From Vicinamibacterales bacterium (GTDB lineage: Bacteria > Acidobacteriota > Vicinamibacteria > Vicinamibacterales > UBA8438), in NCBI GenBank assembly GCA_965116845.1, contig OZ220728.1, forward strand, positions 2,630,044 to 2,694,043: a stretch of 64,000 nt of DNA. Direction: 5' to 3'. Position 1 is the stretch's first letter. Each line of letters opens with the position of its first letter. This document shows, piece after piece, positions 1 through 64,000 of this stretch. Both the position numbers and the translations under genes were made by a program. The notes beneath the pieces are model-generated. The model saw only the letters and a program-made list of their open reading frames with translations. It made no database searches and was not told the DNA's origin.

Positions 1-252
1 TGGTCGGGCGTTACCGTCCCGGCTGCAGGCTGGGGCAATCATGCCCGAGAAGGGTCGGACGGCGATCTCCGCTCCGCGCTACGGGCACCAAGCCGGCAGT
101 CCGGCCTCCCCCGAGCGGTGCGCGGAGTCTCGCCGGCTGCACCCACGGAAACCCCGAAGATCATCGGCTTGCGGCACGACCGGATGCGGCCGTTCCCCGG
201 CTTCTTCCCCCGCGCCTGAAGGCGCGCTCGTCAGGATGGGAGGGTGGTGACC

Positions 253-2712
253 ATGTCGTGGCCGTTCAAGGTGGCGGGCGGAGCGGTGCTCGCGGCGGCG
301 TTGTGCCTGACCCCGCACGCGAGCCATGCCCAGTCGGCGCCCGGTGCCGCCCCGCCGGGAGACTTCGTCGCACGGTACTGCGTTGCCTGCCACCACGACC
401 GCGGGTACGAGCGCGGCACGGTGCCGATCTCCCTGCAGGGCCTCGACCTCGAGGACGTCGGCGCCCACGCGGAGCTCTGGGAGGACGTGCTCCGAAAGGT
501 GCGGAGCGGCATGATGCCGCCGCCGGCGGCGCGGCGGCCCGATGACGCGGCCCGCGTCGCCTGGGTCGACTGGCTCGAGACGGAGCTCGACCGCGCGGCC
601 GACGCCCGTCCGTCGCGCGGCCGGCCGATGACGGTGCATCGCCTCAACCGCGTCGAGTACCGCAACGCGGTGCGGGATCTGCTGGGACTCGACGTGGACG
701 TCGAGGCCCTCCTGCCGCCGGACGACGCGGACGCCGAGGGCTTCGACAACAACGCGGAGGTCCTGTCGGTCTCGACCACGCTGATGGAGCGCTACCTGAC
801 GGCGGCGCGGCGGATCAGTCAGCTCGCGCTGGGCGACCCGCTCCTGGCCTCCCGGTCGCAGTCCTACCAGGTGCCGGAGCTGGAGGTGCAGGACGACCGC
901 ACGAGCGAGGACCTTCCGTTCGGGTCGCGAGGCGGTCTGGCCGCGCGTCACTACTTCCCGCTCGACGGCGAGTACCTCTTCAAGGTCGATCTGCGGCGCA
1001 ACTTCTACAACTACATCCGCGGCCTCGGGAACGTGCCGCACCAGCTCGACCTGCGGCTGGACAAGGCCCGGGTCCACACGTTCATGGTCGGCGGAGCGTT
1101 CGAGGGGGCGCGGTGCGCGACGAGCTACTGCGGCTCCGGTAGCGGCGGGTTCCCCGAGTGGGGCAACTACTCGGTCACCGCGGACGAGGGGCTGCAGTTC
1201 CGTATGCCGGTGCAGGCCGGCATGCGGCTGGTGGGCCTGGCGTTCCTCCGGCGGCCGGCTCTGGACGAAGGAGTGCTGCAGCCGCGGCCGAGCCCGGCGA
1301 CCTTCGGCTACAGCACCGACGATCGGCAGGACGGGAACCCGGCCGTGGCGAGGTTGACGGTTACGGGACCGCTGGTCGGCGAGACGCCGACGGAAACGCC
1401 GAGCCGGCGGCAGATCCTGGTCTGTCGGCCGGAGCACGCCGGCGAGGAAGCGGCGTGCGCGGAGCAGATTCTGAGCAACCTGGCCCGGCGCGCGTACCGC
1501 CGCCCGGTGACGCCCAGGGACGTGACGGCGCTCATGAGCTTCTACGAGGCGGGGCGGCAGGACGGCGGCTTCGAGACCGGGATTCAGGCGGGGCTGGAGT
1601 TCCTGCTGACCGATCCGGAGTTCGTGTTCCGCACGGAGCGCGCGCCGGTGGACGCCGAGCCGGGGATTGCCTATCCGGTGGGCGATCTCGAGCTCGCCTC
1701 GCGACTGTCGTTCTTCCTGTGGGGCAGCGTCCCCGACGACGAGCTGCTCGACGTGGCGGCGCAGGGGAGGTTGAACGAGCCCGCGGTGCTCGAGCGGCAG
1801 GTGCGCCGGATGCTGGCCCAGCCGCGCGCGCGAAGGATGCTGGTGGAGAGCTTCGCCGGCCAGTGGCTCGGGTTGCGCCGGCTCCGGAACGCATCGCCGG
1901 ACCCGACGGTGTTCCCCGAGTTCGACGAGAACCTGCGCGTCGCGATGGGCAGCGAGACACAGCTCTTCCTGGAGGCGCAGTTCCGCGACGACCGTCCCGT
2001 GTCGGAGTTGCTGACGGCCGACTACACCTTCGTGAATGACCGTCTGGCGGAGCATTACGGGATCCCCGGCATTCACGGTACCCATTTTCGTCGGGTGGAC
2101 CTTCCCGACGACCGGCGCGCCGGTCTGCTGGGGCAGGCGAGCGTCCTTACGCTCACCTCGTACGCGAACCGCACGTCACCGGTGACGCGGGGCAAGTGGG
2201 TGCTGGAGAGCCTGCTCGGAGCGCCGCCGGCGGAGCCGCCGGCCGACGTGCCGGATCTCAAGACCCGCGAGGAGGGTGAACCGCCCACGTCGGTGCGTGC
2301 GCTCATGGAGGTCCATCGGAGGAACCCGGCCTGCGCCACATGCCATCGGACGATGGATCCGCTGGGCTTCGCGCTGGAGAACTTCGACGGCATCGGGCGC
2401 TGGCGCGCGGCCGAGGATACGGGGATCCCGGGCGAGCTCGGGCCGGCCATCGATCCCTCCGGACTGGCCCCGGACGGCAGCCCGTTCGAGGGGGCCAGCG
2501 GCCTGCGTCAGATTCTGGCGCACGGAGAGGAGTTCACGTCGACGCTGACGGAGAGACTGCTGACCTATGCCACCGGGCGCCGCCTGGAGGCGGTCGACAT
2601 GCCGGCCGTCCGCCGGATCCAGCGGGAGGCGGCGGCCGGGGAGTCTCGCTGGTCGGCCCTGATTCTCGCCATCGTGAACAGCGAACCGTTTCAGACGAGG
2701 AGGATAGGCTGA
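253..2712 (+). CDS. Secreted DUF1592/DUF1588/DUF1585/DUF1587/DUF1595-family protein, paralog 1, two CxxCH motifs
   Basis: ORF 244..2712. ATG 253 lies 8 nt after GGGAGGG. Signal peptide present. CVACH near the N-terminus. C-terminal block NPACATCHRTMDPLGFALENFDGIGRWR. The TGA stop overlaps the next ATG (TGATG at 2710-2714). Confidence 0.85.
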   Translation: MSWPFKVAGGAVLAAALCLTPHASHAQSAPGAAPPGDFVARYCVACHHDRGYERGTVPISLQGLDLEDVGAHAELWEDVLRKVRSGMMPPPAARRPDDAARVAWVDWLETELDRAADARPSRGRPMTVHRLNRVEYRNAVRDLLGLDVDVEALLPPDDADAEGFDNNAEVLSVSTTLMERYLTAARRISQLALGDPLLASRSQSYQVPELEVQDDRTSEDLPFGSRGGLAARHYFPLDGEYLFKVDLRRNFYNYIRGLGNVPHQLDLRLDKARVHTFMVGGAFEGARCATSYCGSGSGGFPEWGNYSVTADEGLQFRMPVQAGMRLVGLAFLRRPALDEGVLQPRPSPATFGYSTDDRQDGNPAVARLTVTGPLVGETPTETPSRRQILVCRPEHAGEEAACAEQILSNLARRAYRRPVTPRDVTALMSFYEAGRQDGGFETGIQAGLEFLLTDPEFVFRTERAPVDAEPGIAYPVGDLELASRLSFFLWGSVPDDELLDVAAQGRLNEPAVLERQVRRMLAQPRARRMLVESFAGQWLGLRRLRNASPDPTVFPEFDENLRVAMGSETQLFLEAQFRDDRPVSELLTADYTFVNDRLAEHYGIPGIHGTHFRRVDLPDDRRAGLLGQASVLTLTSYANRTSPVTRGKWVLESLLGAPPAEPPADVPDLKTREEGEPPTSVRALMEVHRRNPACATCHRTMDPLGFALENFDGIGRWRAAEDTGIPGELGPAIDPSGLAPDGSPFEGASGLRQILAHGEEFTSTLTERLLTYATGRRLEAVDMPAVRRIQREAAAGESRWSALILAIVNSEPFQTRRIG

Positions 2713-4073
2713 TGATCGTCACCAAGAACGCGATCCCGCGTCGGACGATACTGCGTGGCGTGGGGACGGCGTTGGCCCTCCCGCTCCTCGACGGAATGGT
2801 GCCCGCGTTGACGGCCCTGGCCAAGACGCCGGCCGTGCCGACGAAACGACTCGGCGTGGTCGTCGTGCCGAACGGGGCTCCCGTCGAGTACTGGACGCCG
2901 AAGACCGCGGGCGCCGGGTTCGAGTTGACGCCGAGCCTCAAGGCGCTCGAGCCGGTTCGAGAGCATGTGGTCGTGATGTCCAACCTCGACAGCGTGGGCG
3001 CCGAGCCGGGCCGGGGCACCACCCATTCCCAGGCTGCGTCGGCGTTCCTGACCGGCGCCCGTCCGAGGCGCACGACCGGGGCCGCTCTGGAGCTCGGCAT
3101 CTCCATGGACCAGGTCGCCGCGAACGCGGAGGGGCTCGGCCGCGCGACGCAACTGCCGTCGCTGGAGCTGTCGCTCGAGGGCGGCGACACCGTCTACGGA
3201 GTGGCCACCTGCGACGGCGGCTTCAGTTGCGCCTATCTCAACAATTCCTGGGCCAATCCGTCGACGCCGATGCCGCGGGAGACGAATCCGCGCATCGTCT
3301 TCGAGCGGCTCTTCGGTGACGTCGGGAGCACCAGCGCCGAGGCGCGGCTCGGGCGCGCCCAGCGGCAACAGAGCATTCTCGACGCGGTGATGGACAAGGT
3401 CGCCCGGATGGAGAAGGGCCTTGCGCCCTACGACCGGCGCAAGCTCGACGAGTACCTCGAGGCCGTGCGGGGCATCGAGCGGCGCCTCCAGATGGCGGAG
3501 CAGCAGGCGGACCGGGAGCTGCCGGCGGTCGAGTCCCCGGCCGGGATTCCCCTGTCTTGGGAAGAGCACGCGAGGCTCATGTTCGACCTGATCGTGCTCG
3601 CCTATCAGACCGACATGACGCGCGTCATCTCGTTCATGGTCGGCCGCGAGGAGAGCGGCGCGACGTATCCGCAGATCGGCGTCACCGAGCCGCACCACCC
3701 GCTCAGCCACCACCGGGACAACCCGGAGAAGATCGAGAAGCTGGCGCGGATCAACGCCTACCACATGGTCCTGTTCAGCGATTTCCTGGCCAAGCTGCAC
3801 TCGACGCCGGACGGCGACGGCTCGCTGCTCGACCACGTCATGCTGATGTACGGCTCCGCGCTGCGCAACTCGAACCGGCATACGACCGAGGACCTGCCGA
3901 TCCTGGTGGCCGGCGGTGGCGGCGGGCAGATCCGCGGCGGGCGCCACGTGGTCAACCCCAAGGGCACGCCGCTGACCGATCTGCAGTACACGATGCTGCT
4001 GAAGCTGGGTGTCCCGGTGGAGAGTTTCAGCGGGAGCACGGACGCGATCCGCGAGATCTCCGAGCTCGCCTAG
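2712..4073 (+). CDS. DUF1552-family protein with twin-arginine signal, paralog 1
   Basis: In-frame ATG 2712 within ORF 2340..4073. N-terminus MIVTKNAIPRRTILRGVGTALALPLLDGM. Conserved CDGGFSCAY and EPHHPLSHH blocks are shared with the two other copies in the window. Confidence 0.85.
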   Translation: MIVTKNAIPRRTILRGVGTALALPLLDGMVPALTALAKTPAVPTKRLGVVVVPNGAPVEYWTPKTAGAGFELTPSLKALEPVREHVVVMSNLDSVGAEPGRGTTHSQAASAFLTGARPRRTTGAALELGISMDQVAANAEGLGRATQLPSLELSLEGGDTVYGVATCDGGFSCAYLNNSWANPSTPMPRETNPRIVFERLFGDVGSTSAEARLGRAQRQQSILDAVMDKVARMEKGLAPYDRRKLDEYLEAVRGIERRLQMAEQQADRELPAVESPAGIPLSWEEHARLMFDLIVLAYQTDMTRVISFMVGREESGATYPQIGVTEPHHPLSHHRDNPEKIEKLARINAYHMVLFSDFLAKLHSTPDGDGSLLDHVMLMYGSALRNSNRHTTEDLPILVAGGGGGQIRGGRHVVNPKGTPLTDLQYTMLLKLGVPVESFSGSTDAIREISELA

Positions 4074-4189
4074 AGGTTTGTGAACCTTGCGACCGGGGGC
4101 TGCCGTCCGCGCGAGGCGGCGGCCCTCGATCGTCCGACCTCGGAGGCGGCGGATCCCGGTCCGGGAGACGCTGCACGGGAGGAGCCGGT

Positions 4190-5656
4190 ATGCGGCTGAG
4201 CAGCAGCTCGATGGCTACGGCGGTGGCGGCGTGGCTCGCGTTCGCCGGCATCGCCGCCGGCAGCACGGACTTCCGACTGATCGAGGCGATCCGGGATCGC
4301 GATCACGAGGCCGTGCGCACGCTGCTGGCGCACGAGATCGACGTCAACGCCCGCGAGGGCGACGGTGCGACGGCGCTCCATTGGGCGGTCGTGCGGGACG
4401 ACGTCGAGGTGGTCGAGGCGCTCCTCGGGGCCGGCGCCGACGTGGACGCCGCGAACGACTACGGCGTGACGCCGCTCACGCTCGCCTGCACGAACCGCAA
4501 CGCGACGGTGGTCGGGAAGCTCCTCGGTGCGGGGGCGAACCCCGACGCGGCGACATCGATGGGTGAGACGCCCCTGATGACGTGTGCCCGGACCGGCGCC
4601 GCAGATGCGTTGGAAGCGCTGCTCGACCACGGTGTGAGCAACGTGGACGCCCGAGAGGAGTCGCACGGGCAGACGGCGCTGATGTGGGCGGCGGCCCAGG
4701 AGAACCCGGAGCTGGTGCGCTCGTTGCTGGCGCACGGCGCCGATTTCGGCGCGCGGTCGGACAGCCATCTGCTGCCGGTGAGCCTCGGCGACGGCAATGC
4801 CTTCGAGCAGTACTTCATGGAGCCGCAGCGCGGGTCGACGCCGCTGCTGTTCGCGGCACGAAACGGCCGCATCGAGAACGCCCGCCTGCTGCTCGCCGCG
4901 GGCGCCGACGTCAACGAGGCCGCGCCCAACGGGCAGTCGGCGCTCGTGATGGCCAGCCTCAGCGGCCAGGGGGCACTGGCCGCGTTCCTTCTGGAGCGGG
5001 GCGCGGACGCGAACGACGCCGCCGCCGGGTACGCGGCGCTGCACACCGCGGTGCTGCGCGGCGACTTGCAACTCGTCCAGGCGCTGTCCGCGCACGGAGC
5101 CGACCCGAACGCCGGTCTCGAGCGAGGGAGCCGGCAGCAGCGGAACCTGAACTGGTACGGCCTGTCCGGGGCGTTGGCCGGCGCGACGCCCTTCTGGCTG
5201 GCGGCCAAGTACGCGGAGGTCGAGATCATGCAGTTTCTCGCCTCCGCGGGCGCCGATCCGCTCCTGATGCCGCACAACGGGATCACGCCGCTGATGGCCG
5301 CCGCCGGTGCCGGCTGGACGACGAGGTCCAGCAACCGGCGCGATCAGGGCATCGGCGTGGACGCGGCCCGGCTCCTGGTGTCGGCGGGGGAGCGTGCGAC
5401 GCGGGAGGGCACGAGGCTGGCCCTCGAGCTCGGCAACGACGTCAATGCGACGGATCCCGCCGGCAACACGGCGCTGCACGCCGCGGTCCGGCTCGCCTAC
5501 TCGACCGTGGTCGACCTGCTGGTCGACCACGGCGGGGACCTGGACATCCGGAATGAGAACGGCAGGTCGGCCCGGGATCTGATGTGCCGCGATGCGGCCG
5601 GCGGTCTGGTCCGCCCGCTCGCCGGCGGCCGCTCCTGTCCGGGTTCCGCGCCGTAG
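4190..5656 (+). CDS. Signal-peptide ankyrin-repeat protein, paralog 1
   Basis: In-frame ATG 4190 (within ORF 3557..5656) is preceded by GGGAGGAG. Hydrophobic signal MATAVAAWLAFAGIAAG. Repeated G-TALHWA / TPL..A / LL..GAD ankyrin units. Confidence 0.85.
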   Translation: MRLSSSSMATAVAAWLAFAGIAAGSTDFRLIEAIRDRDHEAVRTLLAHEIDVNAREGDGATALHWAVVRDDVEVVEALLGAGADVDAANDYGVTPLTLACTNRNATVVGKLLGAGANPDAATSMGETPLMTCARTGAADALEALLDHGVSNVDAREESHGQTALMWAAAQENPELVRSLLAHGADFGARSDSHLLPVSLGDGNAFEQYFMEPQRGSTPLLFAARNGRIENARLLLAAGADVNEAAPNGQSALVMASLSGQGALAAFLLERGADANDAAAGYAALHTAVLRGDLQLVQALSAHGADPNAGLERGSRQQRNLNWYGLSGALAGATPFWLAAKYAEVEIMQFLASAGADPLLMPHNGITPLMAAAGAGWTTRSSNRRDQGIGVDAARLLVSAGERATREGTRLALELGNDVNATDPAGNTALHAAVRLAYSTVVDLLVDHGGDLDIRNENGRSARDLMCRDAAGGLVRPLAGGRSCPGSAP

Positions 5657-5686
5657 GAGTCTGCGCCGCACAGCGGCGCGGACTCC
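5656..5686 (+). terminator. GC-rich hairpin directly after the ankyrin stop (candidate terminator; member of a recurrent palindrome)
   Basis: GGAGTCTGCGCCGC-aca-GCGGCGCGGACTCC. 14 bp stem with one G.U pair and a 3-nt loop. It starts on the last base of the TAG stop. There is no U tract. A TAGAAT -10-like box follows at 5714-5719, upstream of pyk. Confidence 0.4.
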
Positions 5687-5782
5687 TGCGCTGCGAGCCG
5701 GTCCCCGTGCGCGTAGAATGGCACGGTCTCCGGGCCTCGCCGGTCGAGCCCGACCCTTCCCGGATCAGGGAGCGAGCCGCGC

Positions 5783-7180
5783 GTGCGCCGAACCAAGATC
5801 GTCGCTACCGTCGGACCGGCCAGTCAATCCGCGGACATCCTGGACGAACTGCTCGCGGCCGGTGTCGACGTCTTCCGCGTCAATTCCTCCCACGGCACGC
5901 GCGACGACCGGCGCGCCATGGTCGAGCGGATACGCGGCCGGGCATCGCGCGCCGGCCGCATCGTGGCCGTGTTGCAGGACCTGGCCGGTCCCAAGATCCG
6001 CATCGGACCCCTGATCGATCCGGCCGGCGTCGCGTTGGAGGTGGGTGCGCGCCTGCGGATCGCGGTCGGAGCCTTCGCGGGCGACGCCGCCCGGGTTTCG
6101 ACCTCCTGCGCTCCGCTCGCCGCGGCGGTGCGCGGGGGCGAGGCGCTGCTGCTCGACGACGGGGCGATCGGACTGCGCGTCATCGAGAGCGACGGCGCCG
6201 AGATCGTGACCGAGGTCGAGTTCGGCGGGCTGCTCACTGCCCGCAAGGGGATCAACGCACCCGGCGTCGAGTTGCCCCTGACCGCGTTGACGGACGCGGA
6301 CATCGAGGAGATCGAGGCCGCAGTCGCGACGGGGGTCGACTTCGTCGGCATCAGCTTCGTGCAAGGCGGCGACGACCTGCGGCTGGCGCGCTCCGCAGCG
6401 CGCCGGTGCGGTGGCGAGCGGGTGGGGTTGGTGGCGAAGATCGAGCGGCCGGCCGCGGTCGACGGCTTCGACGACATCCTGTCCGCAGCCGACGCGGTCA
6501 TGGTGGCGCGCGGCGACCTTGGCCTGGAGATTCCCCTCGAGCGGGTGCCGCGGGTCCAGAAGGATCTGACGCGCCGCGCCCGCGACGCCGGCGTCCCCCT
6601 CATCGTCGCCACGCAGGTGCTCGACACGATGCGGCATGCGCCGCGCCCGACGCGCGCGGAGGTGAGCGACGCGGCGAACGCCGTCGACGACGGGGTCGAC
6701 GCCATCATGCTCGCGGGAGAGACCGCGGTCGGCGCGCATCCGGTGCTCGCGGCGAGCACTCTCGACGCCATCCTGCGGGATGCCGAGTCGATGCAGCCTG
6801 ACCGCATCGTGCCTGGGGACATTGCGGAACGCCACGACCGGGCGCTCTGCGACGCCGCGGTGACGCTGGCCGCCACCGCCGGGGCCAGCGCCATCGTCGC
6901 GGTCACGCGCAGCGGGGCGACGGCGCGCCAGCTCGCCGCGCTGCGACCCCCGATTCCGATCTACGCGGTGACCTCGGACGCAGCCGTCGCCCGGCAACTG
7001 ACCCTGTGCCGGGGTGTTGCGCCGCTCGCCGTCGACACCGACGCCCTGGCCACCGCGGCCCTCAAGCCCGAGCTCGCCAGCCGCGGCGTCTTCCGGCCCG
7101 GCGACGCGGTCGTCTTCGCCCGCGTCCACTCCGATCTCGTCGCGTCGGACGCGAACTTCGTCGAGCTGCAGCAGTTCTGA
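5783..7180 (+). CDS. pyk: Pyruvate kinase
   Basis: N-terminus MRRTKIVATVGPAS...FRVNSSHGT, then LQDLAGPKIRIG, VMVARGDLGLEIP and MLAGETA motifs. GTG start. Confidence 0.92.
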   Translation: MRRTKIVATVGPASQSADILDELLAAGVDVFRVNSSHGTRDDRRAMVERIRGRASRAGRIVAVLQDLAGPKIRIGPLIDPAGVALEVGARLRIAVGAFAGDAARVSTSCAPLAAAVRGGEALLLDDGAIGLRVIESDGAEIVTEVEFGGLLTARKGINAPGVELPLTALTDADIEEIEAAVATGVDFVGISFVQGGDDLRLARSAARRCGGERVGLVAKIERPAAVDGFDDILSAADAVMVARGDLGLEIPLERVPRVQKDLTRRARDAGVPLIVATQVLDTMRHAPRPTRAEVSDAANAVDDGVDAIMLAGETAVGAHPVLAASTLDAILRDAESMQPDRIVPGDIAERHDRALCDAAVTLAATAGASAIVAVTRSGATARQLAALRPPIPIYAVTSDAAVARQLTLCRGVAPLAVDTDALATAALKPELASRGVFRPGDAVVFARVHSDLVASDANFVELQQF

Positions 7181-7309
7181 CGCCGGCCGCGGCGTGTCGG
7201 GGTGTGTTGGCGCCTGTCGGGCAGCGCTCGACCCGGGCAGCGCCCGACCCGGCCAAAGCCCCCGCGTGCCGGTCGCGGCACGTCTCGGCGCGGCGGGGCA
7301 GCCCGCGCG

Positions 7310-7963
7310 CTACGGCTCGGCATGGAGCGCGACCAGCCGCGCGCGCTCGCGGTCGGTGAGGGGCAGGAAGCCGGTCTCGTCGGCGGTCGCGGTGAGCGGC
7401 TGGCACGGCCCGCACATCAGGGTGTCCGACTGGTCGTTGTGGAGCAGGCCGAGCGCGTGGCCGAGCTCGTGCGCCACCACGTGGCGCGTGACCATCGCGT
7501 CGCTCCGATCCGGCTCCCGCACCCGGCGGATGACGACGAGGTAGCGCGGCGGGTCGACCCGCGGCAGCGGCCAGGCGTAGGACATGATGTCCTGCCGCGA
7601 CAGCAGCAGGACGACGTCGGCTCCGAAGCCGGCCAGCTCCGGCGGCGCGTCCGGCTCCGCCTCCCCGCCCGGGAGGCGCACGGCACGCTGGGCCACGCCG
7701 CGCGCGTAGTTCTCGAGGACGCGCGCGACCGGCGACGCCACTACGACCCGCGGTCCGGCGAGGCGCGTTGCGACGCCGAGCTCTGCCAGCCGCGCGTTCC
7801 AGAACGCGATGGCCTCGCGCGCGGGCTCGAGCCGGTCGTCGTCCGCCGCCGGCACGAGTACCACCACCGACCGCTCCGCCGCCCGGGGCGCGCCCGCGGC
7901 AGGCGGAGACAGGGCCGCGGCGAGCGCCAGCGCCGTCGCGACCCGTCCGGCCGCGCGGCGCAC
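7310..7963 (-). CDS. Secreted metzincin-like zinc metalloprotease
   Basis: HELGHALGLLH (HExxHxxGxxH) followed by a Met-turn-like LMCG. Signal-like RRAAGRVATALALAAAL. The GTG at 7963 overlaps the upstream TAG by 1 nt. The ORF 7310..8542 extension overlaps the upstream gene and is rejected. Confidence 0.75.
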   Translation of the reverse strand: MRRAAGRVATALALAAALSPPAAGAPRAAERSVVVLVPAADDDRLEPAREAIAFWNARLAELGVATRLAGPRVVVASPVARVLENYARGVAQRAVRLPGGEAEPDAPPELAGFGADVVLLLSRQDIMSYAWPLPRVDPPRYLVVIRRVREPDRSDAMVTRHVVAHELGHALGLLHNDQSDTLMCGPCQPLTATADETGFLPLTDRERARLVALHAEP

Positions 7964-9021
7964 TACGCGCCCGTCCGCCGGAGGATGATCCAGTGCGGGC
8001 ACTTCGCGGTGTCCGCGTAGAGGCGCTCGCAGTCGTCGCACCGGACGCACTCGGTCATGTCGATGCGCGGGCCCTGGATGGCGCCCCACTCGCATGCCTT
8101 CTCGCAGATCTTGCACGAGTTGCACTCGGACCAGCGCTTGATGCGGAAGACGGTCAGCTTCGAGAGCAGGCCCAGGGCCGCGCCGACCGGGCAGAGGAAG
8201 CGGCAGTAGAGGTTGCGGACGAAGACGGTTGCGACGAGCAGCGCGGCGAGGCCGACCCAGAGGGCCGGGGTGCTGCGCAGGGTGAACATCCAGAACGGCT
8301 CCACGTAGCGGTAGGCGGCGATGTCCGAGGAGGCGAAGAAGTAGAGCAACGTGGCGCCGAGGAGGAAGTACTTGATCCGGGCTGCCCGGTGCTCGAGCCA
8401 CGGCGGCACCTCGAGCCGGAGCCGGGCGGGAACCACGCGGTCGAGGAGCTGGGTCAGCGCGCCGTAGGCGCACACGCGGCCACAGTACAGGCGGCCCCAC
8501 AGGATCGTCGTGACCACCGTGAAGCCGGCGAACAGATACCACGCCAGGCTGTAGCGGAAGACGGGCAGGTTGCCGGTAGCCGCGCTGTAGAGGTTCACTA
8601 CCGAGATCAACTGGCTCTTGTAGAACCCCAGGTAGGCCACCGCGGCCACGAGCGTGACGTACTTCAGTGGAACGCTCTTGCGGTGGAAGCTGACGAGGGC
8701 CAGCGTCGCGAACGCCGCGAACAGCCCGAGGTCGAGCCCCTGATCCCGGAGCAGCGTGCCCCAGGTCTCGACCTCCTCCTCGTCCTCGAAGTCCCAGAAG
8801 TCGTCCGCCAGCGCCTCGCCGGCAGGCTGCACGGCGCTCGCCAAGCTCGACCCGGCCGCCGGTTCCGTCGAAGTCGCCCCGACGGGGAACGCCGCCGCGC
8901 AGGCGAGCAGCAGGGCGGAAAGGCTGCGTCGCAGAACGGAGCGGACGCCGAGAAGCTCGGTCGGGCGGCCGGCGGAACCGTCCGGTGACGAGGGTCGGTC
9001 CAGCCCGGCGCGCCGCGTCAC
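7963..9021 (-). CDS. NapH/NosR-C-terminal-like polytopic membrane 4Fe-4S protein
   Basis: Multiple TM segments. CX3C(P) motifs LYCGRVCAYGA and LYCRFLCPVGA. Ferredoxin-type CNSCKICEKAC and CVRCDDCERL...CP. ATGA overlap with the upstream gene. Confidence 0.8.
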   Translation of the reverse strand: MTRRAGLDRPSSPDGSAGRPTELLGVRSVLRRSLSALLLACAAAFPVGATSTEPAAGSSLASAVQPAGEALADDFWDFEDEEEVETWGTLLRDQGLDLGLFAAFATLALVSFHRKSVPLKYVTLVAAVAYLGFYKSQLISVVNLYSAATGNLPVFRYSLAWYLFAGFTVVTTILWGRLYCGRVCAYGALTQLLDRVVPARLRLEVPPWLEHRAARIKYFLLGATLLYFFASSDIAAYRYVEPFWMFTLRSTPALWVGLAALLVATVFVRNLYCRFLCPVGAALGLLSKLTVFRIKRWSECNSCKICEKACEWGAIQGPRIDMTECVRCDDCERLYADTAKCPHWIILRRTGA

Positions 9022-9584
9022 CGCGAGGCTCCGGGAGGCGTGAGGAACGCCCGGGCGATGCGCCGCGCGCTGTTCTTCACGGCCCGGGTGGCGCTTCCGA
9101 CGGTCAGGGTGGCGGTCGCCACGGCGTCGACGTCGCGCCCGAGGCGGAAGCGGTCGCGAATGCTCTTCTCCTCGAACTGGGCGGCGTAGCTCGGCAGGTC
9201 GATGGAGAAGTAGCCGTAGGGCTCGTGGTGGGTTCCGACGACGATTCCGGTGAGCACGCCGGCGGTGTCCATCCCGACGAGGATCTGGATGGGACCGTCG
9301 TAGCCGCGCTCGAGCGGCTCCAGATCCGTGGTCAGGAACGCGTAGCCGGCGATGCGCGGCTCCTCGGATCCGCGCTCGTGCGCGTAGACCTTGATGTGGG
9401 GCGGCGAACCCTCCTTCGGCGAGAAGCTCGCCGCGTCGGGAAAGAGCCGCGCGAGCTGGGCTCGACGCTGTGCGTCGCGCGACTGCCCGGCGGCGGCCAG
9501 GGCAGCCGCGCCGACGGCGGCGAAGCCGACTGCGACGGCGCCCGCAACGAGCATGGCCGTAAGGGTCCTGGTTTTCATCAGCAT
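9018..9584 (-). CDS. Membrane-anchored FMN-binding-domain protein (NosR N-terminal-like)
   Basis: MLMKTRTLTAMLVAGAVAV anchor, then an FMN_bind-like domain ending DAVATATLTVGSATRAV. The start is placed at ATG 9584 because the ORF-track TTG at 9644 is the -35 box of a canonical promoter. Confidence 0.7.
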   Translation of the reverse strand: MLMKTRTLTAMLVAGAVAVGFAAVGAAALAAAGQSRDAQRRAQLARLFPDAASFSPKEGSPPHIKVYAHERGSEEPRIAGYAFLTTDLEPLERGYDGPIQILVGMDTAGVLTGIVVGTHHEPYGYFSIDLPSYAAQFEEKSIRDRFRLGRDVDAVATATLTVGSATRAVKNSARRIARAFLTPPGASR

Positions 9585-9615
9585 GCAGGGCGCGGCAGTG
9601 GGCGGGCCGCTCGTG

Positions 9616-9644
9616 ATTATCGCGAGCGGCGCCCCGCGGGTCAA
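9616..9644 (-). promoter_or_regulatory. Sigma70-like promoter TTGACC-17-GATAAT
   Basis: Minus strand: TTGACC (9644-9639), 17-nt spacer, GATAAT (9621-9616). It lies about 30 nt upstream of ATG 9584. Confidence 0.55.
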
Positions 9645-9875
9645 CGCGACAGGTGCTTCGGCAGACTGCCCCGCCCGCCGGGCACCCCCCTGGAAGCCCG
9701 GCTCCGGCTCGATCCGCCGTGCGTCATCGGGAGCGGCCGTCCGTCATAATGACCACTTGGGGCTGGAGCCCTCCGGTTGGAGACCAAGGAGCCCTCCGGT
9801 CGGCTTGCAGTGGCCGTCGCAACGCGAACGACGGCGCGCCGGTACGGGGTCGCAGGAGGAGGGCAGGAGCTGACG

Positions 9876-10370
9876 ATGCCGAACAGCAGATGGATGCGGG
9901 CGCTCGGGCTCCTCGGGCTTGCCACGCTCGTGGCCGCGGCGGCCGTGCAGATGGGGGAGCGCGTGGCCACGCCCCTGGCGGCGCAGAACCGACTGGCGGG
10001 CGTTACCGCGGCCGACTGTACGTTTCCCGTGCTGGCCACCGGCACCTGGACGGACGGGGAGGCCAGCGCCGAGACGACGACATCGAACCTGTCGTTCCGC
10101 TTCGAGGGGATCGACACCGAGGACGCCACCGCCGAAGCGGTCGGCCCGTTCGGCGTCTCCAACATCATCACGCGGCTCAGCGGGCAGTATCTGCACTTCC
10201 TGCAGATGTTCCAGGCCGGCCCGCTCTACTCGACCACCATCCTCAACCAGGAGACTCGCGACGACACGTTCCTGGCCGTGCACACCCGCCACGAGTACAC
10301 CCAGATCTCGCTGCCCGGATTCACCTCGCGGCCCGAGCAGTACTACGGCGAGTGCGCGCTGACCTGGTAG
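9876..10370 (+). CDS. Hypothetical secreted protein
   Basis: ATG 9876 is preceded by GGAGGAGGG. Signal MRALGLLGLATLVAAAAV. No recognisable family. Confidence 0.6.
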   Translation: MPNSRWMRALGLLGLATLVAAAAVQMGERVATPLAAQNRLAGVTAADCTFPVLATGTWTDGEASAETTTSNLSFRFEGIDTEDATAEAVGPFGVSNIITRLSGQYLHFLQMFQAGPLYSTTILNQETRDDTFLAVHTRHEYTQISLPGFTSRPEQYYGECALTW

Positions 10371-10417
10371 CGACTCCGCGGGCGAACGTGGGGTCGGCCC
10401 CAGCGAGCGCTACCGCT

Positions 10418-11905
10418 CTAGCGCGTCTCCACGGGCACGTCGGGAGCGTCGCCGGTGCGCGACCCCGGCGTCGCAGGTTCCCGTCCGGGCGCCGGTAGAC
10501 GTACCAGTTCGCCGTTGCGGAGCGCGAAGCGGACCGCCACGTCCTCCTCGCGGGGCGGGACCAGCCGTGCGACCTGCCAGTCGACGGGCGGCGGCTCGAT
10601 CCAGACAGGCTGCCGCTTGCCCGTCCGGACGAAGACGGCGGACTCGACCAGGGTGCCGAAGGCGGCATCGAGGTTCGTTCGCTCCTGCCGGTCGTCGTCG
10701 AGGCGGATGACGCGACCCGCCGGCAGCGCCTCGACCACCGGTGCGAGCCGATCCAGCACGTGGGTCGAGAGCCGCGCCCAAGCCACCCACTCGTCGTGCC
10801 TCGCCCAGTGGACGGGCACCGCGAGCGCCAGCAGGACCGCGCCGGCCAGCACCGCCCGGCACCGGGCCGCCCGGCCGACGCGGTCCCAGACGGAGGTGAG
10901 GAGGGCCGCCGCGGCCAGGGCCGCGCCGGCCGACGGTTCGATGGGGTACAGGCTCGAGCGGACCGGCAGGAACACGGCGACCGCGTAGCCGCCGACGAAC
11001 CAGACCGCTCCCATCAGCGCCCAGCGGCGCTGCTCGGAACTGGGCCGGGGTGCCGCCCACGCGGTGACGCCCAGGACGAGCACGAAGCCCATCGAGAGCG
11101 TCGCGCCGCGGTCGAGGTAGGACAGGGCGTTTGCCGCGACCGACCCCGCGTCGAGCACGAAGCGGTAGGCGGCTGGCGCGTCGAACGGGGTCATCGCTCC
11201 GGCCGCGGTCCGCGCCGCGAGGTAGAGCGCCAGCGACACGAAGGGCGGCCAGGAGCTCCGGAGCGCGCGCCGAGCGGCGAAGCGCGGCGTTTCTTCGCTG
11301 CCGTTCGCCATCCACAGCCCGGCCCAGACCAAGAGGACGAAGGGCAGCAGCACCGCGTCCTCCTTCGAGAGCATTGCGACGAGCGCCCAACCCGCCGCCG
11401 CGCGCGGCCGGCCGAGGACGAGGGAGCGCGCCGCGAGGAGGCTGAACAGCGTGGCCAGCAGCGACGTCCGGCCGCTGATCCAGAGCAGCGACATGTCGAT
11501 GCCGTGGAAGTTGAACGCCCAGAGCCCTGCGGCGAGGAGGGCGGCGCCGCGCGGCATCCCGAGTGCGAGCGCGAGGGCCCGCAGGGCCATGGCGCCCGCG
11601 GCCAGGATGGCCAGGTTCGTGAGCCCGTAGGCCAGCGGCTCGATGCCGAAGAGCCACCAGTCGGCGGCGAAGGTGAGGCGGACCACCGGCCGGTAGAAGT
11701 CGGCCGTGCCGGTGAACAGCCCCGCCAGCTCGCCGGCGCTGGTCACCTGGTTCGACGCGATCCAGGCGAAATCGTCCTTGATGAAGCCGCGGCCGAGGCC
11801 GGGGAGGTAGGTGAGCAGGAAGACCGCCGTGATCTCCACCGCGGCCCGCCACTCGGGCCAGACGCGGTCCTCGACGGCCTTCATCGCGAGCTGGGTCCAG
11901 GACAT
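10418..11905 (-). CDS. GT-C fold (PMT_2/TMTC-like) membrane glycosyltransferase
   Basis: Polytopic. First-loop FIKDDFAWI (DD motif), then FYRPVVRLTFAADWWLFGIEPLAYGLTNL, as in the N-terminal modules of TMTC/PMT_2-type enzymes. Confidence 0.7.
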   Translation of the reverse strand: MSWTQLAMKAVEDRVWPEWRAAVEITAVFLLTYLPGLGRGFIKDDFAWIASNQVTSAGELAGLFTGTADFYRPVVRLTFAADWWLFGIEPLAYGLTNLAILAAGAMALRALALALGMPRGAALLAAGLWAFNFHGIDMSLLWISGRTSLLATLFSLLAARSLVLGRPRAAAGWALVAMLSKEDAVLLPFVLLVWAGLWMANGSEETPRFAARRALRSSWPPFVSLALYLAARTAAGAMTPFDAPAAYRFVLDAGSVAANALSYLDRGATLSMGFVLVLGVTAWAAPRPSSEQRRWALMGAVWFVGGYAVAVFLPVRSSLYPIEPSAGAALAAAALLTSVWDRVGRAARCRAVLAGAVLLALAVPVHWARHDEWVAWARLSTHVLDRLAPVVEALPAGRVIRLDDDRQERTNLDAAFGTLVESAVFVRTGKRQPVWIEPPPVDWQVARLVPPREEDVAVRFALRNGELVRLPAPGREPATPGSRTGDAPDVPVETR

Positions 11906-11936
11906 GGTCTGGGGGGACGCAAGCGTACAAGAAGAA

Positions 11937-11964
11937 CCCCGGGCCCCTGCGAGGGGACCCGGGG
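11937..11964 (-). terminator. Intrinsic terminator after DUF1552 paralog 2
   Basis: Minus-strand RNA CCCCGGGUCCCC-ucgca-GGGGCCCGGGG (11 bp, 1-nt bulge) followed by UUCUUCUUGU. It lies 23 nt past the stop at 11987. Confidence 0.6.
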
Positions 11965-11986
11965 GGAGAGTTGCCGCGCCGGAGAC

Positions 11987-13327
11987 CTACACCTCGGTGA
12001 ATCGGCCCGTGCTGTCGCCGATGCTCTCGCGGTGGACGTCCACCTTGTCGAGGATCGACAGCAGCAGGTTGGTCATCGGCGTGCCTGCGTCGGCCACCAC
12101 GTGGCGCCCGCACTGTGTCCGCCCGCCGGCGCCGCCCGCCACGAGGACCGGCAGCCGCGTGTGCGTGTGCAGGTTGCCGTTGCTGATGCAGCCGCCGTAC
12201 AGCAGCGTCGCGTGGTCGAGCAGCGTGCCGTCGCCGTCCGGCGTCGACCGCAGCTTGTCGAGGAAATAGCTGAACAGGCTGACGTGGTAGGTGTTGATCT
12301 TCGCGTGCTTCGCCACCTTGTCCGGCGCGTTCCCGTGGTGCGAGATGGCGTGGTGCGGGTCGGGAACACCGATGTGGCTGTAGGTGCGGGTCGACGCCTC
12401 GCGCGCGAGCATGAAGGTGCTGATGCGCGTGATGTCGGCCTGGAACGCGAGCGCCTGCAGGTCGTACATCAGCTTGACGTGATCGTCGTAGAGCTCCGGC
12501 ACGCCGATCGGCATGTCGGGCAGCTCGATGTGCTCGCCGGCCCGCGCCTCCACCTTGCGGACGCGCTGCTCGACGTCGCGAACGCTGTCGAGGTACTCGG
12601 TGACGCGCGCCGTGTCGGCCGCCCCGAGCCGCTTCCGCAGCCGTCCCACCTCGCCGACGATGGCGTCGAGGATGCTCCGGTCCTGGCCGAGCTGCCGCCG
12701 GCGCTCCTCGGCGCCGAGGCCCTCGCCGAACAGCCGCTCGAAGATGACGCGCGGGTCGGTCTGCATCGGCAGCGGCGTCGTCGGCGTGCGCCACGACAGC
12801 GTGTTGACGTAGCTGCAGGAGTAGCCGATGTCGCAGCCGCCGACCGCGCTGAAGTCCTCGGCCGCAACCTCGAGCGACGGGAGCTCGGTGTCGCGGCCCA
12901 ACTCGTCGGCGGCGATCTGGTCGATCGTCTTCGCGCCTCGGACGTCGGCTCCCTCCGTCCGCTTCGGGTGCACGCCGGTCAGCCAGACCGCGCTCGCCCG
13001 CGCGTGGTCGCCGGAACCCTCGCCCTCGGCTGCCTCCGACGGGCGCGAGTCGAGACCGGACACCACGACGAGCCGATCCCGGTGCTGCTCCAGCGACGCC
13101 AGGATGGGAGGCAGGTCGAAGTCCGTCCCCTCGGCCGCCGGCGTCCACTGGTCCATGATGGCGCCGTTCGGGATGTAGGAGAACGCGAGCCGGCGTACCG
13201 GGGCGGCCGCGGTGCGGGACATCGCCGAGAGCGCGGGGACCATCGCGTCCAGCAGCGGCAACGCGACCGTCGCGCCGACACCGCGCAGGAACGTCCGCCG
13301 AGGCAACGCCATCTTCGTGATGATCAT
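11987..13327 (-). CDS. DUF1552-family protein with twin-arginine signal, paralog 2
   Basis: ATG 13327 is preceded by GGAGGGAG. MIITKMALPRRTFLRGVGATVALPLLDAM. CDIGYSCSY and DPHHAISHH blocks. Confidence 0.85.
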   Translation of the reverse strand: MIITKMALPRRTFLRGVGATVALPLLDAMVPALSAMSRTAAAPVRRLAFSYIPNGAIMDQWTPAAEGTDFDLPPILASLEQHRDRLVVVSGLDSRPSEAAEGEGSGDHARASAVWLTGVHPKRTEGADVRGAKTIDQIAADELGRDTELPSLEVAAEDFSAVGGCDIGYSCSYVNTLSWRTPTTPLPMQTDPRVIFERLFGEGLGAEERRRQLGQDRSILDAIVGEVGRLRKRLGAADTARVTEYLDSVRDVEQRVRKVEARAGEHIELPDMPIGVPELYDDHVKLMYDLQALAFQADITRISTFMLAREASTRTYSHIGVPDPHHAISHHGNAPDKVAKHAKINTYHVSLFSYFLDKLRSTPDGDGTLLDHATLLYGGCISNGNLHTHTRLPVLVAGGAGGRTQCGRHVVADAGTPMTNLLLSILDKVDVHRESIGDSTGRFTEV

Positions 13328-13374
13328 CTGTGCTGTCTCCCTCCGGGTCACCGACGGGTGCGACGGGCGCGCCG

Positions 13375-15879
13375 TTACTGCCCGGCCGCCACGACTCCGG
13401 CCGGCGCATCCGCCGCCGGCCGCTTCAACTTCATCCGGAACGCGTCGCTCGACACGACGGCGTCGACGATGGCCGAGAACCGGTAGTCCTCCGCGGCCGC
13501 CGCGCGGACGATGCGGCGGACCGCCGGTGCGTCGTAGTACTCCATGCCGCGTCCGACGGCGTAGGTCAGCAGCTTCCGCGTGAACGTCTCCAGGAACGAG
13601 TCCGGCCGGCGCAGGATGGCTTCCCGGAGCTCGCTCGGGCCGTTGAATGCGGTGCCGTCGGGCAGCACGTCGGAGGCGTCAATCGGCTCGCCGCCGGGGC
13701 CGTCGCTGCGCCAGCGCCCGATGGCGTCGAAGTTCTCCAGGCCGAAGCCGTACGGATCCATCCGGGCGTGGCACGTGGCGCATGCCGGATTCGCGCGGTG
13801 CTGCTCCAGGCGCTCCCGAATCGAGAGGCCCTCGGCGCTGCCGGCGTCCTCCAGGTCCGGCACGTCCGGCGGCGGCGGCGGCGGCGGCGACCCGAGAAGG
13901 TTCTCGAGAATCCACTTTCCGCGCAGGACCGGCGACGTGCGGGTGGCGTACGACGTGACCGTCAACAGGCTGCCGTGGCCGAGGATTCCGCGCCGCGCCT
14001 CGTCCGTCACCGCCACGCGGCGGAACCGGTCGCCGTAGATGCCGGAGATGCCGTAGTGGCGCGCCAGACGCTCGTTGAGGAACGTGTAGTCGGCGGTCAG
14101 CAGATCGAGGATGCTCCGGTCCTCGGCCATGATGCTCTCGAAGAAGAGCTGGGTCTCCCGCAGCAGCGCGCGCCGCAGGTTGTCGTCGAAGTCGGGGAAC
14201 GTCGGCGGGTCCGGATTCGTGGTGGCGAGATTCCGCAGGTAGAGCCACTGCCCGGCGAAGTTCTCGACCAGCGCCGACGCGCGCGGGTCGGCCAGCATGC
14301 GCCGCACCTGCCGCTGCAGCTCATCCGGCGCGCTCAGCTCGCCCCGCTCCGCGACCGAGAGCAACTCGTCGTCCGGAATGGTGCTCCAGAGGAAGAACGA
14401 GATCCGCGAGGCGAGGTCGAGGTCCGACACCGGATAGACGGCGCCGGCTGCGAGGTCCTGCGGTTCGCTCTCCAGCCGGAAGAGGAACTGGGGGCTGGCG
14501 AGCATGAACCGCAGGGCGAGCTCGATACCCGACTCGAAACCGCCGTCACGATTCCCTTCCTCGTAGAACGCCAGGAGCCGGTCGATCTCCGGCGCCTCGA
14601 GCGGGCGGCGGTAGGCCAGCCGGCCCAGGCGGGTGAGGATGGAGCGGGCGCACGGCTCCGCGCTCCCGGGCGCCTCGGGGCGGCACGTGAAGATGCGTTG
14701 CCGGCTCGGGGTGTCGTCGGGGCGTGTCGGGTCGAACGGGCCCGCGATGAGTACGCTGTCGACGTCCGGCAGCCCCCGCCGGCTGTTCGACGAGACGTAG
14801 CTCCGCAGGAACGGCTTGCGAGTCTCTTCCGACAGCGCGGCCGGCTTGCCGACGAACGCGGCGACGATCTCGTGGGGGCCGGCCGGCAACTGCAGCCTCA
14901 CCCGCATTCCCTCGTCGGCCGTGAACGCCTTGCTGACGGTCTGCCCGGGGTTCTGCTCGTTCACCACGAGCGCCTGGTACGCGTCCTCGCTGCCGATCGG
15001 GAACAGTGCGATCCGTCGGCCGTCGAGGGTCAGCTCCAGGTTGTGCTCCTCCCCGATGCCCCGGATGGTGCCCACCGCGGTTCGCCGCAGCCGCACGCGG
15101 ATCTCGTACTCCGCGTCGACCGGGAAGTACTCGGTGATGCGGATGCCGCCGCGGGTGCCGAGCGGAAGCTCGCGCAGGTGGTAGTCCTGCGTGAGGTCCT
15201 CGGGCGTCTTGTAGGTCGTCGTCACGGTCGGGATGACGGGGCTCCCGACGGCGAGACGGCTGATCTTCCGCGCGGTCGTGACGTAGCTCTCGAGGAGCAG
15301 GGGCGAGACGCCGAGCGCGTCCGCGATGTTGTCGAAGCCGAACGTCGAGTCGTCCGCCGGGAGCGCGCTCACGTCCGCCTCGAGGGCCAGCAGGTCGCGT
15401 ATGGCGTTGCGATACTCCGCGCGGTTCATCCGGTGGAGTTGCGGCCGCCCGGGGTTCGGGGCAGCGTCGGCGGCGCGGTCGAGCGACGTCTCCAGCCAGG
15501 ACGCGAAGGCGCGGTACGCATCGTCGTCCGGCCGTGGGCGCCGTGGCGGGGGCATGGTCCGGCTCCGAAGCTTCTGGACCACCTTCTCCCAGAGCTCCGC
15601 GTCGGCCGCGACGTGTGCCTCGCTGACTTCCACGTCATCGAGCGTCAGCCCCGCCGTGCGCAGCCGGCTGTTGTGGCAGGCGACGCAGTAGCGCTGGAGC
15701 AGCGCGCCGTGCTCGGCGCCCGCGGCCGGCGCGCCCGCGGCCGATTCGGCGACCGCCACGGGTGCCGGCGCGGTAGCGACCGCCGGTCCCTGCGCCGCGG
15801 CGGTGCCGGCGAGCAGACCGGTGGCGATTCCCGCCAGCACGAAACTACCGACAAGCCCGGCGTGCCCTCTGGTCTCCAT
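13375..15879 (-). CDS. Secreted DUF1592-family protein, paralog 2, two CxxCH motifs
   Basis: ATG 15879 is preceded by GGAGG. Signal peptide, CVACH, C-terminal NPACATCHARMDPYGFGLENFDAIGRWR. The ORF-track extension to 17202 overlaps the ankyrin gene and is rejected. Confidence 0.85.
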   Translation of the reverse strand: METRGHAGLVGSFVLAGIATGLLAGTAAAQGPAVATAPAPVAVAESAAGAPAAGAEHGALLQRYCVACHNSRLRTAGLTLDDVEVSEAHVAADAELWEKVVQKLRSRTMPPPRRPRPDDDAYRAFASWLETSLDRAADAAPNPGRPQLHRMNRAEYRNAIRDLLALEADVSALPADDSTFGFDNIADALGVSPLLLESYVTTARKISRLAVGSPVIPTVTTTYKTPEDLTQDYHLRELPLGTRGGIRITEYFPVDAEYEIRVRLRRTAVGTIRGIGEEHNLELTLDGRRIALFPIGSEDAYQALVVNEQNPGQTVSKAFTADEGMRVRLQLPAGPHEIVAAFVGKPAALSEETRKPFLRSYVSSNSRRGLPDVDSVLIAGPFDPTRPDDTPSRQRIFTCRPEAPGSAEPCARSILTRLGRLAYRRPLEAPEIDRLLAFYEEGNRDGGFESGIELALRFMLASPQFLFRLESEPQDLAAGAVYPVSDLDLASRISFFLWSTIPDDELLSVAERGELSAPDELQRQVRRMLADPRASALVENFAGQWLYLRNLATTNPDPPTFPDFDDNLRRALLRETQLFFESIMAEDRSILDLLTADYTFLNERLARHYGISGIYGDRFRRVAVTDEARRGILGHGSLLTVTSYATRTSPVLRGKWILENLLGSPPPPPPPDVPDLEDAGSAEGLSIRERLEQHRANPACATCHARMDPYGFGLENFDAIGRWRSDGPGGEPIDASDVLPDGTAFNGPSELREAILRRPDSFLETFTRKLLTYAVGRGMEYYDAPAVRRIVRAAAAEDYRFSAIVDAVVSSDAFRMKLKRPAADAPAGVVAAGQ

Positions 15880-15971
15880 CAAGAGCCTCCGTTGTCCGCC
15901 GTAGTGCCGCCGTCCGTCGCTTCTGCCGTCCGCCGTGGTCCGCGCCGCCGCCCGGATCTTCGGCCGCGGCA

Positions 15972-17495
15972 TCAGCGCTGGTCGGCAGGGACCGTCCTGC
16001 CGTCCGGGGTCGCCACGGCGCCGAGGCTGCGGAGCAGCGCCGCCGCCTTGTCCCGCCGGATCACGCTGGCGATCTGGTTGAAGCCCTGCTCGGCGAGGTC
16101 CAGGGCGCTCCGGTCCAGCTCGTCCTCGAAGTCCGTGCGGGCGCCAGCCTCGACGAGGCGCCCGATGATGCGGTTGGCGGCCCGGTAGACGGCCCCGTGC
16201 AGCGCCGTCTGGCCGTTGGCGTTGCTCGCGTTGACGTCGACGCCCGCGGCCAGGGCCAGCTCGACCGCAGCGAGCGCGTCCTCCTCGGGGCGGAAGCGGC
16301 GCGAGCCCTCGATGTGGCCGATGCCCGCCGCCATCATGACCGCCGTGTTGTTCGCGTAGGTCGCCAGCCGCGGGTCGGCCCCGAGCGCGGTCAGCTCGCG
16401 CATCGCCTCGACGTCGGCGCCCTGCGCGGCGAGGACGTACGGGGTTGCGCCGCCCAGGTTGACGCCGTTGTCCATGTACGGCCGCCCGGCGCTGAAGATG
16501 CTCTCGTCGGTCCAGCGCTCGTGGCGAATCGGGGTCGGCTCGGTCCGGGCGTTCGGGTCGGCGCCGCGGGCCACGAGCATCCGCATCAGCTCCAGGCTGT
16601 CGAGCTGTGTCGGGTCGGCGCCATAGGAGTCGACGAACTGGTTCGCGAGGTTGCGCTGCGGCGCGCGGCGCTGCACCAGGTTGTGCAGGATGCTGTTGCC
16701 CCGCGGGTCGCGCGCGTCGGCGTCGGCGCCCGCGTCGAGCAGGATCGCGGCCATCGTGTAGTGGCCGTTGGTTACCGCCATGCTCAGCAGGCTGCCGCGG
16801 CTGACCGCGCGCGCGGCGTTCGGGTTGGCGGGCGGGAGCTCCGCGTTCACGTCGGCGCCCGCCGCGAGGAGGAGCCGGGCGGCGTCGCGCGCGTCCTGCC
16901 GGACCGCGAACATGAGTGCGTTGAAGCCGCCGGCCGACGGTGCATCGACGGTCGCGCCGCGCTCGAGCAGCACGTTCATGATTCGGGCGTGGTTCTCGGC
17001 TGCCGCCCACATGAGGGGGGTCTGCCCGCGCCACGTATCGGCGGCGTCGACGCTCGCCCCGTACGCGAGGAGAGCTCGGACCGCGGCGACGCGGCCGGTG
17101 CGCGCACAGCCGAGGATCGGCGGCTCGCCGTTCGGCGCCAGACCGGGGTCGGCGCCGGCTTCGAGCAACCGCTCCATCAGAGCCGGGTTGGCGTTCGTGC
17201 ACGCCAGGGTGAGCGGCGTGGCGCCGTTCCGGTTCACCGCGTTCGGGTCCGCACCGGCGCCGAGCAGCAGCGTGGCCAGATCGACGTCGTCGGCATAGGC
17301 CGCCCAGTGCAGCGCCGTAGTGCCGTCAATCCCGGGGGAGTCGACGTCGACGTCGCTGGCGAGCAGGCTCGCAACGCCCGCTCGATCGCCGGAGCGCGCC
17401 AGTTCCGGCAGGCGAGCGTCACGTTCGGCGGCCGCGAGCAGGCCTCCGGTCACGAAGAGCAGAATCAGCGACGCAAGGCATCGTCGGTGCAGCAT
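15972..17495 (-). CDS. Signal-peptide ankyrin-repeat protein, paralog 2
   Basis: MLHRRCLASLILLFVTGGLLAAA signal. Ankyrin units (GTTALHWAAY, GATPLTLAC, GQTPLMWAA). Clearly alignable by eye over its full length to the 20861..22366 product. Confidence 0.88.
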   Translation of the reverse strand: MLHRRCLASLILLFVTGGLLAAAERDARLPELARSGDRAGVASLLASDVDVDSPGIDGTTALHWAAYADDVDLATLLLGAGADPNAVNRNGATPLTLACTNANPALMERLLEAGADPGLAPNGEPPILGCARTGRVAAVRALLAYGASVDAADTWRGQTPLMWAAAENHARIMNVLLERGATVDAPSAGGFNALMFAVRQDARDAARLLLAAGADVNAELPPANPNAARAVSRGSLLSMAVTNGHYTMAAILLDAGADADARDPRGNSILHNLVQRRAPQRNLANQFVDSYGADPTQLDSLELMRMLVARGADPNARTEPTPIRHERWTDESIFSAGRPYMDNGVNLGGATPYVLAAQGADVEAMRELTALGADPRLATYANNTAVMMAAGIGHIEGSRRFRPEEDALAAVELALAAGVDVNASNANGQTALHGAVYRAANRIIGRLVEAGARTDFEDELDRSALDLAEQGFNQIASVIRRDKAAALLRSLGAVATPDGRTVPADQR

Positions 17496-17594
17496 GGTGC
17501 GTTCCCCGTAACGAGCCAGAGGCCAGCGCTCATCGGCACCGGCCTCTCTGGCCAGTGCGGGCGACCGCCGGATGGACGACGCCGAGAATGCTGA

Positions 17595-17623
17595 ATCCTA
17601 CAGGACCGCAGCCCTCCAATCAA
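17595..17623 (-). promoter_or_regulatory. Sigma70-like promoter TTGATT-17-TAGGAT
   Basis: Minus strand: TTGATT (17623-17618), 17-nt spacer, TAGGAT (17600-17595). About 100 nt upstream of ATG 17495. Confidence 0.4.
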
Positions 17624-17704
17624 ACGTGTCGGGATGGCTGATGACGTCGCCGGCCCGCTGCGATCGCTCCGCGCCCCGGTTCCCGCGCGGGTTGTCATCT
17701 CCAT

Positions 17705-17733
17705 TTGACATGCCAACAGAGTTCGGCTACTTT
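17705..17733 (+). promoter_or_regulatory. Sigma70-like promoter TTGACA-17-TACTTT, probably giving a leaderless padR mRNA
   Basis: TTGACA 17705-17710, 17-nt spacer, TACTTT 17728-17733. The ATG at 17741 is 7 nt past the -10 box. The ORF-track start at 17705 is the TTG of the -35 box. Confidence 0.55.
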
Positions 17734-17740
17734 CATTGGG

Positions 17741-18088
17741 ATGGCAAATGGAGACCCTGCGCGGACGGAGGTCCTGCGTGGCACGCTCGACCTGATGGTG
17801 CTGCAGACCCTGGTCCTGCTCGGGCCGTCGCACGGCTACGCGATCGCCGCCCGGCTCGAGCAGGCGTCGGGAGGGGCCCTCGTCCTCAACATGGGCACCC
17901 TCTATCCCGGCCTGATGCGGCTGGAGCAGCGCGGGCTCGTTCGAGCGGCATGGGGGACGACGGCGAACAACCGCCGCGCCCGGTTCTACGGCGTCACCGC
18001 CGCCGGCCGGCGTCACCTGGCGGCCGAGAAACGCAGCCTGGATCGGATGGTGTCGATCATCGACACGCTGTTCGAGCAGCCGGCGTGA
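17741..18088 (+). CDS. PadR-family transcriptional regulator
   Basis: LRGTLDLMVLQTL...SHGYAIA...GTLYPGLMRLEQRGLV...RRARFYGVTAAG is the typical PadR winged helix. Confidence 0.9.
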   Translation: MANGDPARTEVLRGTLDLMVLQTLVLLGPSHGYAIAARLEQASGGALVLNMGTLYPGLMRLEQRGLVRAAWGTTANNRRARFYGVTAAGRRHLAAEKRSLDRMVSIIDTLFEQPA

Positions 18089-18121
18089 GCGGATCTGCGT
18101 GAGCGGATCTGGAGGAAGCAC

Positions 18122-20830
18122 ATGGCTGTCCTGCGCGAGTTCTGGCACCGCCTCCGGGGCGTGCTCCGGCGCAACCCGGCCGATCCCGATCTCGAGCGCG
18201 AGCTGCGCTTTCATCTCGAACTGGCCGAGGAGGAGCTCCGCGCGAAGGGCCACTCGCGGGCCGAGGCCGCGCGGTTGGCGCGGGTGCGTCTGGGCGGCGT
18301 TCCCCAGGCCCTGGAGGCGCTGCGCGACCAGCGCGGGCTGCCGTGGCTCGACGACCTGCGGACCGATGTGCGGATCGGCGTGCGCGGCCTGGCCCGGCGC
18401 CCCGCGGTCGCGGCAACGGCGGCGTTGACGCTCGCGATCGGCATCGGGGCGACGGCGGCGGTCGCCACGTGGACGAACGGGCTGCTCTTTCAGCCGCTGC
18501 CGGTGCCCGACCCGGAGGAGCTCGTCGTGGTGGCGCAGCTCGACGAGCACACCGCGGAGTTCCCGCACGAGCTGTCGTATCCCGAATACCTCGACTACCG
18601 GGAGCTTGGCGACGTCTTCGAGGGTCTGGCCGCCTACGCCATGGCGGAGGGGCTGTTGTCGATCGACGGCGGAGCGGCCGAGCGGATCCGGATCGAATAC
18701 GTGAGCGACAACTACTTCGACGTCCTGCAGTTGGATGCCGGGCTCGGCCGCACGTTCCACGCCGACGAAGGCCTCCGGCGCGGCGATGCGCCCTTCGTCG
18801 TGTTGACGCACCACGCGTGGCAGACGCGGTTCGGCGGGGACGCGGACGTCCTCGGAAGGGTCGTGCGCCTGGGGCCGGCCAGCATGACCGTGATCGGGAT
18901 CACGCCAGAGCCGTTCGTCGGCGTCAACGGACTGGTCCCGGTCGAGGCGTTCGTCCCCGCCACGGAGGCCGCGCTCGTCGAACCGGGATGGAGGTGGACG
19001 GAGCTTCTGACGGATCGCCGGGAGGAGTCGTTCTTCCTGACCGGACGCCTCCGGCCGGGCGTCACCGTCGCGGAAGCCGCTGCGCAGCTCGACGTGCTCG
19101 CCGCGGCGCAGGCCACGGCGCACCCGGATGCGAGCGGTCACAGCGAGCTCTATGTCGTGTCTGAGCGTGACGCGAGACCATACCCCGGTGCGTCGCGACA
19201 TATCGCCCCCCTGATGACGGTGGTGATGGGACTGGCCTCGATGGTGCTGCTCATTGCCGTCGCCAACGTCGGAACCCTCCTGGTAGGGCGTGGCATCGCT
19301 CGGCGGCAGGAGATGGCCCTGCGCGCGGGTCTGGGGGCGACACGGCGGCGGCTCGTGCGGCAGTTGACCACCGAGAGCGTGCTGCTGGCGCTGGTGGGCG
19401 GAGCCGGAGGTGGGCTGGTCGCGCTCTGGGCCGCCGATCTCGTGGCGGCCCGCGCCGCGACGGAGCTCGCCCGCTCGATGCCGGCACGCGACCTGCCCAT
19501 GGACTGGCGGATCTTCGGCTTCACCGCGACGATCGCGATCGTCGCCGGCGTGCTCGCAGGCCTTGCGCCGGCGTTGCGCTCGACCCGGATCGACCTCGCG
19601 CGCGCCATCGGCTCCGGGGGTTGCAGCTCGGGCGCAGGATCTCGAGGACGGCGCCTTACGAACGGGCTCGTAGTGGTCCAGGTCGCGGTGTCCATGCTGC
19701 TGCTGGTCTGTGCGGGCCTGTTCGTGCAGAGCAGCCGGAACGCCGACGCGACCGACTTCGGTTTCAGAACCGACGATCTCCTGGTGCTGTCCGTCGATCC
19801 GCTCGCGCAGGGGTACGACCGGGATCGGGCCCGTGCCCTGTACCAGGAGATCGCCGCCGAGGTCGGTGCCTTGCCCGGCGTCAGGTCGGCGAGCTGGGCG
19901 CGCAGAGCACCGGTGAGGCCGGGCGGGATCTGGGGCAGGGTGTTTACCCGGGACGGCGGCACCGCGCCGGCGCCCGACGCGGCGCGGGTGGCCAAGAACT
20001 ACGTCGACCCCGGCTTCTTCGACACCGTGGGCATCCCGGTGCTCCAGGGACGGGGTTTCCGTGAGGAAGATGGAGCGAGCGACCGGCGGGTGGCGGTCGT
20101 CAGCGAACGCGCGGCCCGGGAGCTCTGGCCGGGGCAGGAGGCAGTCGGACGACGGATCGTCAACGCCGTGACGGGCGGAGCGCCGTTCGAAGTGATCGGA
20201 GTCGTGCGCGACGCACACATGTCGAGGTCGCCATTCGAGCAACCACCGTTCGTCCTCTATCCGTTCGGGCCCCGGCTCGCGGGGTCGGCCACGCTGCACG
20301 TGCACGTGGACGGAGCGCCGAGCGCCCTGATCCCGATGATCACCGACACGGTCCGCCGGCACGAGCCGACCCTGGCGATACTGGAGGCCGGCGGCATGGA
20401 CACCGTGGTGCGCTCGTTGGGGATGCTGGCCCTCGCGCGCGGCGGCGCCGCGGTCGTCGGCTCGTTCGGGCTGCTCGGCCTGCTGCTCGCCGCCGTAGGA
20501 CTCTACGGCGTCGTGTCGCACGCGGTGGTCCAGCGGCAGCAGGAGTTCGGGATTCGCGCCGCCCTCGGCGCCACCTCCGCCGCCATCATCCGGCTGGCGC
20601 TCGGTCGGGGCATCGTGCTCACGACGCTCGGATTGGCGTTCGGCGCGGTTGCGGCGGTCGCGGTCGCGCGGCTCACCGCCGGTTTCCTCTTCGACGTCAG
20701 ACCGGGCGACCCCCTTGCCGTGCTGGGGGTCGCGGGTCTGCTGCTGGCGGCGGTGGCGCTGCTTGCGTGCCTGATGCCGGCACGGCGCGCGGCGGCGGCC
20801 GACCCGCTCGCGACGCTGCGCGAGGGTTAG
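18122..20830 (+). CDS. ADOP-family duplicated FtsX-like permease
   Basis: Permease-prefix N-terminus (FWHRLRGVLRR...LERELRFHLE...). Two MacB-like periplasmic plus FtsX 4-TM modules. Sits next to padR as in Acidobacteria. Confidence 0.88.
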   Translation: MAVLREFWHRLRGVLRRNPADPDLERELRFHLELAEEELRAKGHSRAEAARLARVRLGGVPQALEALRDQRGLPWLDDLRTDVRIGVRGLARRPAVAATAALTLAIGIGATAAVATWTNGLLFQPLPVPDPEELVVVAQLDEHTAEFPHELSYPEYLDYRELGDVFEGLAAYAMAEGLLSIDGGAAERIRIEYVSDNYFDVLQLDAGLGRTFHADEGLRRGDAPFVVLTHHAWQTRFGGDADVLGRVVRLGPASMTVIGITPEPFVGVNGLVPVEAFVPATEAALVEPGWRWTELLTDRREESFFLTGRLRPGVTVAEAAAQLDVLAAAQATAHPDASGHSELYVVSERDARPYPGASRHIAPLMTVVMGLASMVLLIAVANVGTLLVGRGIARRQEMALRAGLGATRRRLVRQLTTESVLLALVGGAGGGLVALWAADLVAARAATELARSMPARDLPMDWRIFGFTATIAIVAGVLAGLAPALRSTRIDLARAIGSGGCSSGAGSRGRRLTNGLVVVQVAVSMLLLVCAGLFVQSSRNADATDFGFRTDDLLVLSVDPLAQGYDRDRARALYQEIAAEVGALPGVRSASWARRAPVRPGGIWGRVFTRDGGTAPAPDAARVAKNYVDPGFFDTVGIPVLQGRGFREEDGASDRRVAVVSERAARELWPGQEAVGRRIVNAVTGGAPFEVIGVVRDAHMSRSPFEQPPFVLYPFGPRLAGSATLHVHVDGAPSALIPMITDTVRRHEPTLAILEAGGMDTVVRSLGMLALARGGAAVVGSFGLLGLLLAAVGLYGVVSHAVVQRQQEFGIRAALGATSAAIIRLALGRGIVLTTLGLAFGAVAAVAVARLTAGFLFDVRPGDPLAVLGVAGLLLAAVALLACLMPARRAAAADPLATLREG

Positions 20831-20860
20831 CCTCAGCCGGCCGATCGTCCGGCGGCTTCC

Positions 20861-22366
20861 CTATGGGGCGTCGGCGGACCCGGACGAGACGGCGCCGAGC
20901 TCGCGCAGCAGGGCGGCGGAGCGGTCGCGCCGGATGACGCTGGCGGCCTGGTTGAAGCCCTGCTCGGCCAGGTCGAGCGGCGTGCGGTCGAGCTCGTCCG
21001 CGAGGTCGGTCCGGGCGCCGGCGGCGATGAGGTGGCGGATGACGCTGTCGGCGGCGCGGTAGACGGCGCCGTGGAGCGCGGTCTGCCCGTGGGCGTTGGC
21101 GCCGTCGATGTCCAGGCCGTGCGCCAGGGCCAGCTCGACCGCCGCCAGGATTTCGGACTCCGGCCGCTGGAGGCGCAAGCCCTCGGTGAAGACGACGCCG
21201 GCCGCGAGGGTGAGCGCGGTGTTGTTGGCGTACGTCGCCAGCCGCGGGTCGGCCCCGTGCTCGGCCAGCAACCGCATCGCCTCGTGGTCGGCGAGGCGGG
21301 CGGCCACGGCGTAGGGCGTCGCGCCGCCCATGTTGAGCAGGTTGTCGATCGCGGGGCGAGAGCCGGCCTGCGCGCGGGCATCCGTCAGTCGCGGCTGTGG
21401 CTCGGTCCGCGCGTTGGGGTCGGCTCCGGCCTCGAGGAGGAGGCGCATCAGGTCGAGGCTCTCCGTCGCGTGAAGGGCGGCGCCTTCCGAGGCCGCGGCC
21501 GGCACCTGGGGCCGGCGCTGGGGGCCGCGAGCGGCCACCAGGTCGTGGAGCGCGGTGTTCCCCCGTCCGTCGCGGGCAATCGGGTCGGCGTCGCGCGCAA
21601 GCAGCAGCGTTGCCAACGGATAGTGCCGGTTGGTGATCGCCATCCGCAGGAGGCTCTGCCCGTTCGGCGCGCGCGCGTCGACGTCCGCGCCCGCCGCGAG
21701 GAGCAGCCGCGCCGCGTCCCGGGCGTCCTGCCGGACGGCGAACATCAGCGCCGTGAAGCCGCCGGCGGAGGCGGCGTCGACCGAGGCGCCTCCCTCGAGC
21801 AGCACGTTCAGGATCGGAACGTGGTTCTCGGCCGCCGCCCACATCAGTGGAGTCTGGCCGCGCCACGTATCCGCCGCGTCGATGTCGGCGCCGCGGGACA
21901 GCAGCGCGCGGACCGCCGCTACGGCTCCCGTCCGCGCACACGTGAGCAGCGGCGCCTCGCCCGTGGGCGCCAGTCCGGGGTCGGCCCCCGCGTCGAGGAG
22001 CGCGGTCACGAGGGCAGCGCGGGCGCTGGCGCAGGCGAGCCCGAGCGGCGTCGCGCCGTTCCGGTTGACCGCATCGGTATTCGCCCGGGCGTCCAGCAGC
22101 AGCCGGACCAGCTCGGCGTCCTCCCGGTAGACGGCCCAGTGGAGCGCCGTCGTCCCGTCGACGGCCGCCGCGTCGACGTCGACCGACCCGGCCAGCAGGC
22201 GCGCCACCACTGCGTGGTCGCCGGTCCGCGCGGCGTCCGGCAGCCGGGCGTCGTCCGCGCCGGCCGGGGCAGCGAGCGAGACGGCCGCGGGCGCGAGACA
22301 GAGAACGGTCAGGACGGTGGTGAACGCCGCCCGGGATCGTCGTATCTGCATGGGTCGACTCTGCAT
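20861..22366 (-). CDS. Signal-peptide ankyrin-repeat protein, paralog 3
   Basis: Signal AAFTTVLTVLCLAPAAVSLAA. Alignable throughout to paralog 2 (for example DTWRGQTPLMWAAAENH, FAVRQDARDAARLLLAAGADV). An alternative ATG lies at 22351. Confidence 0.85.
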   Translation of the reverse strand: MQSRPMQIRRSRAAFTTVLTVLCLAPAAVSLAAPAGADDARLPDAARTGDHAVVARLLAGSVDVDAAAVDGTTALHWAVYREDAELVRLLLDARANTDAVNRNGATPLGLACASARAALVTALLDAGADPGLAPTGEAPLLTCARTGAVAAVRALLSRGADIDAADTWRGQTPLMWAAAENHVPILNVLLEGGASVDAASAGGFTALMFAVRQDARDAARLLLAAGADVDARAPNGQSLLRMAITNRHYPLATLLLARDADPIARDGRGNTALHDLVAARGPQRRPQVPAAASEGAALHATESLDLMRLLLEAGADPNARTEPQPRLTDARAQAGSRPAIDNLLNMGGATPYAVAARLADHEAMRLLAEHGADPRLATYANNTALTLAAGVVFTEGLRLQRPESEILAAVELALAHGLDIDGANAHGQTALHGAVYRAADSVIRHLIAAGARTDLADELDRTPLDLAEQGFNQAASVIRRDRSAALLRELGAVSSGSADAP

Positions 22367-22483
22367 TTGCCGGTTGCCGGCTACGGGTAGCTGCCGGTCT
22401 CCCGGTCCAGGGGCGGGGGCCGGACCCGATGGCCCGGCCCCCGATGCTCCGCGCTGCGCACGCCCGTGGACGAATCGGGGCCG

Positions 22484-24640
22484 CTACGGCGCCAGCGGAT
22501 GCGGGCGGACCTGGAAGCGGACAATCTCGCTCGTCATCCCCTTGCCGCCCTCGTTGTGCCAGTTCGCGATGGTGTCGTTGCTCGCCCAGACGCCGCGGCC
22601 CTTCCAGCCGGCTTCCGGATCGTCGATGCGTCCGTCGAGCCCGCGTGTGTAGAAGCCGAGCGGATAGGGGACGCGCAGCGTCAGCATCTCGCCGGTCTCC
22701 GGCAGCAACGCGATCAACGAATCCGAGGTGGTGCCGTTGACCAGCGGGACGTTCGTCCCGAGGCCGAGCGTGTCGAACTGATCGACCCACAGGTAGTAGT
22801 GGAAGTCCGCGCTGCCCGCCGCCGACACGCCAGCCATCTGCGGGCCCGGGGTCGGGTAGAGCGTCCATCCCTCGGGGCAGTGCTGGCCGGTGGCGTCCGG
22901 CCCGTTCACCACCGAGCACCGGCTTCGGTCGAAGCTCGCGAGGTGGCCGCTGCCCCCGAGCGCGGTCCAGATGACGCCGTTGCGATCGACGTCGATCCCG
23001 CGCGGCCCGTGTCCCCACTGCTCGGGGGGCACGGCGTCGGTCTCGAACGGCGGTTCGTAGACCTCGGCGAGGCAGGTGTCGGGATCGAGGCGGACGAGCT
23101 GGCCGGGTACGGGGTTCGGGTACGGCCGCGCCACCCAGACCGATCCGTCCACCGGGTTCGGGATGATGCCGTAGGCGAATCCGTTGATGCGGGTGTCCTT
23201 CGCCGGGTCCGGGGCCTCGCCCGGATCGACGTAGGCCCCGGCCCGCCCGTCGCCGTTCGTGTCGACGATGGTGGGGCACCAGCCTTGCGAGGCCTGTTCG
23301 TTGCCGGTCTCGTCGTAGAGGCGGGTGTTGATCCAGCCGACGACGTTGCCGTCGCCGCTGATCCAGAGCGTGTCGTCGGCGTCTTCGGCGAACTGCAGGT
23401 GGTGCGTGTCGAAGCAGGTGTCGATGAGGACGAACTCCTGCTGCTCCGGGTCGTAGTAGGACATCTGCCGGCCCGCGCGCTGCAACGGGAACCGCTGCAC
23501 CGACGGGTGATCGGACTCCTGGCACCAGGACGGGTTCTCGCGCGGCCGGATCGTCGACGTCATCCAGACGCGGCCCTGCGCGTCCATCATCGGGTTGTGG
23601 GGGTTGGCCGGCCCGGTCCGCTCCACCACCTCGTCGCCCCAGTAGGGCGACGGCACGGGGGCGACCGTCGGCGCGCCGTAGCCGGTGCCGCGGCGGTCCA
23701 TCGGCACCCGGGTCGGGATGTCGAGCTCGAACGCCAGGTGCCGCACGGGATCGGCGACGGCGAGCTTGCCCAGCATGTCGACGCCGTAGACCGGTCCGTT
23801 GGCGTTGACGGTCGGGTTCCGCTTGTCGGTGGTGATCTCGTCGTGAATGAAGCCGCGCTCGCTCGACCAGCCCCATTGCGTCAGCACCACGTTGCGCTCG
23901 GCGCCCGCCGGCCGGGGCGGCGCCGGCGGTACGTCACCGGCCAGGATACGGTCCGTCCAGCTTGCGAACGCCTGGAGCGACCGTTCCCGGCCCATCCGGT
24001 CGATGCCGGCGTTCATGCCGGCCCCGGTGGCGCCGATCAGCACGCGCTGGTCCCAGGCATGCAGCGTCGAGTCGTAGTCGTCGAGGTTGGGCACTTCGCG
24101 CGTCGCCAGGTTGCCCATCTGGTGGCAGAGCTGGCAGCCGTCCTTCAGGCGGTCCACCCACTCCGCCTGGTTGCGCATCTGGCGGCTGATGCCGTTGCCG
24201 CGCGGGCCGGTGCCGGGAAAATCGCCGGCCTCCGGCACCTCGAGCAACGCGTACCAGTAGTTGGCGGGGTAGATGGCCGCGGCGTCGCGCGGATCGGTCG
24301 CTACGGCGGGCGCCAGCTCGACGTCGTCGCCCGGCCGCGCTGCGACCCGTGTCGAATCCATGAGGCCGTAGCCGCGGGACCAGACCTCGTAGTTGGCGTC
24401 GGGAAGGTCCGGCACCAGGAACCGGCCGTCGTCGCCGGTGACCACGATCTTCCGGTAGACCGTCTCCAGGTCCGAGGTGGCGGCGATCACCCAGACCCCG
24501 GCCTCGGGGCCGGCATCGCTGTGCACGATGCCGCGGATGACGCCGTCGTCGCCGGCCGCCGGCAGCGTCGCGCCGCTCAGCCACAGCACGCCGGCCGCCG
24601 TTGCGATCGCCGTGCCGGAGAGCCACGTCCGTCGCATCAT
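22484..24640 (-). CDS. Secreted carboxypeptidase-regulatory-like domain / single CxxCH / beta-propeller-like protein
   Basis: ATGATG at 24640 is preceded by GAGGAG. Signal peptide. GVIRGIVHS...DGRFLVPDLPDANYEV (CarboxypepD_reg), then CQLCH, then a long C-terminal repeat-rich region. Confidence 0.8.
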   Translation of the reverse strand: MMRRTWLSGTAIATAAGVLWLSGATLPAAGDDGVIRGIVHSDAGPEAGVWVIAATSDLETVYRKIVVTGDDGRFLVPDLPDANYEVWSRGYGLMDSTRVAARPGDDVELAPAVATDPRDAAAIYPANYWYALLEVPEAGDFPGTGPRGNGISRQMRNQAEWVDRLKDGCQLCHQMGNLATREVPNLDDYDSTLHAWDQRVLIGATGAGMNAGIDRMGRERSLQAFASWTDRILAGDVPPAPPRPAGAERNVVLTQWGWSSERGFIHDEITTDKRNPTVNANGPVYGVDMLGKLAVADPVRHLAFELDIPTRVPMDRRGTGYGAPTVAPVPSPYWGDEVVERTGPANPHNPMMDAQGRVWMTSTIRPRENPSWCQESDHPSVQRFPLQRAGRQMSYYDPEQQEFVLIDTCFDTHHLQFAEDADDTLWISGDGNVVGWINTRLYDETGNEQASQGWCPTIVDTNGDGRAGAYVDPGEAPDPAKDTRINGFAYGIIPNPVDGSVWVARPYPNPVPGQLVRLDPDTCLAEVYEPPFETDAVPPEQWGHGPRGIDVDRNGVIWTALGGSGHLASFDRSRCSVVNGPDATGQHCPEGWTLYPTPGPQMAGVSAAGSADFHYYLWVDQFDTLGLGTNVPLVNGTTSDSLIALLPETGEMLTLRVPYPLGFYTRGLDGRIDDPEAGWKGRGVWASNDTIANWHNEGGKGMTSEIVRFQVRPHPLAP

Positions 24641-24725
24641 CGTGCTCCTCACTGTCGCGTCTCCTTGCCCCGAGTGCATCTGCTCCGGGCGATGTTCTGC
24701 ACGAGGGTGGACCCCGCGGGACGCC

Positions 24726-24761
24726 TTGTGCGCGTGACGCGGGACACCTTTGTGCGCGTGA
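24726..24761. repeat. Direct repeat TTGTGCGCGTGA x2 in a divergent intergenic region (candidate operator)
   Basis: Copies at 24726-24737 and 24750-24761 (24-nt period), each preceded by CCT(T). A TATAAC box lies at 24768-24773. Confidence 0.45.
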
Positions 24762-24806
24762 AGGGTGTATAACATGGATCGGCTGCGTGACGAACGACCA
24801 GGCGAC

Positions 24807-26987
24807 ATGACGGCGAGATTCCTCCGCGGCGTGCAGATCCTGGCCCTCGCCGGGGGGCTGGGCGCCCCGCCGCCTGCTGCTGCCTCCGGGCAGGAACCGG
24901 TCACCTTCGCCGAGCACGTAGCGCCCCTCTTCGCGGCGCACTGCGTCTCGTGCCACCGCCCGGGCGGGATCGGCCCGTTCAGCCTGCTCGACTACGAGGC
25001 GGCGCGCGCGCGCGCCGCGGACATCGCGGAGGCGACCGCCGACCGCGCGATGCCCCCGTGGAAGCCGGTCGAGCCCGCCGCCGCGTTCGAGGGCGAGCGC
25101 CGGCTGAGCGCGGCCGACATCGACCTCCTGGCGCGCTGGGCCGGCGCGGGAGCCCCGCGAGGTCCGGCGGGTGCGCAGCCTCCCCCGCCGGCCGCCCGCG
25201 GCGACTGGCAGCTCGGCCCGCCGGATCTGATCGTCCCGATGCCCGAGCCGTATGTCCTGCCGGCAGGCGACGCCGACGTTTACCGCAAGTTCGTGCTGCC
25301 GGTGCCGACCGAGGGCGAGCGCTGGGTCCGGGCCGTGGAGATCCGCCCCGGCCCCTCCAGCCCCATCCACCACGCGACGATCCGCATCGACACGAACGGC
25401 CGGGCGCGCGCGCTGGACGATGAGGATCCGCTCCCCGGCTACGGCGGCTTCATGGTCGAGGCGGCCCGCTTTCCGCCCGGCCACGTTCTCGGGTGGGCGC
25501 CCGGGCGCACCGTGACCGAGCAGTCGGATGCCCTCTCCTGGGCCCTCGCGCCGGGCTCCGACTTCGTGCTGCAGCTTCACCTGCTGCCGGGGACGGCGCC
25601 GGTCCCGGTGCAGCCGGAGGTCGGCCTGTACTTCGCCGACGCCCCGGCGACGGTCGAGCCGGTGTCGGTCATCCTGCAGTCGATGACGATCGACATTTCG
25701 GCCGGCGATGGCGCACACGTGGTCCGGGACGCCTTCCGCCTGCCGGTGTCCCTCGACCTGCTGGCCATCTATCCGCACGCCCACTATCTCGGCCGCGAGG
25801 TGCGGGCGACGGCGACGCTCCCCGACGGGACCGAGCGGACCCTGCTGCGCATCGACGACTGGGATTTCAACTGGCAGGACGAGTACCGCTACCGGACACC
25901 GGTCCACCTGCCGGCGGGGACGCGCGTCGAGATGCACTACGTCTACGACAACTCGGCCGCCAATCCCCGCAACCCGCACGACCCGCCGCAACGCGTCGTC
26001 TTCGGCCCGCAGTCGAGCGACGAGATGGCGCAGTTGCTGCTGCAGGTAGTGCCCGTGGGTCCTGAGGATCGGGAGACGCTGACCAACGCGTTGCGCGTGA
26101 AGTCCGCGCGGGACGAGATCCTCGGCTACCAGGCGCGGCTGCGGCGCGACCCGGAGGACCACGAGAGCCGGACAGGCCTCGCCGTGCGCTACATGGAGGT
26201 GGGCCAGGTCGCGCTGGCCGAGGAGGAGTTGCGCGAGGCGATCCGGATGGCGCCCGACTTCGCGGACGCGCACTACAATCTCGGCAGCGTGCTGCAGGCG
26301 CAGGGGTCGGTCCGGCAGGCGATCGGCGCCTATCGCCGGGCGATCTCGATCGACCCGGCATACAGCGAGGCCCACAACAACCTCGGGGCGCTCCTCGACA
26401 CCAGCGGCGACCGGGAGAACGCCCTGGCGCACTACAGGCTGGCGGTCCAGTTCGGGCCGCGCGAGGCGGCGGCGCATTACAACCTCGGCATCGCGCTGAT
26501 GGCCCGCCGCCAGCAGGACGAGCCGGTCACCGAGGCGGTCGAGGCGTTCCGGCAGGCGGTGGCGCTCGATCCGGACTACCCGGAGGCGCACGCGAGCCTC
26601 GGGGCCGCGTTGCTCGTGGAAGGCGAACCGGAGGAGTCCATCGCCGCGTACGAGCGGGCGATCGCCCTCGATCCGTCATCGCCGCGAGTGCTGGTGGAGC
26701 TGGCCTGGCTGCGCGCAACGGCGCCGGAGCCGGAGCTGCGGGACGTGGTGCGGGCGATTACGTTGGCCGAGCGCGCACGATCGCTCTACGGGGACACGCA
26801 TCCCGTGCTGCTCGACACGCTCGCGGCGGCCTATGCGGCGGACGGCCGGTTCGACGAGGCGATCGCGTTGGCTCGGGAGGCGGCGGACCGCTCGCGAGCG
26901 TCGGCCGGGTTCGAGTCGCGCACGGCCGCGATCAACGAACGGCTGGGCTTCTACCTCGCACACCGGCCCTACCGCATGACGCGATGA
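24807..26987 (+). CDS. CxxCH domain + PHM/DBH-like copper monooxygenase + TPR repeats
   Basis: CVSCH...MPPWKP N-terminal module. Cu-ligand pattern IHHATIRI, VLQLHLL, YPHAHYLG and SSDEMA matches the HH..H..HxH..M of peptidylglycine monooxygenase. C-terminal TPRs (AHYNLG, AHNNLG). Confidence 0.8.
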   Translation: MTARFLRGVQILALAGGLGAPPPAAASGQEPVTFAEHVAPLFAAHCVSCHRPGGIGPFSLLDYEAARARAADIAEATADRAMPPWKPVEPAAAFEGERRLSAADIDLLARWAGAGAPRGPAGAQPPPPAARGDWQLGPPDLIVPMPEPYVLPAGDADVYRKFVLPVPTEGERWVRAVEIRPGPSSPIHHATIRIDTNGRARALDDEDPLPGYGGFMVEAARFPPGHVLGWAPGRTVTEQSDALSWALAPGSDFVLQLHLLPGTAPVPVQPEVGLYFADAPATVEPVSVILQSMTIDISAGDGAHVVRDAFRLPVSLDLLAIYPHAHYLGREVRATATLPDGTERTLLRIDDWDFNWQDEYRYRTPVHLPAGTRVEMHYVYDNSAANPRNPHDPPQRVVFGPQSSDEMAQLLLQVVPVGPEDRETLTNALRVKSARDEILGYQARLRRDPEDHESRTGLAVRYMEVGQVALAEEELREAIRMAPDFADAHYNLGSVLQAQGSVRQAIGAYRRAISIDPAYSEAHNNLGALLDTSGDRENALAHYRLAVQFGPREAAAHYNLGIALMARRQQDEPVTEAVEAFRQAVALDPDYPEAHASLGAALLVEGEPEESIAAYERAIALDPSSPRVLVELAWLRATAPEPELRDVVRAITLAERARSLYGDTHPVLLDTLAAAYAADGRFDEAIALAREAADRSRASAGFESRTAAINERLGFYLAHRPYRMTR

Positions 26988-27057
26988 GCGGGGGAGCGCG
27001 ATGCGATTCGGTTGCGGTCGGCGCCGGATCCTGACGGCGCGGGTTGAGGAGGCAGCC

Positions 27058-29034
27058 ATGGGACGTTCAGTGATCTCCCGTTTCGGCCTCGCGACCTGCG
27101 TCGCGGCGGCGCTGGTCGTTCCGGCGGCCGTACCGGCGCAGCCGCCGGACGGGCAACCGACCTTCCGCAGCGGCGTCGACGTGATCGAGATCGACGTCAA
27201 CGTCATCGACCGCGACGGCCTGCCGATCACGGACCTCGATCCGTCCGACTTCGGCGTCCGAATCGACGGCGAGGACCGGCGCGTCGTGCAGGCGCAGTAT
27301 GTCTCGCTGCGCTCCGAGCCGCAGCCGGCGGAGGCCACGGCGCCGTTGTCTCGGGACCTCCTGTACACCTCCAACGCGGATCAGCAACGCGGCCGGCTGA
27401 TCGTCATCGCGATCGACGAGGAGAACATCCTGACCGGCGAGGGGCGGCACCTGATGCGCGCCGCGGCCGAGTTCGTCGACTCGCTGAGCCCCTCCGACCA
27501 GGTGGCGCTGCTGACTGTGCCGCAGCCGGGCATCTACATCGACTTCACCACCGACCACGATCGCGTCCGCCGCGAGACGGCCCGCATGGCGGGAGTCGGC
27601 GACCGCTCCCGGCGCTCCCTGAACATCGGGCTGTCCGAGGCGTTCCGCATCGCGGTCTACGGCGACCGCGATCTCGAGGAAGACGTGATTGGGCGGGTCT
27701 GCGGCGAGAGCCCGGCCTGCGCGTTCCAGGTCCGCAACGAGAGCATGCAGATCGTGCAGGAGGTGAAGTTCCACGCCACCAACGCCCGCCGTGGCATCGA
27801 GGGCGTCCTGCGCGCGCTGCGCGACATCGAGGGGCCGAAGCACGTCGTCTGGGTATCGGGGGGGCTCGTCATCGACCAGAACGCCGCCCTGCTCCGCGAG
27901 ATCGAGGATCTTGCCGCCGCCTCCCGCACCACGCTCTTCGTGATGATGGTGGACGAGCCGCTCACCGACGTGAGCGAGGCGCTCCCGGCGCCGACGCCGC
28001 GCCAGGACCGCTACATGCGGGAGCGCGGCCTGTCCGCCGCCGCCGCGGTGGCCCGCGGGGAGCTCTTCCGAGTCACCGCCAACCCGCGGCGCATCTTCGA
28101 GCGGCTCGAGGCGCAGATCTCCGGCTACTACCTGCTCGGCGTCGAGGTCGGCCCCGAGGATCGGGACGAGGATCGCCGTCGCATCCGGGTGTCGGTGGCG
28201 CGCGACGGGGCGCAGGTACGGGCGCGGCGCGAGGTGCGCTTCGTGGAAGAGCCGGAGGAGGAACTGAGCGTCGATCAGCGACTGCTGGCCATGCTGCGGT
28301 CGCCCGTCGCCACGACCGAGCTCCCGTTGCGGGTCGCGACCTACTCCTACCCGGACCCCGAGGACGGTCTGGTACGGGTGTCCGTGGCCGCCGACGTCGG
28401 GAGCGACTTGAACTACGCGTCGGACGTGACCCTCGGCTTCGCGCTCCGCGATCCGGACGGCAGGGTGGTCTCGACGGGACGGCGGAGGGTGACCGCGACT
28501 CCCGCCGAGCGGCCCGGCGGCGTCGGCTACGAGTACACGCTGCCGATGACGGTTCCCCGGGGACGGTACTCGCTTCGCGTGGCGGCGATCGACGGCTTCG
28601 GGCGGCGGGGCAGCGTCGATCACCTGCTGCTAGCCGGCCAGGCTTCGGAGGCTCCGCTCGCCTTCGGACCGCTGCAGGTGGCCGATCAGCGGCCGTCGCC
28701 CGACAACCTGCTGGCGGTCGTCGAGCCGGAGGTGTCGAGCGGACGCGTCATCGCGTCGATGGAGGTCTACGCGGAGTCGTCGTGGGCGTTCGACCGAACG
28801 AGCGTGCACGTCGACGTCGCCGGTGACGAAACCGGCCCCGCTCGCGCCTACGCGACCGCCGCGCTCCTCGGCACGAACGACACGCCGTGGCGCTCGGCGG
28901 CGGCCGACCTGGCGGTGGGGCACCTCCCTCCCGGGCAGTACGTCGCGCGCGTGCGCGTGCTCCGAGATTCGGACGAGGTGGCGCGGATGCACCGCCCGTT
29001 CCGCATCACCGCGGTTCCTCGCCAGGTGCCCTGA
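27058..29034 (+). CDS. VWFA-related acidobacterial-domain protein
   Basis: Signal peptide, then FRSGVDVIEIDVNVIDRDGLPITDLDPSDFGVRIDGEDRRV, which is the typical family start. A VWA-like core follows. Confidence 0.8.
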   Translation: MGRSVISRFGLATCVAAALVVPAAVPAQPPDGQPTFRSGVDVIEIDVNVIDRDGLPITDLDPSDFGVRIDGEDRRVVQAQYVSLRSEPQPAEATAPLSRDLLYTSNADQQRGRLIVIAIDEENILTGEGRHLMRAAAEFVDSLSPSDQVALLTVPQPGIYIDFTTDHDRVRRETARMAGVGDRSRRSLNIGLSEAFRIAVYGDRDLEEDVIGRVCGESPACAFQVRNESMQIVQEVKFHATNARRGIEGVLRALRDIEGPKHVVWVSGGLVIDQNAALLREIEDLAAASRTTLFVMMVDEPLTDVSEALPAPTPRQDRYMRERGLSAAAAVARGELFRVTANPRRIFERLEAQISGYYLLGVEVGPEDRDEDRRRIRVSVARDGAQVRARREVRFVEEPEEELSVDQRLLAMLRSPVATTELPLRVATYSYPDPEDGLVRVSVAADVGSDLNYASDVTLGFALRDPDGRVVSTGRRRVTATPAERPGGVGYEYTLPMTVPRGRYSLRVAAIDGFGRRGSVDHLLLAGQASEAPLAFGPLQVADQRPSPDNLLAVVEPEVSSGRVIASMEVYAESSWAFDRTSVHVDVAGDETGPARAYATAALLGTNDTPWRSAAADLAVGHLPPGQYVARVRVLRDSDEVARMHRPFRITAVPRQVP

Positions 29035-29067
29035 TCGGGCGCGGCCCGCTCCTTGGGGGGGCGCTCC

Positions 29068-29101
29068 GGCGGGAGCGGCGGAGCGGTCTTTCGCTCCCGC
29101 C
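29068..29101 (+). terminator. GC-rich hairpin after the VWA gene (candidate terminator)
   Basis: GGCGGGAGCG...CGCTCCCGCC, perfect 10 bp arms. An alternative tighter GGAGCG-gtcttt-CGCTCC is possible. Lies 34 nt past the stop. No U tail. Confidence 0.35.
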
Positions 29102-29196
29102 GCCTGATGGATACAATGCGGCTGTTTCGTTGCCCCGGTCGGCTGGCCGGCGCAGGTGCCGTCCCGGCGCGGGGCTCCGGATACAGGAGGGCAGCC

Positions 29197-29829
29197 ATGG
29201 ATCGCTGGATGACACGGATCGTCGTGCTGGGCTTGGTGGTTGCGGGTGTCGGCGTGGGGGCGTACGTCGCGGACGCCGAGGCGCAGACCATGGCGCGCGT
29301 GCGGGGCGAGGTGTCCGACGAGTGGGGCAATTCCATCGAGGGAGCGCAGATCATCGGCCGTCGTGAGGGCTCCGATCCCCGTACGACGAACACGAACGAC
29401 GACGGGCGCTTCAATCTCACCAACCTGCCGTCGGGCGATTACGTGATCGAGGTTCACGCCGCCGGCTACACCCCCACCGGCGTGGCCATATACCTCGACC
29501 AGCGAGACGCCCGCCAGCCGCAGCGGCCGCTCCAGCTCGAGCTCGTGGCGGCGCCACCCGGAAGCCGGCTGCGGGACGACGTGGAGTTCGAGTCGGCGGA
29601 CGGACGGCTCAAGCTGGAGCTGAAGGGCGACGGCAAGTTCGAGTTCGAGGATGCCGACGGCGAGGGCGAGGGGACCTACGGCATCGTCGAGCTCGAGGCT
29701 CAGTTGACCGTGCGCGACTACGACGGGGACGACGACAAGTACAGCCTCGACGCGCCGATCGTCATCACGTTCGCCAACAACCTGTTCCGGGCGCTGACCT
29801 GGGACGGCGTCGAGCTGTCGCAGAAGTAG
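29197..29829 (+). CDS. Carboxypeptidase-regulatory-like domain protein
   Basis: Signal/TM RIVVLGLVVAGVGVGA. RVRGEVSDEWGNSIEGAQI...DDGRFNLTNLPSGDYVIEV. Confidence 0.75.
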   Translation: MDRWMTRIVVLGLVVAGVGVGAYVADAEAQTMARVRGEVSDEWGNSIEGAQIIGRREGSDPRTTNTNDDGRFNLTNLPSGDYVIEVHAAGYTPTGVAIYLDQRDARQPQRPLQLELVAAPPGSRLRDDVEFESADGRLKLELKGDGKFEFEDADGEGEGTYGIVELEAQLTVRDYDGDDDKYSLDAPIVITFANNLFRALTWDGVELSQK

Positions 29830-31151
29830 TGCCCGCGTTCGCTCTCGCGCTGCTGCTCGCGGTCCTCGGTGCGGGTTGCGGCGGGGCCGGGGCTCCGGCG
29901 GGACTGCGCGCGGTCCCGCCGCCCGACCTCGCGCGGCTCCCGGACCCGCTCCGGCAACAGGTGGGGGGTCGCTGGGAGGGGCTGACGCAACAGATCGAGG
30001 CCGGCGCGCCGGCCGCCGAGCTCGCCCGCGCCTACGGCGACGCCGGCCTCATCCTGATGGCGGCCGAGTTCGAGGAGGCCGCCATCGCCTGCCTCCTGAA
30101 CGCGGAGGCACTGGCGCCCGACGACCCGCGCTGGCCCTACTACCTCGGGCAGTTCCACCTGCTGCGGGGCCAGCACGCGCAGGCCGCCCCCTTCTTCGAC
30201 CGGGTCTACGCACTCCAACCGACCGACGTCCCGACCCTGCTGCAGATCGGCGAGGCGTACCTCGACCAGGGCCGCCCCGAAGACGCGGCGGCGCGCTTCC
30301 GCGAGGCGCTCGCGGTCGAGCCGCGCTCCGCGGCGGCGCTCTGGGGGCTCGGCCGGGCCTTCCTGGCCGGCGATGCGCCCGCGCAGGCAGCGCGGCACCT
30401 GGAGCAGGCGCAGGCGCTGGCTCCCGGGGCGAACCGCATCGACTACGCGCTGGCCCTCGCCTACGAGCGTCTGGGCGATGCCCCCCGGGCCGCGGCGCAT
30501 CTGGAACGGCGCGGGGGCGTTGCACCCACCGTTGCCGACCCGTTGATGGACGCCTACCACGGGCTGCTCGAGAGCGCGCTCGCCTACCACAACCGCGGCT
30601 TCGAGGCGTTCAGCGCCGGCCGCTGGGCGGAGGCTGCCGAGGCGTTCCGGGCCGGGCTGGAACTGGAGCCGGACAACGTCGCGATTCGTCACACGCTGGG
30701 GACGGCACTGCACCAGATGGGCGACGTCGGGGCTGCCGTACGGGAGTTCGAGGCCGTGCTCCGCCGCGAGCCGTCGCACACGCGGGCGCTCTTCAGCCTC
30801 GGCGTGATCCTGGCGTCGGACGGGCGCTACGACGAGGCCCGGCGCCGGTTCGAGGCGGCCATCGAGGCGGAGGCGGACTACGTGCAGGCCCGTCTGGCGC
30901 TGGCGGACCTGCTGTTGGGACAGGGCCGCCCGGAGGATGCGCTGTCGCAGTACGAGGCGGTGGTCGACGTCGATCCCCGCCGGATCGACGCCTGGATCGA
31001 GGGAGCGAACGTCCGGATCGGCCTCGAGCGCTACGGCGACGCCGACGCCTGGCTCCGCGCCGCTCGGCAGGTCCATCCGGACGTTGCGGATCTGACCGCG
31101 CTGCACGAGACCGTCGAAGCCGTTCGCGCCGTTCGGCGCAGCCTCCGCTGA
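29829..31151 (+). CDS. TPR-repeat protein, possible lipoprotein
   Basis: The GTG overlaps the preceding TAG by 1 nt. LLLAVLGAGCGG. Multiple 34-aa TPR units. Confidence 0.75.
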   Translation: MPAFALALLLAVLGAGCGGAGAPAGLRAVPPPDLARLPDPLRQQVGGRWEGLTQQIEAGAPAAELARAYGDAGLILMAAEFEEAAIACLLNAEALAPDDPRWPYYLGQFHLLRGQHAQAAPFFDRVYALQPTDVPTLLQIGEAYLDQGRPEDAAARFREALAVEPRSAAALWGLGRAFLAGDAPAQAARHLEQAQALAPGANRIDYALALAYERLGDAPRAAAHLERRGGVAPTVADPLMDAYHGLLESALAYHNRGFEAFSAGRWAEAAEAFRAGLELEPDNVAIRHTLGTALHQMGDVGAAVREFEAVLRREPSHTRALFSLGVILASDGRYDEARRRFEAAIEAEADYVQARLALADLLLGQGRPEDALSQYEAVVDVDPRRIDAWIEGANVRIGLERYGDADAWLRAARQVHPDVADLTALHETVEAVRAVRRSLR

Positions 31152-31177
31152 TTGCGCCCGGCCGGGCCGCCGCCCCG

Positions 31178-31249
31178 CGCCCCAGCGGCGCTCTCACCTG
31201 ACGCCCCGGCGGCGCATCTCACCCGCGCCCCGGTGGTGCTTCTCAGAGG
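31178..31249. repeat. 3 x 24-nt imperfect tandem repeat CGCCCCRGYGGYGC(N)TCTCA
   Basis: Units at 31178-31201, 31202-31225 and 31226-31249. The third unit contains the stop codon (31243-31245) of the DUF1552 gene on the minus strand. Confidence 0.6.
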
Positions 31250-32598
31250 TCCGACAGCTCCGTGAGGGCGCCCGTGCTGTCCCCGATCCGCTCGACCGGC
31301 ACGCCCATCTTCCCGAGCAGGCTGACGTAGAGGTTGGTGAGCGGCGTTCCCTCGGCGTACCGGAGGTGACGCCCGCCGCGGAGCTGTCCGGCCGCGCCCC
31401 CCGCGACGACGAGGGGCAGTCCGAGCGCGGTGTGGGCGTTGCTGTCGGCCATGCCGCGGCCGTAGACCGTGGCCACCTGGTCGAGCAGGGTGCCGTCGCC
31501 GTCCGGCGTGCGGCGCAGCTTCTCGAGGAAGCCGGCCACGAGCTGCGTGTGGTACGTGTTGATCTTCGTCAACTGGGCGAGGTTCTCCGCCTTGTCCTGG
31601 TGGTGCGAGAGGGCGTGGTGCGGGTCGGCGACCCCGATCTGCGGGTAGGCCCGCGAGCTGATCTCCGGCGCCACGATGGACGTGACGACGCGCGTCAGGT
31701 CGGCCTGGAAGGCGACCACCTGCAGATCGAACATCAGCGCAGCGTACTCGTCGAACTCGGCCGGGACGCCCGACGGCTGCTCGACGACCGGGAGCTCCCG
31801 GTCGCTCTGCGCCTCAGCCATCCGGATGCGGCGCTCGACGTCGCGGACGGCGTCGAGGTACTCGGTGATCTTGGCGCGGTCGCGGGCGCCGAGCCGCAGC
31901 TTCAGGCTCGCCGCCTTGTCGGCCACCGAGTCGAGGATGCTGCGGTCGGTGCGGATCCGCTCCAGACGCGCGGCCGGGTCGGTGCTCTGGCTGTCGCCGA
32001 AGAGCCGCTCGAAGACGGCGCGCGGGTTGTTCTCCATCGGGAGCGGCGTGGTCGGCGTGCGCCAGGAGAGCGTCGTGATGTAGGCGCAACTGAAGCCGGC
32101 GTCGCAGGCGCCCGCGAAGGCGGTGGCCTCCAGGCTGAGCTCCAGCGACGCGAGCTGCGTCTCGCGGCCGAGGTGGTTGGCCGCAATCTGATCGATGGAG
32201 ACGCCCGCCTCGAAGTCTGCTCCCTCGGTCGGCTTCACGTGCACGCCGGTGAGGTACGAGCCGCTGATGCGTCCGTGACCGCCGGCCGGCTCGCCCGGCC
32301 GCCGCTCGCCCGGCTCGTTGTCGAGCCCGCTCAGGACCAGCACGCGGTCGCGCAGCGGCGCCAGCGGCGCCAGGCTCGGGCTGAACGTGAAGTCGGTGCC
32401 GGTTTCGGCCGGCGTCCAGTCCTGCATGACGGCGCCGTTCCCGAAGTAGAGGACGCTCAGCCGGGGCCGTGGTCGGGCCGCGCTGTTGCGGATGGCGGCG
32501 AAGGCCGGCACCATGCCGTCGAGAAGCGGGAGGGCGACCGCGGCGCCCAGGCCGCGCAGTACCGTCCGGCGGGGGAGCGCCTTGCGGGTGACGATCAT
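31243..32598 (-). CDS. DUF1552-family protein with twin-arginine signal, paralog 3
   Basis: MIVTRKALPRRTVLRGLGAAVALPLLDGM. CDAGFSCAY and DPHHALSHH blocks. ATGA overlap with the upstream gene. Confidence 0.85.
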   Translation of the reverse strand: MIVTRKALPRRTVLRGLGAAVALPLLDGMVPAFAAIRNSAARPRPRLSVLYFGNGAVMQDWTPAETGTDFTFSPSLAPLAPLRDRVLVLSGLDNEPGERRPGEPAGGHGRISGSYLTGVHVKPTEGADFEAGVSIDQIAANHLGRETQLASLELSLEATAFAGACDAGFSCAYITTLSWRTPTTPLPMENNPRAVFERLFGDSQSTDPAARLERIRTDRSILDSVADKAASLKLRLGARDRAKITEYLDAVRDVERRIRMAEAQSDRELPVVEQPSGVPAEFDEYAALMFDLQVVAFQADLTRVVTSIVAPEISSRAYPQIGVADPHHALSHHQDKAENLAQLTKINTYHTQLVAGFLEKLRRTPDGDGTLLDQVATVYGRGMADSNAHTALGLPLVVAGGAAGQLRGGRHLRYAEGTPLTNLYVSLLGKMGVPVERIGDSTGALTELSDL

Positions 32599-35057
32599 GG
32601 CTCGGACCTCCTCATCGTGAACGGCGCGCTCCGTGCGATCCCGGCGACGAGCGACGACCAGCGGTACTCGGGCGCGGCCTCCCGCACCATCCTCCGCACG
32701 GCCGGCTGATCGTGCGCCTCGAGCCCGCGCCCAAGGGCGTAGGTCAGCATGCGTGCGGCGACGGTGCGTACGAACGCCTCCCGGCGCTCGGCGAGCAGGG
32801 CCCGCAACTCGGCCGGCCCGTCGAACGCAGTGCCGTCGGGCAGCGTGGCCGAGGTGTCGAGCGGGACGTCGCCGTCGGCCGCCCGCCAGCGGCCGATTCC
32901 GTCGAAGCCTTCGAGCGCGAAGCCGAGCGGATCCATCCGGGCATGGCAACTCGCGCAGACCGGGTTCGCGCGGTGCTGCTCCAGGCGTGCGCGCACGGAC
33001 CGGTGCGGCTCGCCCGGCGTGTTCTCGTCCAGGGCCGGGACGTCGTCGGGCGGCGGGGGCGGCGGGGCGCCGAGGATGTTCTCGAGCACCCACTTGCCTC
33101 GCAGCACCGGTGACGTGCGGGTGGCGTGCGAGGTGACGGTCAGGATGCTGGCGTGGCCCAGCAGTCCACCCCGCCCGCCGGGCGCGCCCGCTCCGAGGTC
33201 GACGCGCCGGAAGCGGCTGCCGTAGACCCCCGGGAGGCCGTAGTGGCGGGCCAGTCGCTCGTTCACGAACGTGTAGTCGGCGGTCAGCAGGTCGGCCACG
33301 CCGCGGTCCGCCCGCAGCTCGCTCGCGACGAGCAGCTCCGTCTCGCGGGCGAACGCCTCGCGCAGGTTGTCGTCGAACTCCGGGAACCGGTTCACGTCCG
33401 GGGTCACCCGGTTCATGTTGCGCAGGTGCAGCCACTGCGCCACGAAGTTCTCGACGAGGGCTTCGGAGCGCCGATCCGCCAGCATGCGCCGCACCTGCCG
33501 CTCGAGCGTCGCGGGGTCGCGGAGACGTCCGGCGGCGGCTGCGTCGAGCAGCTCGTCGTCCGGGATGCTGCTCCAGAGGAAGAACGAGAGACGCGACGCC
33601 AGTTCGAGGTCGCTCAGGCGGTACGCGGTCCCCGGCGCCGTCCCCGGTGGGTCGGTTTCGATCCGGAAGAGGAACTCGGGGTCGACGAGCAGGCGCGTCA
33701 GCGCGCGCTGGATGCCGCCGTCGAACCCACCGTCCTCCCGCCCCGCCGCGAAGAACTCCATGAGCGTCGCTACGTCCGCCTCGGTCGCCGGTCGGCGGTA
33801 GGCGCGGCGCGCGAGCGTTCCGAGGATGCGCCGCGCGCAGGCGGCCTCGGCGGGACCGGCGTCAGCGCGCGCGCCAGCACCGGCCCCGTCGTCGTCTCCG
33901 ACGGGCGTCGACTCATCGGGCTGGCAGAGGAAGATGCGGCGCCGGCTCGCGGTGTCGCCGGGGCCCGCGGCGTCGTAGGGACCGTCGATCATGAGGTGCT
34001 CGAGCGCCATGCGCTCCGATTCCGGAGGGTCCTTGGCCGCGCTCAGGATGAAGCTGCTCACCGGCACGCGCCGGGGCGTCAGCCCTTCCGGGGCGAGCGT
34101 CCGCCGCAGAAAGCCCGCGCCCACGTCGCGGGTGCCGGCCGGAACCGCCACGCGCGCGACGAGCTGGCCGTCGGCGTGCAGGCAGCCGTGGTAGCCGGCG
34201 AGCGACGCGCGCGCGCAATCGAGGTCGCCGCCGACCCGGAACAGCGCCACCTGCTCGCCGTCGATCCGCAGCTCGATCCGCTCCTCGCGCTGCAGCCCGT
34301 AGATGTTGCCGACGATGTCGCGCTGCAGGCGCAGGCGCAACTCGTACACGCCGTCGAGCGGGAACCGATGGCGCACCGAGACGCCGCCGCGCGACCCGAA
34401 CGGCATCGCGTCGCCCACGCGATCGTCCTGGACGCGGGTTCGGGAGAGCTCGTAGGTCTCGGCCGCCGGCCGCAGCCGCGGGTCGCCGACCGCCATCCGG
34501 CTCACCTTGTGCGCCGCCGAGACGTAGCGCTCCATGAGCGCGGGGGAGACGTTGAGGAGGTCGGCGTTGTTGTCGAAGCCGAAGCCGAGATCATCGGCCG
34601 GCAGCAGCGCCGGGGCGTCGATCTCGAGCGCGAGCAGGTCGCGGACGGCATTCGCGTACTCGGCCCGGTTCAGCCGGTGGATGGCGGGCCGGCCGGGGTC
34701 GGGGGCCGTCTCCGCTGCCCGGTCGAGCGCCGCCTCCAGCCACGCGGCCGCGGCGTCGTAGGCGGCCGGCTCCGGGCGCGCCCGCCGCCCCGGGGGCGGC
34801 ATCGCCCGCTCCTCGAGCTTCAGCAGCACCTTTTCCCAGACGTCCGCGCGCTCGCGGATCGGATCGAGCGGCGTTCGATCGAGGGCCAGGTTGCCCGTGC
34901 GGAGCCGCTCGTTGTGGCAGGTGACGCAGTAGCGGTCGAGGAGAGCACGCAGGTCTTCCGCGCCGTCCACCGGCGCCGCGGCCCGGACCGAGGCGGCCGG
35001 CGCGACGACGACGGCAGCCAACGCGCAGACAACGCCGCGGATCCACGGCTGTCGCAT
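32595..35057 (-). CDS. Secreted DUF1592-family protein, paralog 3, two CxxCH motifs
   Basis: ATG 35057 (MRQPWIRGVVCALAAVVVAPAA) is preceded by GAGG. CVTCH. C-terminal NPVCASCHARMDPLGFALEGFDGIGRWR. Confidence 0.85.
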   Translation of the reverse strand: MRQPWIRGVVCALAAVVVAPAASVRAAAPVDGAEDLRALLDRYCVTCHNERLRTGNLALDRTPLDPIRERADVWEKVLLKLEERAMPPPGRRARPEPAAYDAAAAWLEAALDRAAETAPDPGRPAIHRLNRAEYANAVRDLLALEIDAPALLPADDLGFGFDNNADLLNVSPALMERYVSAAHKVSRMAVGDPRLRPAAETYELSRTRVQDDRVGDAMPFGSRGGVSVRHRFPLDGVYELRLRLQRDIVGNIYGLQREERIELRIDGEQVALFRVGGDLDCARASLAGYHGCLHADGQLVARVAVPAGTRDVGAGFLRRTLAPEGLTPRRVPVSSFILSAAKDPPESERMALEHLMIDGPYDAAGPGDTASRRRIFLCQPDESTPVGDDDGAGAGARADAGPAEAACARRILGTLARRAYRRPATEADVATLMEFFAAGREDGGFDGGIQRALTRLLVDPEFLFRIETDPPGTAPGTAYRLSDLELASRLSFFLWSSIPDDELLDAAAAGRLRDPATLERQVRRMLADRRSEALVENFVAQWLHLRNMNRVTPDVNRFPEFDDNLREAFARETELLVASELRADRGVADLLTADYTFVNERLARHYGLPGVYGSRFRRVDLGAGAPGGRGGLLGHASILTVTSHATRTSPVLRGKWVLENILGAPPPPPPDDVPALDENTPGEPHRSVRARLEQHRANPVCASCHARMDPLGFALEGFDGIGRWRAADGDVPLDTSATLPDGTAFDGPAELRALLAERREAFVRTVAARMLTYALGRGLEAHDQPAVRRMVREAAPEYRWSSLVAGIARSAPFTMRRSEP

Positions 35058-35330
35058 CGCAACCTCGCTGGCGTCAATATAGCCCAAACCCGACGCCGAC
35101 CGTTACGATTCGTTCGCGCTTCGAGGCGGGTCCATCCCCACGGAAGGCGCCTGGTCGGCGCGCGGGGGCTAACGCTGCCGAGTCAAGAGCCGATAACGGG
35201 GTGAGAAAGGCAGCGCGGCACCGGACGCTGCCCTCGCGGCTCGGCTTGACCGGCCGCGGGCGGCGCGTGCTAGACTCTCGGGTCGATTCCGCCCGGTTTT
35301 ACGATAGGCAACGCGCGTGAGAGCGATTTC

Positions 35331-35708
35331 GTGACGGCCCACCACTTCCTCGGCGAAGGCGACTTCTCCGACCACCTGCAGAGCAAGAACGACGACGCGC
35401 CGCACCTCCTGTCCGCGATCTCGGACGCCGTACGCGGGGCGGGGCTGCAGGTGGTGGCCGACCAGGCGGTGCCGTTCACCGGCGGCGGCGCGACGCTCGT
35501 CTGGGTGCTCGCCGAGTCGCACCTGGTACTGCACCTCTGGCCCGAGCTGAACCGCGCCACCATCGATCTGCACATCTGCGACTACCGCGACTCCAACCGC
35601 GGAAAGGCGCAGCGGTTGCGCGACTCCCTCGCCGCGCTCTGCTTCGCGCCCGGCTCGGCCGCCTGGCGCGAGCTGTCGGTCGGCGCCGACGGACCGGCCG
35701 GTGGCTGA
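35331..35708 (+). CDS. S-adenosylmethionine decarboxylase-like (SpeH/AdoMetDC family) pyruvoyl proenzyme
   Basis: VLAESHLVLHLWPE...IDLHICD matches the ESH self-cleavage site, the HxWPE motif and the downstream Cys of class 1 AdoMetDC. GTG start. Confidence 0.7.
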   Translation: MTAHHFLGEGDFSDHLQSKNDDAPHLLSAISDAVRGAGLQVVADQAVPFTGGGATLVWVLAESHLVLHLWPELNRATIDLHICDYRDSNRGKAQRLRDSLAALCFAPGSAAWRELSVGADGPAGG

Positions 35709-36513
35709 CCGCGACCACGAGGAGCAGTACCGCGGCTTCTGGGCGAACGTCGGGGCAACCTTTCCCGATCTGGCCGGGGCGCGCTCCACCACCCAGTACC
35801 GCAACGACGAGCGGTGGCTCGTCTCGACCCAGTTGCCCGAGATCGCCGGGCAGCGAATCCTGAAGACCGACCTCTGGGACGAGGCGAAGAACACCCACAT
35901 CCTGCGCTGGACGGCGGAGCGGGGCGCCGAGGCGGTCGGCGTGGACATCTCGCCGGCCATCGTCGCCGACGCGCGGCGCGGCTTCGCGGACGACGGCGAG
36001 CGCCTGCTCGGCGTGCAGGGCGACGTGCGCGCGCTGCCGTTCCGGACGGGGAGTGTGGACGCCGTCTACTCGATGGGGACGATCGAGCACTTCGACGACA
36101 CGGAGGGAGCGGTGCGCGAGATCTTCCGCGTGCTGCGTCCCGGAGGCCGGGCGATCATCGGCGTGCCCAACCGGCGCGACCCGTTCCTCCGCCCCCTGCT
36201 CGTGGTAGCGCTCTACTACCTCGGCCTCTACGGCTACGGCTTCGAGAAGTCGTACTCCCGCCCCGCCCTGCGGAGGATGCTGGAGCGGGCCGGCTTCGAG
36301 GTGGTGGCCGAGAGCGGCATCCTCTTCATCCCCGGCTGGTTGCGGATGCTCGACCTTGCGTGTCACGCGTGGCTGCGCCCGCTGGCCTGGCTCACCGGCG
36401 CGCTCTGCGCCCCGTTCGACTGGCTGTCCCGCCGCTTCCCGGCCCTGCGCCGCCACGGCTACCTGATCGCCTCCGTCGGGGTCCGGCCGGCGGACGACGC
36501 GAGCACCCGCTGA
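35701..36513 (+). CDS. Class I methyltransferase-fold protein with atypical motif I
   Basis: AVGVDIS, GDVRALPF, VDAVYSMGTIEHF and LRPGGRAII motifs. The Gly-rich motif I is replaced by ILKTDLWDEA. The GTG overlaps the upstream gene by 8 nt. Confidence 0.7.
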   Translation: MADRDHEEQYRGFWANVGATFPDLAGARSTTQYRNDERWLVSTQLPEIAGQRILKTDLWDEAKNTHILRWTAERGAEAVGVDISPAIVADARRGFADDGERLLGVQGDVRALPFRTGSVDAVYSMGTIEHFDDTEGAVREIFRVLRPGGRAIIGVPNRRDPFLRPLLVVALYYLGLYGYGFEKSYSRPALRRMLERAGFEVVAESGILFIPGWLRMLDLACHAWLRPLAWLTGALCAPFDWLSRRFPALRRHGYLIASVGVRPADDASTR

Positions 36514-36584
36514 GCGCACCTCCAGGCCGGTTGTTCCGAGCGCGGCCTTGTGACACCCTTGTGCAGTTGGGAGGGCAGACGGCG

Positions 36585-37031
36585 ATGCCAGAGGCGGTAC
36601 TCACTCCGTACCTCGGGGTGCACGATTGCGCGGCCGCGATCGACTTCTATCGGCGGGCGCTCGGCGCAGAGGAAACGGGCCCCCGCTTCACGTCTCCCGA
36701 CGGGCGCATAGGGCACGCGGAGATCTCCATCGGCGGCTCGCGCATCTACATCAGCGACGAGCATCCGGAAGTCGGGGCCCTCAGTCCGAAGCGGCTCGGC
36801 GGCTCGCACGCTGCGTTGCATCTGCAGGTGCCCGATGCGGACGAGACGGCGCGCCGCCTCGTCGACGCCGGCGCCACCGTGCTCCATGCGGTGGAAGATC
36901 AGGCGGACGGCGAGCGCCGGGGTACATTCCTGGATCCCTTCGGATATCGGTGGATGATCGGCCAGCAGGTCGAGGCGCCGTCGAAGGCGCAGATGCAGGA
37001 ACGGATCGGCGACAGCTTCCGGGTGGACTGA
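36585..37031 (+). CDS. VOC/glyoxalase-fold (PhnB-like) protein
   Basis: ATG 36585 after GGGAGGG. LTPYLGVHDCAAAIDFYRRALGAEE...GHAEISIGGSRIYISDE...FLDPFGYRWMI. Confidence 0.8.
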   Translation: MPEAVLTPYLGVHDCAAAIDFYRRALGAEETGPRFTSPDGRIGHAEISIGGSRIYISDEHPEVGALSPKRLGGSHAALHLQVPDADETARRLVDAGATVLHAVEDQADGERRGTFLDPFGYRWMIGQQVEAPSKAQMQERIGDSFRVD

Positions 37032-37098
37032 CGCTGCTCGCGCGGGCGTCGTGCTCGGCGGGGCGTCAGGCGGCCCACTGCGAGCCGATCCGCCGGTT

Positions 37099-38748
37099 TT
37101 ACGGCTCGATGCGGTAGACGCGGTTGTCGCGATAGGCCGAGACGAAGAGCGCGCCGTCGCCTGCGGCGATGCCGGCCAGCTCGCCGACGGACGTCGTTCC
37201 CCCGAGCGCGCGCCGCTCGGGGCCGCTCAGGGCGAGGCCGTCCACGACCGCCGTCGCGGCGCCGGACTCCACATCCACGCGGGCGACGCGTCCGGCCTCC
37301 ACCTCGACGACGTACAGGGAGCCGTCGTCGCCCGCCGCGATGCCCTCGGGTCCGGACAGTCCGGTCGCCACCGCGCGCGGCGTCTCGAGGACGGCGCCGT
37401 CGTCCAGAACCTGGAGCACGGTGCCGCTCCGGTCCGCGACGTACAGGTCGCCGCCGTGCACGGCGAGGCCGGCCGGCTCCGAGAGGCCGCTCGCGACCAC
37501 CGTCCGATCCTCCGGCGAGTCCGGATCGAAGCGCACCACGCTGCCCGTGCCGTACTCGCTCACGACGATGTCGTCGCCGTAGGCGAGGGCGTCGATCGCC
37601 TCCTCGAATCCCTCGACGCGCGCGACGACCCGATCGCCGTCCGGGTCCCACACGGTGACCGTCGTGGGGCTCGACAGCACCAGATGCTCCCCGTGGGGGT
37701 GGACCGACATCACCTGCCCGACGTCGGTGACCAGCGCGCCCGCGGCGTGGATGTGGGCGCCGGTCGACGGGTCGAGTTCGCGCAGGGCGCCCCCGTCGGC
37801 CAGGAACAGACGGCCCTCGCCGGTGTAGGCGATGCCCCCCGGTGAGTTGACGTGGCTCGGCAGCACTTGCCGAAGCGTGTCGGGTCCCGTCACCTCGACG
37901 ATGGATCCGTCCATGAAGCTGGAGACGAAGATGCGGTCGTCGCGGTCGAGAGCCAGATTGTCGAGGCCGGTCCCGGGCCGACCCACGACCTCGCGGCTTC
38001 CGCTCGCGAGGTCGAGCCGGACCACTTCACCCGCCTGCGTGTCGAGCACGTGCAGCCGGCCCCCGGAGTCGAACTTGACGGCGGCGGGGATCCGGAAACC
38101 GGTCGCGACCGTCTCCACGGCGCCGCTGTCGACGTCCACCCGGGCCACCTCGCCGCGGAACCAGCGCGGTCCGTACAGCTTGCCGTCGGGGCCCCAGTCC
38201 ATGCCGTTGAGGCCGCAGCCCGGCTCCAGCTCGTCGTTGATGAGCCGCGGCTCGTCCGCGCCGTCCGGGTCGATCTCGAAGAGCTGGTCTCCGAGGAAGC
38301 ACTGGGACACGAACAGCCGGCCGTCGTCGGAGAACGTGATCGGATTCGCGCCGGGTCCGGGCGCTCCCACGATGCTCGTCGTCCCGTTCGGCGTGCGCCT
38401 GCCGACATCGCCGCCGGCGATGTCGGTCCAGTACAGCGAGCCGTCGGGCCCGAAGGCCAGGTCGTCGGGTCCGTTCACCCCGTCGTCGGCGCCCCAGCGG
38501 CTCACGGCCGCACCGCTCTCGGGGTCGATGGCCAGGATCGCGGAGCTGACGACGCTCGCGATGTAGAGGTTGCCGTCCGGGCCGAACAGGATGCCGTTCG
38601 TCCCGTGCAGCGGACCTCCCTGGGCCAGCACGGTGACGGTCGGCGTCGACTGCGCCGAGGCCGGGGGAGCCTCCCCGCCGGAGAGAAGAACGAGGCCGAT
38701 CGCGGCGGTGAGGGCAAACACGGGCGTAAGGATCGGGCGGCAACGCAT
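37099..38748 (-). CDS. Secreted SMP-30/gluconolactonase/NHL-like double beta-propeller protein
   Basis: Signal MRCRPILTPVFALTAAIGLVLL. Repeated GP(D/E)G(L/I)A.....G.LY(V/I) blades through about 550 aa. Confidence 0.75.
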   Translation of the reverse strand: MRCRPILTPVFALTAAIGLVLLSGGEAPPASAQSTPTVTVLAQGGPLHGTNGILFGPDGNLYIASVVSSAILAIDPESGAAVSRWGADDGVNGPDDLAFGPDGSLYWTDIAGGDVGRRTPNGTTSIVGAPGPGANPITFSDDGRLFVSQCFLGDQLFEIDPDGADEPRLINDELEPGCGLNGMDWGPDGKLYGPRWFRGEVARVDVDSGAVETVATGFRIPAAVKFDSGGRLHVLDTQAGEVVRLDLASGSREVVGRPGTGLDNLALDRDDRIFVSSFMDGSIVEVTGPDTLRQVLPSHVNSPGGIAYTGEGRLFLADGGALRELDPSTGAHIHAAGALVTDVGQVMSVHPHGEHLVLSSPTTVTVWDPDGDRVVARVEGFEEAIDALAYGDDIVVSEYGTGSVVRFDPDSPEDRTVVASGLSEPAGLAVHGGDLYVADRSGTVLQVLDDGAVLETPRAVATGLSGPEGIAAGDDGSLYVVEVEAGRVARVDVESGAATAVVDGLALSGPERRALGGTTSVGELAGIAAGDGALFVSAYRDNRVYRIEP

Positions 38749-39008
38749 CAGCGGTTTCCTCCAGTCTCGGGAACGCCGGATCCTAGCCGGAAACCGTCGC
38801 CCGCGGCTCCGATTCCCCCAGCCACGCTGCCAGGAGCCTCGCGCCATTCTACGGGTCGCAGACTCCTGGCAGGCCCCGTCGTCCTGTCAGGCCGCGTGTT
38901 CTTTGGCGGCGTTGCCAACACGGAGCCACCACGGCGAAACCGCTGGCGCCGAGCCGCCCCGGCGTGGCAGGATCCCTCGGGATGCTGTCGCGCGACCGCC
39001 CGGAAGCG

Positions 39009-40403
39009 ATGCGGCGCCGTTGCGCCCATGTCATCGTCGTCGCGATGGCACTGGGCGCAGCCGGCCTGGGTGCGGCGGAGCGCGACCTGCGCCTCGTCGA
39101 CGCGGTCCGGGACGGTGACGCGGAGGCGGTAGCGGCGCTCCTGGCCGGCGACGCCGACGTGGACGCCGTTTCGGCCGACGGCTCCACGGCGCTGCACTGG
39201 GCCGTCTACGCGGACGACGCCGAGACCGTGGGCCGCCTGCTCGCCGCCGGCGCCGCCGTCGACGCGGCGAACGACCATGGCGTGACGCCCCTGGCGCTGG
39301 CCTGCGGCAACCGCAGCGCGCCGCTGGTGATGGCGTTGCTCGATGCCGGAGCGGATCCCAACGCAACCATCTGGAGCGGCGAGACGGCGCTGATGACGTG
39401 CGCGCGCACCGGGAGCTCTCGCGCCGTCAATGGCCTGCTCGCTGCCGGCGCCGACCCCGACCGGAAGGAGCCGGAGGAGCACCAGACGGCCCTGATGTGG
39501 GCGGTGTCCGAGCGTCACCCGGCCGCCGCCGGCGCCCTCATCCGGTACGGCGCGGATGTCGCGGCCCGGACGAAGCGCGGCTTCACGCCGCTCCTTTTCG
39601 CAGCCCGCGAGGGTGCCTACGAGAGCGCACGCGCCCTCCTCGCGGCTGGCGCGGATCCCGACGAGGCGGCGGAAGATGCCACGACCCCGCTCGTAGCCGC
39701 GACGGTACGAGGACATGCCGCGCTCGCCATCCGGCTGCTCGAGGCGGGCGCCGATCCCAACGCGGCGGGTTCCGGTTACACGGCGCTCCACTGGGCAGCC
39801 GGGTCGTGGGAGACCGAGTTGACCGGGCCGGTGGGCATCGCGGCCTTCCGCGACGAGGAGTGGGGTGCCGCGGCCGGCGTGCCCGGCGACAGCCTGGCGC
39901 TGGTGCGAATGCTGCTGGCCCACGGCGCCGGCGTGGACGCCCTCGTCGAGACCGCGCCGCCCCGCTTCGGTTTCGGCGGCCGGCGCGACGCCACCGGCGC
40001 CACGCCCTTCTTCCTTGCGGCACGGGAGGCCGACGTCGGTCTGATGCGTCTGCTGATCGATCACGGCGCCGATCCGCACGCGCCGAACGCCACCGGCATG
40101 ACGCCGCTGATGGCCGCGGCGGGCGTCGGCCGGCGCCTGGCGGAGACGCGGGTCACCGCGTCGCGCGCCCTGGCCGCCACCCGGTTCGTATGGGACCTCG
40201 GGGGCAGCGACGTCAACGCCGCGACAGATGCCGGGGATACGGCGCTGCACGGGGCCGCGGGAACCGGCGCCACGGACGTCGTCGCGTTCCTTGTCGAGCG
40301 CGGTGCGGTGGTCGGTGTCGCGAACAAGCGGGGACGCACGCCGCTGATGGCCGCGGCCGGGACGGCGGCCGAGCCGTTGCTGCGCCGGTTGGCCGCACGC
40401 TGA
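39009..40403 (+). CDS. Signal-peptide ankyrin-repeat protein, paralog 4
   Basis: MRRRCAHVIVVAMALGAAGLGAA. Same layout as the other three (DLRLVDAVRDGD..., GSTALHWAVYADD, GVTPLALAC, HQTALMWAV). Alternative starts at 38964 and 38982. Confidence 0.82.
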   Translation: MRRRCAHVIVVAMALGAAGLGAAERDLRLVDAVRDGDAEAVAALLAGDADVDAVSADGSTALHWAVYADDAETVGRLLAAGAAVDAANDHGVTPLALACGNRSAPLVMALLDAGADPNATIWSGETALMTCARTGSSRAVNGLLAAGADPDRKEPEEHQTALMWAVSERHPAAAGALIRYGADVAARTKRGFTPLLFAAREGAYESARALLAAGADPDEAAEDATTPLVAATVRGHAALAIRLLEAGADPNAAGSGYTALHWAAGSWETELTGPVGIAAFRDEEWGAAAGVPGDSLALVRMLLAHGAGVDALVETAPPRFGFGGRRDATGATPFFLAAREADVGLMRLLIDHGADPHAPNATGMTPLMAAAGVGRRLAETRVTASRALAATRFVWDLGGSDVNAATDAGDTALHGAAGTGATDVVAFLVERGAVVGVANKRGRTPLMAAAGTAAEPLLRRLAAR

Positions 40404-40504
40404 GCGGGACGGAAGCCCGGGCGGCGCATGTCGGAGCCGCCCTTGAACGACGCACGCGAGAACGACGAAACCCGAAGACGAAAGCGAAATCGAGAGGAGA
40501 CACA

Positions 40505-40966
40505 GTGGCCACAGCAACGACGAGACGGGAGTTTCTGGCCGCCGGCGGGGTTGCCCCGCTGGCGCTGGTGCTGGGGGGGCAGACCGGTTCGCGCGACCTG
40601 ACGGCGGCCGAGCAGGCCAACGTGGACGTCGTCAACGGCTTCTGCGACGCCTGGGCGACGCGCGATGCGTCCCAGATCGCGTCCTTTCTGGCCGACGACG
40701 TGGTGTTCCGGTTCACGCAGGATGCCGACGCCGTGACCGGGAGCGAGACGTTCCGCCAGCAGGCGGGAGGATTCCTGGCGAGCGCGAGCGAGGTGCGGTT
40801 CGACGTGCTCGAGACCTGGGCGGTCGGGCCGCTGGTGGTGAACCTGCGCGTCGATTACTTCACGAGCCCCGATGGGCAGCAGGAGTTCCGGGTCGCCGGC
40901 GTGTTCTACGTCAGCGACGGCAAGATCGTCGAGTGGATCGACGCGCTGGCGCCGGCGCCGGCGTAG
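40505..40966 (+). CDS. Tat-signal SnoaL/limonene-epoxide-hydrolase-like NTF2-fold protein
   Basis: GTG 40505 after GAGGAG. TRREFLAAGGVAPLALVLG. VVNGFCDAWATRD...FYVSDGKIVEWID. Confidence 0.7.
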   Translation: MATATTRREFLAAGGVAPLALVLGGQTGSRDLTAAEQANVDVVNGFCDAWATRDASQIASFLADDVVFRFTQDADAVTGSETFRQQAGGFLASASEVRFDVLETWAVGPLVVNLRVDYFTSPDGQQEFRVAGVFYVSDGKIVEWIDALAPAPA

Positions 40967-41032
40967 AACTCCGGTCCGACAGCAGCCGGGGCGGTGCGGG
41001 TATCCGCCTCCGGCGCCAGGGAGGGATGCCAC

Positions 41033-41626
41033 GTGTCGAACAAGACTGACGAGGCGAGGCTCGAGGCGTTGATCGGGCGGCGCACCCTGCTCCGGGGCTC
41101 GGCAGCCGGCGGTGCGGCGCTCGCCGCGGGGCTCTTCGGTCCGCTGGCTGCGTCGGCGGCCGGCCAGGGGGCGAAGGCCGACCCGGCGCAGCCGGTCAGG
41201 AGCGGCAGGATCCGCCGGGTGCTGACCGGTCAGAACGCGGCGGGCCGCTCGTACATCGCCGAAGACGCGACGGTCGCCATCGAGGACGGCTGGACGACGA
41301 CTCCCGATGCTCCGCTCGGTCCGGCGCCGGCCGGCGAGGAGCGCGCGGACTTCAGCCGCGCCACCGGCGACACCCGGTTCTGGGTGCTGTCGATGGCACC
41401 GCACGACGACCCGAGGCCGGACCTGACGAACCGCATCGGGTTCCACAAGACGCCCGGTGTCGCCTACATCTACATTCTGAGCGGTGAGGTGGTCTTCCTG
41501 GTGGACGACGGCGAGGTCCGGCTGCAGCCGGGAGACCTGCTGGTCGAGCGGGGCACCGATCATTCCTGGCGGAACGAGGGGCCGGAGCCCGTCGGCATGC
41601 TGATCGCGATGGCGAGCGCCGCCTGA
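41033..41626 (+). CDS. Tat-signal cupin-domain protein
   Basis: GTG 41033 after GGAGGG. GRRTLLRGSAAGGAALAAG. C-terminal cupin FHKTPGVAYIYILSGEVVFLVDDGEVRLQPGDLLVERGTDHSWRN. Confidence 0.7.
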   Translation: MSNKTDEARLEALIGRRTLLRGSAAGGAALAAGLFGPLAASAAGQGAKADPAQPVRSGRIRRVLTGQNAAGRSYIAEDATVAIEDGWTTTPDAPLGPAPAGEERADFSRATGDTRFWVLSMAPHDDPRPDLTNRIGFHKTPGVAYIYILSGEVVFLVDDGEVRLQPGDLLVERGTDHSWRNEGPEPVGMLIAMASAA

Positions 41627-41678
41627 TCGGGTCCGCCACAACGCACGACACTTCCAAGTCCGGGAGGAGCCCTCGATC

Positions 41679-42080
41679 ATGACCATCGCTCTCGCATTTC
41701 TGGCCGCGTGGCTGGCGCAGCCGGCGGTGGAACTCGACTACGAGTTCTATCGGGACAAGGTCCAGCCGATCTTCCAGGAGAGGCGCGCCGGCTTCACCCG
41801 CTGCGTGGTCTGCCACGCGGACGGTGGGCGCGTCGGGTTTCTCGAAGAGCTCGCCCGCGGCGCCGAGACCTGGACCGAGGAGCAGTCGCGCGCCAACTTC
41901 GAGGCCGTCTCGCAATTGGTGGTGCCCGGGGATCCGCTCGCCAGCCGGCTGCTGATGCACCCGCTCGAGCCGGACGCGGGCGGCGACGAGTTCCACAACG
42001 GCGGCCGGCAGTTCACGTCGCAGGAGGATCCGTGGTTCCAGACGCTTGCGGCGTGGGTGCGCGGCGAGACCTCCGAGTGA
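41679..42080 (+). CDS. Small CxxCH (putative mono-heme) protein
   Basis: ATG after GGGAGGAG. FYRDKVQPIFQERRAGFTRCVVCH, resembling the N-terminal heme modules of the large planctomycete/acidobacterial proteins. Confidence 0.65.
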   Translation: MTIALAFLAAWLAQPAVELDYEFYRDKVQPIFQERRAGFTRCVVCHADGGRVGFLEELARGAETWTEEQSRANFEAVSQLVVPGDPLASRLLMHPLEPDAGGDEFHNGGRQFTSQEDPWFQTLAAWVRGETSE

Positions 42081-42136
42081 CCGGCACACGGAGTGACCAG
42101 CCATACGGAGTGGCAGGACAAGAGGAGCGTTCAAGG

Positions 42137-43159
42137 ATGGCAACGAATCAGCGAGCGGTTGCGTTCCTGGCGGCGGCAGTGCTGCTCGTCCCGGCGTTCG
42201 CGGCGGCGCAGACGGTCCGCATCGTGCAGACCAACAGCGCCGGCGACAACGTCCACATCATCGACCCGACGACCAACGAGGTCGTGGGGGTCATCGACGG
42301 CATCGAGCGCGCGCACGGAGCCGCCCCGTCGCCCGACGGGAAGTGGATCTATGTCGCGAACGAGTCGGACGACACCATCGACATCGTCGACGTCGGCATG
42401 TTGAAGGTCGTCAAGAAGGTCGAGCTGAGCGGACGGCCGAACAACATCGCGATCACGCCGGATGGCAAGAAGGTGTACACCGCCATCGCGGAGTCGCCGG
42501 GCGCGCTCGACGTCTACGACACCGAAGCGGGCGAGATCATCGCCACGATCTCCGTCCATGGCGGCGTTCACAACACCTACGTGACGCCCGACGGCAAGCA
42601 CGCGGTGGCCGGCATGATCGGCGCCCGCAACCTCACGGTCGTGGACACCGCCACGGACCGGCCGGTCTGGACGACCTACTTCGACCGCGGCATCCGGCCG
42701 ATGGCGTTCGACCGCAACGACGACGGCTCCACCCGGCGGATCTACGCGCAGCTCTCGAACTTCAACGGCTTCGGGGTCGTCGACTTCGAGACCCGCAAGG
42801 AGATCGCGCGGATCGAGTACCCCGAGGTGTCCGCCGACGAGCGGACGCCGGGCCACGGCGGCAACACGGCGCACGGCCTCGGCGTGACCCCCGACAACCA
42901 GTACCTCGTCGCCAACAGCAGCCTGAACAGCAGCGTCTACGTCTACCGGCTGCCGGACCTGGAGCTGGTGGGCGGCGTCCGCGTGGGGCACTCGCCGAAC
43001 TGGATCACGATCACTCCCGACAGCAAGTACGCCTACGTCTCCATCTCGGGCGAGAACCGGGTGGCGGTGGTCGAGATCGCAACGGTCGAGAACGTGGCCT
43101 CGATCCCGACCGGCGGCCAGGTGCCGAAGCGCAACGCCACGCTGATCGTCGGGCAATAG
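42137..43159 (+). CDS. YVTN-family beta-propeller repeat protein
   Basis: Signal AVAFLAAAVLLVPAFAAA. Repeated ..PDGK.(V/I)Y(V/T)A units (SPDGKWIYVAN, TPDGKKVYTAI, TPDGKHAVAG, TPDNQYLVAN, TPDSKYAYVS). Confidence 0.82.
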   Translation: MATNQRAVAFLAAAVLLVPAFAAAQTVRIVQTNSAGDNVHIIDPTTNEVVGVIDGIERAHGAAPSPDGKWIYVANESDDTIDIVDVGMLKVVKKVELSGRPNNIAITPDGKKVYTAIAESPGALDVYDTEAGEIIATISVHGGVHNTYVTPDGKHAVAGMIGARNLTVVDTATDRPVWTTYFDRGIRPMAFDRNDDGSTRRIYAQLSNFNGFGVVDFETRKEIARIEYPEVSADERTPGHGGNTAHGLGVTPDNQYLVANSSLNSSVYVYRLPDLELVGGVRVGHSPNWITITPDSKYAYVSISGENRVAVVEIATVENVASIPTGGQVPKRNATLIVGQ

Positions 43160-43170
43160 GGACGGCGCGG

Positions 43171-43593
43171 ATGTCCCGACTTCGCATGGTCGGCGCGGCG
43201 GCCCTGGTCCTCTTCGGGGCCGGGGCCGCCGCGCCCGCGGAGCAGCCGGCGGCGAATGCGGCCGCCGGCTACACGGTTGAGCAGGCCGAGCGGGGCGGCG
43301 CGCTCTACGAGGAGCAGTGCGTCTCGTGCCACGGCCCGATCCGGGCCATCATCCCCGAGATGGCGGCGCTGCTCGGCGATTACACCTTCCGCTCCAACTG
43401 GCGCGGCCGCCCGCTGGGCGAGCTGTTCGGCATGATCATCGAAACCATGCCGCAGGACGCTCCGGGCACGCTCACGCCGGAGGAGACGGCGGGCATCGTT
43501 GCCTACATCCTGCAGGGCAACCGGGTCCAGGCGGGCGAGACGGAGTTCCCGCACGACCCCGTCGCGCTTGCCGACATCCTCTTTGACCCTTGA
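43171..43593 (+). CDS. Class I c-type cytochrome
   Basis: Signal peptide. GGALYEEQCVSCHG ... ETMPQDAPGTLTPEETAGIVAYIL (distal Met region). Confidence 0.8.
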   Translation: MSRLRMVGAAALVLFGAGAAAPAEQPAANAAAGYTVEQAERGGALYEEQCVSCHGPIRAIIPEMAALLGDYTFRSNWRGRPLGELFGMIIETMPQDAPGTLTPEETAGIVAYILQGNRVQAGETEFPHDPVALADILFDP

Positions 43594-43627
43594 TTTCTCC
43601 GCGTCCGGTGACGGAGCCGCTGCGCGA

Positions 43628-43681
43628 GGAGTCTGCGCCGTAGAACGAGCCATGCCGTAGCGTCGCGCCAGCGCAGACTCC
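43628..43681 (+). repeat. Palindrome GGAGTCTGCGC...GCGCAGACTCC (REP-like or terminator hairpin)
   Basis: Perfect 11 bp arms (43628-43638 and 43671-43681) with a 32-nt loop. Lies 35 nt after the cytochrome c stop. The first arm is identical over 13 nt to the hairpin at 5656. Confidence 0.4.
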
Positions 43682-43736
43682 CGCGTCCGTCAGGGCGCGC
43701 ACTTGCATCCGGCGCCGGGCGCCGGGGAGGTGTCCG

Positions 43737-45884
43737 ATGACGACTCGATCTGCCGCCGCCCGCACTGCCGTCGCCGGCCGCAATCCGGCCGCCGGCCGTA
43801 CTCTGGCCGCCGGCTGCCTGGCCGCCGCGGTTGCCCTCGCCGCTGTGTTCCTCCCGGTTGCGCCGGCCTCGGCGCAGGACGGCGGAGTACCGCAGTTCGA
43901 GGTCGATCCGTCGTGGCCCCGCCTGCCCGACGGCTGGGTCCTGGGGCAGGTGGCGTCTGTCGCGGTCGACTCGCGCGACCACGTCTGGGTGCTGCACCGG
44001 CCGCTGACCGTCTCCGAGGAGGAGCGCGCCAACGCGGCGCCGCCGGTCATCGAGCTCGGCCCGAACGGAGCCGTCGTGCAGGCCTGGGGCGGTCCCACCG
44101 ACGACCGCGCGTGGCCGGGGAACGAGCACGGCATCCACGTCGACGAGGGTGGCCACGTCTGGGTCGGCGGCAACGGCGGGCAGGATCCGTCGGACGACAT
44201 GCTGCTGAAGCTCGCGGGTGACGGCACGGTGGTGCTGCAGATCGGCCGCCGCGGCGAGAGCACGGGCAACGACGACACCACGAACCTCCGCCGGCCGGCC
44301 GAGTCGTTCGTGTACGAGGCGTCGAGCGAGGTCTTCGTCGCCGACGGCTACGGCAACCGGCGCGTGATCGTGATGGACGCGGAGACCGGCGAGTACAAGC
44401 GGCTGTGGGGCGCCTTCGGCAACGCGCCGCTCGATCCGCCGCCGGCGGACCAGGCGCCCGCGGCCGAGGGCGACGGCGAGGACGGACCGCCGCAGTTCGG
44501 CACCGTGCACGGCATCGAGGTGTCGGACGACGGGCTCGTCTACGTCGCCGACCGGAACAACAGCCGCATCCAGATCTTCGCGGCGGACGGGACCTACATG
44601 CGGCAGGCGTTCGTCAACCGGGGCGCGGAGAGCGCGCTGACCGTGGCCGGCATCGCCTTCTCGCCCGACGACGGGCAGCACTTCGCATACGTCGCCGACC
44701 AGGGGAACTCGCACATCCACGTACTCGACCGCGAGACGCTCGAGACCCTTGACTCGTTCGGACGCAACGGCGCAGCGCCGGGCGAGTTCCAGGCCCTGCA
44801 CCACATCGCCAGCGACAGCCAGGGCAACCTCTACACCGCGGAGGCGCAGCGCGGCCGCCGGGTCCAGAAGTTCACGTTCACCGGTTTCGCGCCGGCGGAC
44901 GAGGCGCGCGGTGGCGCGGCGGGCGACGGCGCGGCGGACGAGGCGCGCGGCGCGGCGGACGATGGCGCGGCGGTCGGCGCCGCGGCGCCGCGCACCGCCT
45001 GGGGGGAGCCCGACTTGCAGGGCCTCTGGACGTCGGCCACTCTCACTCCGCTCGAGCGTCCCGAGCGGCAGGCCGAGCGGTCGACGCTCAGCGACGAGGA
45101 AGCGGCGGTGATCGAAGCGGATTCGGCCGCGCGCCGGGCGGCGTCCGACGGGAAGTCGGCCCCGGGCAGCGTCGGCGGCTACAACCAGGTGTGGATGGAT
45201 GCCGGGACGCGCATCGTGGGCGACCGCCGGACCTCCCTGATCGTCGATCCGCCGGACGGGCGCATCCCGTGGAGGCCGCACGCGAGGGTCGCCAGCGATC
45301 GCGAGCGGGCGCGCTACGGCGTGGGCCCGTTCGAATCGTACGTCGATCTCGACACCGGCGAGCGCTGCATCACGGACGGACTCCCGAACATGGTGCCGCT
45401 GCAGCCCTACAACATGAACCTGCGGATCTTCCAGGCGCCGGGCGAGGTCGTGATGCTGCACGAGATGTACCACGAGCTGCGGGTCATCCCGCTCGACGGA
45501 CGTCCCCGCACCGGCATCGAGCAGTGGACGGGCGAAGCGCGCGGCCATTGGGAGGGCGACACGCTGGTCGTGGAGACGACCAACTTCGCCGACCGCCCCG
45601 AGGCCTACTGGAGCGCGCCGTGGCGAGCCTCGCGCCCGAGCCTGCGCCTCGTCGAGCGCTTCACGCGCGTCGGCCCCGAGACCATCGACTACACCTTCAC
45701 CGTCGAGGACCCGCTCGCGTTCACGCAGCCGTGGACGGCCGCCGCGCCGATGACGACCGACCACGCGTCGCGCGGCGTGACGGCGGGACAGCTCTGGGAG
45801 TACGCCTGCCACGAGGGCAACTACGGCATGATCAACATCCTGAGCGGCGCACGCGCGGAGGAGGCCGCCGCAGCCGGCCGCTGA
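43737..45884 (+). CDS. Secreted PAL-like (peptidyl-alpha-hydroxyglycine lyase-like) NHL propeller fused to a C-terminal domain of unknown function
   Basis: ATG after GGGGAGG. GQVASVAVDSRDHVWVLHR, EHGIHVDEGGHVWV, VFVADGYGNRRVIV, VHGIEVSDDGLVYVADRNNSRIQIF and HHIASDSQGNLYTAEAQRGRRVQKFT align by eye with PAL blades. The C-terminal ~330 aa contain [15 protein letters not shown]...GHWEGDTLVVETTNF. Confidence 0.8.
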   Translation: MTTRSAAARTAVAGRNPAAGRTLAAGCLAAAVALAAVFLPVAPASAQDGGVPQFEVDPSWPRLPDGWVLGQVASVAVDSRDHVWVLHRPLTVSEEERANAAPPVIELGPNGAVVQAWGGPTDDRAWPGNEHGIHVDEGGHVWVGGNGGQDPSDDMLLKLAGDGTVVLQIGRRGESTGNDDTTNLRRPAESFVYEASSEVFVADGYGNRRVIVMDAETGEYKRLWGAFGNAPLDPPPADQAPAAEGDGEDGPPQFGTVHGIEVSDDGLVYVADRNNSRIQIFAADGTYMRQAFVNRGAESALTVAGIAFSPDDGQHFAYVADQGNSHIHVLDRETLETLDSFGRNGAAPGEFQALHHIASDSQGNLYTAEAQRGRRVQKFTFTGFAPADEARGGAAGDGAADEARGAADDGAAVGAAAPRTAWGEPDLQGLWTSATLTPLERPERQAERSTLSDEEAAVIEADSAARRAASDGKSAPGSVGGYNQVWMDAGTRIVGDRRTSLIVDPPDGRIPWRPHARVASDRERARYGVGPFESYVDLDTGERCITDGLPNMVPLQPYNMNLRIFQAPGEVVMLHEMYHELRVIPLDGRPRTGIEQWTGEARGHWEGDTLVVETTNFADRPEAYWSAPWRASRPSLRLVERFTRVGPETIDYTFTVEDPLAFTQPWTAAAPMTTDHASRGVTAGQLWEYACHEGNYGMINILSGARAEEAAAAGR

Positions 45885-46015
45885 GAGGCGCGCGCGGACA
45901 AAGCAGGCGGAGAGCGGGCCGGGAGGCGGCGCCGCTCACGCCCCCACCGCCGGCCCGGCGGAGTCGGCCCTTCGCGAGCACTGCCGTCCAGGCGTGAGAG
46001 TCCCTGTCCGCGCGG

Positions 46016-47011
46016 TCAACCGGCCAGCCGCGCGACCGCTGCCGTCCAGCGGCGGTCGAACTCCACCCAGCGGCGCTCGTCCAAGCGGTCCGTGTGACTC
46101 ACCGGCAGCTCCAGGACCTCCGGCGTGGGCGCCATGTGGTTCGCGATGGCGTAGACCGTCGCCGGTGGCACCACCTCGTCGTAGACGCCCACGCCGACCA
46201 GACCGGGGCACTGGATGCGGCCGGCGAAGTGCAGCGTGTCGAAGTAGGCGAGGCTGCGCAGGAACGGCGCTCGGTCTGCGGGGTGCAGCGCCAGGTGGTC
46301 GTTGATCTCCCGGGTCGAGCCGGCCCTGGCCAGGCGGAGCCGGCCCTCGGTCCAGCCGAGCGTCGGCACGGCTGCGGCTACGTAGGCGGCGCGCTGCGAT
46401 ACCGCCTGGGCCATCAGCGCGAGCGCGCCGCCGAAGCTGCGGCCGTGGAACGCGATGCCTCCGCGCCCCGCCTCGAGCTGCGCCGCGACCTCCGCTGCCC
46501 GCACGAAGTCGCAGACCGCGCCCCGGAGGATGGACGTCTCCGGGTCGGCGAGGCCGGTCAGCACCCACCCGCCGGCGTCCGTCGGGCAGCCCGAGCGCGA
46601 GAGTCCGAAGCCCCGCACGTCGAAGCAGAACAGGTCGGCGCCGCTGGCGGCGGTGTGCCGGGCTTCCAGGACCGGATTCGACTGGCTGTTGTAGCCGTGC
46701 GTGCTGACGACGAGGGGCCGCCCGGAGGCCGGGGGCGCGTCCGTCCGCCGGTCGCCGGGTGCGATCAGGAATCCCTGGACGGCGCGGCCGCCGAGCGAGC
46801 GGAAGCGCACCGGAGTGATCCGCGCCCCCTCCGGCGAGGTCACCGCGACGCCGAGGCGCGGATCGGGAGGCGTGCGCGCGAGAGCCTCGAGCGTGTCCGA
46901 CCAGAAGGGAAAGAAGTCGCGCGGCCGGGTCAGGGGTGGGCGCGTGGCGCGAACCGGGCGAAGAGTCTGCGTCGTGGAACCGCGCGGACTCCTGTAGGGT
47001 TGGTTGGGCAC
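46016..47011 (-). CDS. Acetyl-xylan-esterase/cephalosporin-C-deacetylase-like alpha/beta hydrolase
   Basis: DFFPFWSDTLEAL N-terminal AXE1 signature. Nucleophile elbow HGRSFGG. GTG start. Confidence 0.75.
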   Translation of the reverse strand: MPNQPYRSPRGSTTQTLRPVRATRPPLTRPRDFFPFWSDTLEALARTPPDPRLGVAVTSPEGARITPVRFRSLGGRAVQGFLIAPGDRRTDAPPASGRPLVVSTHGYNSQSNPVLEARHTAASGADLFCFDVRGFGLSRSGCPTDAGGWVLTGLADPETSILRGAVCDFVRAAEVAAQLEAGRGGIAFHGRSFGGALALMAQAVSQRAAYVAAAVPTLGWTEGRLRLARAGSTREINDHLALHPADRAPFLRSLAYFDTLHFAGRIQCPGLVGVGVYDEVVPPATVYAIANHMAPTPEVLELPVSHTDRLDERRWVEFDRRWTAAVARLAG

Positions 47012-47060
47012 CAGGCGGAGCCGTCAGGCGACGAATGGCGGGCGGGAGTCAAGGACGTCC

Positions 47061-49055
47061 ATGGACGACATTCGGGAAGAGTTTATCGCCCACCTGGCGG
47101 CGCATGCCGCGGGGACGGAGACGGACCGGCGCCCGGCGTGGGAGCGTCTGGCGGCTCTGGCGGAGGAGCAGCACTTCGAGGCCGAGCAGTTGATGACCCG
47201 CCAGTTCGCGCCCGCACGCCACCTGTTCCTCGTGGCGGACGGAGCGCTCCGGTTCCGCATCCGGCTCGAGGAGGGGAACGAGGACCTCGACGTCGGGCAT
47301 CGCGAGAGCCCCTGGTCGGCCGTCGGCTGGTCCGGCTTCGGCGTGCCCCGCCGCTACGCCACCACCGTCGTCTGCGCCAGCCCCTGCCGCGCGCTCCGGT
47401 TCGACCACGCCGCGCTGGCCGCTCTCTTCACGGACGAGCCCGAGCTGGGCGTCACCATGCTGCGCCCTATCGTGGAACAGTGCTTCGCGCGGCTCGCGTG
47501 GATGCGGTCGCGCCTGACCACCTGGTCGCGGGTGCCGGTCAACTTCGCGCACGCGCTCCGCGACGAGGGGGAGGAGGAGACCTACAACCGCGCCCCGCCG
47601 CCCGTGATGGACCTCCTGCGCCGTTCCGCCTTCTTCGAGGTGTTCGAGGAGCCGCGGCTGCGAGCCCTCGCCGGGACCGTCGAGAGCCGCTACTTCTGTC
47701 GCGGCGAGCCGATCGTCGAGCAGGGGGACGCCTCACCGGGGCTCTGGGTGCTCGCGACGGGCCGGGTCGCGCTCAACTACCGGCCCCCGTCGGCGCGCAA
47801 GGCGTTCGCGTTGCGCGTCATCTCCGACCCCGGCGCCATCGTGGCCCTAGCAGGGCTGCCGGGCGTCGAGCGGCAGCCGGCCTCCGTGGTGGCGGTGCGC
47901 GACTGCACGGTCTACCGGATCGACCCTCCGCCCGCGGGGGCCGCCGCCGACCCGGCCCTGGCCCTGGCCGTGGTCCGCCGGCTGCTGTGGCTCGGCTCGG
48001 CGCACCTGCGCGCCGCGCGGGCGCTGTTCATCTCGCGCCGCTTCGAGAAGGAGAAGCTGGCCATCTCCAACCTGCTGGAGCAGAGCTGCACGCAGCTCAG
48101 CGTCCACTCGCCGCTGCACGTCCTGCCGCATCTGCTGCAGCACCCATTGACGGTGGGCGACGCGTTCGCGGTCCTCGAGCAGATGAAGGCCAGCGCCGAC
48201 GCGCTCGAGCGCGGCCTGGCGGAGACGTGCGAGGACCTGCTGGGCGAGGTGAAACGGGAGCACGACTTCTTCGAGGCGCTGCGGCGCGTCTACCACGCGG
48301 TGGTGACGGCGCCACCGCAGATGCCGGCCGCCGACGTCCGCAAGCTGTGCGCGCGCGGTTTCCAGGATGCGTTCCGCCGCATCCGTCACGTGGTGGAGGG
48401 CGAGCGCAACCTGCCCGCCACGCCCGGTCACATCTTCATCTTCAACCACCTCAAGAACCACGAGCACAACACGCTGCCGAACAACTTCCAGCTCACGCTC
48501 GACTCGCACTTCGTGAGCGCGATGGTCCTCGACCGCCGCTACGGCGACAGCGGCATCCGTGTGGTGCGCAAGAGCCGGGGTACGGAGTACGGCCACCAGG
48601 AGTACTACGACCGGCTGGGCCACCTCAGCGTCTACACGCAGGAATCGGATCGGATCGAGGAAACGGCCGAGGAGCGCCAGACGCGCCGCAACGAGTTCTT
48701 CGAGACGGCCGGCCGGTACCTGAGGTCCGGGACGAACCTGATCCTGAGCCCGGAGGGAACGAGCTACTGGACGGAGGACTCGCCCGGTCCGTTCAGGCCG
48801 GGGGCTTTCCGACTGGCGGCGAGCGTCCAGCCGGAGCCGTGGATCGTGCCGCTCGCCGTCGCCAACTTCGACCGCCGCATCCACTCGACGGTCTGCGCCG
48901 TCGTGATCAAGCGTCCCTTCAAGGTTTCCGAGGTGCTCGGGGACGTCGGGGACCGCGACCGCCTCGCCCGCTTCCTCGTCAACGTGCGGACGGCCTACCG
49001 TTCGTACGTCGAAGAGGCGCGGCGCCTGTCCCGCGCCGCCGCCGCTTCCGGCTGA
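47061..49055 (+). CDS. Two cyclic-nucleotide-binding-like domains fused to a PlsC/LPLAT-type acyltransferase domain
   Basis: Two CRP-like beta-barrel segments (second: FFEVFEEPRLRALAGTVESRYFCRGEPIVEQGD). C-terminal FIFNHLKNHEHN (HX4E rather than HX4D) and LILSPEGTSYW (PEGT motif). Confidence 0.7.
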   Translation: MDDIREEFIAHLAAHAAGTETDRRPAWERLAALAEEQHFEAEQLMTRQFAPARHLFLVADGALRFRIRLEEGNEDLDVGHRESPWSAVGWSGFGVPRRYATTVVCASPCRALRFDHAALAALFTDEPELGVTMLRPIVEQCFARLAWMRSRLTTWSRVPVNFAHALRDEGEEETYNRAPPPVMDLLRRSAFFEVFEEPRLRALAGTVESRYFCRGEPIVEQGDASPGLWVLATGRVALNYRPPSARKAFALRVISDPGAIVALAGLPGVERQPASVVAVRDCTVYRIDPPPAGAAADPALALAVVRRLLWLGSAHLRAARALFISRRFEKEKLAISNLLEQSCTQLSVHSPLHVLPHLLQHPLTVGDAFAVLEQMKASADALERGLAETCEDLLGEVKREHDFFEALRRVYHAVVTAPPQMPAADVRKLCARGFQDAFRRIRHVVEGERNLPATPGHIFIFNHLKNHEHNTLPNNFQLTLDSHFVSAMVLDRRYGDSGIRVVRKSRGTEYGHQEYYDRLGHLSVYTQESDRIEETAEERQTRRNEFFETAGRYLRSGTNLILSPEGTSYWTEDSPGPFRPGAFRLAASVQPEPWIVPLAVANFDRRIHSTVCAVVIKRPFKVSEVLGDVGDRDRLARFLVNVRTAYRSYVEEARRLSRAAAASG

Positions 49056-49069
49056 CGGCGGGCGGGCCA

Positions 49070-49091
49070 GGGCGGGGTGCAGCCCCGTCCC
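49070..49091. terminator. GC hairpin between convergent genes
   Basis: GGGCGGGG-tgcag-CCCCG(t)CCC. 8 bp with a 1-nt bulge. Lies between the stops at 49055 and 49095. No U tract on either strand. Confidence 0.35.
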
Positions 49092-49094
49092 GGA

Positions 49095-51251
49095 TCAGTT
49101 CAGGCCGCGGCGGACCAGGAGCGGCCGCACGTCCGGGTCCGCGCCGCGGAACGCGCGGTAGAGGTCGAGCGCCTCGACGCTTCCGCCGCGGGACAGGAGC
49201 GTCCGCCGGAAGTGGTCGCCGTTCTCCCGCAGCAGGCCCCCGTTCTCCCGGAACCACTCGACGGAGTCGGCGTCGAGCACCTCGCTCCAGATGTAGGAGT
49301 AGTAGCCGGCGGAGTAGCCGCTGCTCCAGATGTGCGAGAAGTAGGTGCTGCGGTAGCGCGGCGGCACGGCGTCGAGGGCGACGCCGCCGGCCTCGAGGGC
49401 CGCGGCCTCGAACGCCTCGACCCCCGCCGCGCCCGGTACCTCGTCGACCGTGATCTGGTGCCATGCCTGGTCGAGTATCGAGGCCGCGAGGTACTCGGTG
49501 GTCGCGAACCCCTGGTTGAAGGTCTGCGTGGCCAGCACGCGGTCGAGCAGGTCGCGCGGCATCGGCTCGCCGGTCTCGTAGTGGACGGCGTAGTTCTCGA
49601 GGACCTCCGGCCAGACCGCCCACATCTCGTTCACCTGCGACGGGTACTCCACGAAGTCGCGCGGCACCGACGTGCCCGCGAAGTAGGGGTAGCGGACGTC
49701 GGAGAAGAAGGCGTGGAGGGCGTGGCCGAACTCGTGGAACATCGTCTCCACCTCGTCGAAGGTCAGCAGCGTCGGCTCGCCCTCCGGCGGCTTCGGCACG
49801 TTGAGGTGGTTGGCGACGACCGGCGCCCTCTCGAACAGGTGCGACTGCGAGACGTAGGCGTTCATCCAGGCGCCGCCCCGCTTCGACGGCCGCGCGTAGA
49901 AGTCGCCGAGGAAAAGGCCGAGCGGGGAGCCGTCGGCGTCGAAGACCTCCCAGACGCGGACGTCGGGATGGTAGGTCGGCAGCGCCGGCCGCTCCTCGAA
50001 TGTCAGCCCGAAGAGGCGGTTCGCGGCGAAGAAGACGCCCTTCTCGAGGACCGTGTCGATCTCGAAGTACGGCCGGAGCTCGGAGGCATCGAAGGCGTAG
50101 CGATCGGCCCGCACCTTCTCGGTGTAGTAGGCCCAGTCCCAGGCCGCGATCTCGTGGTCGGCGCCGGACGCGGCCGCCATCGCCTGCAGGTCGGCCGCCT
50201 CGCGCTCCGCGTTGGCGACCGCGGGCGGAGCGAGGCTGGCCAGCCGGTCGTTCACCGCGTCGACGGTCTGCGCGGTCTGGGCCTCCAGGATGTAGGCGGC
50301 GTGGTTCGGGTAGCCGAGCATGGCGGCCCGCTCCGCCCGCAGCCGCGCCATCGTGGTGATCACCTCGCGGTTGTCGTACTCGCCGCCCTGGCTGCCCCGC
50401 GCGAGCGAGGCGCGCGTGATCCGCTCGCGAAGGTCCCGGTCGTCGAGCGACGACAGCGCCGGCTGGCCGCTCGTGTTCAGAAGGGGGATGACGTAATGCC
50501 CGTCGAGGTCGCGTGCCGCCGCCGCCTCGGCCGCCGCCGCCACCTGGTCGTCGGGCAGCCCGGCGAGCGCATCGCGCGACTCCACGGCCACGGCCGAGGC
50601 ATTCACCTCGTCGAGGACGTTGCTCATGAAACGGGTCTGGAGCGAGGCGAGGTCCGCGTTGACCTCCCGCATCCGCTCCTTCGCGGCTTCGTCCAGGCGC
50701 GCGCCGGCCCGCACGAAGTCCTGGTGGTACTTCTCGATGAGGCGGATGGACTCGGCGTCGAGCCCGAGGGCCAAACGCTGCGCGTGGAGCGTCTCGACCC
50801 GCGCGAACAGCGCATCGTGCAGGAGGATGCGGTCGGTGTGAGCGGCGAGCTGCGGCGCCACCTCGCTACGGATCTCGTCGAGCGCGTCGCTGGTGTGGGC
50901 GCTCGACAACGCGAAGAACGTCGTCGCCACCCGGTCGAGCAGCTGCCCCGAGCGCTCCAGGGCGACGATCGTGTTCTCGAACGTCGGCTCCTCCGACAGC
51001 ACGGCGATCGCCTCGACCTCGGCGATCTGCTCGGCCATTCCCTGCTCGAACGCCGGCCGGTAGTGCGACTCGTCGATGCGGTCGAACGGCGGGAGCCGGT
51101 AGGGGAGCGGACTCTCGGTCAGGAACGGGTTGTCGGCCATTGCCTCCTGCTCCGCGGCGTCGAGAGCGACGCCGGGGACGGACGGGACGTAGCCGTTCCC
51201 CAGCAACAGTGCCGAACCGACGACCGCCACACGTGCCAACTTCGACTTCAT
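49095..51251 (-). CDS. dcp: M3-family peptidyl-dipeptidase
   Basis: ATG 51251 after GGGAGGG. Signal/lipoprotein-like start. NPFLTESPLPYRLPPFDRI...HYRPAFEQG and FHEFGHALH. Collinear with E. coli Dcp as I recall it. Confidence 0.9.
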   Translation of the reverse strand: MKSKLARVAVVGSALLLGNGYVPSVPGVALDAAEQEAMADNPFLTESPLPYRLPPFDRIDESHYRPAFEQGMAEQIAEVEAIAVLSEEPTFENTIVALERSGQLLDRVATTFFALSSAHTSDALDEIRSEVAPQLAAHTDRILLHDALFARVETLHAQRLALGLDAESIRLIEKYHQDFVRAGARLDEAAKERMREVNADLASLQTRFMSNVLDEVNASAVAVESRDALAGLPDDQVAAAAEAAAARDLDGHYVIPLLNTSGQPALSSLDDRDLRERITRASLARGSQGGEYDNREVITTMARLRAERAAMLGYPNHAAYILEAQTAQTVDAVNDRLASLAPPAVANAEREAADLQAMAAASGADHEIAAWDWAYYTEKVRADRYAFDASELRPYFEIDTVLEKGVFFAANRLFGLTFEERPALPTYHPDVRVWEVFDADGSPLGLFLGDFYARPSKRGGAWMNAYVSQSHLFERAPVVANHLNVPKPPEGEPTLLTFDEVETMFHEFGHALHAFFSDVRYPYFAGTSVPRDFVEYPSQVNEMWAVWPEVLENYAVHYETGEPMPRDLLDRVLATQTFNQGFATTEYLAASILDQAWHQITVDEVPGAAGVEAFEAAALEAGGVALDAVPPRYRSTYFSHIWSSGYSAGYYSYIWSEVLDADSVEWFRENGGLLRENGDHFRRTLLSRGGSVEALDLYRAFRGADPDVRPLLVRRGLN

Positions 51252-51397
51252 GCTCAGGCCCTCCCGGGATGCAATCGCCAAGAGCCTATCGCGATTCCAC
51301 GTTGCGGGATCGCGTTGCAGGATAATGACGCGAGGGGAGGGCCGCGGCGCAGCGTGAGGACGTCGGACCGGATGACCGCGCTCGGCCGCGCCGCGAC

Positions 51398-53647
51398 ATG
51401 ACACGCCCGTCGCGCGCCGGCTCCTCCCCGACCCGCCGCGCTTCCGCGGGCCGGCCGCCGCAGGATGCCCCACCCGAACGGCAGGCGGTGGCGGGCGTCG
51501 TCGAGCGCGTCACCTTCCACAACCCCGACAACGGCTTCTCGGTCCTGCGGGTGAAGGCGCGCGGGCAGCGGGAACTGGTGACCGTGGTCGGCCACGCGGC
51601 GGCCGTCACCCCCGGCGAGTGGGTCACCGCGACCGGGGAGTGGGTGCGCGACCGGACGCACGGACCGCAGTTCCGGGCCCGGTTCCTCAAGGCGTCCGAG
51701 CCGACCTCGCACGACGGCATCCGCAGGTACCTCGGGTCCGGACTCATCCGCGGCATCGGCCCGGTCTACGCGAAGAAGCTGGTGGCCGCCTTCGGGGACG
51801 CCATCTTCGACGTCATCGACGCATCCCCGGAGCGGTTGCGGGAGGTGGACGGCATCGGCTCGGTCCGAGCGGAGCGCATCCGGGGGGCATGGGCCGAGCA
51901 GAGGATGGTCCGCGAGATCATGATCTTCCTGCACGGCCACGGGGTGGGGACGGCCCGCGCCGTGCGCATCTTCAAGACCTACGGGGCCGACGCCATCGAG
52001 GTCATGTCGAAAGATCCGTACCAGCTCTCGCGCGACATCCGTGGCATCGGCTTCAAGACGGCCGACGCGCTGGCGATGCGGCTGGGCATCGAGAAGACGG
52101 CGCCCATTCGGCTGCGCGCCGGAGTCTCGCACGCCCTGGCGGAGGCGATGGACGACGGGCACTGCGGCCTGCCGAGGGCGGAGCTGGTGGCGGCCGCGTC
52201 CGCGCTCCTCGAGGCGCCGGATGGCCTGGTGGAAGCGGCGATGGAGGCGGAGCGGGCGGCCGGGGTCCTCGTCGCGGACCGGGTCGGCGAGACGCCGTGC
52301 GTCTTCCTCGCCGGCCTGCACCAGGCGGAGCGGGCGATCGCGGCGCGCGTACGGGCCATCGCGGCGGCTCGGCTCCCGTGGCCGGCGATCGACGCGGAAC
52401 GGGCGATCCCCTGGATCGAGCGGCGGATCGACCTCGCGCTGGCCCCGAGCCAGGTCGAGGCGGTCCGGCTCGCGCTCTCGTCGAAGGTGCTGGTCGTTAC
52501 GGGCGGCCCCGGCGTCGGGAAGACCACCCTCGTCAACGCCGTCCTCGGCATCCTCGGCGCCAAGGGGATCACCATCGCGCTCTGCGCGCCGACGGGCCGG
52601 GCGGCGCGCCGCCTGCGAGAGACCACGGGCCTGGACGCCCGGACCATCCATCGGCTGCTGGAGGTCGATCCGGCGCACGGCGGCTTTCGGCGCGGCCCGG
52701 ACCACCCGCTCGAGTGCGACCTGCTGGTGGTCGACGAGATGTCGATGGTCGATGTCCCGCTGATGCACGCGCTCGTGGGTGCGGTGCCGGACCACGCGGC
52801 GGTGCTTCTCGTCGGCGACATCGACCAGCTCCCTTCGGTGGGACCCGGGCAGGTGCTGGCCGACCTCATCGAGTCGGGGGCGGTTCCGGTGGTGCGGCTC
52901 ACCGAGGTGTTCCGGCAGGCGGCCCGGAGCCGCATCATCGTCAACGCGCACCGCGTCAACGAGGGCGAGGTGCCGGATCTCCACCGTCCGGACGATCCGG
53001 ACAGCGATTTCTACTTCGTGCCCGTGAGCGACCCGGCCGCTGCGGCGGAGCGGATTCAGGAGCTGGTCGAGATCCGTATCCCGCGGCGCTTCGGCCTCGA
53101 CCCGATCCGCGACGTGCAGGTGCTCTGCCCGATGAACCGCGGCGCGGCCGGTGCCCGCGCGTTGAACCTGGCCCTGCAGGAGGCGCTGAACCCGGCCGGC
53201 GAGCGTCGCGTCGAGCGCTTCGGTTGGACGTTCGCGCCCGGCGACAAGGTGATGCAGATCGAGAACGACTACGACAAGGAGGTCTACAACGGCGACATCG
53301 GCCGCGTCGACGATGTCGATCCCGAGCTGGGCGAGCTGCGCGCGCGCTTCGACGAGCGCGCCGTCACCTACGGGTTCGGCGAGCTCGACGCTCTCGTCCC
53401 CGCCTACGCGACGACCATCCACAAGAGCCAGGGCTCGGAGTACCCCGCCGTCGTCCTCCCGCTCCTCACCGAGCACTACATCATGCTGCAGCGCAACCTG
53501 CTCTACACCGGCCTGACCCGCGGGCGCCGGCTTGTGGTGCTGGTGGGGCAGCCGAAAGCGGTGGCCATCGCGGTCCGGACAGTGTCCGGGCGCCGCCGCT
53601 GGTCGAAGCTGCGCGAGTGGCTCGCGCCCGGCCGGCGGACTGCCTGA
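51398..53647 (+). CDS. recD2: RecD2-type SF1B ATP-dependent DNA helicase
   Basis: VERVTFHNPDNGFSVLRV N-terminal OB-like start, HhH region, Walker A VVTGGPGVGKTT, LLVVDEMSMVD, ATTIHKSQGSEYP. Confidence 0.9.
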   Translation: MTRPSRAGSSPTRRASAGRPPQDAPPERQAVAGVVERVTFHNPDNGFSVLRVKARGQRELVTVVGHAAAVTPGEWVTATGEWVRDRTHGPQFRARFLKASEPTSHDGIRRYLGSGLIRGIGPVYAKKLVAAFGDAIFDVIDASPERLREVDGIGSVRAERIRGAWAEQRMVREIMIFLHGHGVGTARAVRIFKTYGADAIEVMSKDPYQLSRDIRGIGFKTADALAMRLGIEKTAPIRLRAGVSHALAEAMDDGHCGLPRAELVAAASALLEAPDGLVEAAMEAERAAGVLVADRVGETPCVFLAGLHQAERAIAARVRAIAAARLPWPAIDAERAIPWIERRIDLALAPSQVEAVRLALSSKVLVVTGGPGVGKTTLVNAVLGILGAKGITIALCAPTGRAARRLRETTGLDARTIHRLLEVDPAHGGFRRGPDHPLECDLLVVDEMSMVDVPLMHALVGAVPDHAAVLLVGDIDQLPSVGPGQVLADLIESGAVPVVRLTEVFRQAARSRIIVNAHRVNEGEVPDLHRPDDPDSDFYFVPVSDPAAAAERIQELVEIRIPRRFGLDPIRDVQVLCPMNRGAAGARALNLALQEALNPAGERRVERFGWTFAPGDKVMQIENDYDKEVYNGDIGRVDDVDPELGELRARFDERAVTYGFGELDALVPAYATTIHKSQGSEYPAVVLPLLTEHYIMLQRNLLYTGLTRGRRLVVLVGQPKAVAIAVRTVSGRRRWSKLREWLAPGRRTA

Positions 53648-53758
53648 GCCCCGCCGTCGACACAGCCTTCTCGCATTCGCGGCTCGTCCTGTACGGACCA
53701 CGGCAGCGCCGGCAACGAATCCGGGCAGGAATCCGTCCAATCCTTATAGGAGGATGGA

Positions 53759-54349
53759 ATGAGTAAGGGAAGGACGATGTTGTATTTCCTGCTGCCGCTG
53801 ACCATGTCCGCAGGCTTGGCGGCGGCGTCTTTGGTTGCACCGCATGTCTCACCCGTCGTGACGAGGTCGACGGTGTCCATCGTCGCGCCGGCGGCGGAGG
53901 CCGTGCCGGTCGCCCCGCGGAGCGACGTCCCGGCGGAGGCCAGGTGTCGGTTCCTGCACCGCGGCGACCAGAGTCGAAGCCTGGAGCTTGCGGTGACCGG
54001 GCTCCATGCGGAAGGTGATGAGAACGCCGGGCTGGTGCTGGCTTGGACGGAACCGTCGTTCACCCTGCACCTCGACGGCTACGAGTACCACGGCTACATG
54101 GCCCGCGAGAGTTCGCGCGGCACCGCGTGGATCGACGCGGGGAAGCGGGCGACGGCGGTCATGCTTCCGGCGTCCCTGTCCGGACGCGGACATGAATTCG
54201 AGGTGGTGGCGCGGTACCGCTATCCGCTTCCGGACGGCCATGCCTACTACTGGTATGGACCGGTAGCGAGCACGGAGCGGACTGCGTCCCCGAACGCAGC
54301 CTGCGGTCCGATCTTCGGGCAGCCGGACACGACGTTGGCGGTGGAATGA
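53759..54349 (+). CDS. Hypothetical secreted protein
   Basis: ATG 5 nt after AGGAGG. Signal MLYFLLPLTMSAGLAAASLVA. No recognisable family. Confidence 0.6.
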   Translation: MSKGRTMLYFLLPLTMSAGLAAASLVAPHVSPVVTRSTVSIVAPAAEAVPVAPRSDVPAEARCRFLHRGDQSRSLELAVTGLHAEGDENAGLVLAWTEPSFTLHLDGYEYHGYMARESSRGTAWIDAGKRATAVMLPASLSGRGHEFEVVARYRYPLPDGHAYYWYGPVASTERTASPNAACGPIFGQPDTTLAVE

Positions 54350-54376
54350 AGACCGGCCGGGATTCCCCGCGGCCTT

Positions 54377-54408
54377 GGAGTCCTGCGCCACGGAACGGAG
54401 CGGACTCC
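54377..54408 (+). repeat. Hairpin GGAGTCC(t)GC...GCGGACTCC (third copy of the recurrent palindrome)
   Basis: 9 bp stem with a 1-nt bulge. Lies 28 nt after the stop at 54349. Confidence 0.35.
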
Positions 54409-54604
54409 GCCGCGGGTCCCGGCGCCTCCACCAACCGAATGAATTCGCACCCGGGTCCGAGCCCGGATCGGACCCGGCTGGCTCGAGCAGCACGGGCACG
54501 TCAAACGCGGTCCAGCCATCCGCACGCTACGATCCGTTGGCAGTCCGCTTCTTGCGGTTGACGTCGTGGGCCGAACTCCACCAAGCGATCCGGGCGCCTG
54601 CCGG

Positions 54605-56134
54605 ATGGACGATCCGATCTGGTTCTGCGTCCGACGTGGCGGCGCAGCGATGCGCAAAGGGTGGACGTCCGCAGACACGTTGCGTGCATTGCCTGATCGG
54701 GTGGGCGCCCGCGAGGGGGATGTCATCGAGGTATGTGTTGCAGAGGACCTTCGCCGGGTTCCTCCGCACCGCCTGGCCCGGGTTTTCTCCAATCGGGCCC
54801 GCGGGCGGGTGGGGCTGGAGATGACCAACGGGCGCGAGAGCATCCGAGTGGCGCCCACCCGCATGATCGCCACGAACCTCACGTTCGCTCGGGCGTTCGA
54901 GCGGTTCCTGCCGCCAACGTCCGACAGCGTGGAGGATCTCGCCGCAGAAGGCCGAGTGCGAGCCTTCACCGCGCGACAGTTCCTGGTTGCGGGGCGCGGT
55001 GCCGTTCAGGAGACGGAACTGTTTCGCGGTTCGACCCTCGTGCCTCCGACTCCGGCCGGCGAGAAGAACCGCGCCGGCGACCTCGCCACGGGAATCGGCG
55101 GCTGGATGCTGCGGAACCTGCGGCCGGACGGGGGCTTGCCGTACAAGTACTGGCCGAGTCGCGGAGCAGAATCGCCGGCCGACAACGCCATTCGGAGATT
55201 CCTGGCCTCCCTGTCCCTCGCCCGTCTTGGTGAGCACCGGGGCGACGCCGAGATTCGCGAAGCGGCTCGGCGCAACCTGCGCTTCAACCTCGCGAGGTAC
55301 TTCCGGCCCCTCGGCGGCGGACGCGGCGCCATCGTGGAGCGGACCGGCGCCAAGCTCGGAGCGGCGGCGCTTGCCGCACTCTGCATCCTGGAGAGCCCGG
55401 CGTCGAGCGAGTTCTCGACCGAGTTGGGCATGCTGGCAGCGGGCGTGGCTTCCCTCGCGGATGACGAGCTCGGATTCCGGACGTTCTTCTTCCCGCCGGA
55501 GCGCGACGGCGAGAACTGGAACTTCTATTCCGGCGAGGCCCTCCTGTTCTGGGCCGAGGCCTTGCGGCGGAAGTCACCCGGCGCCCCGTCGCTCGAGCGG
55601 TGCGTCGCTGCCTTCACGCGGTGCCGCGCGCGACACCGTCGGGCCCGCAACCCCGCCTTCGTCCCCTGGCACACGCAAGCCTGTGCGTCCCTGTTCGCCC
55701 AGACCGGGAGGCGCGAGTTCGCCGACTTCGTGTTCGAGACGAACGACTGGCTGCTGCCCATGCAGCAATGGGACCGCCTGCCCGCCGATCTCCGCGGCCG
55801 GTTCTACGACCCCGCGCGGCCGGAGTTCGGCCCTCCACACGCGGCCTCTACCGGTGCGTACCTGGAGGGGCTTGCCGACGCCTGGGCGCTGGCCCGCTCG
55901 CAGGGCGATGGCACCCGCGCCGCCGCATACCGCCGCGTAATCGACCGCGGCCTGCGGTCCTTGCGGCAACTGCAGTTCCGCGGGCCGCACGACATGTTCT
56001 ACATCGGGAAGCGGGAACGCGTCCGGGGTGCGCTGCGCACCGAGGCCTACGACAACGCGGTACGTGTCGACTCGGCCGCGCACGCCCTCGCCGCCGCGCT
56101 GAAGCTGCTGCGGTCGACTTCCCTTCACGACTGA
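54605..56134 (+). CDS. Hypothetical protein, C-terminal alpha/alpha-toroid-like region
   Basis: Long ORF with normal coding composition. LRPDGGLPYKYW and WNFYSGEALLFW resemble prenyltransferase or six-hairpin repeats. The family was not identified and the start is uncertain. Confidence 0.55.
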   Translation: MDDPIWFCVRRGGAAMRKGWTSADTLRALPDRVGAREGDVIEVCVAEDLRRVPPHRLARVFSNRARGRVGLEMTNGRESIRVAPTRMIATNLTFARAFERFLPPTSDSVEDLAAEGRVRAFTARQFLVAGRGAVQETELFRGSTLVPPTPAGEKNRAGDLATGIGGWMLRNLRPDGGLPYKYWPSRGAESPADNAIRRFLASLSLARLGEHRGDAEIREAARRNLRFNLARYFRPLGGGRGAIVERTGAKLGAAALAALCILESPASSEFSTELGMLAAGVASLADDELGFRTFFFPPERDGENWNFYSGEALLFWAEALRRKSPGAPSLERCVAAFTRCRARHRRARNPAFVPWHTQACASLFAQTGRREFADFVFETNDWLLPMQQWDRLPADLRGRFYDPARPEFGPPHAASTGAYLEGLADAWALARSQGDGTRAAAYRRVIDRGLRSLRQLQFRGPHDMFYIGKRERVRGALRTEAYDNAVRVDSAAHALAAALKLLRSTSLHD

Positions 56135-56769
56135 GGCGAGACGTAGTAGCCGCGGCCCGGCCCCGGGAGAACGTCGAAGATCAGATGCACGCGCGCCACG
56201 TCCGTCGGATTGCGCGCATCGTGCGTCGCCTTGTTGTCGAACGCCCACAACTCTCCTTCGCGCATCACCACCGTCTCCCCGCCGGACGTCAACGGACTGC
56301 CGTCCCGGCTCTGCAGCACCAGGTGGAAGCGATCGCGCGGGCGGTAGTAAGCCCCCGCGTCGACGTGCGGCCGGACCCAGCCCCGTGGCTGCAGGGCAAC
56401 CAGCGTGGCGCGCCCCAGCTCCCCCTCCTGCAACCGGGCTATCTCTTCACAGAAGGTCAACGCCGTCGGGAATTCGCGGGCAGACCGGGCGGTACGGCTC
56501 TCGTGCACGTCGTTGGCGTTCTTCGCTCCCCGAGGCAGGGGCTTGCGCGCGACCCGCAGGAAGATGTTCAGCGTGTCGCGCTGGCAACGGACCTTGCGCT
56601 GTCGGCTCGTGTCGGCGTGCCAGAGATCGGGCGCCGCGGCCAGCTCCGCCAGGAACGGCGACACGTCGATTCCTTCCGCGAGCCTGGTGAACCGGCTCGC
56701 ACCGTCCTGCGCCTCAGGGGGCGGCAACATGATGCTGCCGTGCGCGGTCCTGGTGGCATCTGTCGTCAT
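56125..56769 (-). CDS. Aspartyl/asparaginyl beta-hydroxylase-family 2OG/Fe(II) oxygenase (cupin)
   Basis: ATG 56769 after GGGAGG. RPHVDAG (HxD), RFHLVL, EGELWAFDNKATHDARNPTDVARVHLIFDV, matching the Asp_Arg_Hydrox core. No signal peptide. Confidence 0.75.
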   Translation of the reverse strand: MTTDATRTAHGSIMLPPPEAQDGASRFTRLAEGIDVSPFLAELAAAPDLWHADTSRQRKVRCQRDTLNIFLRVARKPLPRGAKNANDVHESRTARSAREFPTALTFCEEIARLQEGELGRATLVALQPRGWVRPHVDAGAYYRPRDRFHLVLQSRDGSPLTSGGETVVMREGELWAFDNKATHDARNPTDVARVHLIFDVLPGPGRGYYVSPQS

Positions 56770-56909
56770 CGTTGCCTCCCGGGCGTCCGCTGAACGGAGG
56801 TCCGTCGCGGTTTCGTCGATCGTCCCGGACTGCCGCCTCGAGGCGCCGGCAAGGCGCCCGGGCAAGCCATCGTAACCCTGCCGACCAGCCCGGGAATCCG
56901 TGCGCGCGC

Positions 56910-58898
<1,989 letters not shown>

Positions 58899-59313
58899 CG
58901 GGCTCATTCCCCTGTAACTCAACTCGAATCCGTGCACACGTTCGGCGCCGAGACCGTGTCGAGGTCGGACGGGAGGGGCCGCTTGTCCTTCGCTCTGCGC
59001 CGCCGCGCAGCAGGGGCCTGGGGCCTCGGCGGGCTGCCGTGCGACTGACCATAGGCCACGCTTTTAGCACATCCCATGGCGAGGCTCCAAACCTGAGACG
59101 GAGACTCGCTATCGCCCTTAACTCTAAGAATGAGAATCATTTGCAGGACTACTGCCCAGCCCATGATCAGTAGCGATCGCAGCGACGGAAAGGCCGCGCT
59201 CGCGAGCAGCCCGTCGCGCGATTCGCAGGGTAGGTCGGCGGCCCGGACTCCCGGCGTACCGCCTCGATCGGCAGCCGCGCCACGGGCGAATCAACCTCGT
59301 TGCGGGTGGGGCG

Positions 59314-60099
59314 TCACGCCCGCGCACGGCGCGACCAGCGCCAGGCGCCTCCGATCAGCAGCAGCCCGAGCCCCAGGAGGCCAGGCAGCGGCAGCACCGG
59401 CACCGCCGCCGCGCAATCGCCTCGGAACTCGTCCAGCGTCAGCAGCCACGCCCGGAAGTCGTCGGTCGCCGGCGTGCAAAGACCGCCGTTGTCCTCGATC
59501 CGCAGCCGGCGCAAGCTCGGCATGTGCCGAACGCTTTCCGGCAGGTCACCGGTCAGCCGGTTCTGGTGAAGACGCAGCTCCCACACCTTGGCCAGGTTGC
59601 CCAGACGGGAGGGGACGGGTCCGCTCAGCGCGTTGTTGGAGAGGCGCAGGACCTCCAGCTCGGTCAGGTTTCCGAGCTCGGAGGGAATCGGACCGGTCAG
59701 TGCGTTGTTGGAGAGGCGCAGGTCCTTGAGGCGCGCCAGCATCCCCAACTCCGGTGGGATCGAGCCGCGCAGGTTGTTGCCGCCCGGGCCGCACAGGTCC
59801 AGACTGGTGACGCGGCCGCCCTCGGTCTCGACGCCGAACCAGGTTCCCAGGGGCTGGTTGCTCAGCCAGTTGGTGCTTTCGATCCAGTCGCGCCCGCCGG
59901 CCGCGTGATACAGGGCCTCGAGCGCCTCGCGGTCGTCCGCGTTTTCCTGGGTCGCCTGCACGCCGGCGGCTCCGGTGAGCTGTGCCCCGGGCGCGCACGG
60001 ATCCGCCGGTTGTGCCCGCGCCGCGCCCGCCATGCTCCCGACGAGCCCCATCCACAGCAGCACCTTGGGTACTCGCGTGATCGTGGAACCGCTGTGCAT
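59314..60099 (-). CDS. Secreted plant-type leucine-rich-repeat protein with PEP-CTERM/VPLPA-CTERM-like tail
   Basis: Signal [17 protein letters not shown]. Cap [30 protein letters not shown]. About five L..L.LS.N.L(T/S)G.(I/V)P.ELG.L units. C-terminus [29 protein letters not shown]. Confidence 0.8.
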
Positions 60100-60189
60100 G
60101 GGAATGATCCTACCCGGTAGGCGAGTGGCCGACACTCGCTTCTCCATCGTGCCGCAGCCTGGACGAGAGCACGTCCTCGGCGGTACGGT

Positions 60190-60405
60190 GTGCGGTCGGA
60201 GGACGCGGTAGCGGCGGATCCGGCGCCGGCGGGGGAGAGCGTCGACTACCGGGCGGACGGCAGCCCCGGCTACGACGACAACTTCTGGCTGGACGAAGGC
60301 ACGGCCTGGGAGCGGAGTCGGCGCACGTCGCTGATCGTCGACCCACCGCACGGCCGGATACTGCGCGGGGCTCGCGTCCGGGGCTCGCGTCCCGGCGGCA
60401 GCTGA
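60190..60405 (+). pseudogene. Remnant of a paralog of the C-terminal domain of the 43737..45884 protein
   Basis: The translation [31 protein letters not shown] aligns with [31 protein letters not shown]. Only about 55 aa of a ~330-aa domain remain. No plausible start or RBS. Confidence 0.45.
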
Positions 60406-60435
60406 CGGAGGAAGAGGCGGGACCGCTGGGCCAAA

Positions 60436-60936
60436 TCAGTGCGGCACCGTCTGACCCACGACGTACACCCGGCGGCAGTCGTCGATGACGCCTTCGGGGT
60501 GGAACGTGCACTGGAGCGCGACCGCCCCGCCGGGCAGCGGATCAGGTGAGATGATGATCTCGTCGTCGGGTCTTCCGATGTCGAGTCCTCCGATCAGGAG
60601 CTCCGCATCGACGGTCTGCTCAACCCCCGCGTCGATCGCGATGCGGGTGCGGAAGGAACTGAAGCCGGGCAGCGTGATGGCAATCGTGTACGCGCCCGGC
60701 GGCAGCCCGGAGAGCCGGTAGCGGCCTTCCAGGTCGGTCACCTCGAGCCGCGGTTCGGACAGTGCCGGGCCCGTCGCCAGCACGGTGACCCCCGGCAGCC
60801 CTTCACCCGCACCATCGACCACCCGGCCGGCGATGGCTCCGTCCTGCACGAAGGCAGAGACCGTCACCCAGATGGCCGCGAAGGCGAGAAGCGCCGAGGT
60901 CGGTGCGCGTCGCGTCACAAGCACCTCCTGTCGCAT
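60436..60936 (-). CDS. Carboxypeptidase-regulatory-like domain protein
   Basis: Signal SALLAFAAIWVTVSAFV. GAIAGRVVDGAGEGLPGVTV...DLEGRYRLSGLPPGAYTIAI. Confidence 0.75.
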   Translation of the reverse strand: MRQEVLVTRRAPTSALLAFAAIWVTVSAFVQDGAIAGRVVDGAGEGLPGVTVLATGPALSEPRLEVTDLEGRYRLSGLPPGAYTIAITLPGFSSFRTRIAIDAGVEQTVDAELLIGGLDIGRPDDEIIISPDPLPGGAVALQCTFHPEGVIDDCRRVYVVGQTVPH

Positions 60937-61103
60937 CGTAGCACCGGGCGTGCCGTCCGCAAAACTGGCGCGGCGTGCATGTGCTTCCCCTGGAAGCGCT
61001 TGCCGGTCTCGCGTCACGGAGGTACGTTTCCGCACGCGGGTCGGCGCGGGTGTCGTGGGGTGCGCGGCGTGCGCGGGTCGGCCTTCGAAGGAGAGCTCGG
61101 CCC

Positions 61104-61556
61104 ATGTGGGCGTGCCCGAAGTGCGGCGTGAAGTTCGTCAACCGGAACCAGTGGCACTCCTGTGGGCGGGCGACCCTGGACGACTGGCTGGGCGGGCTCG
61201 GGTCGTCCGGCATGGCGCTCTATCGCCGCTTCGTAGCCATCATCGACGCGTGCGGCGACTTCCATGTGGCGCCGGCGAAGACGCGCATCGCGTTTCTCGG
61301 CCAGGTGCGATTCGCAAGCATCACCCGGCTCCGAGACGATGTGATGGTGTGCTCGTTCGCGCTGCCGTCCGCGCTCCGTTCGCCGCGGCTGACGCGCGTC
61401 GAGGAAGTCGTCCCCGAGTGGTTCGTGCACACGCTCGTCGTGACGGACCCCGAGGAGCTCGACGACGAGGTGCAGCGCTGGATGCGCGAGAGCTACAGGC
61501 TCATGGGCATGCGCGAACGCCTCCGAGAGCGACGGCGGGCCGGTCGTCGCGATTGA
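61104..61556 (+). CDS. DUF5655-like protein with N-terminal CxxC zinc-ribbon-like motif
   Basis: ATG 61104 after AAGGAG. MWACPKCGVKFVNRNQWHSC, then FHVAPAKTRIAFLGQVRFA, typical of DUF5655. Confidence 0.6.
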   Translation: MWACPKCGVKFVNRNQWHSCGRATLDDWLGGLGSSGMALYRRFVAIIDACGDFHVAPAKTRIAFLGQVRFASITRLRDDVMVCSFALPSALRSPRLTRVEEVVPEWFVHTLVVTDPEELDDEVQRWMRESYRLMGMRERLRERRRAGRRD

Positions 61557-61597
61557 GGGTGGTGGCTGCAGACGGCGCTGTCGCGACGCAGGCCCCG

Positions 61598-62281
61598 TCA
61601 GGCCAGCAGGTGGGCGAGCACGTCGTCCATCAGGCGGTTGATGGCCCCATGGCGCGCTGCGGGGGTGCGGCGCAACTCCTGCTCGGTCTGTACGTAGGGG
61701 CCGGGGACCAGCTCGTCGCGGCAATGCTCGATGAGGGCGTCGACGCTGGCGGGCGTCGCCTCCAGGTGGAACTGCAGGGCGATGACGTGGCGCCCGATCT
61801 GGAAGGCCTGATTCTCGCATGCCGCGCTGCCGGCCAGACGAACGGCGTCGGCCGGCAGGTCGAACGTCTCCCCGTGCCAGTGGAACGCGAGGTGCTCCGG
61901 GGGGAACTGGAAGCGGGGCGCCACGTCCGGCACGCCGCGAACCGGGAACCAGCCGATCTCGCGAGCGGTGCCGGGATACACCGGGGCCCCGAGGGCGCTC
62001 GCGATCAACTGGGCTCCGAGGCAGACGCCCAACACCGGAATCCCGCGGTCGACCGCCTCGCGCACGAATTGCTTCTCGGTCCGGAGCCAGACCAGCTCGC
62101 CCTCGTCGTTGACGCTCATCGGCCCGCCCAGCGCAACCACCGCCCCGACGGCTTCCACGGGGGGCAGCGGGTCTCCGGCGAACAGCCGCGTGCAACCGAC
62201 GTCCGCGCGTCGTGCGGCCAGCCAGTCGGCGATGCTGCCCGGACCCTCGAACGGGACGTGCTGGAGCACCTGCACCTGCAT
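61598..62281 (-). CDS. Class I glutamine amidotransferase-like protein
   Basis: MQVQVLQHVPFEGPGSI...PVLGVCLGAQLIA (nucleophile Cys elbow)...HWHGETF...QFHLE. Confidence 0.8.
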   Translation of the reverse strand: MQVQVLQHVPFEGPGSIADWLAARRADVGCTRLFAGDPLPPVEAVGAVVALGGPMSVNDEGELVWLRTEKQFVREAVDRGIPVLGVCLGAQLIASALGAPVYPGTAREIGWFPVRGVPDVAPRFQFPPEHLAFHWHGETFDLPADAVRLAGSAACENQAFQIGRHVIALQFHLEATPASVDALIEHCRDELVPGPYVQTEQELRRTPAARHGAINRLMDDVLAHLLA

Positions 62282-62448
62282 CGCGGCACCGAGTGTACTG
62301 GCTACGAGGACAGGGCGGGCTGGAGGCTGTCGCGGGGGACCGTCTGCGACGTCAATCGGAACCCTTCGGAGCGTCCGGCCTGGTTTGCGCTGCAGGAGCG
62401 CGACGCCTCGATTCTGCTTGACTCCCGAGCCGGCAGGGTCGGGCGGTG

Positions 62449-63294
62449 TCAGGGCGTCGGTCGGCGGTCCGGCGTGGCGCGGCTGGCGATCCACTCGGTG
62501 ACCACCGCGGTGAAGCGCTCCGGCTCCTCGAAGAACGGTTGGTGGCCGCTCTTCTCGAACAGATGCAGGGTGGCGTCGGGCAGCGCGGGCGGGATCCCGT
62601 CCCACAACTCGTGGGGCACCGTGTAGTCCGAGCGTCCGTGCGCGAGTAGCACCGGCACCGTCAGCGAGCCGGGGTCGGCGGTGACGGTCCACTCGGGCGA
62701 CAAGGTGCCCGCGATGTGCATGAGCAGCTCGGGGCGGGACACCGCGCCGGCAAAGAGCGGCGCCGCGTCCACGTCAGGATCGTGAAAGCGCATCGGCGTC
62801 TGGGCCAGCAGCATCTGTCCCGGCGACGGCTGGGGCGGAAGCGCGGCCAGGTTGTCCTGAAGCCGCCGCTTGCGGGCGTCGTCGGCGTCCGCCTCGAAGA
62901 ACGCCGCGCTCCGGTCGCCGAGCGCCTTCATGTCGCCGTGGGGCGGAGTGCCCACCGTGACGACATGCGAGACCCGTTCGGGGAGTCGGCGGGCGCTTTC
63001 GAGTGCGAGCATGCCGAGGATCGAGTGACCGAGCACCGCGACGCGGTCGACTCCGAGCGCGGCGCGTATGGCGTCGACGTCCTGCGCCATCCGGTCGAAC
63101 GACAGGTCCGTCGTGCGCCCGGTCGACCGTCCCCCTCCACGCAGATCGACGTACACCAGCGTCAGGTGGTCCGGGAGCTGGGGCGCCATCTGGCGCTCGT
63201 AGGGCGCGGTGCCGATCGCGCTCAGCACGAGGCAGACCGGACCGCTGCCGTGGACGGTGCAGTACAGCTCCGCACCGTCGACCGAAACCGTCAT
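62449..63294 (-). CDS. Alpha/beta hydrolase
   Basis: ATG 63294 after AGGAGG. VLGHSILG nucleophile elbow. C-terminal GHQPFFEEPERF. Confidence 0.8.
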   Translation of the reverse strand: MTVSVDGAELYCTVHGSGPVCLVLSAIGTAPYERQMAPQLPDHLTLVYVDLRGGGRSTGRTTDLSFDRMAQDVDAIRAALGVDRVAVLGHSILGMLALESARRLPERVSHVVTVGTPPHGDMKALGDRSAAFFEADADDARKRRLQDNLAALPPQPSPGQMLLAQTPMRFHDPDVDAAPLFAGAVSRPELLMHIAGTLSPEWTVTADPGSLTVPVLLAHGRSDYTVPHELWDGIPPALPDATLHLFEKSGHQPFFEEPERFTAVVTEWIASRATPDRRPTP

Positions 63295-63371
63295 CGTTCC
63301 TCCTGTCGCGGTTGGGGTCGAAGCGCCTGCGCCTAACGGGGACCGGCTGCCTGCCGGGCCGGCGCGCGACG

Positions 63372-64000
63372 TCAGGAGTGCACGCGCACCGTGACGTCCT
63401 TGAAGGTCTGGAGTCCGCCGTCGTGGGCGATGCAGCGCAGCACGTAGGTGCCCGGCGCGCTGAACGTGGCCCGCACCACCCAGCGGTTGTCGGGCGGGAT
63501 CGGGGGCGGCTCCCAGCCGGCCGACCAGGGGGAGCCGCCCCCGTCGCGGAAGTCCTCCCACACCTTCGTCTGCGGCGGGTCGAAGGCGACCGGGGCGGGA
63601 CCGCGGTAGCGGATCCAGGAAAGCCGCAGGCCGGTCGCGGCGAACAGCACGGAGCGGGTCCGGCCGATCCAGACGTCGGGGATGGGCCGGCGGGTGGGCT
63701 TGCCGTCGTCGGTGGCGACAGCGCGCAGCAAGACCGGCTCGCCGACGGCGGCCGTCAACTCGCGGTCGGTCTCGACCGTAAGCACCGGCGCCCGGTTGCC
63801 GACGGTGTCGGGACGGAATCCGCCCTGGCCGCCGCCGCCGAAGTTGGCCATCAGCACCGTGTCATCGACGGCGTATCCCTGCCGCAGCGTGCCGAACGCC
63901 TGCGCCGTCACGCCGTTGACGGTCAGCGTCCAGACCACCTCGCCCCGGCCGAAGTCGGCCGGCACCGGGACGCGGAAGACGAAGCGGTTGCGCCGCGGGA
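63372..64000 (-). CDS. Hypothetical protein, 5'-truncated by the window edge
   Basis: The reading frame stays open from 63965 to 64000 (the GTG at 63965 is probably internal). Ig/PKD-like C-terminal sequence. Family not identified. Confidence 0.5.
   Translation of the reverse strand, partial: PRRNRFVFRVPVPADFGRGEVVWTLTVNGVTAQAFGTLRQGYAVDDTVLMANFGGGGQGGFRPDTVGNRAPVLTVETDRELTAAVGEPVLLRAVATDDGKPTRRPIPDVWIGRTRSVLFAATGLRLSWIRYRGPAPVAFDPPQTKVWEDFRDGGGSPWSAGWEPPPIPPDNRWVVRATFSAPGTYVLRCIAHDGGLQTFKDVTVRVHS

Follow-up and report, generated by a model that had tools for sequence, protein, structure and literature searches.

The 'planctomycete-specific cytochrome' domains were reportedly defined by Studholme et al. 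in 2004. Pairing of PSCyt3 with DUF1552 has already been reported in freshwater Verrucomicrobia, where it is found in up to 17 copies per genome and was not given a function (He et al. 2017, PMC5615132). In Planctomycetes and Verrucomicrobia, DUF1501 occurs in modules with PSCyt1, PSCyt2 and PSD1, for which a role in electron transfer has been proposed (Kamneva et al. 2012, PMC3542564).

The window analysed here, 64,000 nucleotides of an Acidobacteria genome (Vicinamibacterales), contains three old copies of a known, functionally uncharacterised bacterial gene pair. As the initial annotation had placed them, copy 1 lies at 253-4073 on the plus strand, and copy 2 (15879-11987) and copy 3 (35057-31243) lie on the minus strand. 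There are exactly three large/small pairs within the window, but four ankyrin paralogues:

253..2712, plus strand: copy 1 large subunit, 819 aa (Pfam, AlphaFold, Foldseek, motif invariance)
379..393, plus strand: first haem-attachment motif CVACH, residues 43-47 of the copy 1 large subunit
2332..2346, plus strand: second haem-attachment motif CATCH, residues 694-698, inside PSCyt3 of copy 1
2710..2714, plus strand: TGATG stop/start overlap (1 nt) of the copy 1 large and small genes
2712..4073, plus strand: copy 1 small subunit, 453 aa (HXXSHH/DUF1552, Pfam E 4e-95; AlphaFold, Foldseek)
3024..3026, plus strand: His105 codon of the copy 1 small subunit, invariant among 85 close relatives (85/85)
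3693..3713, plus strand: HHPLSHH cluster of the copy 1 small subunit, residues 328-334
4190..5656, plus strand: copy 1 secreted ankyrin-repeat protein, 488 aa, about 11-12 repeats (Pfam Ank families)
11987..13327, minus strand: copy 2 small subunit, 446 aa (Pfam)
13375..15879, minus strand: copy 2 large subunit, 834 aa (Pfam)
15972..17495, minus strand: copy 2 secreted ankyrin-repeat protein, 507 aa (Pfam), upstream of pair 2 on the same strand
20861..22351, minus strand: third ankyrin paralogue, 496 aa, not beside any pair
31243..32598, minus strand: copy 3 small subunit, 451 aa (Pfam), without an adjacent ankyrin
32595..35057, minus strand: copy 3 large subunit, 820 aa (Pfam)
38982..40403, plus strand: fourth ankyrin paralogue, 473 aa

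The translational coupling initially described for copies 1 and 3 was borne out at their junctions (TGATG and a 4-nt ATGA overlap, respectively); in copy 2, a 47-nt gap separates the large gene from the small gene. The ORF that follows pair 2 (11905-10418) encodes no ankyrin but a polytopic membrane protein. The three large paralogues share 49-51% identity and the three small ones 47-53%, and closer orthologues of copy 1 (80-87%) and copy 3 (82%) are found in other Vicinamibacterales genomes. The copies are therefore old paralogues, as first proposed. The context within the window gives no clue to the substrate.

These pairs resemble the Group III PSCyt genes (PSCyt3 with PSD2-5) and their DUF1552/HXXSHH partners in domain architecture, large-then-small gene order, Tat signal, HxxSHH motif, both CxxCH motifs and the presence of multiple paralogues per genome. 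Unlike the Verrucomicrobia pairs, they belong to an Acidobacteriota (Vicinamibacterales) host and have a near-constant third gene encoding an ankyrin (72/83). The DUF1501 modules likewise place a functionally unassigned Tat-signal protein beside a large CxxCH multidomain protein, often with carbohydrate-binding modules, and both systems are massively paralogous. However, both partners come from different Pfam families, and no DUF1501 or PSCyt2 gene is present within the window. The pairing is thus not new (He et al. 2017); added here are the sulfatase-like fold predicted for DUF1552, the ankyrin linkage, the motif invariance and the optional CBM-like module. In agreement with the initial annotation, no assigned function for either family was found in the literature, and NCBIfam gave no match.

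All three large proteins have the domain order PSD3-PSD5-PSD4-PSCyt3-PSD2 (DUF1587/1595/1592/1588/1585), and all five domains score well over the Pfam gathering scores in 3/3 (E 1e-19 to 1e-49), whereas an N-terminal PSCyt1/Cytochrome_CBB3 match is weak in every one. HXXSHH/DUF1552 is matched by 3/3 small proteins (E 4e-95 to 5e-98), and the family assignments made from the sequence thus hold for every large and small protein. The NP(A/V)CA(T/S)CH...IGRWR block, RR signal, CD.G(F/Y)SC(A/S)Y and (E/D)PHH..SHH were also found as described. The CxxCH motifs begin at residues 43 and 694 in copy 1 (numbered from a start at 253; a start at 244 adds 3), 65 and 700 in copy 2, and 44 and 701 in copy 3. 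The copy 1 protein consists of a Sec signal, a class-I-like cytochrome c domain (C43xxC46H47 ... M88PP), PSD3, a beta-sandwich (approximately residues 200-377) and a helical PSD5-PSD4-PSCyt3-PSD2 region bearing C694xxC697H698 (AlphaFold pLDDT 84). Among 84 large subunits, five of them from Verrucomicrobiota, all retain both CxxCH motifs as well as Met88 and His688 (84/84). Met88, part of an invariant MPP, is the candidate distal ligand of the first haem motif, and the N-terminal domain weakly matches cytochrome c551 with CxxCH and MPP aligned.

The CBM-like beta-sandwich is an optional part of the large subunit. It resembles CBM35/36 structures by Foldseek. Pfam assigns it to CBM60 in two orthologues from Verrucomicrobiota, and the Fontisphaera large protein lacks it. 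In Cellvibrio japonicus, the CBM-bearing proteins Cbp2D and Cbp2E, with c-type cytochrome domains, are proposed electron donors for LPMOs (Branch et al. 2021, PMC8981238), and a study of a lignocellulose-degrading community reported a Cellvibrio DUF1592 protein carrying CBM2. Like the large subunit, Cbp2D combines CxxCH cytochrome domains with a DUF1587/PSD3 domain and a carbohydrate-binding module. However, it also has YceI-like and FN3 domains, lacks PSCyt3 and PSD4, and is extracellular, not periplasmic; no DUF1552 partner has been reported for it.

The two families are co-localised well beyond this window, as the initial annotation anticipated. In 80 related loci, a large gene lies immediately upstream, on the same strand, of 83/83 small genes, and 60/83 pairs share the 4-nt ATGA overlap. 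The pair is retained in 5/7 Verrucomicrobiota loci, but 2/7 Verrucomicrobiota DUF1552 genes lack the large partner. The small protein can therefore function on its own. In Roseimicrobium, the orphan DUF1552 adjoins a gene for a cupredoxin, another type of periplasmic electron carrier. Close relatives of the pair are transcribed, with marine and sponge metatranscriptome contigs spanning both genes and their junction.

The small protein of copy 1 has a twin-arginine signal and a long helical hairpin at residues 209-264, and its AlphaFold model has a pLDDT of 76 and a pTM of 0.80. Foldseek searches with this model matched alkaline-phosphatase-superfamily structures only (sulfatases, LtaS, PMH, NPP); the best matches were steroid sulfatase, arylsulfatase A and LtaP (E 3e-5 to 3e-4, probability 1.0), at modest TM-scores of 0.34-0.43. 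The model thus identifies DUF1552 as a histidine-rich relative of sulfatases with a predicted alkaline-phosphatase/sulfatase-like fold. Its predicted alpha/beta core is that of the type I (formylglycine) sulfatases and their superfamily (arylsulfatase A, steroid sulfatase, LtaS, phosphonate monoester hydrolase, NPP), and it shares with the sulfatases, in collinear order, the first strand, a nucleophile helix with LTG at its end, an HHP resembling HxP, and (D/T)xxxTxLxxxGV at the C-terminus. In a collinear alignment to two sulfatases, which is not statistically significant, H105 falls on the FGly Cys, PNG on DD, HHP on HxP and TDLQYTMLLKLGVP on DxxPTxLxxxGV. Since neither HMMER nor HH comparison found significant similarity between DUF1552 and sulfatases, this residue-level mapping is one that we infer. 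H105 would occupy the formylglycine (nucleophile) position, in HSQAASAFLTG as opposed to what we take to be the sulfatase signature, CxPxRxxxxTG. Unlike sulfatases, DUF1552 has no C/S-x-P-x-R, carries His at the nucleophile position, and has an extra HHxxSHH cluster, the long helical hairpin and a cytochrome partner that has been termed obligate; it lacks the CxPxR Arg, the canonical Cys/Ser/Thr nucleophile and the majority of the Ca/Zn-binding Asp residues.

H105 is conserved in 85/85 close relatives and in 125/128 diverse representatives (33-54% identity), as are H329 and H333 of the HHPLSHH cluster in 125/128 each; H390 is 93% conserved in the diverse set. Also conserved in at least 95% of the 128 are R11, P24, R46, G55, D133, Q134, A137, S150, P186, P193, S221, L223, D224, D241, E256, A297, T303 and R304.

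The best explanation, which we put at about an even chance, is that the two subunits form a periplasmic redox enzyme containing haem and metal, built on a remodelled sulfatase scaffold, and that the ankyrin is an accessory specific to this lineage. A haem-plus-metal two-subunit enzyme had been suggested from the motifs; that reading is plausible and gains support from the sulfatase/alkaline-phosphatase fold and the His-rich remodelled active site. We infer haem and metal binding, complex formation and redox catalysis as follows. The small subunit would leave folded through the Tat pathway, its alpha/beta core harbouring a remodelled active site with His105 in place of the formylglycine/Ser/Thr nucleophile, Asn54 in place of the first metal-binding Asp, and a putative His-ligated metal site formed by the near-universal H329, H333 and H390 plus H328, H334 and H412. 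The large subunit would be exported by Sec and mature into a c-type cytochrome with two haems, haem 1 in the class-I-like domain (His/Met ligation) and haem 2 in the PSCyt3 helical domain. It may relay electrons between the small subunit and the pool of periplasmic cytochromes and dehydrogenases. The optional beta-sandwich could bind a (glycan-like) substrate, and the stop/start codon overlap may hold the two subunits stoichiometric.

Periplasmic oxidoreductases such as SorAB sulfite dehydrogenase and NapAB nitrate reductase typically combine a Tat-exported catalytic subunit with a Sec-exported c-type cytochrome. The pair shares their export logic, adjacent translationally coupled genes and mono- or dihaem cytochrome c relay, but its small subunit has a predicted sulfatase fold and lacks a molybdopterin domain, and the analogy is one of organisation only. 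Counting against a redox role, we know of no redox enzyme in the alkaline-phosphatase superfamily, whose characterised members are hydrolases, transferases, mutases or non-catalytic (YejM), and Tat export is also used by the non-redox phosphoesterases PhoD, PhoX and PlcH. The modest TM-scores and the partnerless Verrucomicrobiota genes (2/7) also weigh against this reading.

Every fold match is to a hydrolase or transferase, and the sulfatase-like C-terminal motif and LTG helix are kept. DUF1552 might accordingly be a non-redox hydrolase or transferase of phospho-, sulfo- or phosphono-esters, with an unusual His nucleophile or His-bound Zn/Fe site, and the large protein a substrate-binding or regulatory partner whose haems are structural or redox-sensing. 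The CBM-like module would suit such a role, sulfatase genes adjoin PSCyt genes in Verrucomicrobia (He et al. 2017, PMC5615132), and two sulfatase genes flank the related loci L063 and L064. However, the loss of the canonical catalytic residues noted above, the invariance across phyla of two CxxCH motifs and a distal Met, which is hard to explain without electron transfer, and the cupredoxin gene beside an orphan DUF1552 make this alternative unlikely. More doubtful still is a MauG-like arrangement, in which the dihaem subunit oxidatively matures a protein-derived cofactor in DUF1552 (C167/C173/Y175/W180), or stays on as redox partner, to give a quinohaemoprotein-type dehydrogenase. Precedents are MauG/MADH, where a dihaem partner carries out this kind of maturation, and QHNDH, one of whose subunits is dihaem. 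C167, C173 and W180 are invariant and Y175 is present in 84/85 of the close relatives, Y175 (91%) and W180 (94%) persist in the diverse set, and the low pLDDT of the 160-172 loop is what a modified or interface segment would be expected to show. Yet the large subunit has no likeness to MauG or CcpA in sequence or fold, and the Cys pair, present in only about 72% of diverse members, cannot be a universal catalytic element; the motifs described initially are conserved in orthologues (both CxxCH, 84/84), but the Cys pair is not family-wide. A non-catalytic periplasmic complex (sensor, structural element or pure electron conduit) using the fold as a binding scaffold, as in YejM/PbgA, would fit the YejM periplasmic domains among the Foldseek matches, the lost catalytic residues and an ankyrin partner suggestive of protein-protein scaffolding, but is improbable given that R46, H105, D133, Q134, S150, R304, H329, H333 and H390 are at least 93% conserved down to 33% identity, typical of an active site, and that so large a paralogous family (25,126 clusters at 50% identity; three copies in 35 kb; up to 17 per genome, He et al. 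2017) resembles substrate-diversified enzymes.

If the pair is a haem-plus-metal redox enzyme, the ankyrin solenoid (about 490 aa) of this Acidobacteriota-centred clade may be an accessory third component, serving as a scaffold or an assembly/haem-handling factor. AnkB of Pseudomonas aeruginosa is a small bacterial ankyrin protein linked to a haem enzyme. Cj1386 of Campylobacter jejuni is described as an ankyrin protein that traffics haem to catalase (Flint et al. 2012, PMC3256678). In both, the ankyrin gene lies beside a haem-enzyme gene and is required for full enzyme activity; the neighbouring layout is alike here, but Cj1386 and AnkB are much smaller and accompany catalases, and the comparison is by description only. 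The ankyrins of the window (about 11-12 repeats) have no conserved His, Cys or Met suggestive of haem binding.

The secreted ankyrin is a regular third member in this lineage: a full-length paralogue adjoins 72/83 modules in the 80 related loci. It is absent from 7/7 sampled Verrucomicrobiota loci and is not mentioned in the literature searched on PSCyt3/DUF1552 pairs. The ankyrins first noted at copies 1 and 2 are real and bear N-terminal hydrophobic signals, but are lineage-specific and not a general part of the module. The copy 1 ankyrin gene lies downstream of pair 1, a placement kept in the copy 1 orthologues (80-87% identity). The ankyrin at 20861-22351 is 64% identical to that of copy 2 and sits downstream of a protein (24904-22484) with one CxxCH but no Pfam match. 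The fourth ankyrin (38982-40403) has a neighbourhood rich in periplasmic redox genes.

Since the G+C content of the window is 70-74%, raw ORF lists are noisy, and genes were therefore called by codon-position G+C. The ORF and gene calls place three pairs, each composed of a large-subunit and a small-subunit gene, exactly where the initial annotation had put them and with the motifs it had quoted. Searches with HMMs built from the families recover exactly three pairs versus four ankyrin paralogues, two of which flank pairs and two of which were located by the HMM search.

Gene pairs and ankyrin paralogues of the window
253-2712 (+), copy 1, large subunit
2712-4073 (+), copy 1, small subunit
4190-5656 (+), secreted ankyrin flanking pair 1
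15879-13375 (-), copy 2, large subunit
13327-11987 (-), copy 2, small subunit
17495-15972 (-), secreted ankyrin flanking pair 2
35057-32595 (-), copy 3, large subunit
32598-31243 (-), copy 3, small subunit
22351-20861 (-), further ankyrin paralogue
38982-40403 (+), further ankyrin paralogue

All three large proteins match PSD3 (DUF1587), PSD5 (DUF1595), PSD4 (DUF1592), PSCyt3 (DUF1588) and PSD2 (DUF1585) far over the Pfam gathering scores, and the domain order, PSD3-PSD5-PSD4-PSCyt3-PSD2, is that of a Group III PSCyt protein. The three small proteins match HXXSHH/DUF1552 (PF07586) at 319-329 bits against a gathering cut-off of 30 (E about 1e-95), and their H-x-x-S-H-H motifs read HHPLSHH, HHAISHH and HHALSHH. 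The DUF1592-type and DUF1552 assignments proposed from the sequence alone thus hold for every pair; NCBIfam has a model for neither subunit. Ankyrin repeats are over threshold in all four paralogues (Ank_2, E 1e-48 to 1e-61), including the secreted ankyrins that had been proposed to accompany copies 1 and 2. The stop and start codons overlap as TGATG in copy 1 and ATGA in copy 3, as first described, and a 47-nt gap separates the genes of copy 2. Elsewhere in the window, the ORF at 58056-59048 (+) opens with a low-complexity Val/Ile/Ala/Pro/Ser run and is possibly no real gene because its coding score is weak.

Identity among the window paralogues is 49-51% for the large subunits, 47-53% for the small subunits and 36-64% for the ankyrins. 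The nearest relatives are MAGs of Vicinamibacterales (Acidobacteriota). Copy 1 has orthologues of 80-87% identity in other Vicinamibacterales genomes, where the same downstream ankyrin is kept, and copy 3 has one orthologue at 82%. Since identity between the paralogues is only about 50%, the duplications are older than the divergence of these genomes, which agrees with the initial view of the copies as old paralogues. The window neighbours of the three pairs (pyruvate kinase, a membrane protein, TPR proteins and AdoMet decarboxylase) provide no substrate clue, and function is not readable from the window by itself. The gene for the membrane protein at 10418-11905 (-), which is polytopic, 495 aa long and lacks a Pfam match, follows the copy 2 small gene in the same orientation after 81 nt and may share its transcript.

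The association of the two genes extends well beyond this genome. One genome per GTDB species was scanned with the small-subunit alignment, and the best 80 loci were retained, representing Vicinamibacterales, Bryobacterales, other Acidobacteriota, Longimicrobiales, Verrucomicrobiota, one Pseudohongiella and one Acidimicrobiia bin; their six-frame ORFs were searched with HMMs from our own alignments. At these loci the large gene lies immediately upstream and on the same strand for 83 of 83 small genes, as it does for all three in the window, and 60 of the 83 pairs share a 4-nt ATGA overlap. An adjoining full-length ankyrin paralogue accompanies 72 of the 83 (downstream in 33 cases, upstream in the same orientation in 18, and upstream but divergent in 21), and five of the 11 lacking one are on truncated contigs. 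A second sample, seeded by a remote family member that shares 34% identity with copy 1, gave Verrucomicrobiota relatives; the large-then-small pair is kept in five of these seven loci, and the other two hold DUF1552 orphans. Co-localisation of the two families in other genomes, on which the initial proposal depended, is thus borne out in both samples. The ankyrin is missing from all seven Verrucomicrobiota loci and is therefore rejected as a universal third subunit.

The DUF1552 family is large, comprising 25,126 clusters at 50% identity by profile search, with several to many copies per genome in Acidobacteriota, Verrucomicrobiota and Planctomycetota. The domains are traced to Studholme et al. 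2004. The PSCyt3-DUF1552 pairing has already been published (He et al. 2017, PMC5615132), together with a tie of PSCyt gene density to oxic water layers and to carbohydrate and sulfatase neighbourhoods, and parallel DUF1501/PSCyt2 modules were described by Kamneva et al. 2012 (PMC3542564). A full-text literature search on the DUF and PSCyt names turned up no functional study of these families, consistent with the earlier statement that neither has an assigned function, and no text that names an ankyrin as a partner. The pair thus belongs to a kind already known but uncharacterised; the ankyrin-bearing three-gene form of Acidobacteriota is apparently a variant not described before.

In the structure model of the large subunit (pLDDT 84, pTM 0.86), residues 35-118 (copy 1 numbering throughout) are predicted to form a small helical domain containing C43xxC46H47 and an invariant M88-P-P. 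PDB sequence searches with single sequences and profiles found nothing significant for this subunit, returning only a weak match of the N-terminal profile to cytochrome c551 (2zon_G; E 0.16) with both motifs in register. In Pfam, the N-terminus of copy 2 matches PSCyt1 at 28.7 bits (cut-off 22), and those of copies 1 and 3 match Cytochrome_CBB3 at 20.2 and 26.5 bits, under the cut-off of 27. C43, C46, H47, M88, C694, C697, H698 and H688 are 100% conserved in 84 large subunits, five of them from Verrucomicrobiota, and M520 is conserved in 96%; both CxxCH motifs that had drawn attention in the window are therefore general to the orthologues. A CxxCH motif on a predicted Sec-exported protein (signal peptides are visible in all three copies), together with M88 as a conserved putative distal ligand, marks the large subunit as a probable c-type cytochrome.

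Residues ~200-377 of the large subunit model as a beta-sandwich, the sole PDB matches of which by Foldseek are CBM35/CBM36/CBM6 and C1q-type jelly rolls. No solved relative was found for the helical 380-819 region (PSD5, PSD4, PSCyt3, PSD2); whole-chain Foldseek matched the beta-sandwich only. The beta-sandwich is an optional module. Precomputed Pfam assigns the region to CBM60 in two Verrucomicrobiota orthologues, weakly in Rubritalea and with no weak mark in L088, and it is missing from the 644-aa large subunit of Fontisphaera.

Large subunits of Verrucomicrobiota loci compared for the beta-sandwich
L082, 4899-6833, Fontisphaera persica
L081, 4611-6986
L088, 3671-5962

The small subunit was modelled with AlphaFold2 from a 70-sequence alignment (pLDDT 76, pTM 0.80), and its predicted alpha/beta core can be overlaid on solved structures of the alkaline-phosphatase superfamily. 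Of the 50 PDB matches listed by Foldseek, the first 43 all belong to this superfamily, including steroid sulfatase, arylsulfatase A, LtaP, sulfamidase, phosphonate monoester hydrolase, YejM, NPPs, PhnA and PlcH/N; E is 2.8e-5 and probability 1.0 for the best of them, and TM-scores lie between 0.34 and 0.43 at ~10% identity. A helical hairpin is predicted to be inserted at residues 209-264, as in steroid sulfatase. The link of DUF1552 to this superfamily rests on the predicted fold because sequence methods miss it: none of the 70 aligned small subunits matches Sulfatase (PF00884), Phosphodiest, Metalloenzyme or DUF1501 in Pfam, even at E <= 10, and single-sequence and profile searches of the PDB gave no sulfatase and nothing significant.

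The alignment obtained by forcing the small-subunit profile onto two sulfatases from the flanks of related loci (L063 and L064; local hhalign) is non-significant (probability 0.1) and serves as a collinearity check only. It is collinear, placing 'VVPNG' on 'LVDD', 'HSQAASAFLTG' on 'CSPTRAAVMTG', 'HHP' near the sulfatase HxP and 'TDLQYTMLLKLGVP' on 'VDCLPTILEATGV'; at the sulfatase metal-ligand positions, this same non-significant alignment sets PNG on DD and GSA on SDN. The sulfatase signature has the spacing C-x-P-x-R-x4-T-G, by which we take the invariant His105 to occupy the exact formylglycine position. The C/S-x-P-x-R formylglycine motif is absent from the small subunit, which has His105 at the equivalent position without the Pro and Arg (HSQAASAFLTG). 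The small subunit lacks the canonical nucleophile and the CxPxR Arg, and apparently most of the acidic metal ligands too, and is therefore no sulfatase.

Residue conservation supports a putative active site built of histidines. In 85 close relatives, R46, H105, D133, Q134, C167, C173, W180, R194, D301, R304, E313, H329, H333, D374 and H390 are invariant. Among 128 diverse full-length representatives (33-54% identity), the residues conserved in at least 95% include R11, R46, H105, D133, Q134, S150, R304, H329 and H333, followed by H390 (93%), H334 (89%), H328 (82%) and H412 (73%). Of the small-subunit motifs singled out initially, the His cluster thus persists across the family, with H329 and H333 in its most conserved class, whereas the Cys pair, although kept in the 85 relatives, falls to 72% in the diverse set and is for that reason rejected as a family-wide catalytic element. 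In the model, the small subunit has the sulfatase/alkaline-phosphatase fold in a remodelled form, with a predicted His-rich pocket.

The three window small proteins carry the twin-arginine signal RRT(I/F/V)LRG, and RR is present in 85 of 85 sequences. Conservation of the Tat region (RRxxLRG...ALPLLD(G/A/S)M) goes far beyond that of usual signal peptides. Residues 1-36 (window 2712-2820) follow the pattern MIxTKxxxPRRTxLRGxGxxLALPLLDxMVPA in all relatives, with Asp/Glu inside the hydrophobic stretch, and 'ALPLLD(G/A/S)MV' is among the two most conserved stretches chosen for the genome scan. The signal peptide may stay uncleaved as an anchor or may act as a docking element.

The four window ankyrins and 74 from the other loci align as a solenoid of ~11-12 repeats with an N-terminal signal. 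Conservation across these 78 sequences is confined to the repeat framework; no conserved His, Cys or Met stands out, and nothing in the alignment points to catalysis or haem ligation. The ankyrin at 20861-22351 (-) comes directly after a gene at 22484-24904 (-) for a protein of ~700-800 aa with a carboxypeptidase-regulatory-like N-terminus, a single CxxCH (CQLCH) and no Pfam match. A homologue of this protein lies between the DUF1552 gene of the pair and the ankyrin at one related locus (L046, 8738-11623), and the family recurs in eight of the 80 loci, so that ankyrins seem to accompany periplasmic haem proteins more generally. Small ankyrin proteins are known to assist haem enzymes, an example being Cj1386 with KatA (Flint et al. 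2012, PMC3256678). Haem-trafficking ankyrins of the Cj1386/AnkB type offer a purely functional analogy to the window ankyrins, taken from the literature.

The best-supported reading is that the pair constitutes a periplasmic two-subunit redox enzyme. The Tat-exported small subunit would be catalytic, its sulfatase-type scaffold bearing a metal site ligated by His residues, and the Sec-exported large subunit would be a dihaem cytochrome relaying electrons to or from it; large subunits with the beta-sandwich would also bind a glycan-like substrate. Overlapping genes for a Tat-exported catalytic subunit and a Sec-exported cytochrome c subunit are the standard layout of periplasmic oxidoreductases such as SorAB and NapAB. 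Unlike those enzymes, the small subunit has no molybdopterin-binding domain, Pfam giving only HXXSHH and the predicted fold being alkaline-phosphatase-like. Redox chemistry would be new for the sulfatase/alkaline-phosphatase fold. The main rival, an esterase or transferase that does no redox chemistry and has an atypical active site, would be consistent with that fold's history but at odds with the strictly conserved haem motifs. The haem-plus-metal two-subunit enzyme originally suggested is reasonable and in part supported.

Three neighbourhood and domain observations agree with an electron-relay role in such a redox enzyme, none of them strongly. In Roseimicrobium gellanilyticum (L083), an orphan DUF1552 gene without a PSCyt3 partner (7001-8341, +) is divergent from a gene for a 152-aa cupredoxin (Copper-bind; 6286-6744, -), which hints that the redox partner of DUF1552 is exchangeable. 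In 15 of the 80 loci a PQQ dehydrogenase homologue (phmmer; PF01011, E 7e-180 in L027) is encoded no more than 8 kb from the module; the window has none. Only in L022, L027 and L029 (~1350-3630, -) does it directly follow the divergent ankyrin in tandem, and the 12 further loci lack this arrangement. A 19-locus ORF cluster had been a candidate for a PQQ dehydrogenase following the divergent ankyrin and was discarded on the phmmer result; this neighbourhood is only a lead. Finally, Cellvibrio Cbp2D, a proposed LPMO electron donor, carries PSD3 and cytochrome domains.

A fuller version of the redox reading is possible, although we consider it unlikely: the pair would be a new class of periplasmic metalloenzyme, with a His-ligated redox metal (e.g., Cu or Fe) on a sulfatase/alkaline-phosphatase scaffold and a dihaem cytochrome with a glycan module feeding it electrons. 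Such an enzyme would oxidise glycans, possibly sulfated or phosphorylated ones, as a bacterial counterpart of the dehydrogenase-to-cytochrome-to-LPMO logic; in Acidobacteriota it would also require the periplasmic ankyrin, either as a third subunit or for assembly.

DUF1552 and its cytochrome partner are among the larger function-unknown systems in environmental bacteria. If a sulfatase fold has indeed been rebuilt on histidines and coupled to haems, the alkaline-phosphatase superfamily would for the first time include a redox protein, and a mechanistic frame would become available for a sizeable part of the periplasmic 'dark matter' in soil, marine and sponge-associated heterotrophs. The fold assignment and the His-for-formylglycine substitution make what was a motif-level guess experimentally addressable. 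The key residues are H105, H329, H333 and H390 in the small subunit and C43/C46/H47/M88 and C694/C697/H698 in the large subunit. Rubritalea squalenifaciens and Fontisphaera persica are cultured carriers of the minimal pair, to which the acidobacterial type adds the ankyrin as a partner.

The sequence is present in public sequencing runs, among them metagenomes and metatranscriptomes from marine and sponge samples. Marine and sponge metatranscriptome contigs of 90-99% identity lie on both copy 1 genes, and several span the stop/start overlap (X25, 2690-3009; X26, 2679-3107; X27, 2543-2951), which shows that close relatives are transcribed with the two genes on a shared transcript, with the caveats that contigs and not reads were compared and that DNA may have been carried over.

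Other redox-type genes lie nearby. A 726-aa secreted protein encoded at 24807-26987 (+) has an N-terminal cytochrome c motif (CVSCH; weak Cytochrome_CBB3 hit) fused to a long TPR region, and a second TPR protein is encoded at 29829-31151. Just downstream of the fourth ankyrin (38982-40403) is a run of periplasmic redox-type genes at 41033-43593 (+).

Genes of the run at 41033-43593 (+)
41033-41626 (+), Tat-signal cupin
41679-42080 (+), small CxxCH protein
42179-43159 (+), YNCE/cytochrome-D1-like beta-propeller
43186-43593 (+), class I cytochrome c

At one related locus (L073, 867-2444, -), a secreted protein of ~470 aa without a Pfam match has an N-terminal CQNCH...MPP cytochrome motif and His-rich motifs (HHY, HMHFRG) towards its C-terminus; its family is found near the module in seven loci, L073 and six others.
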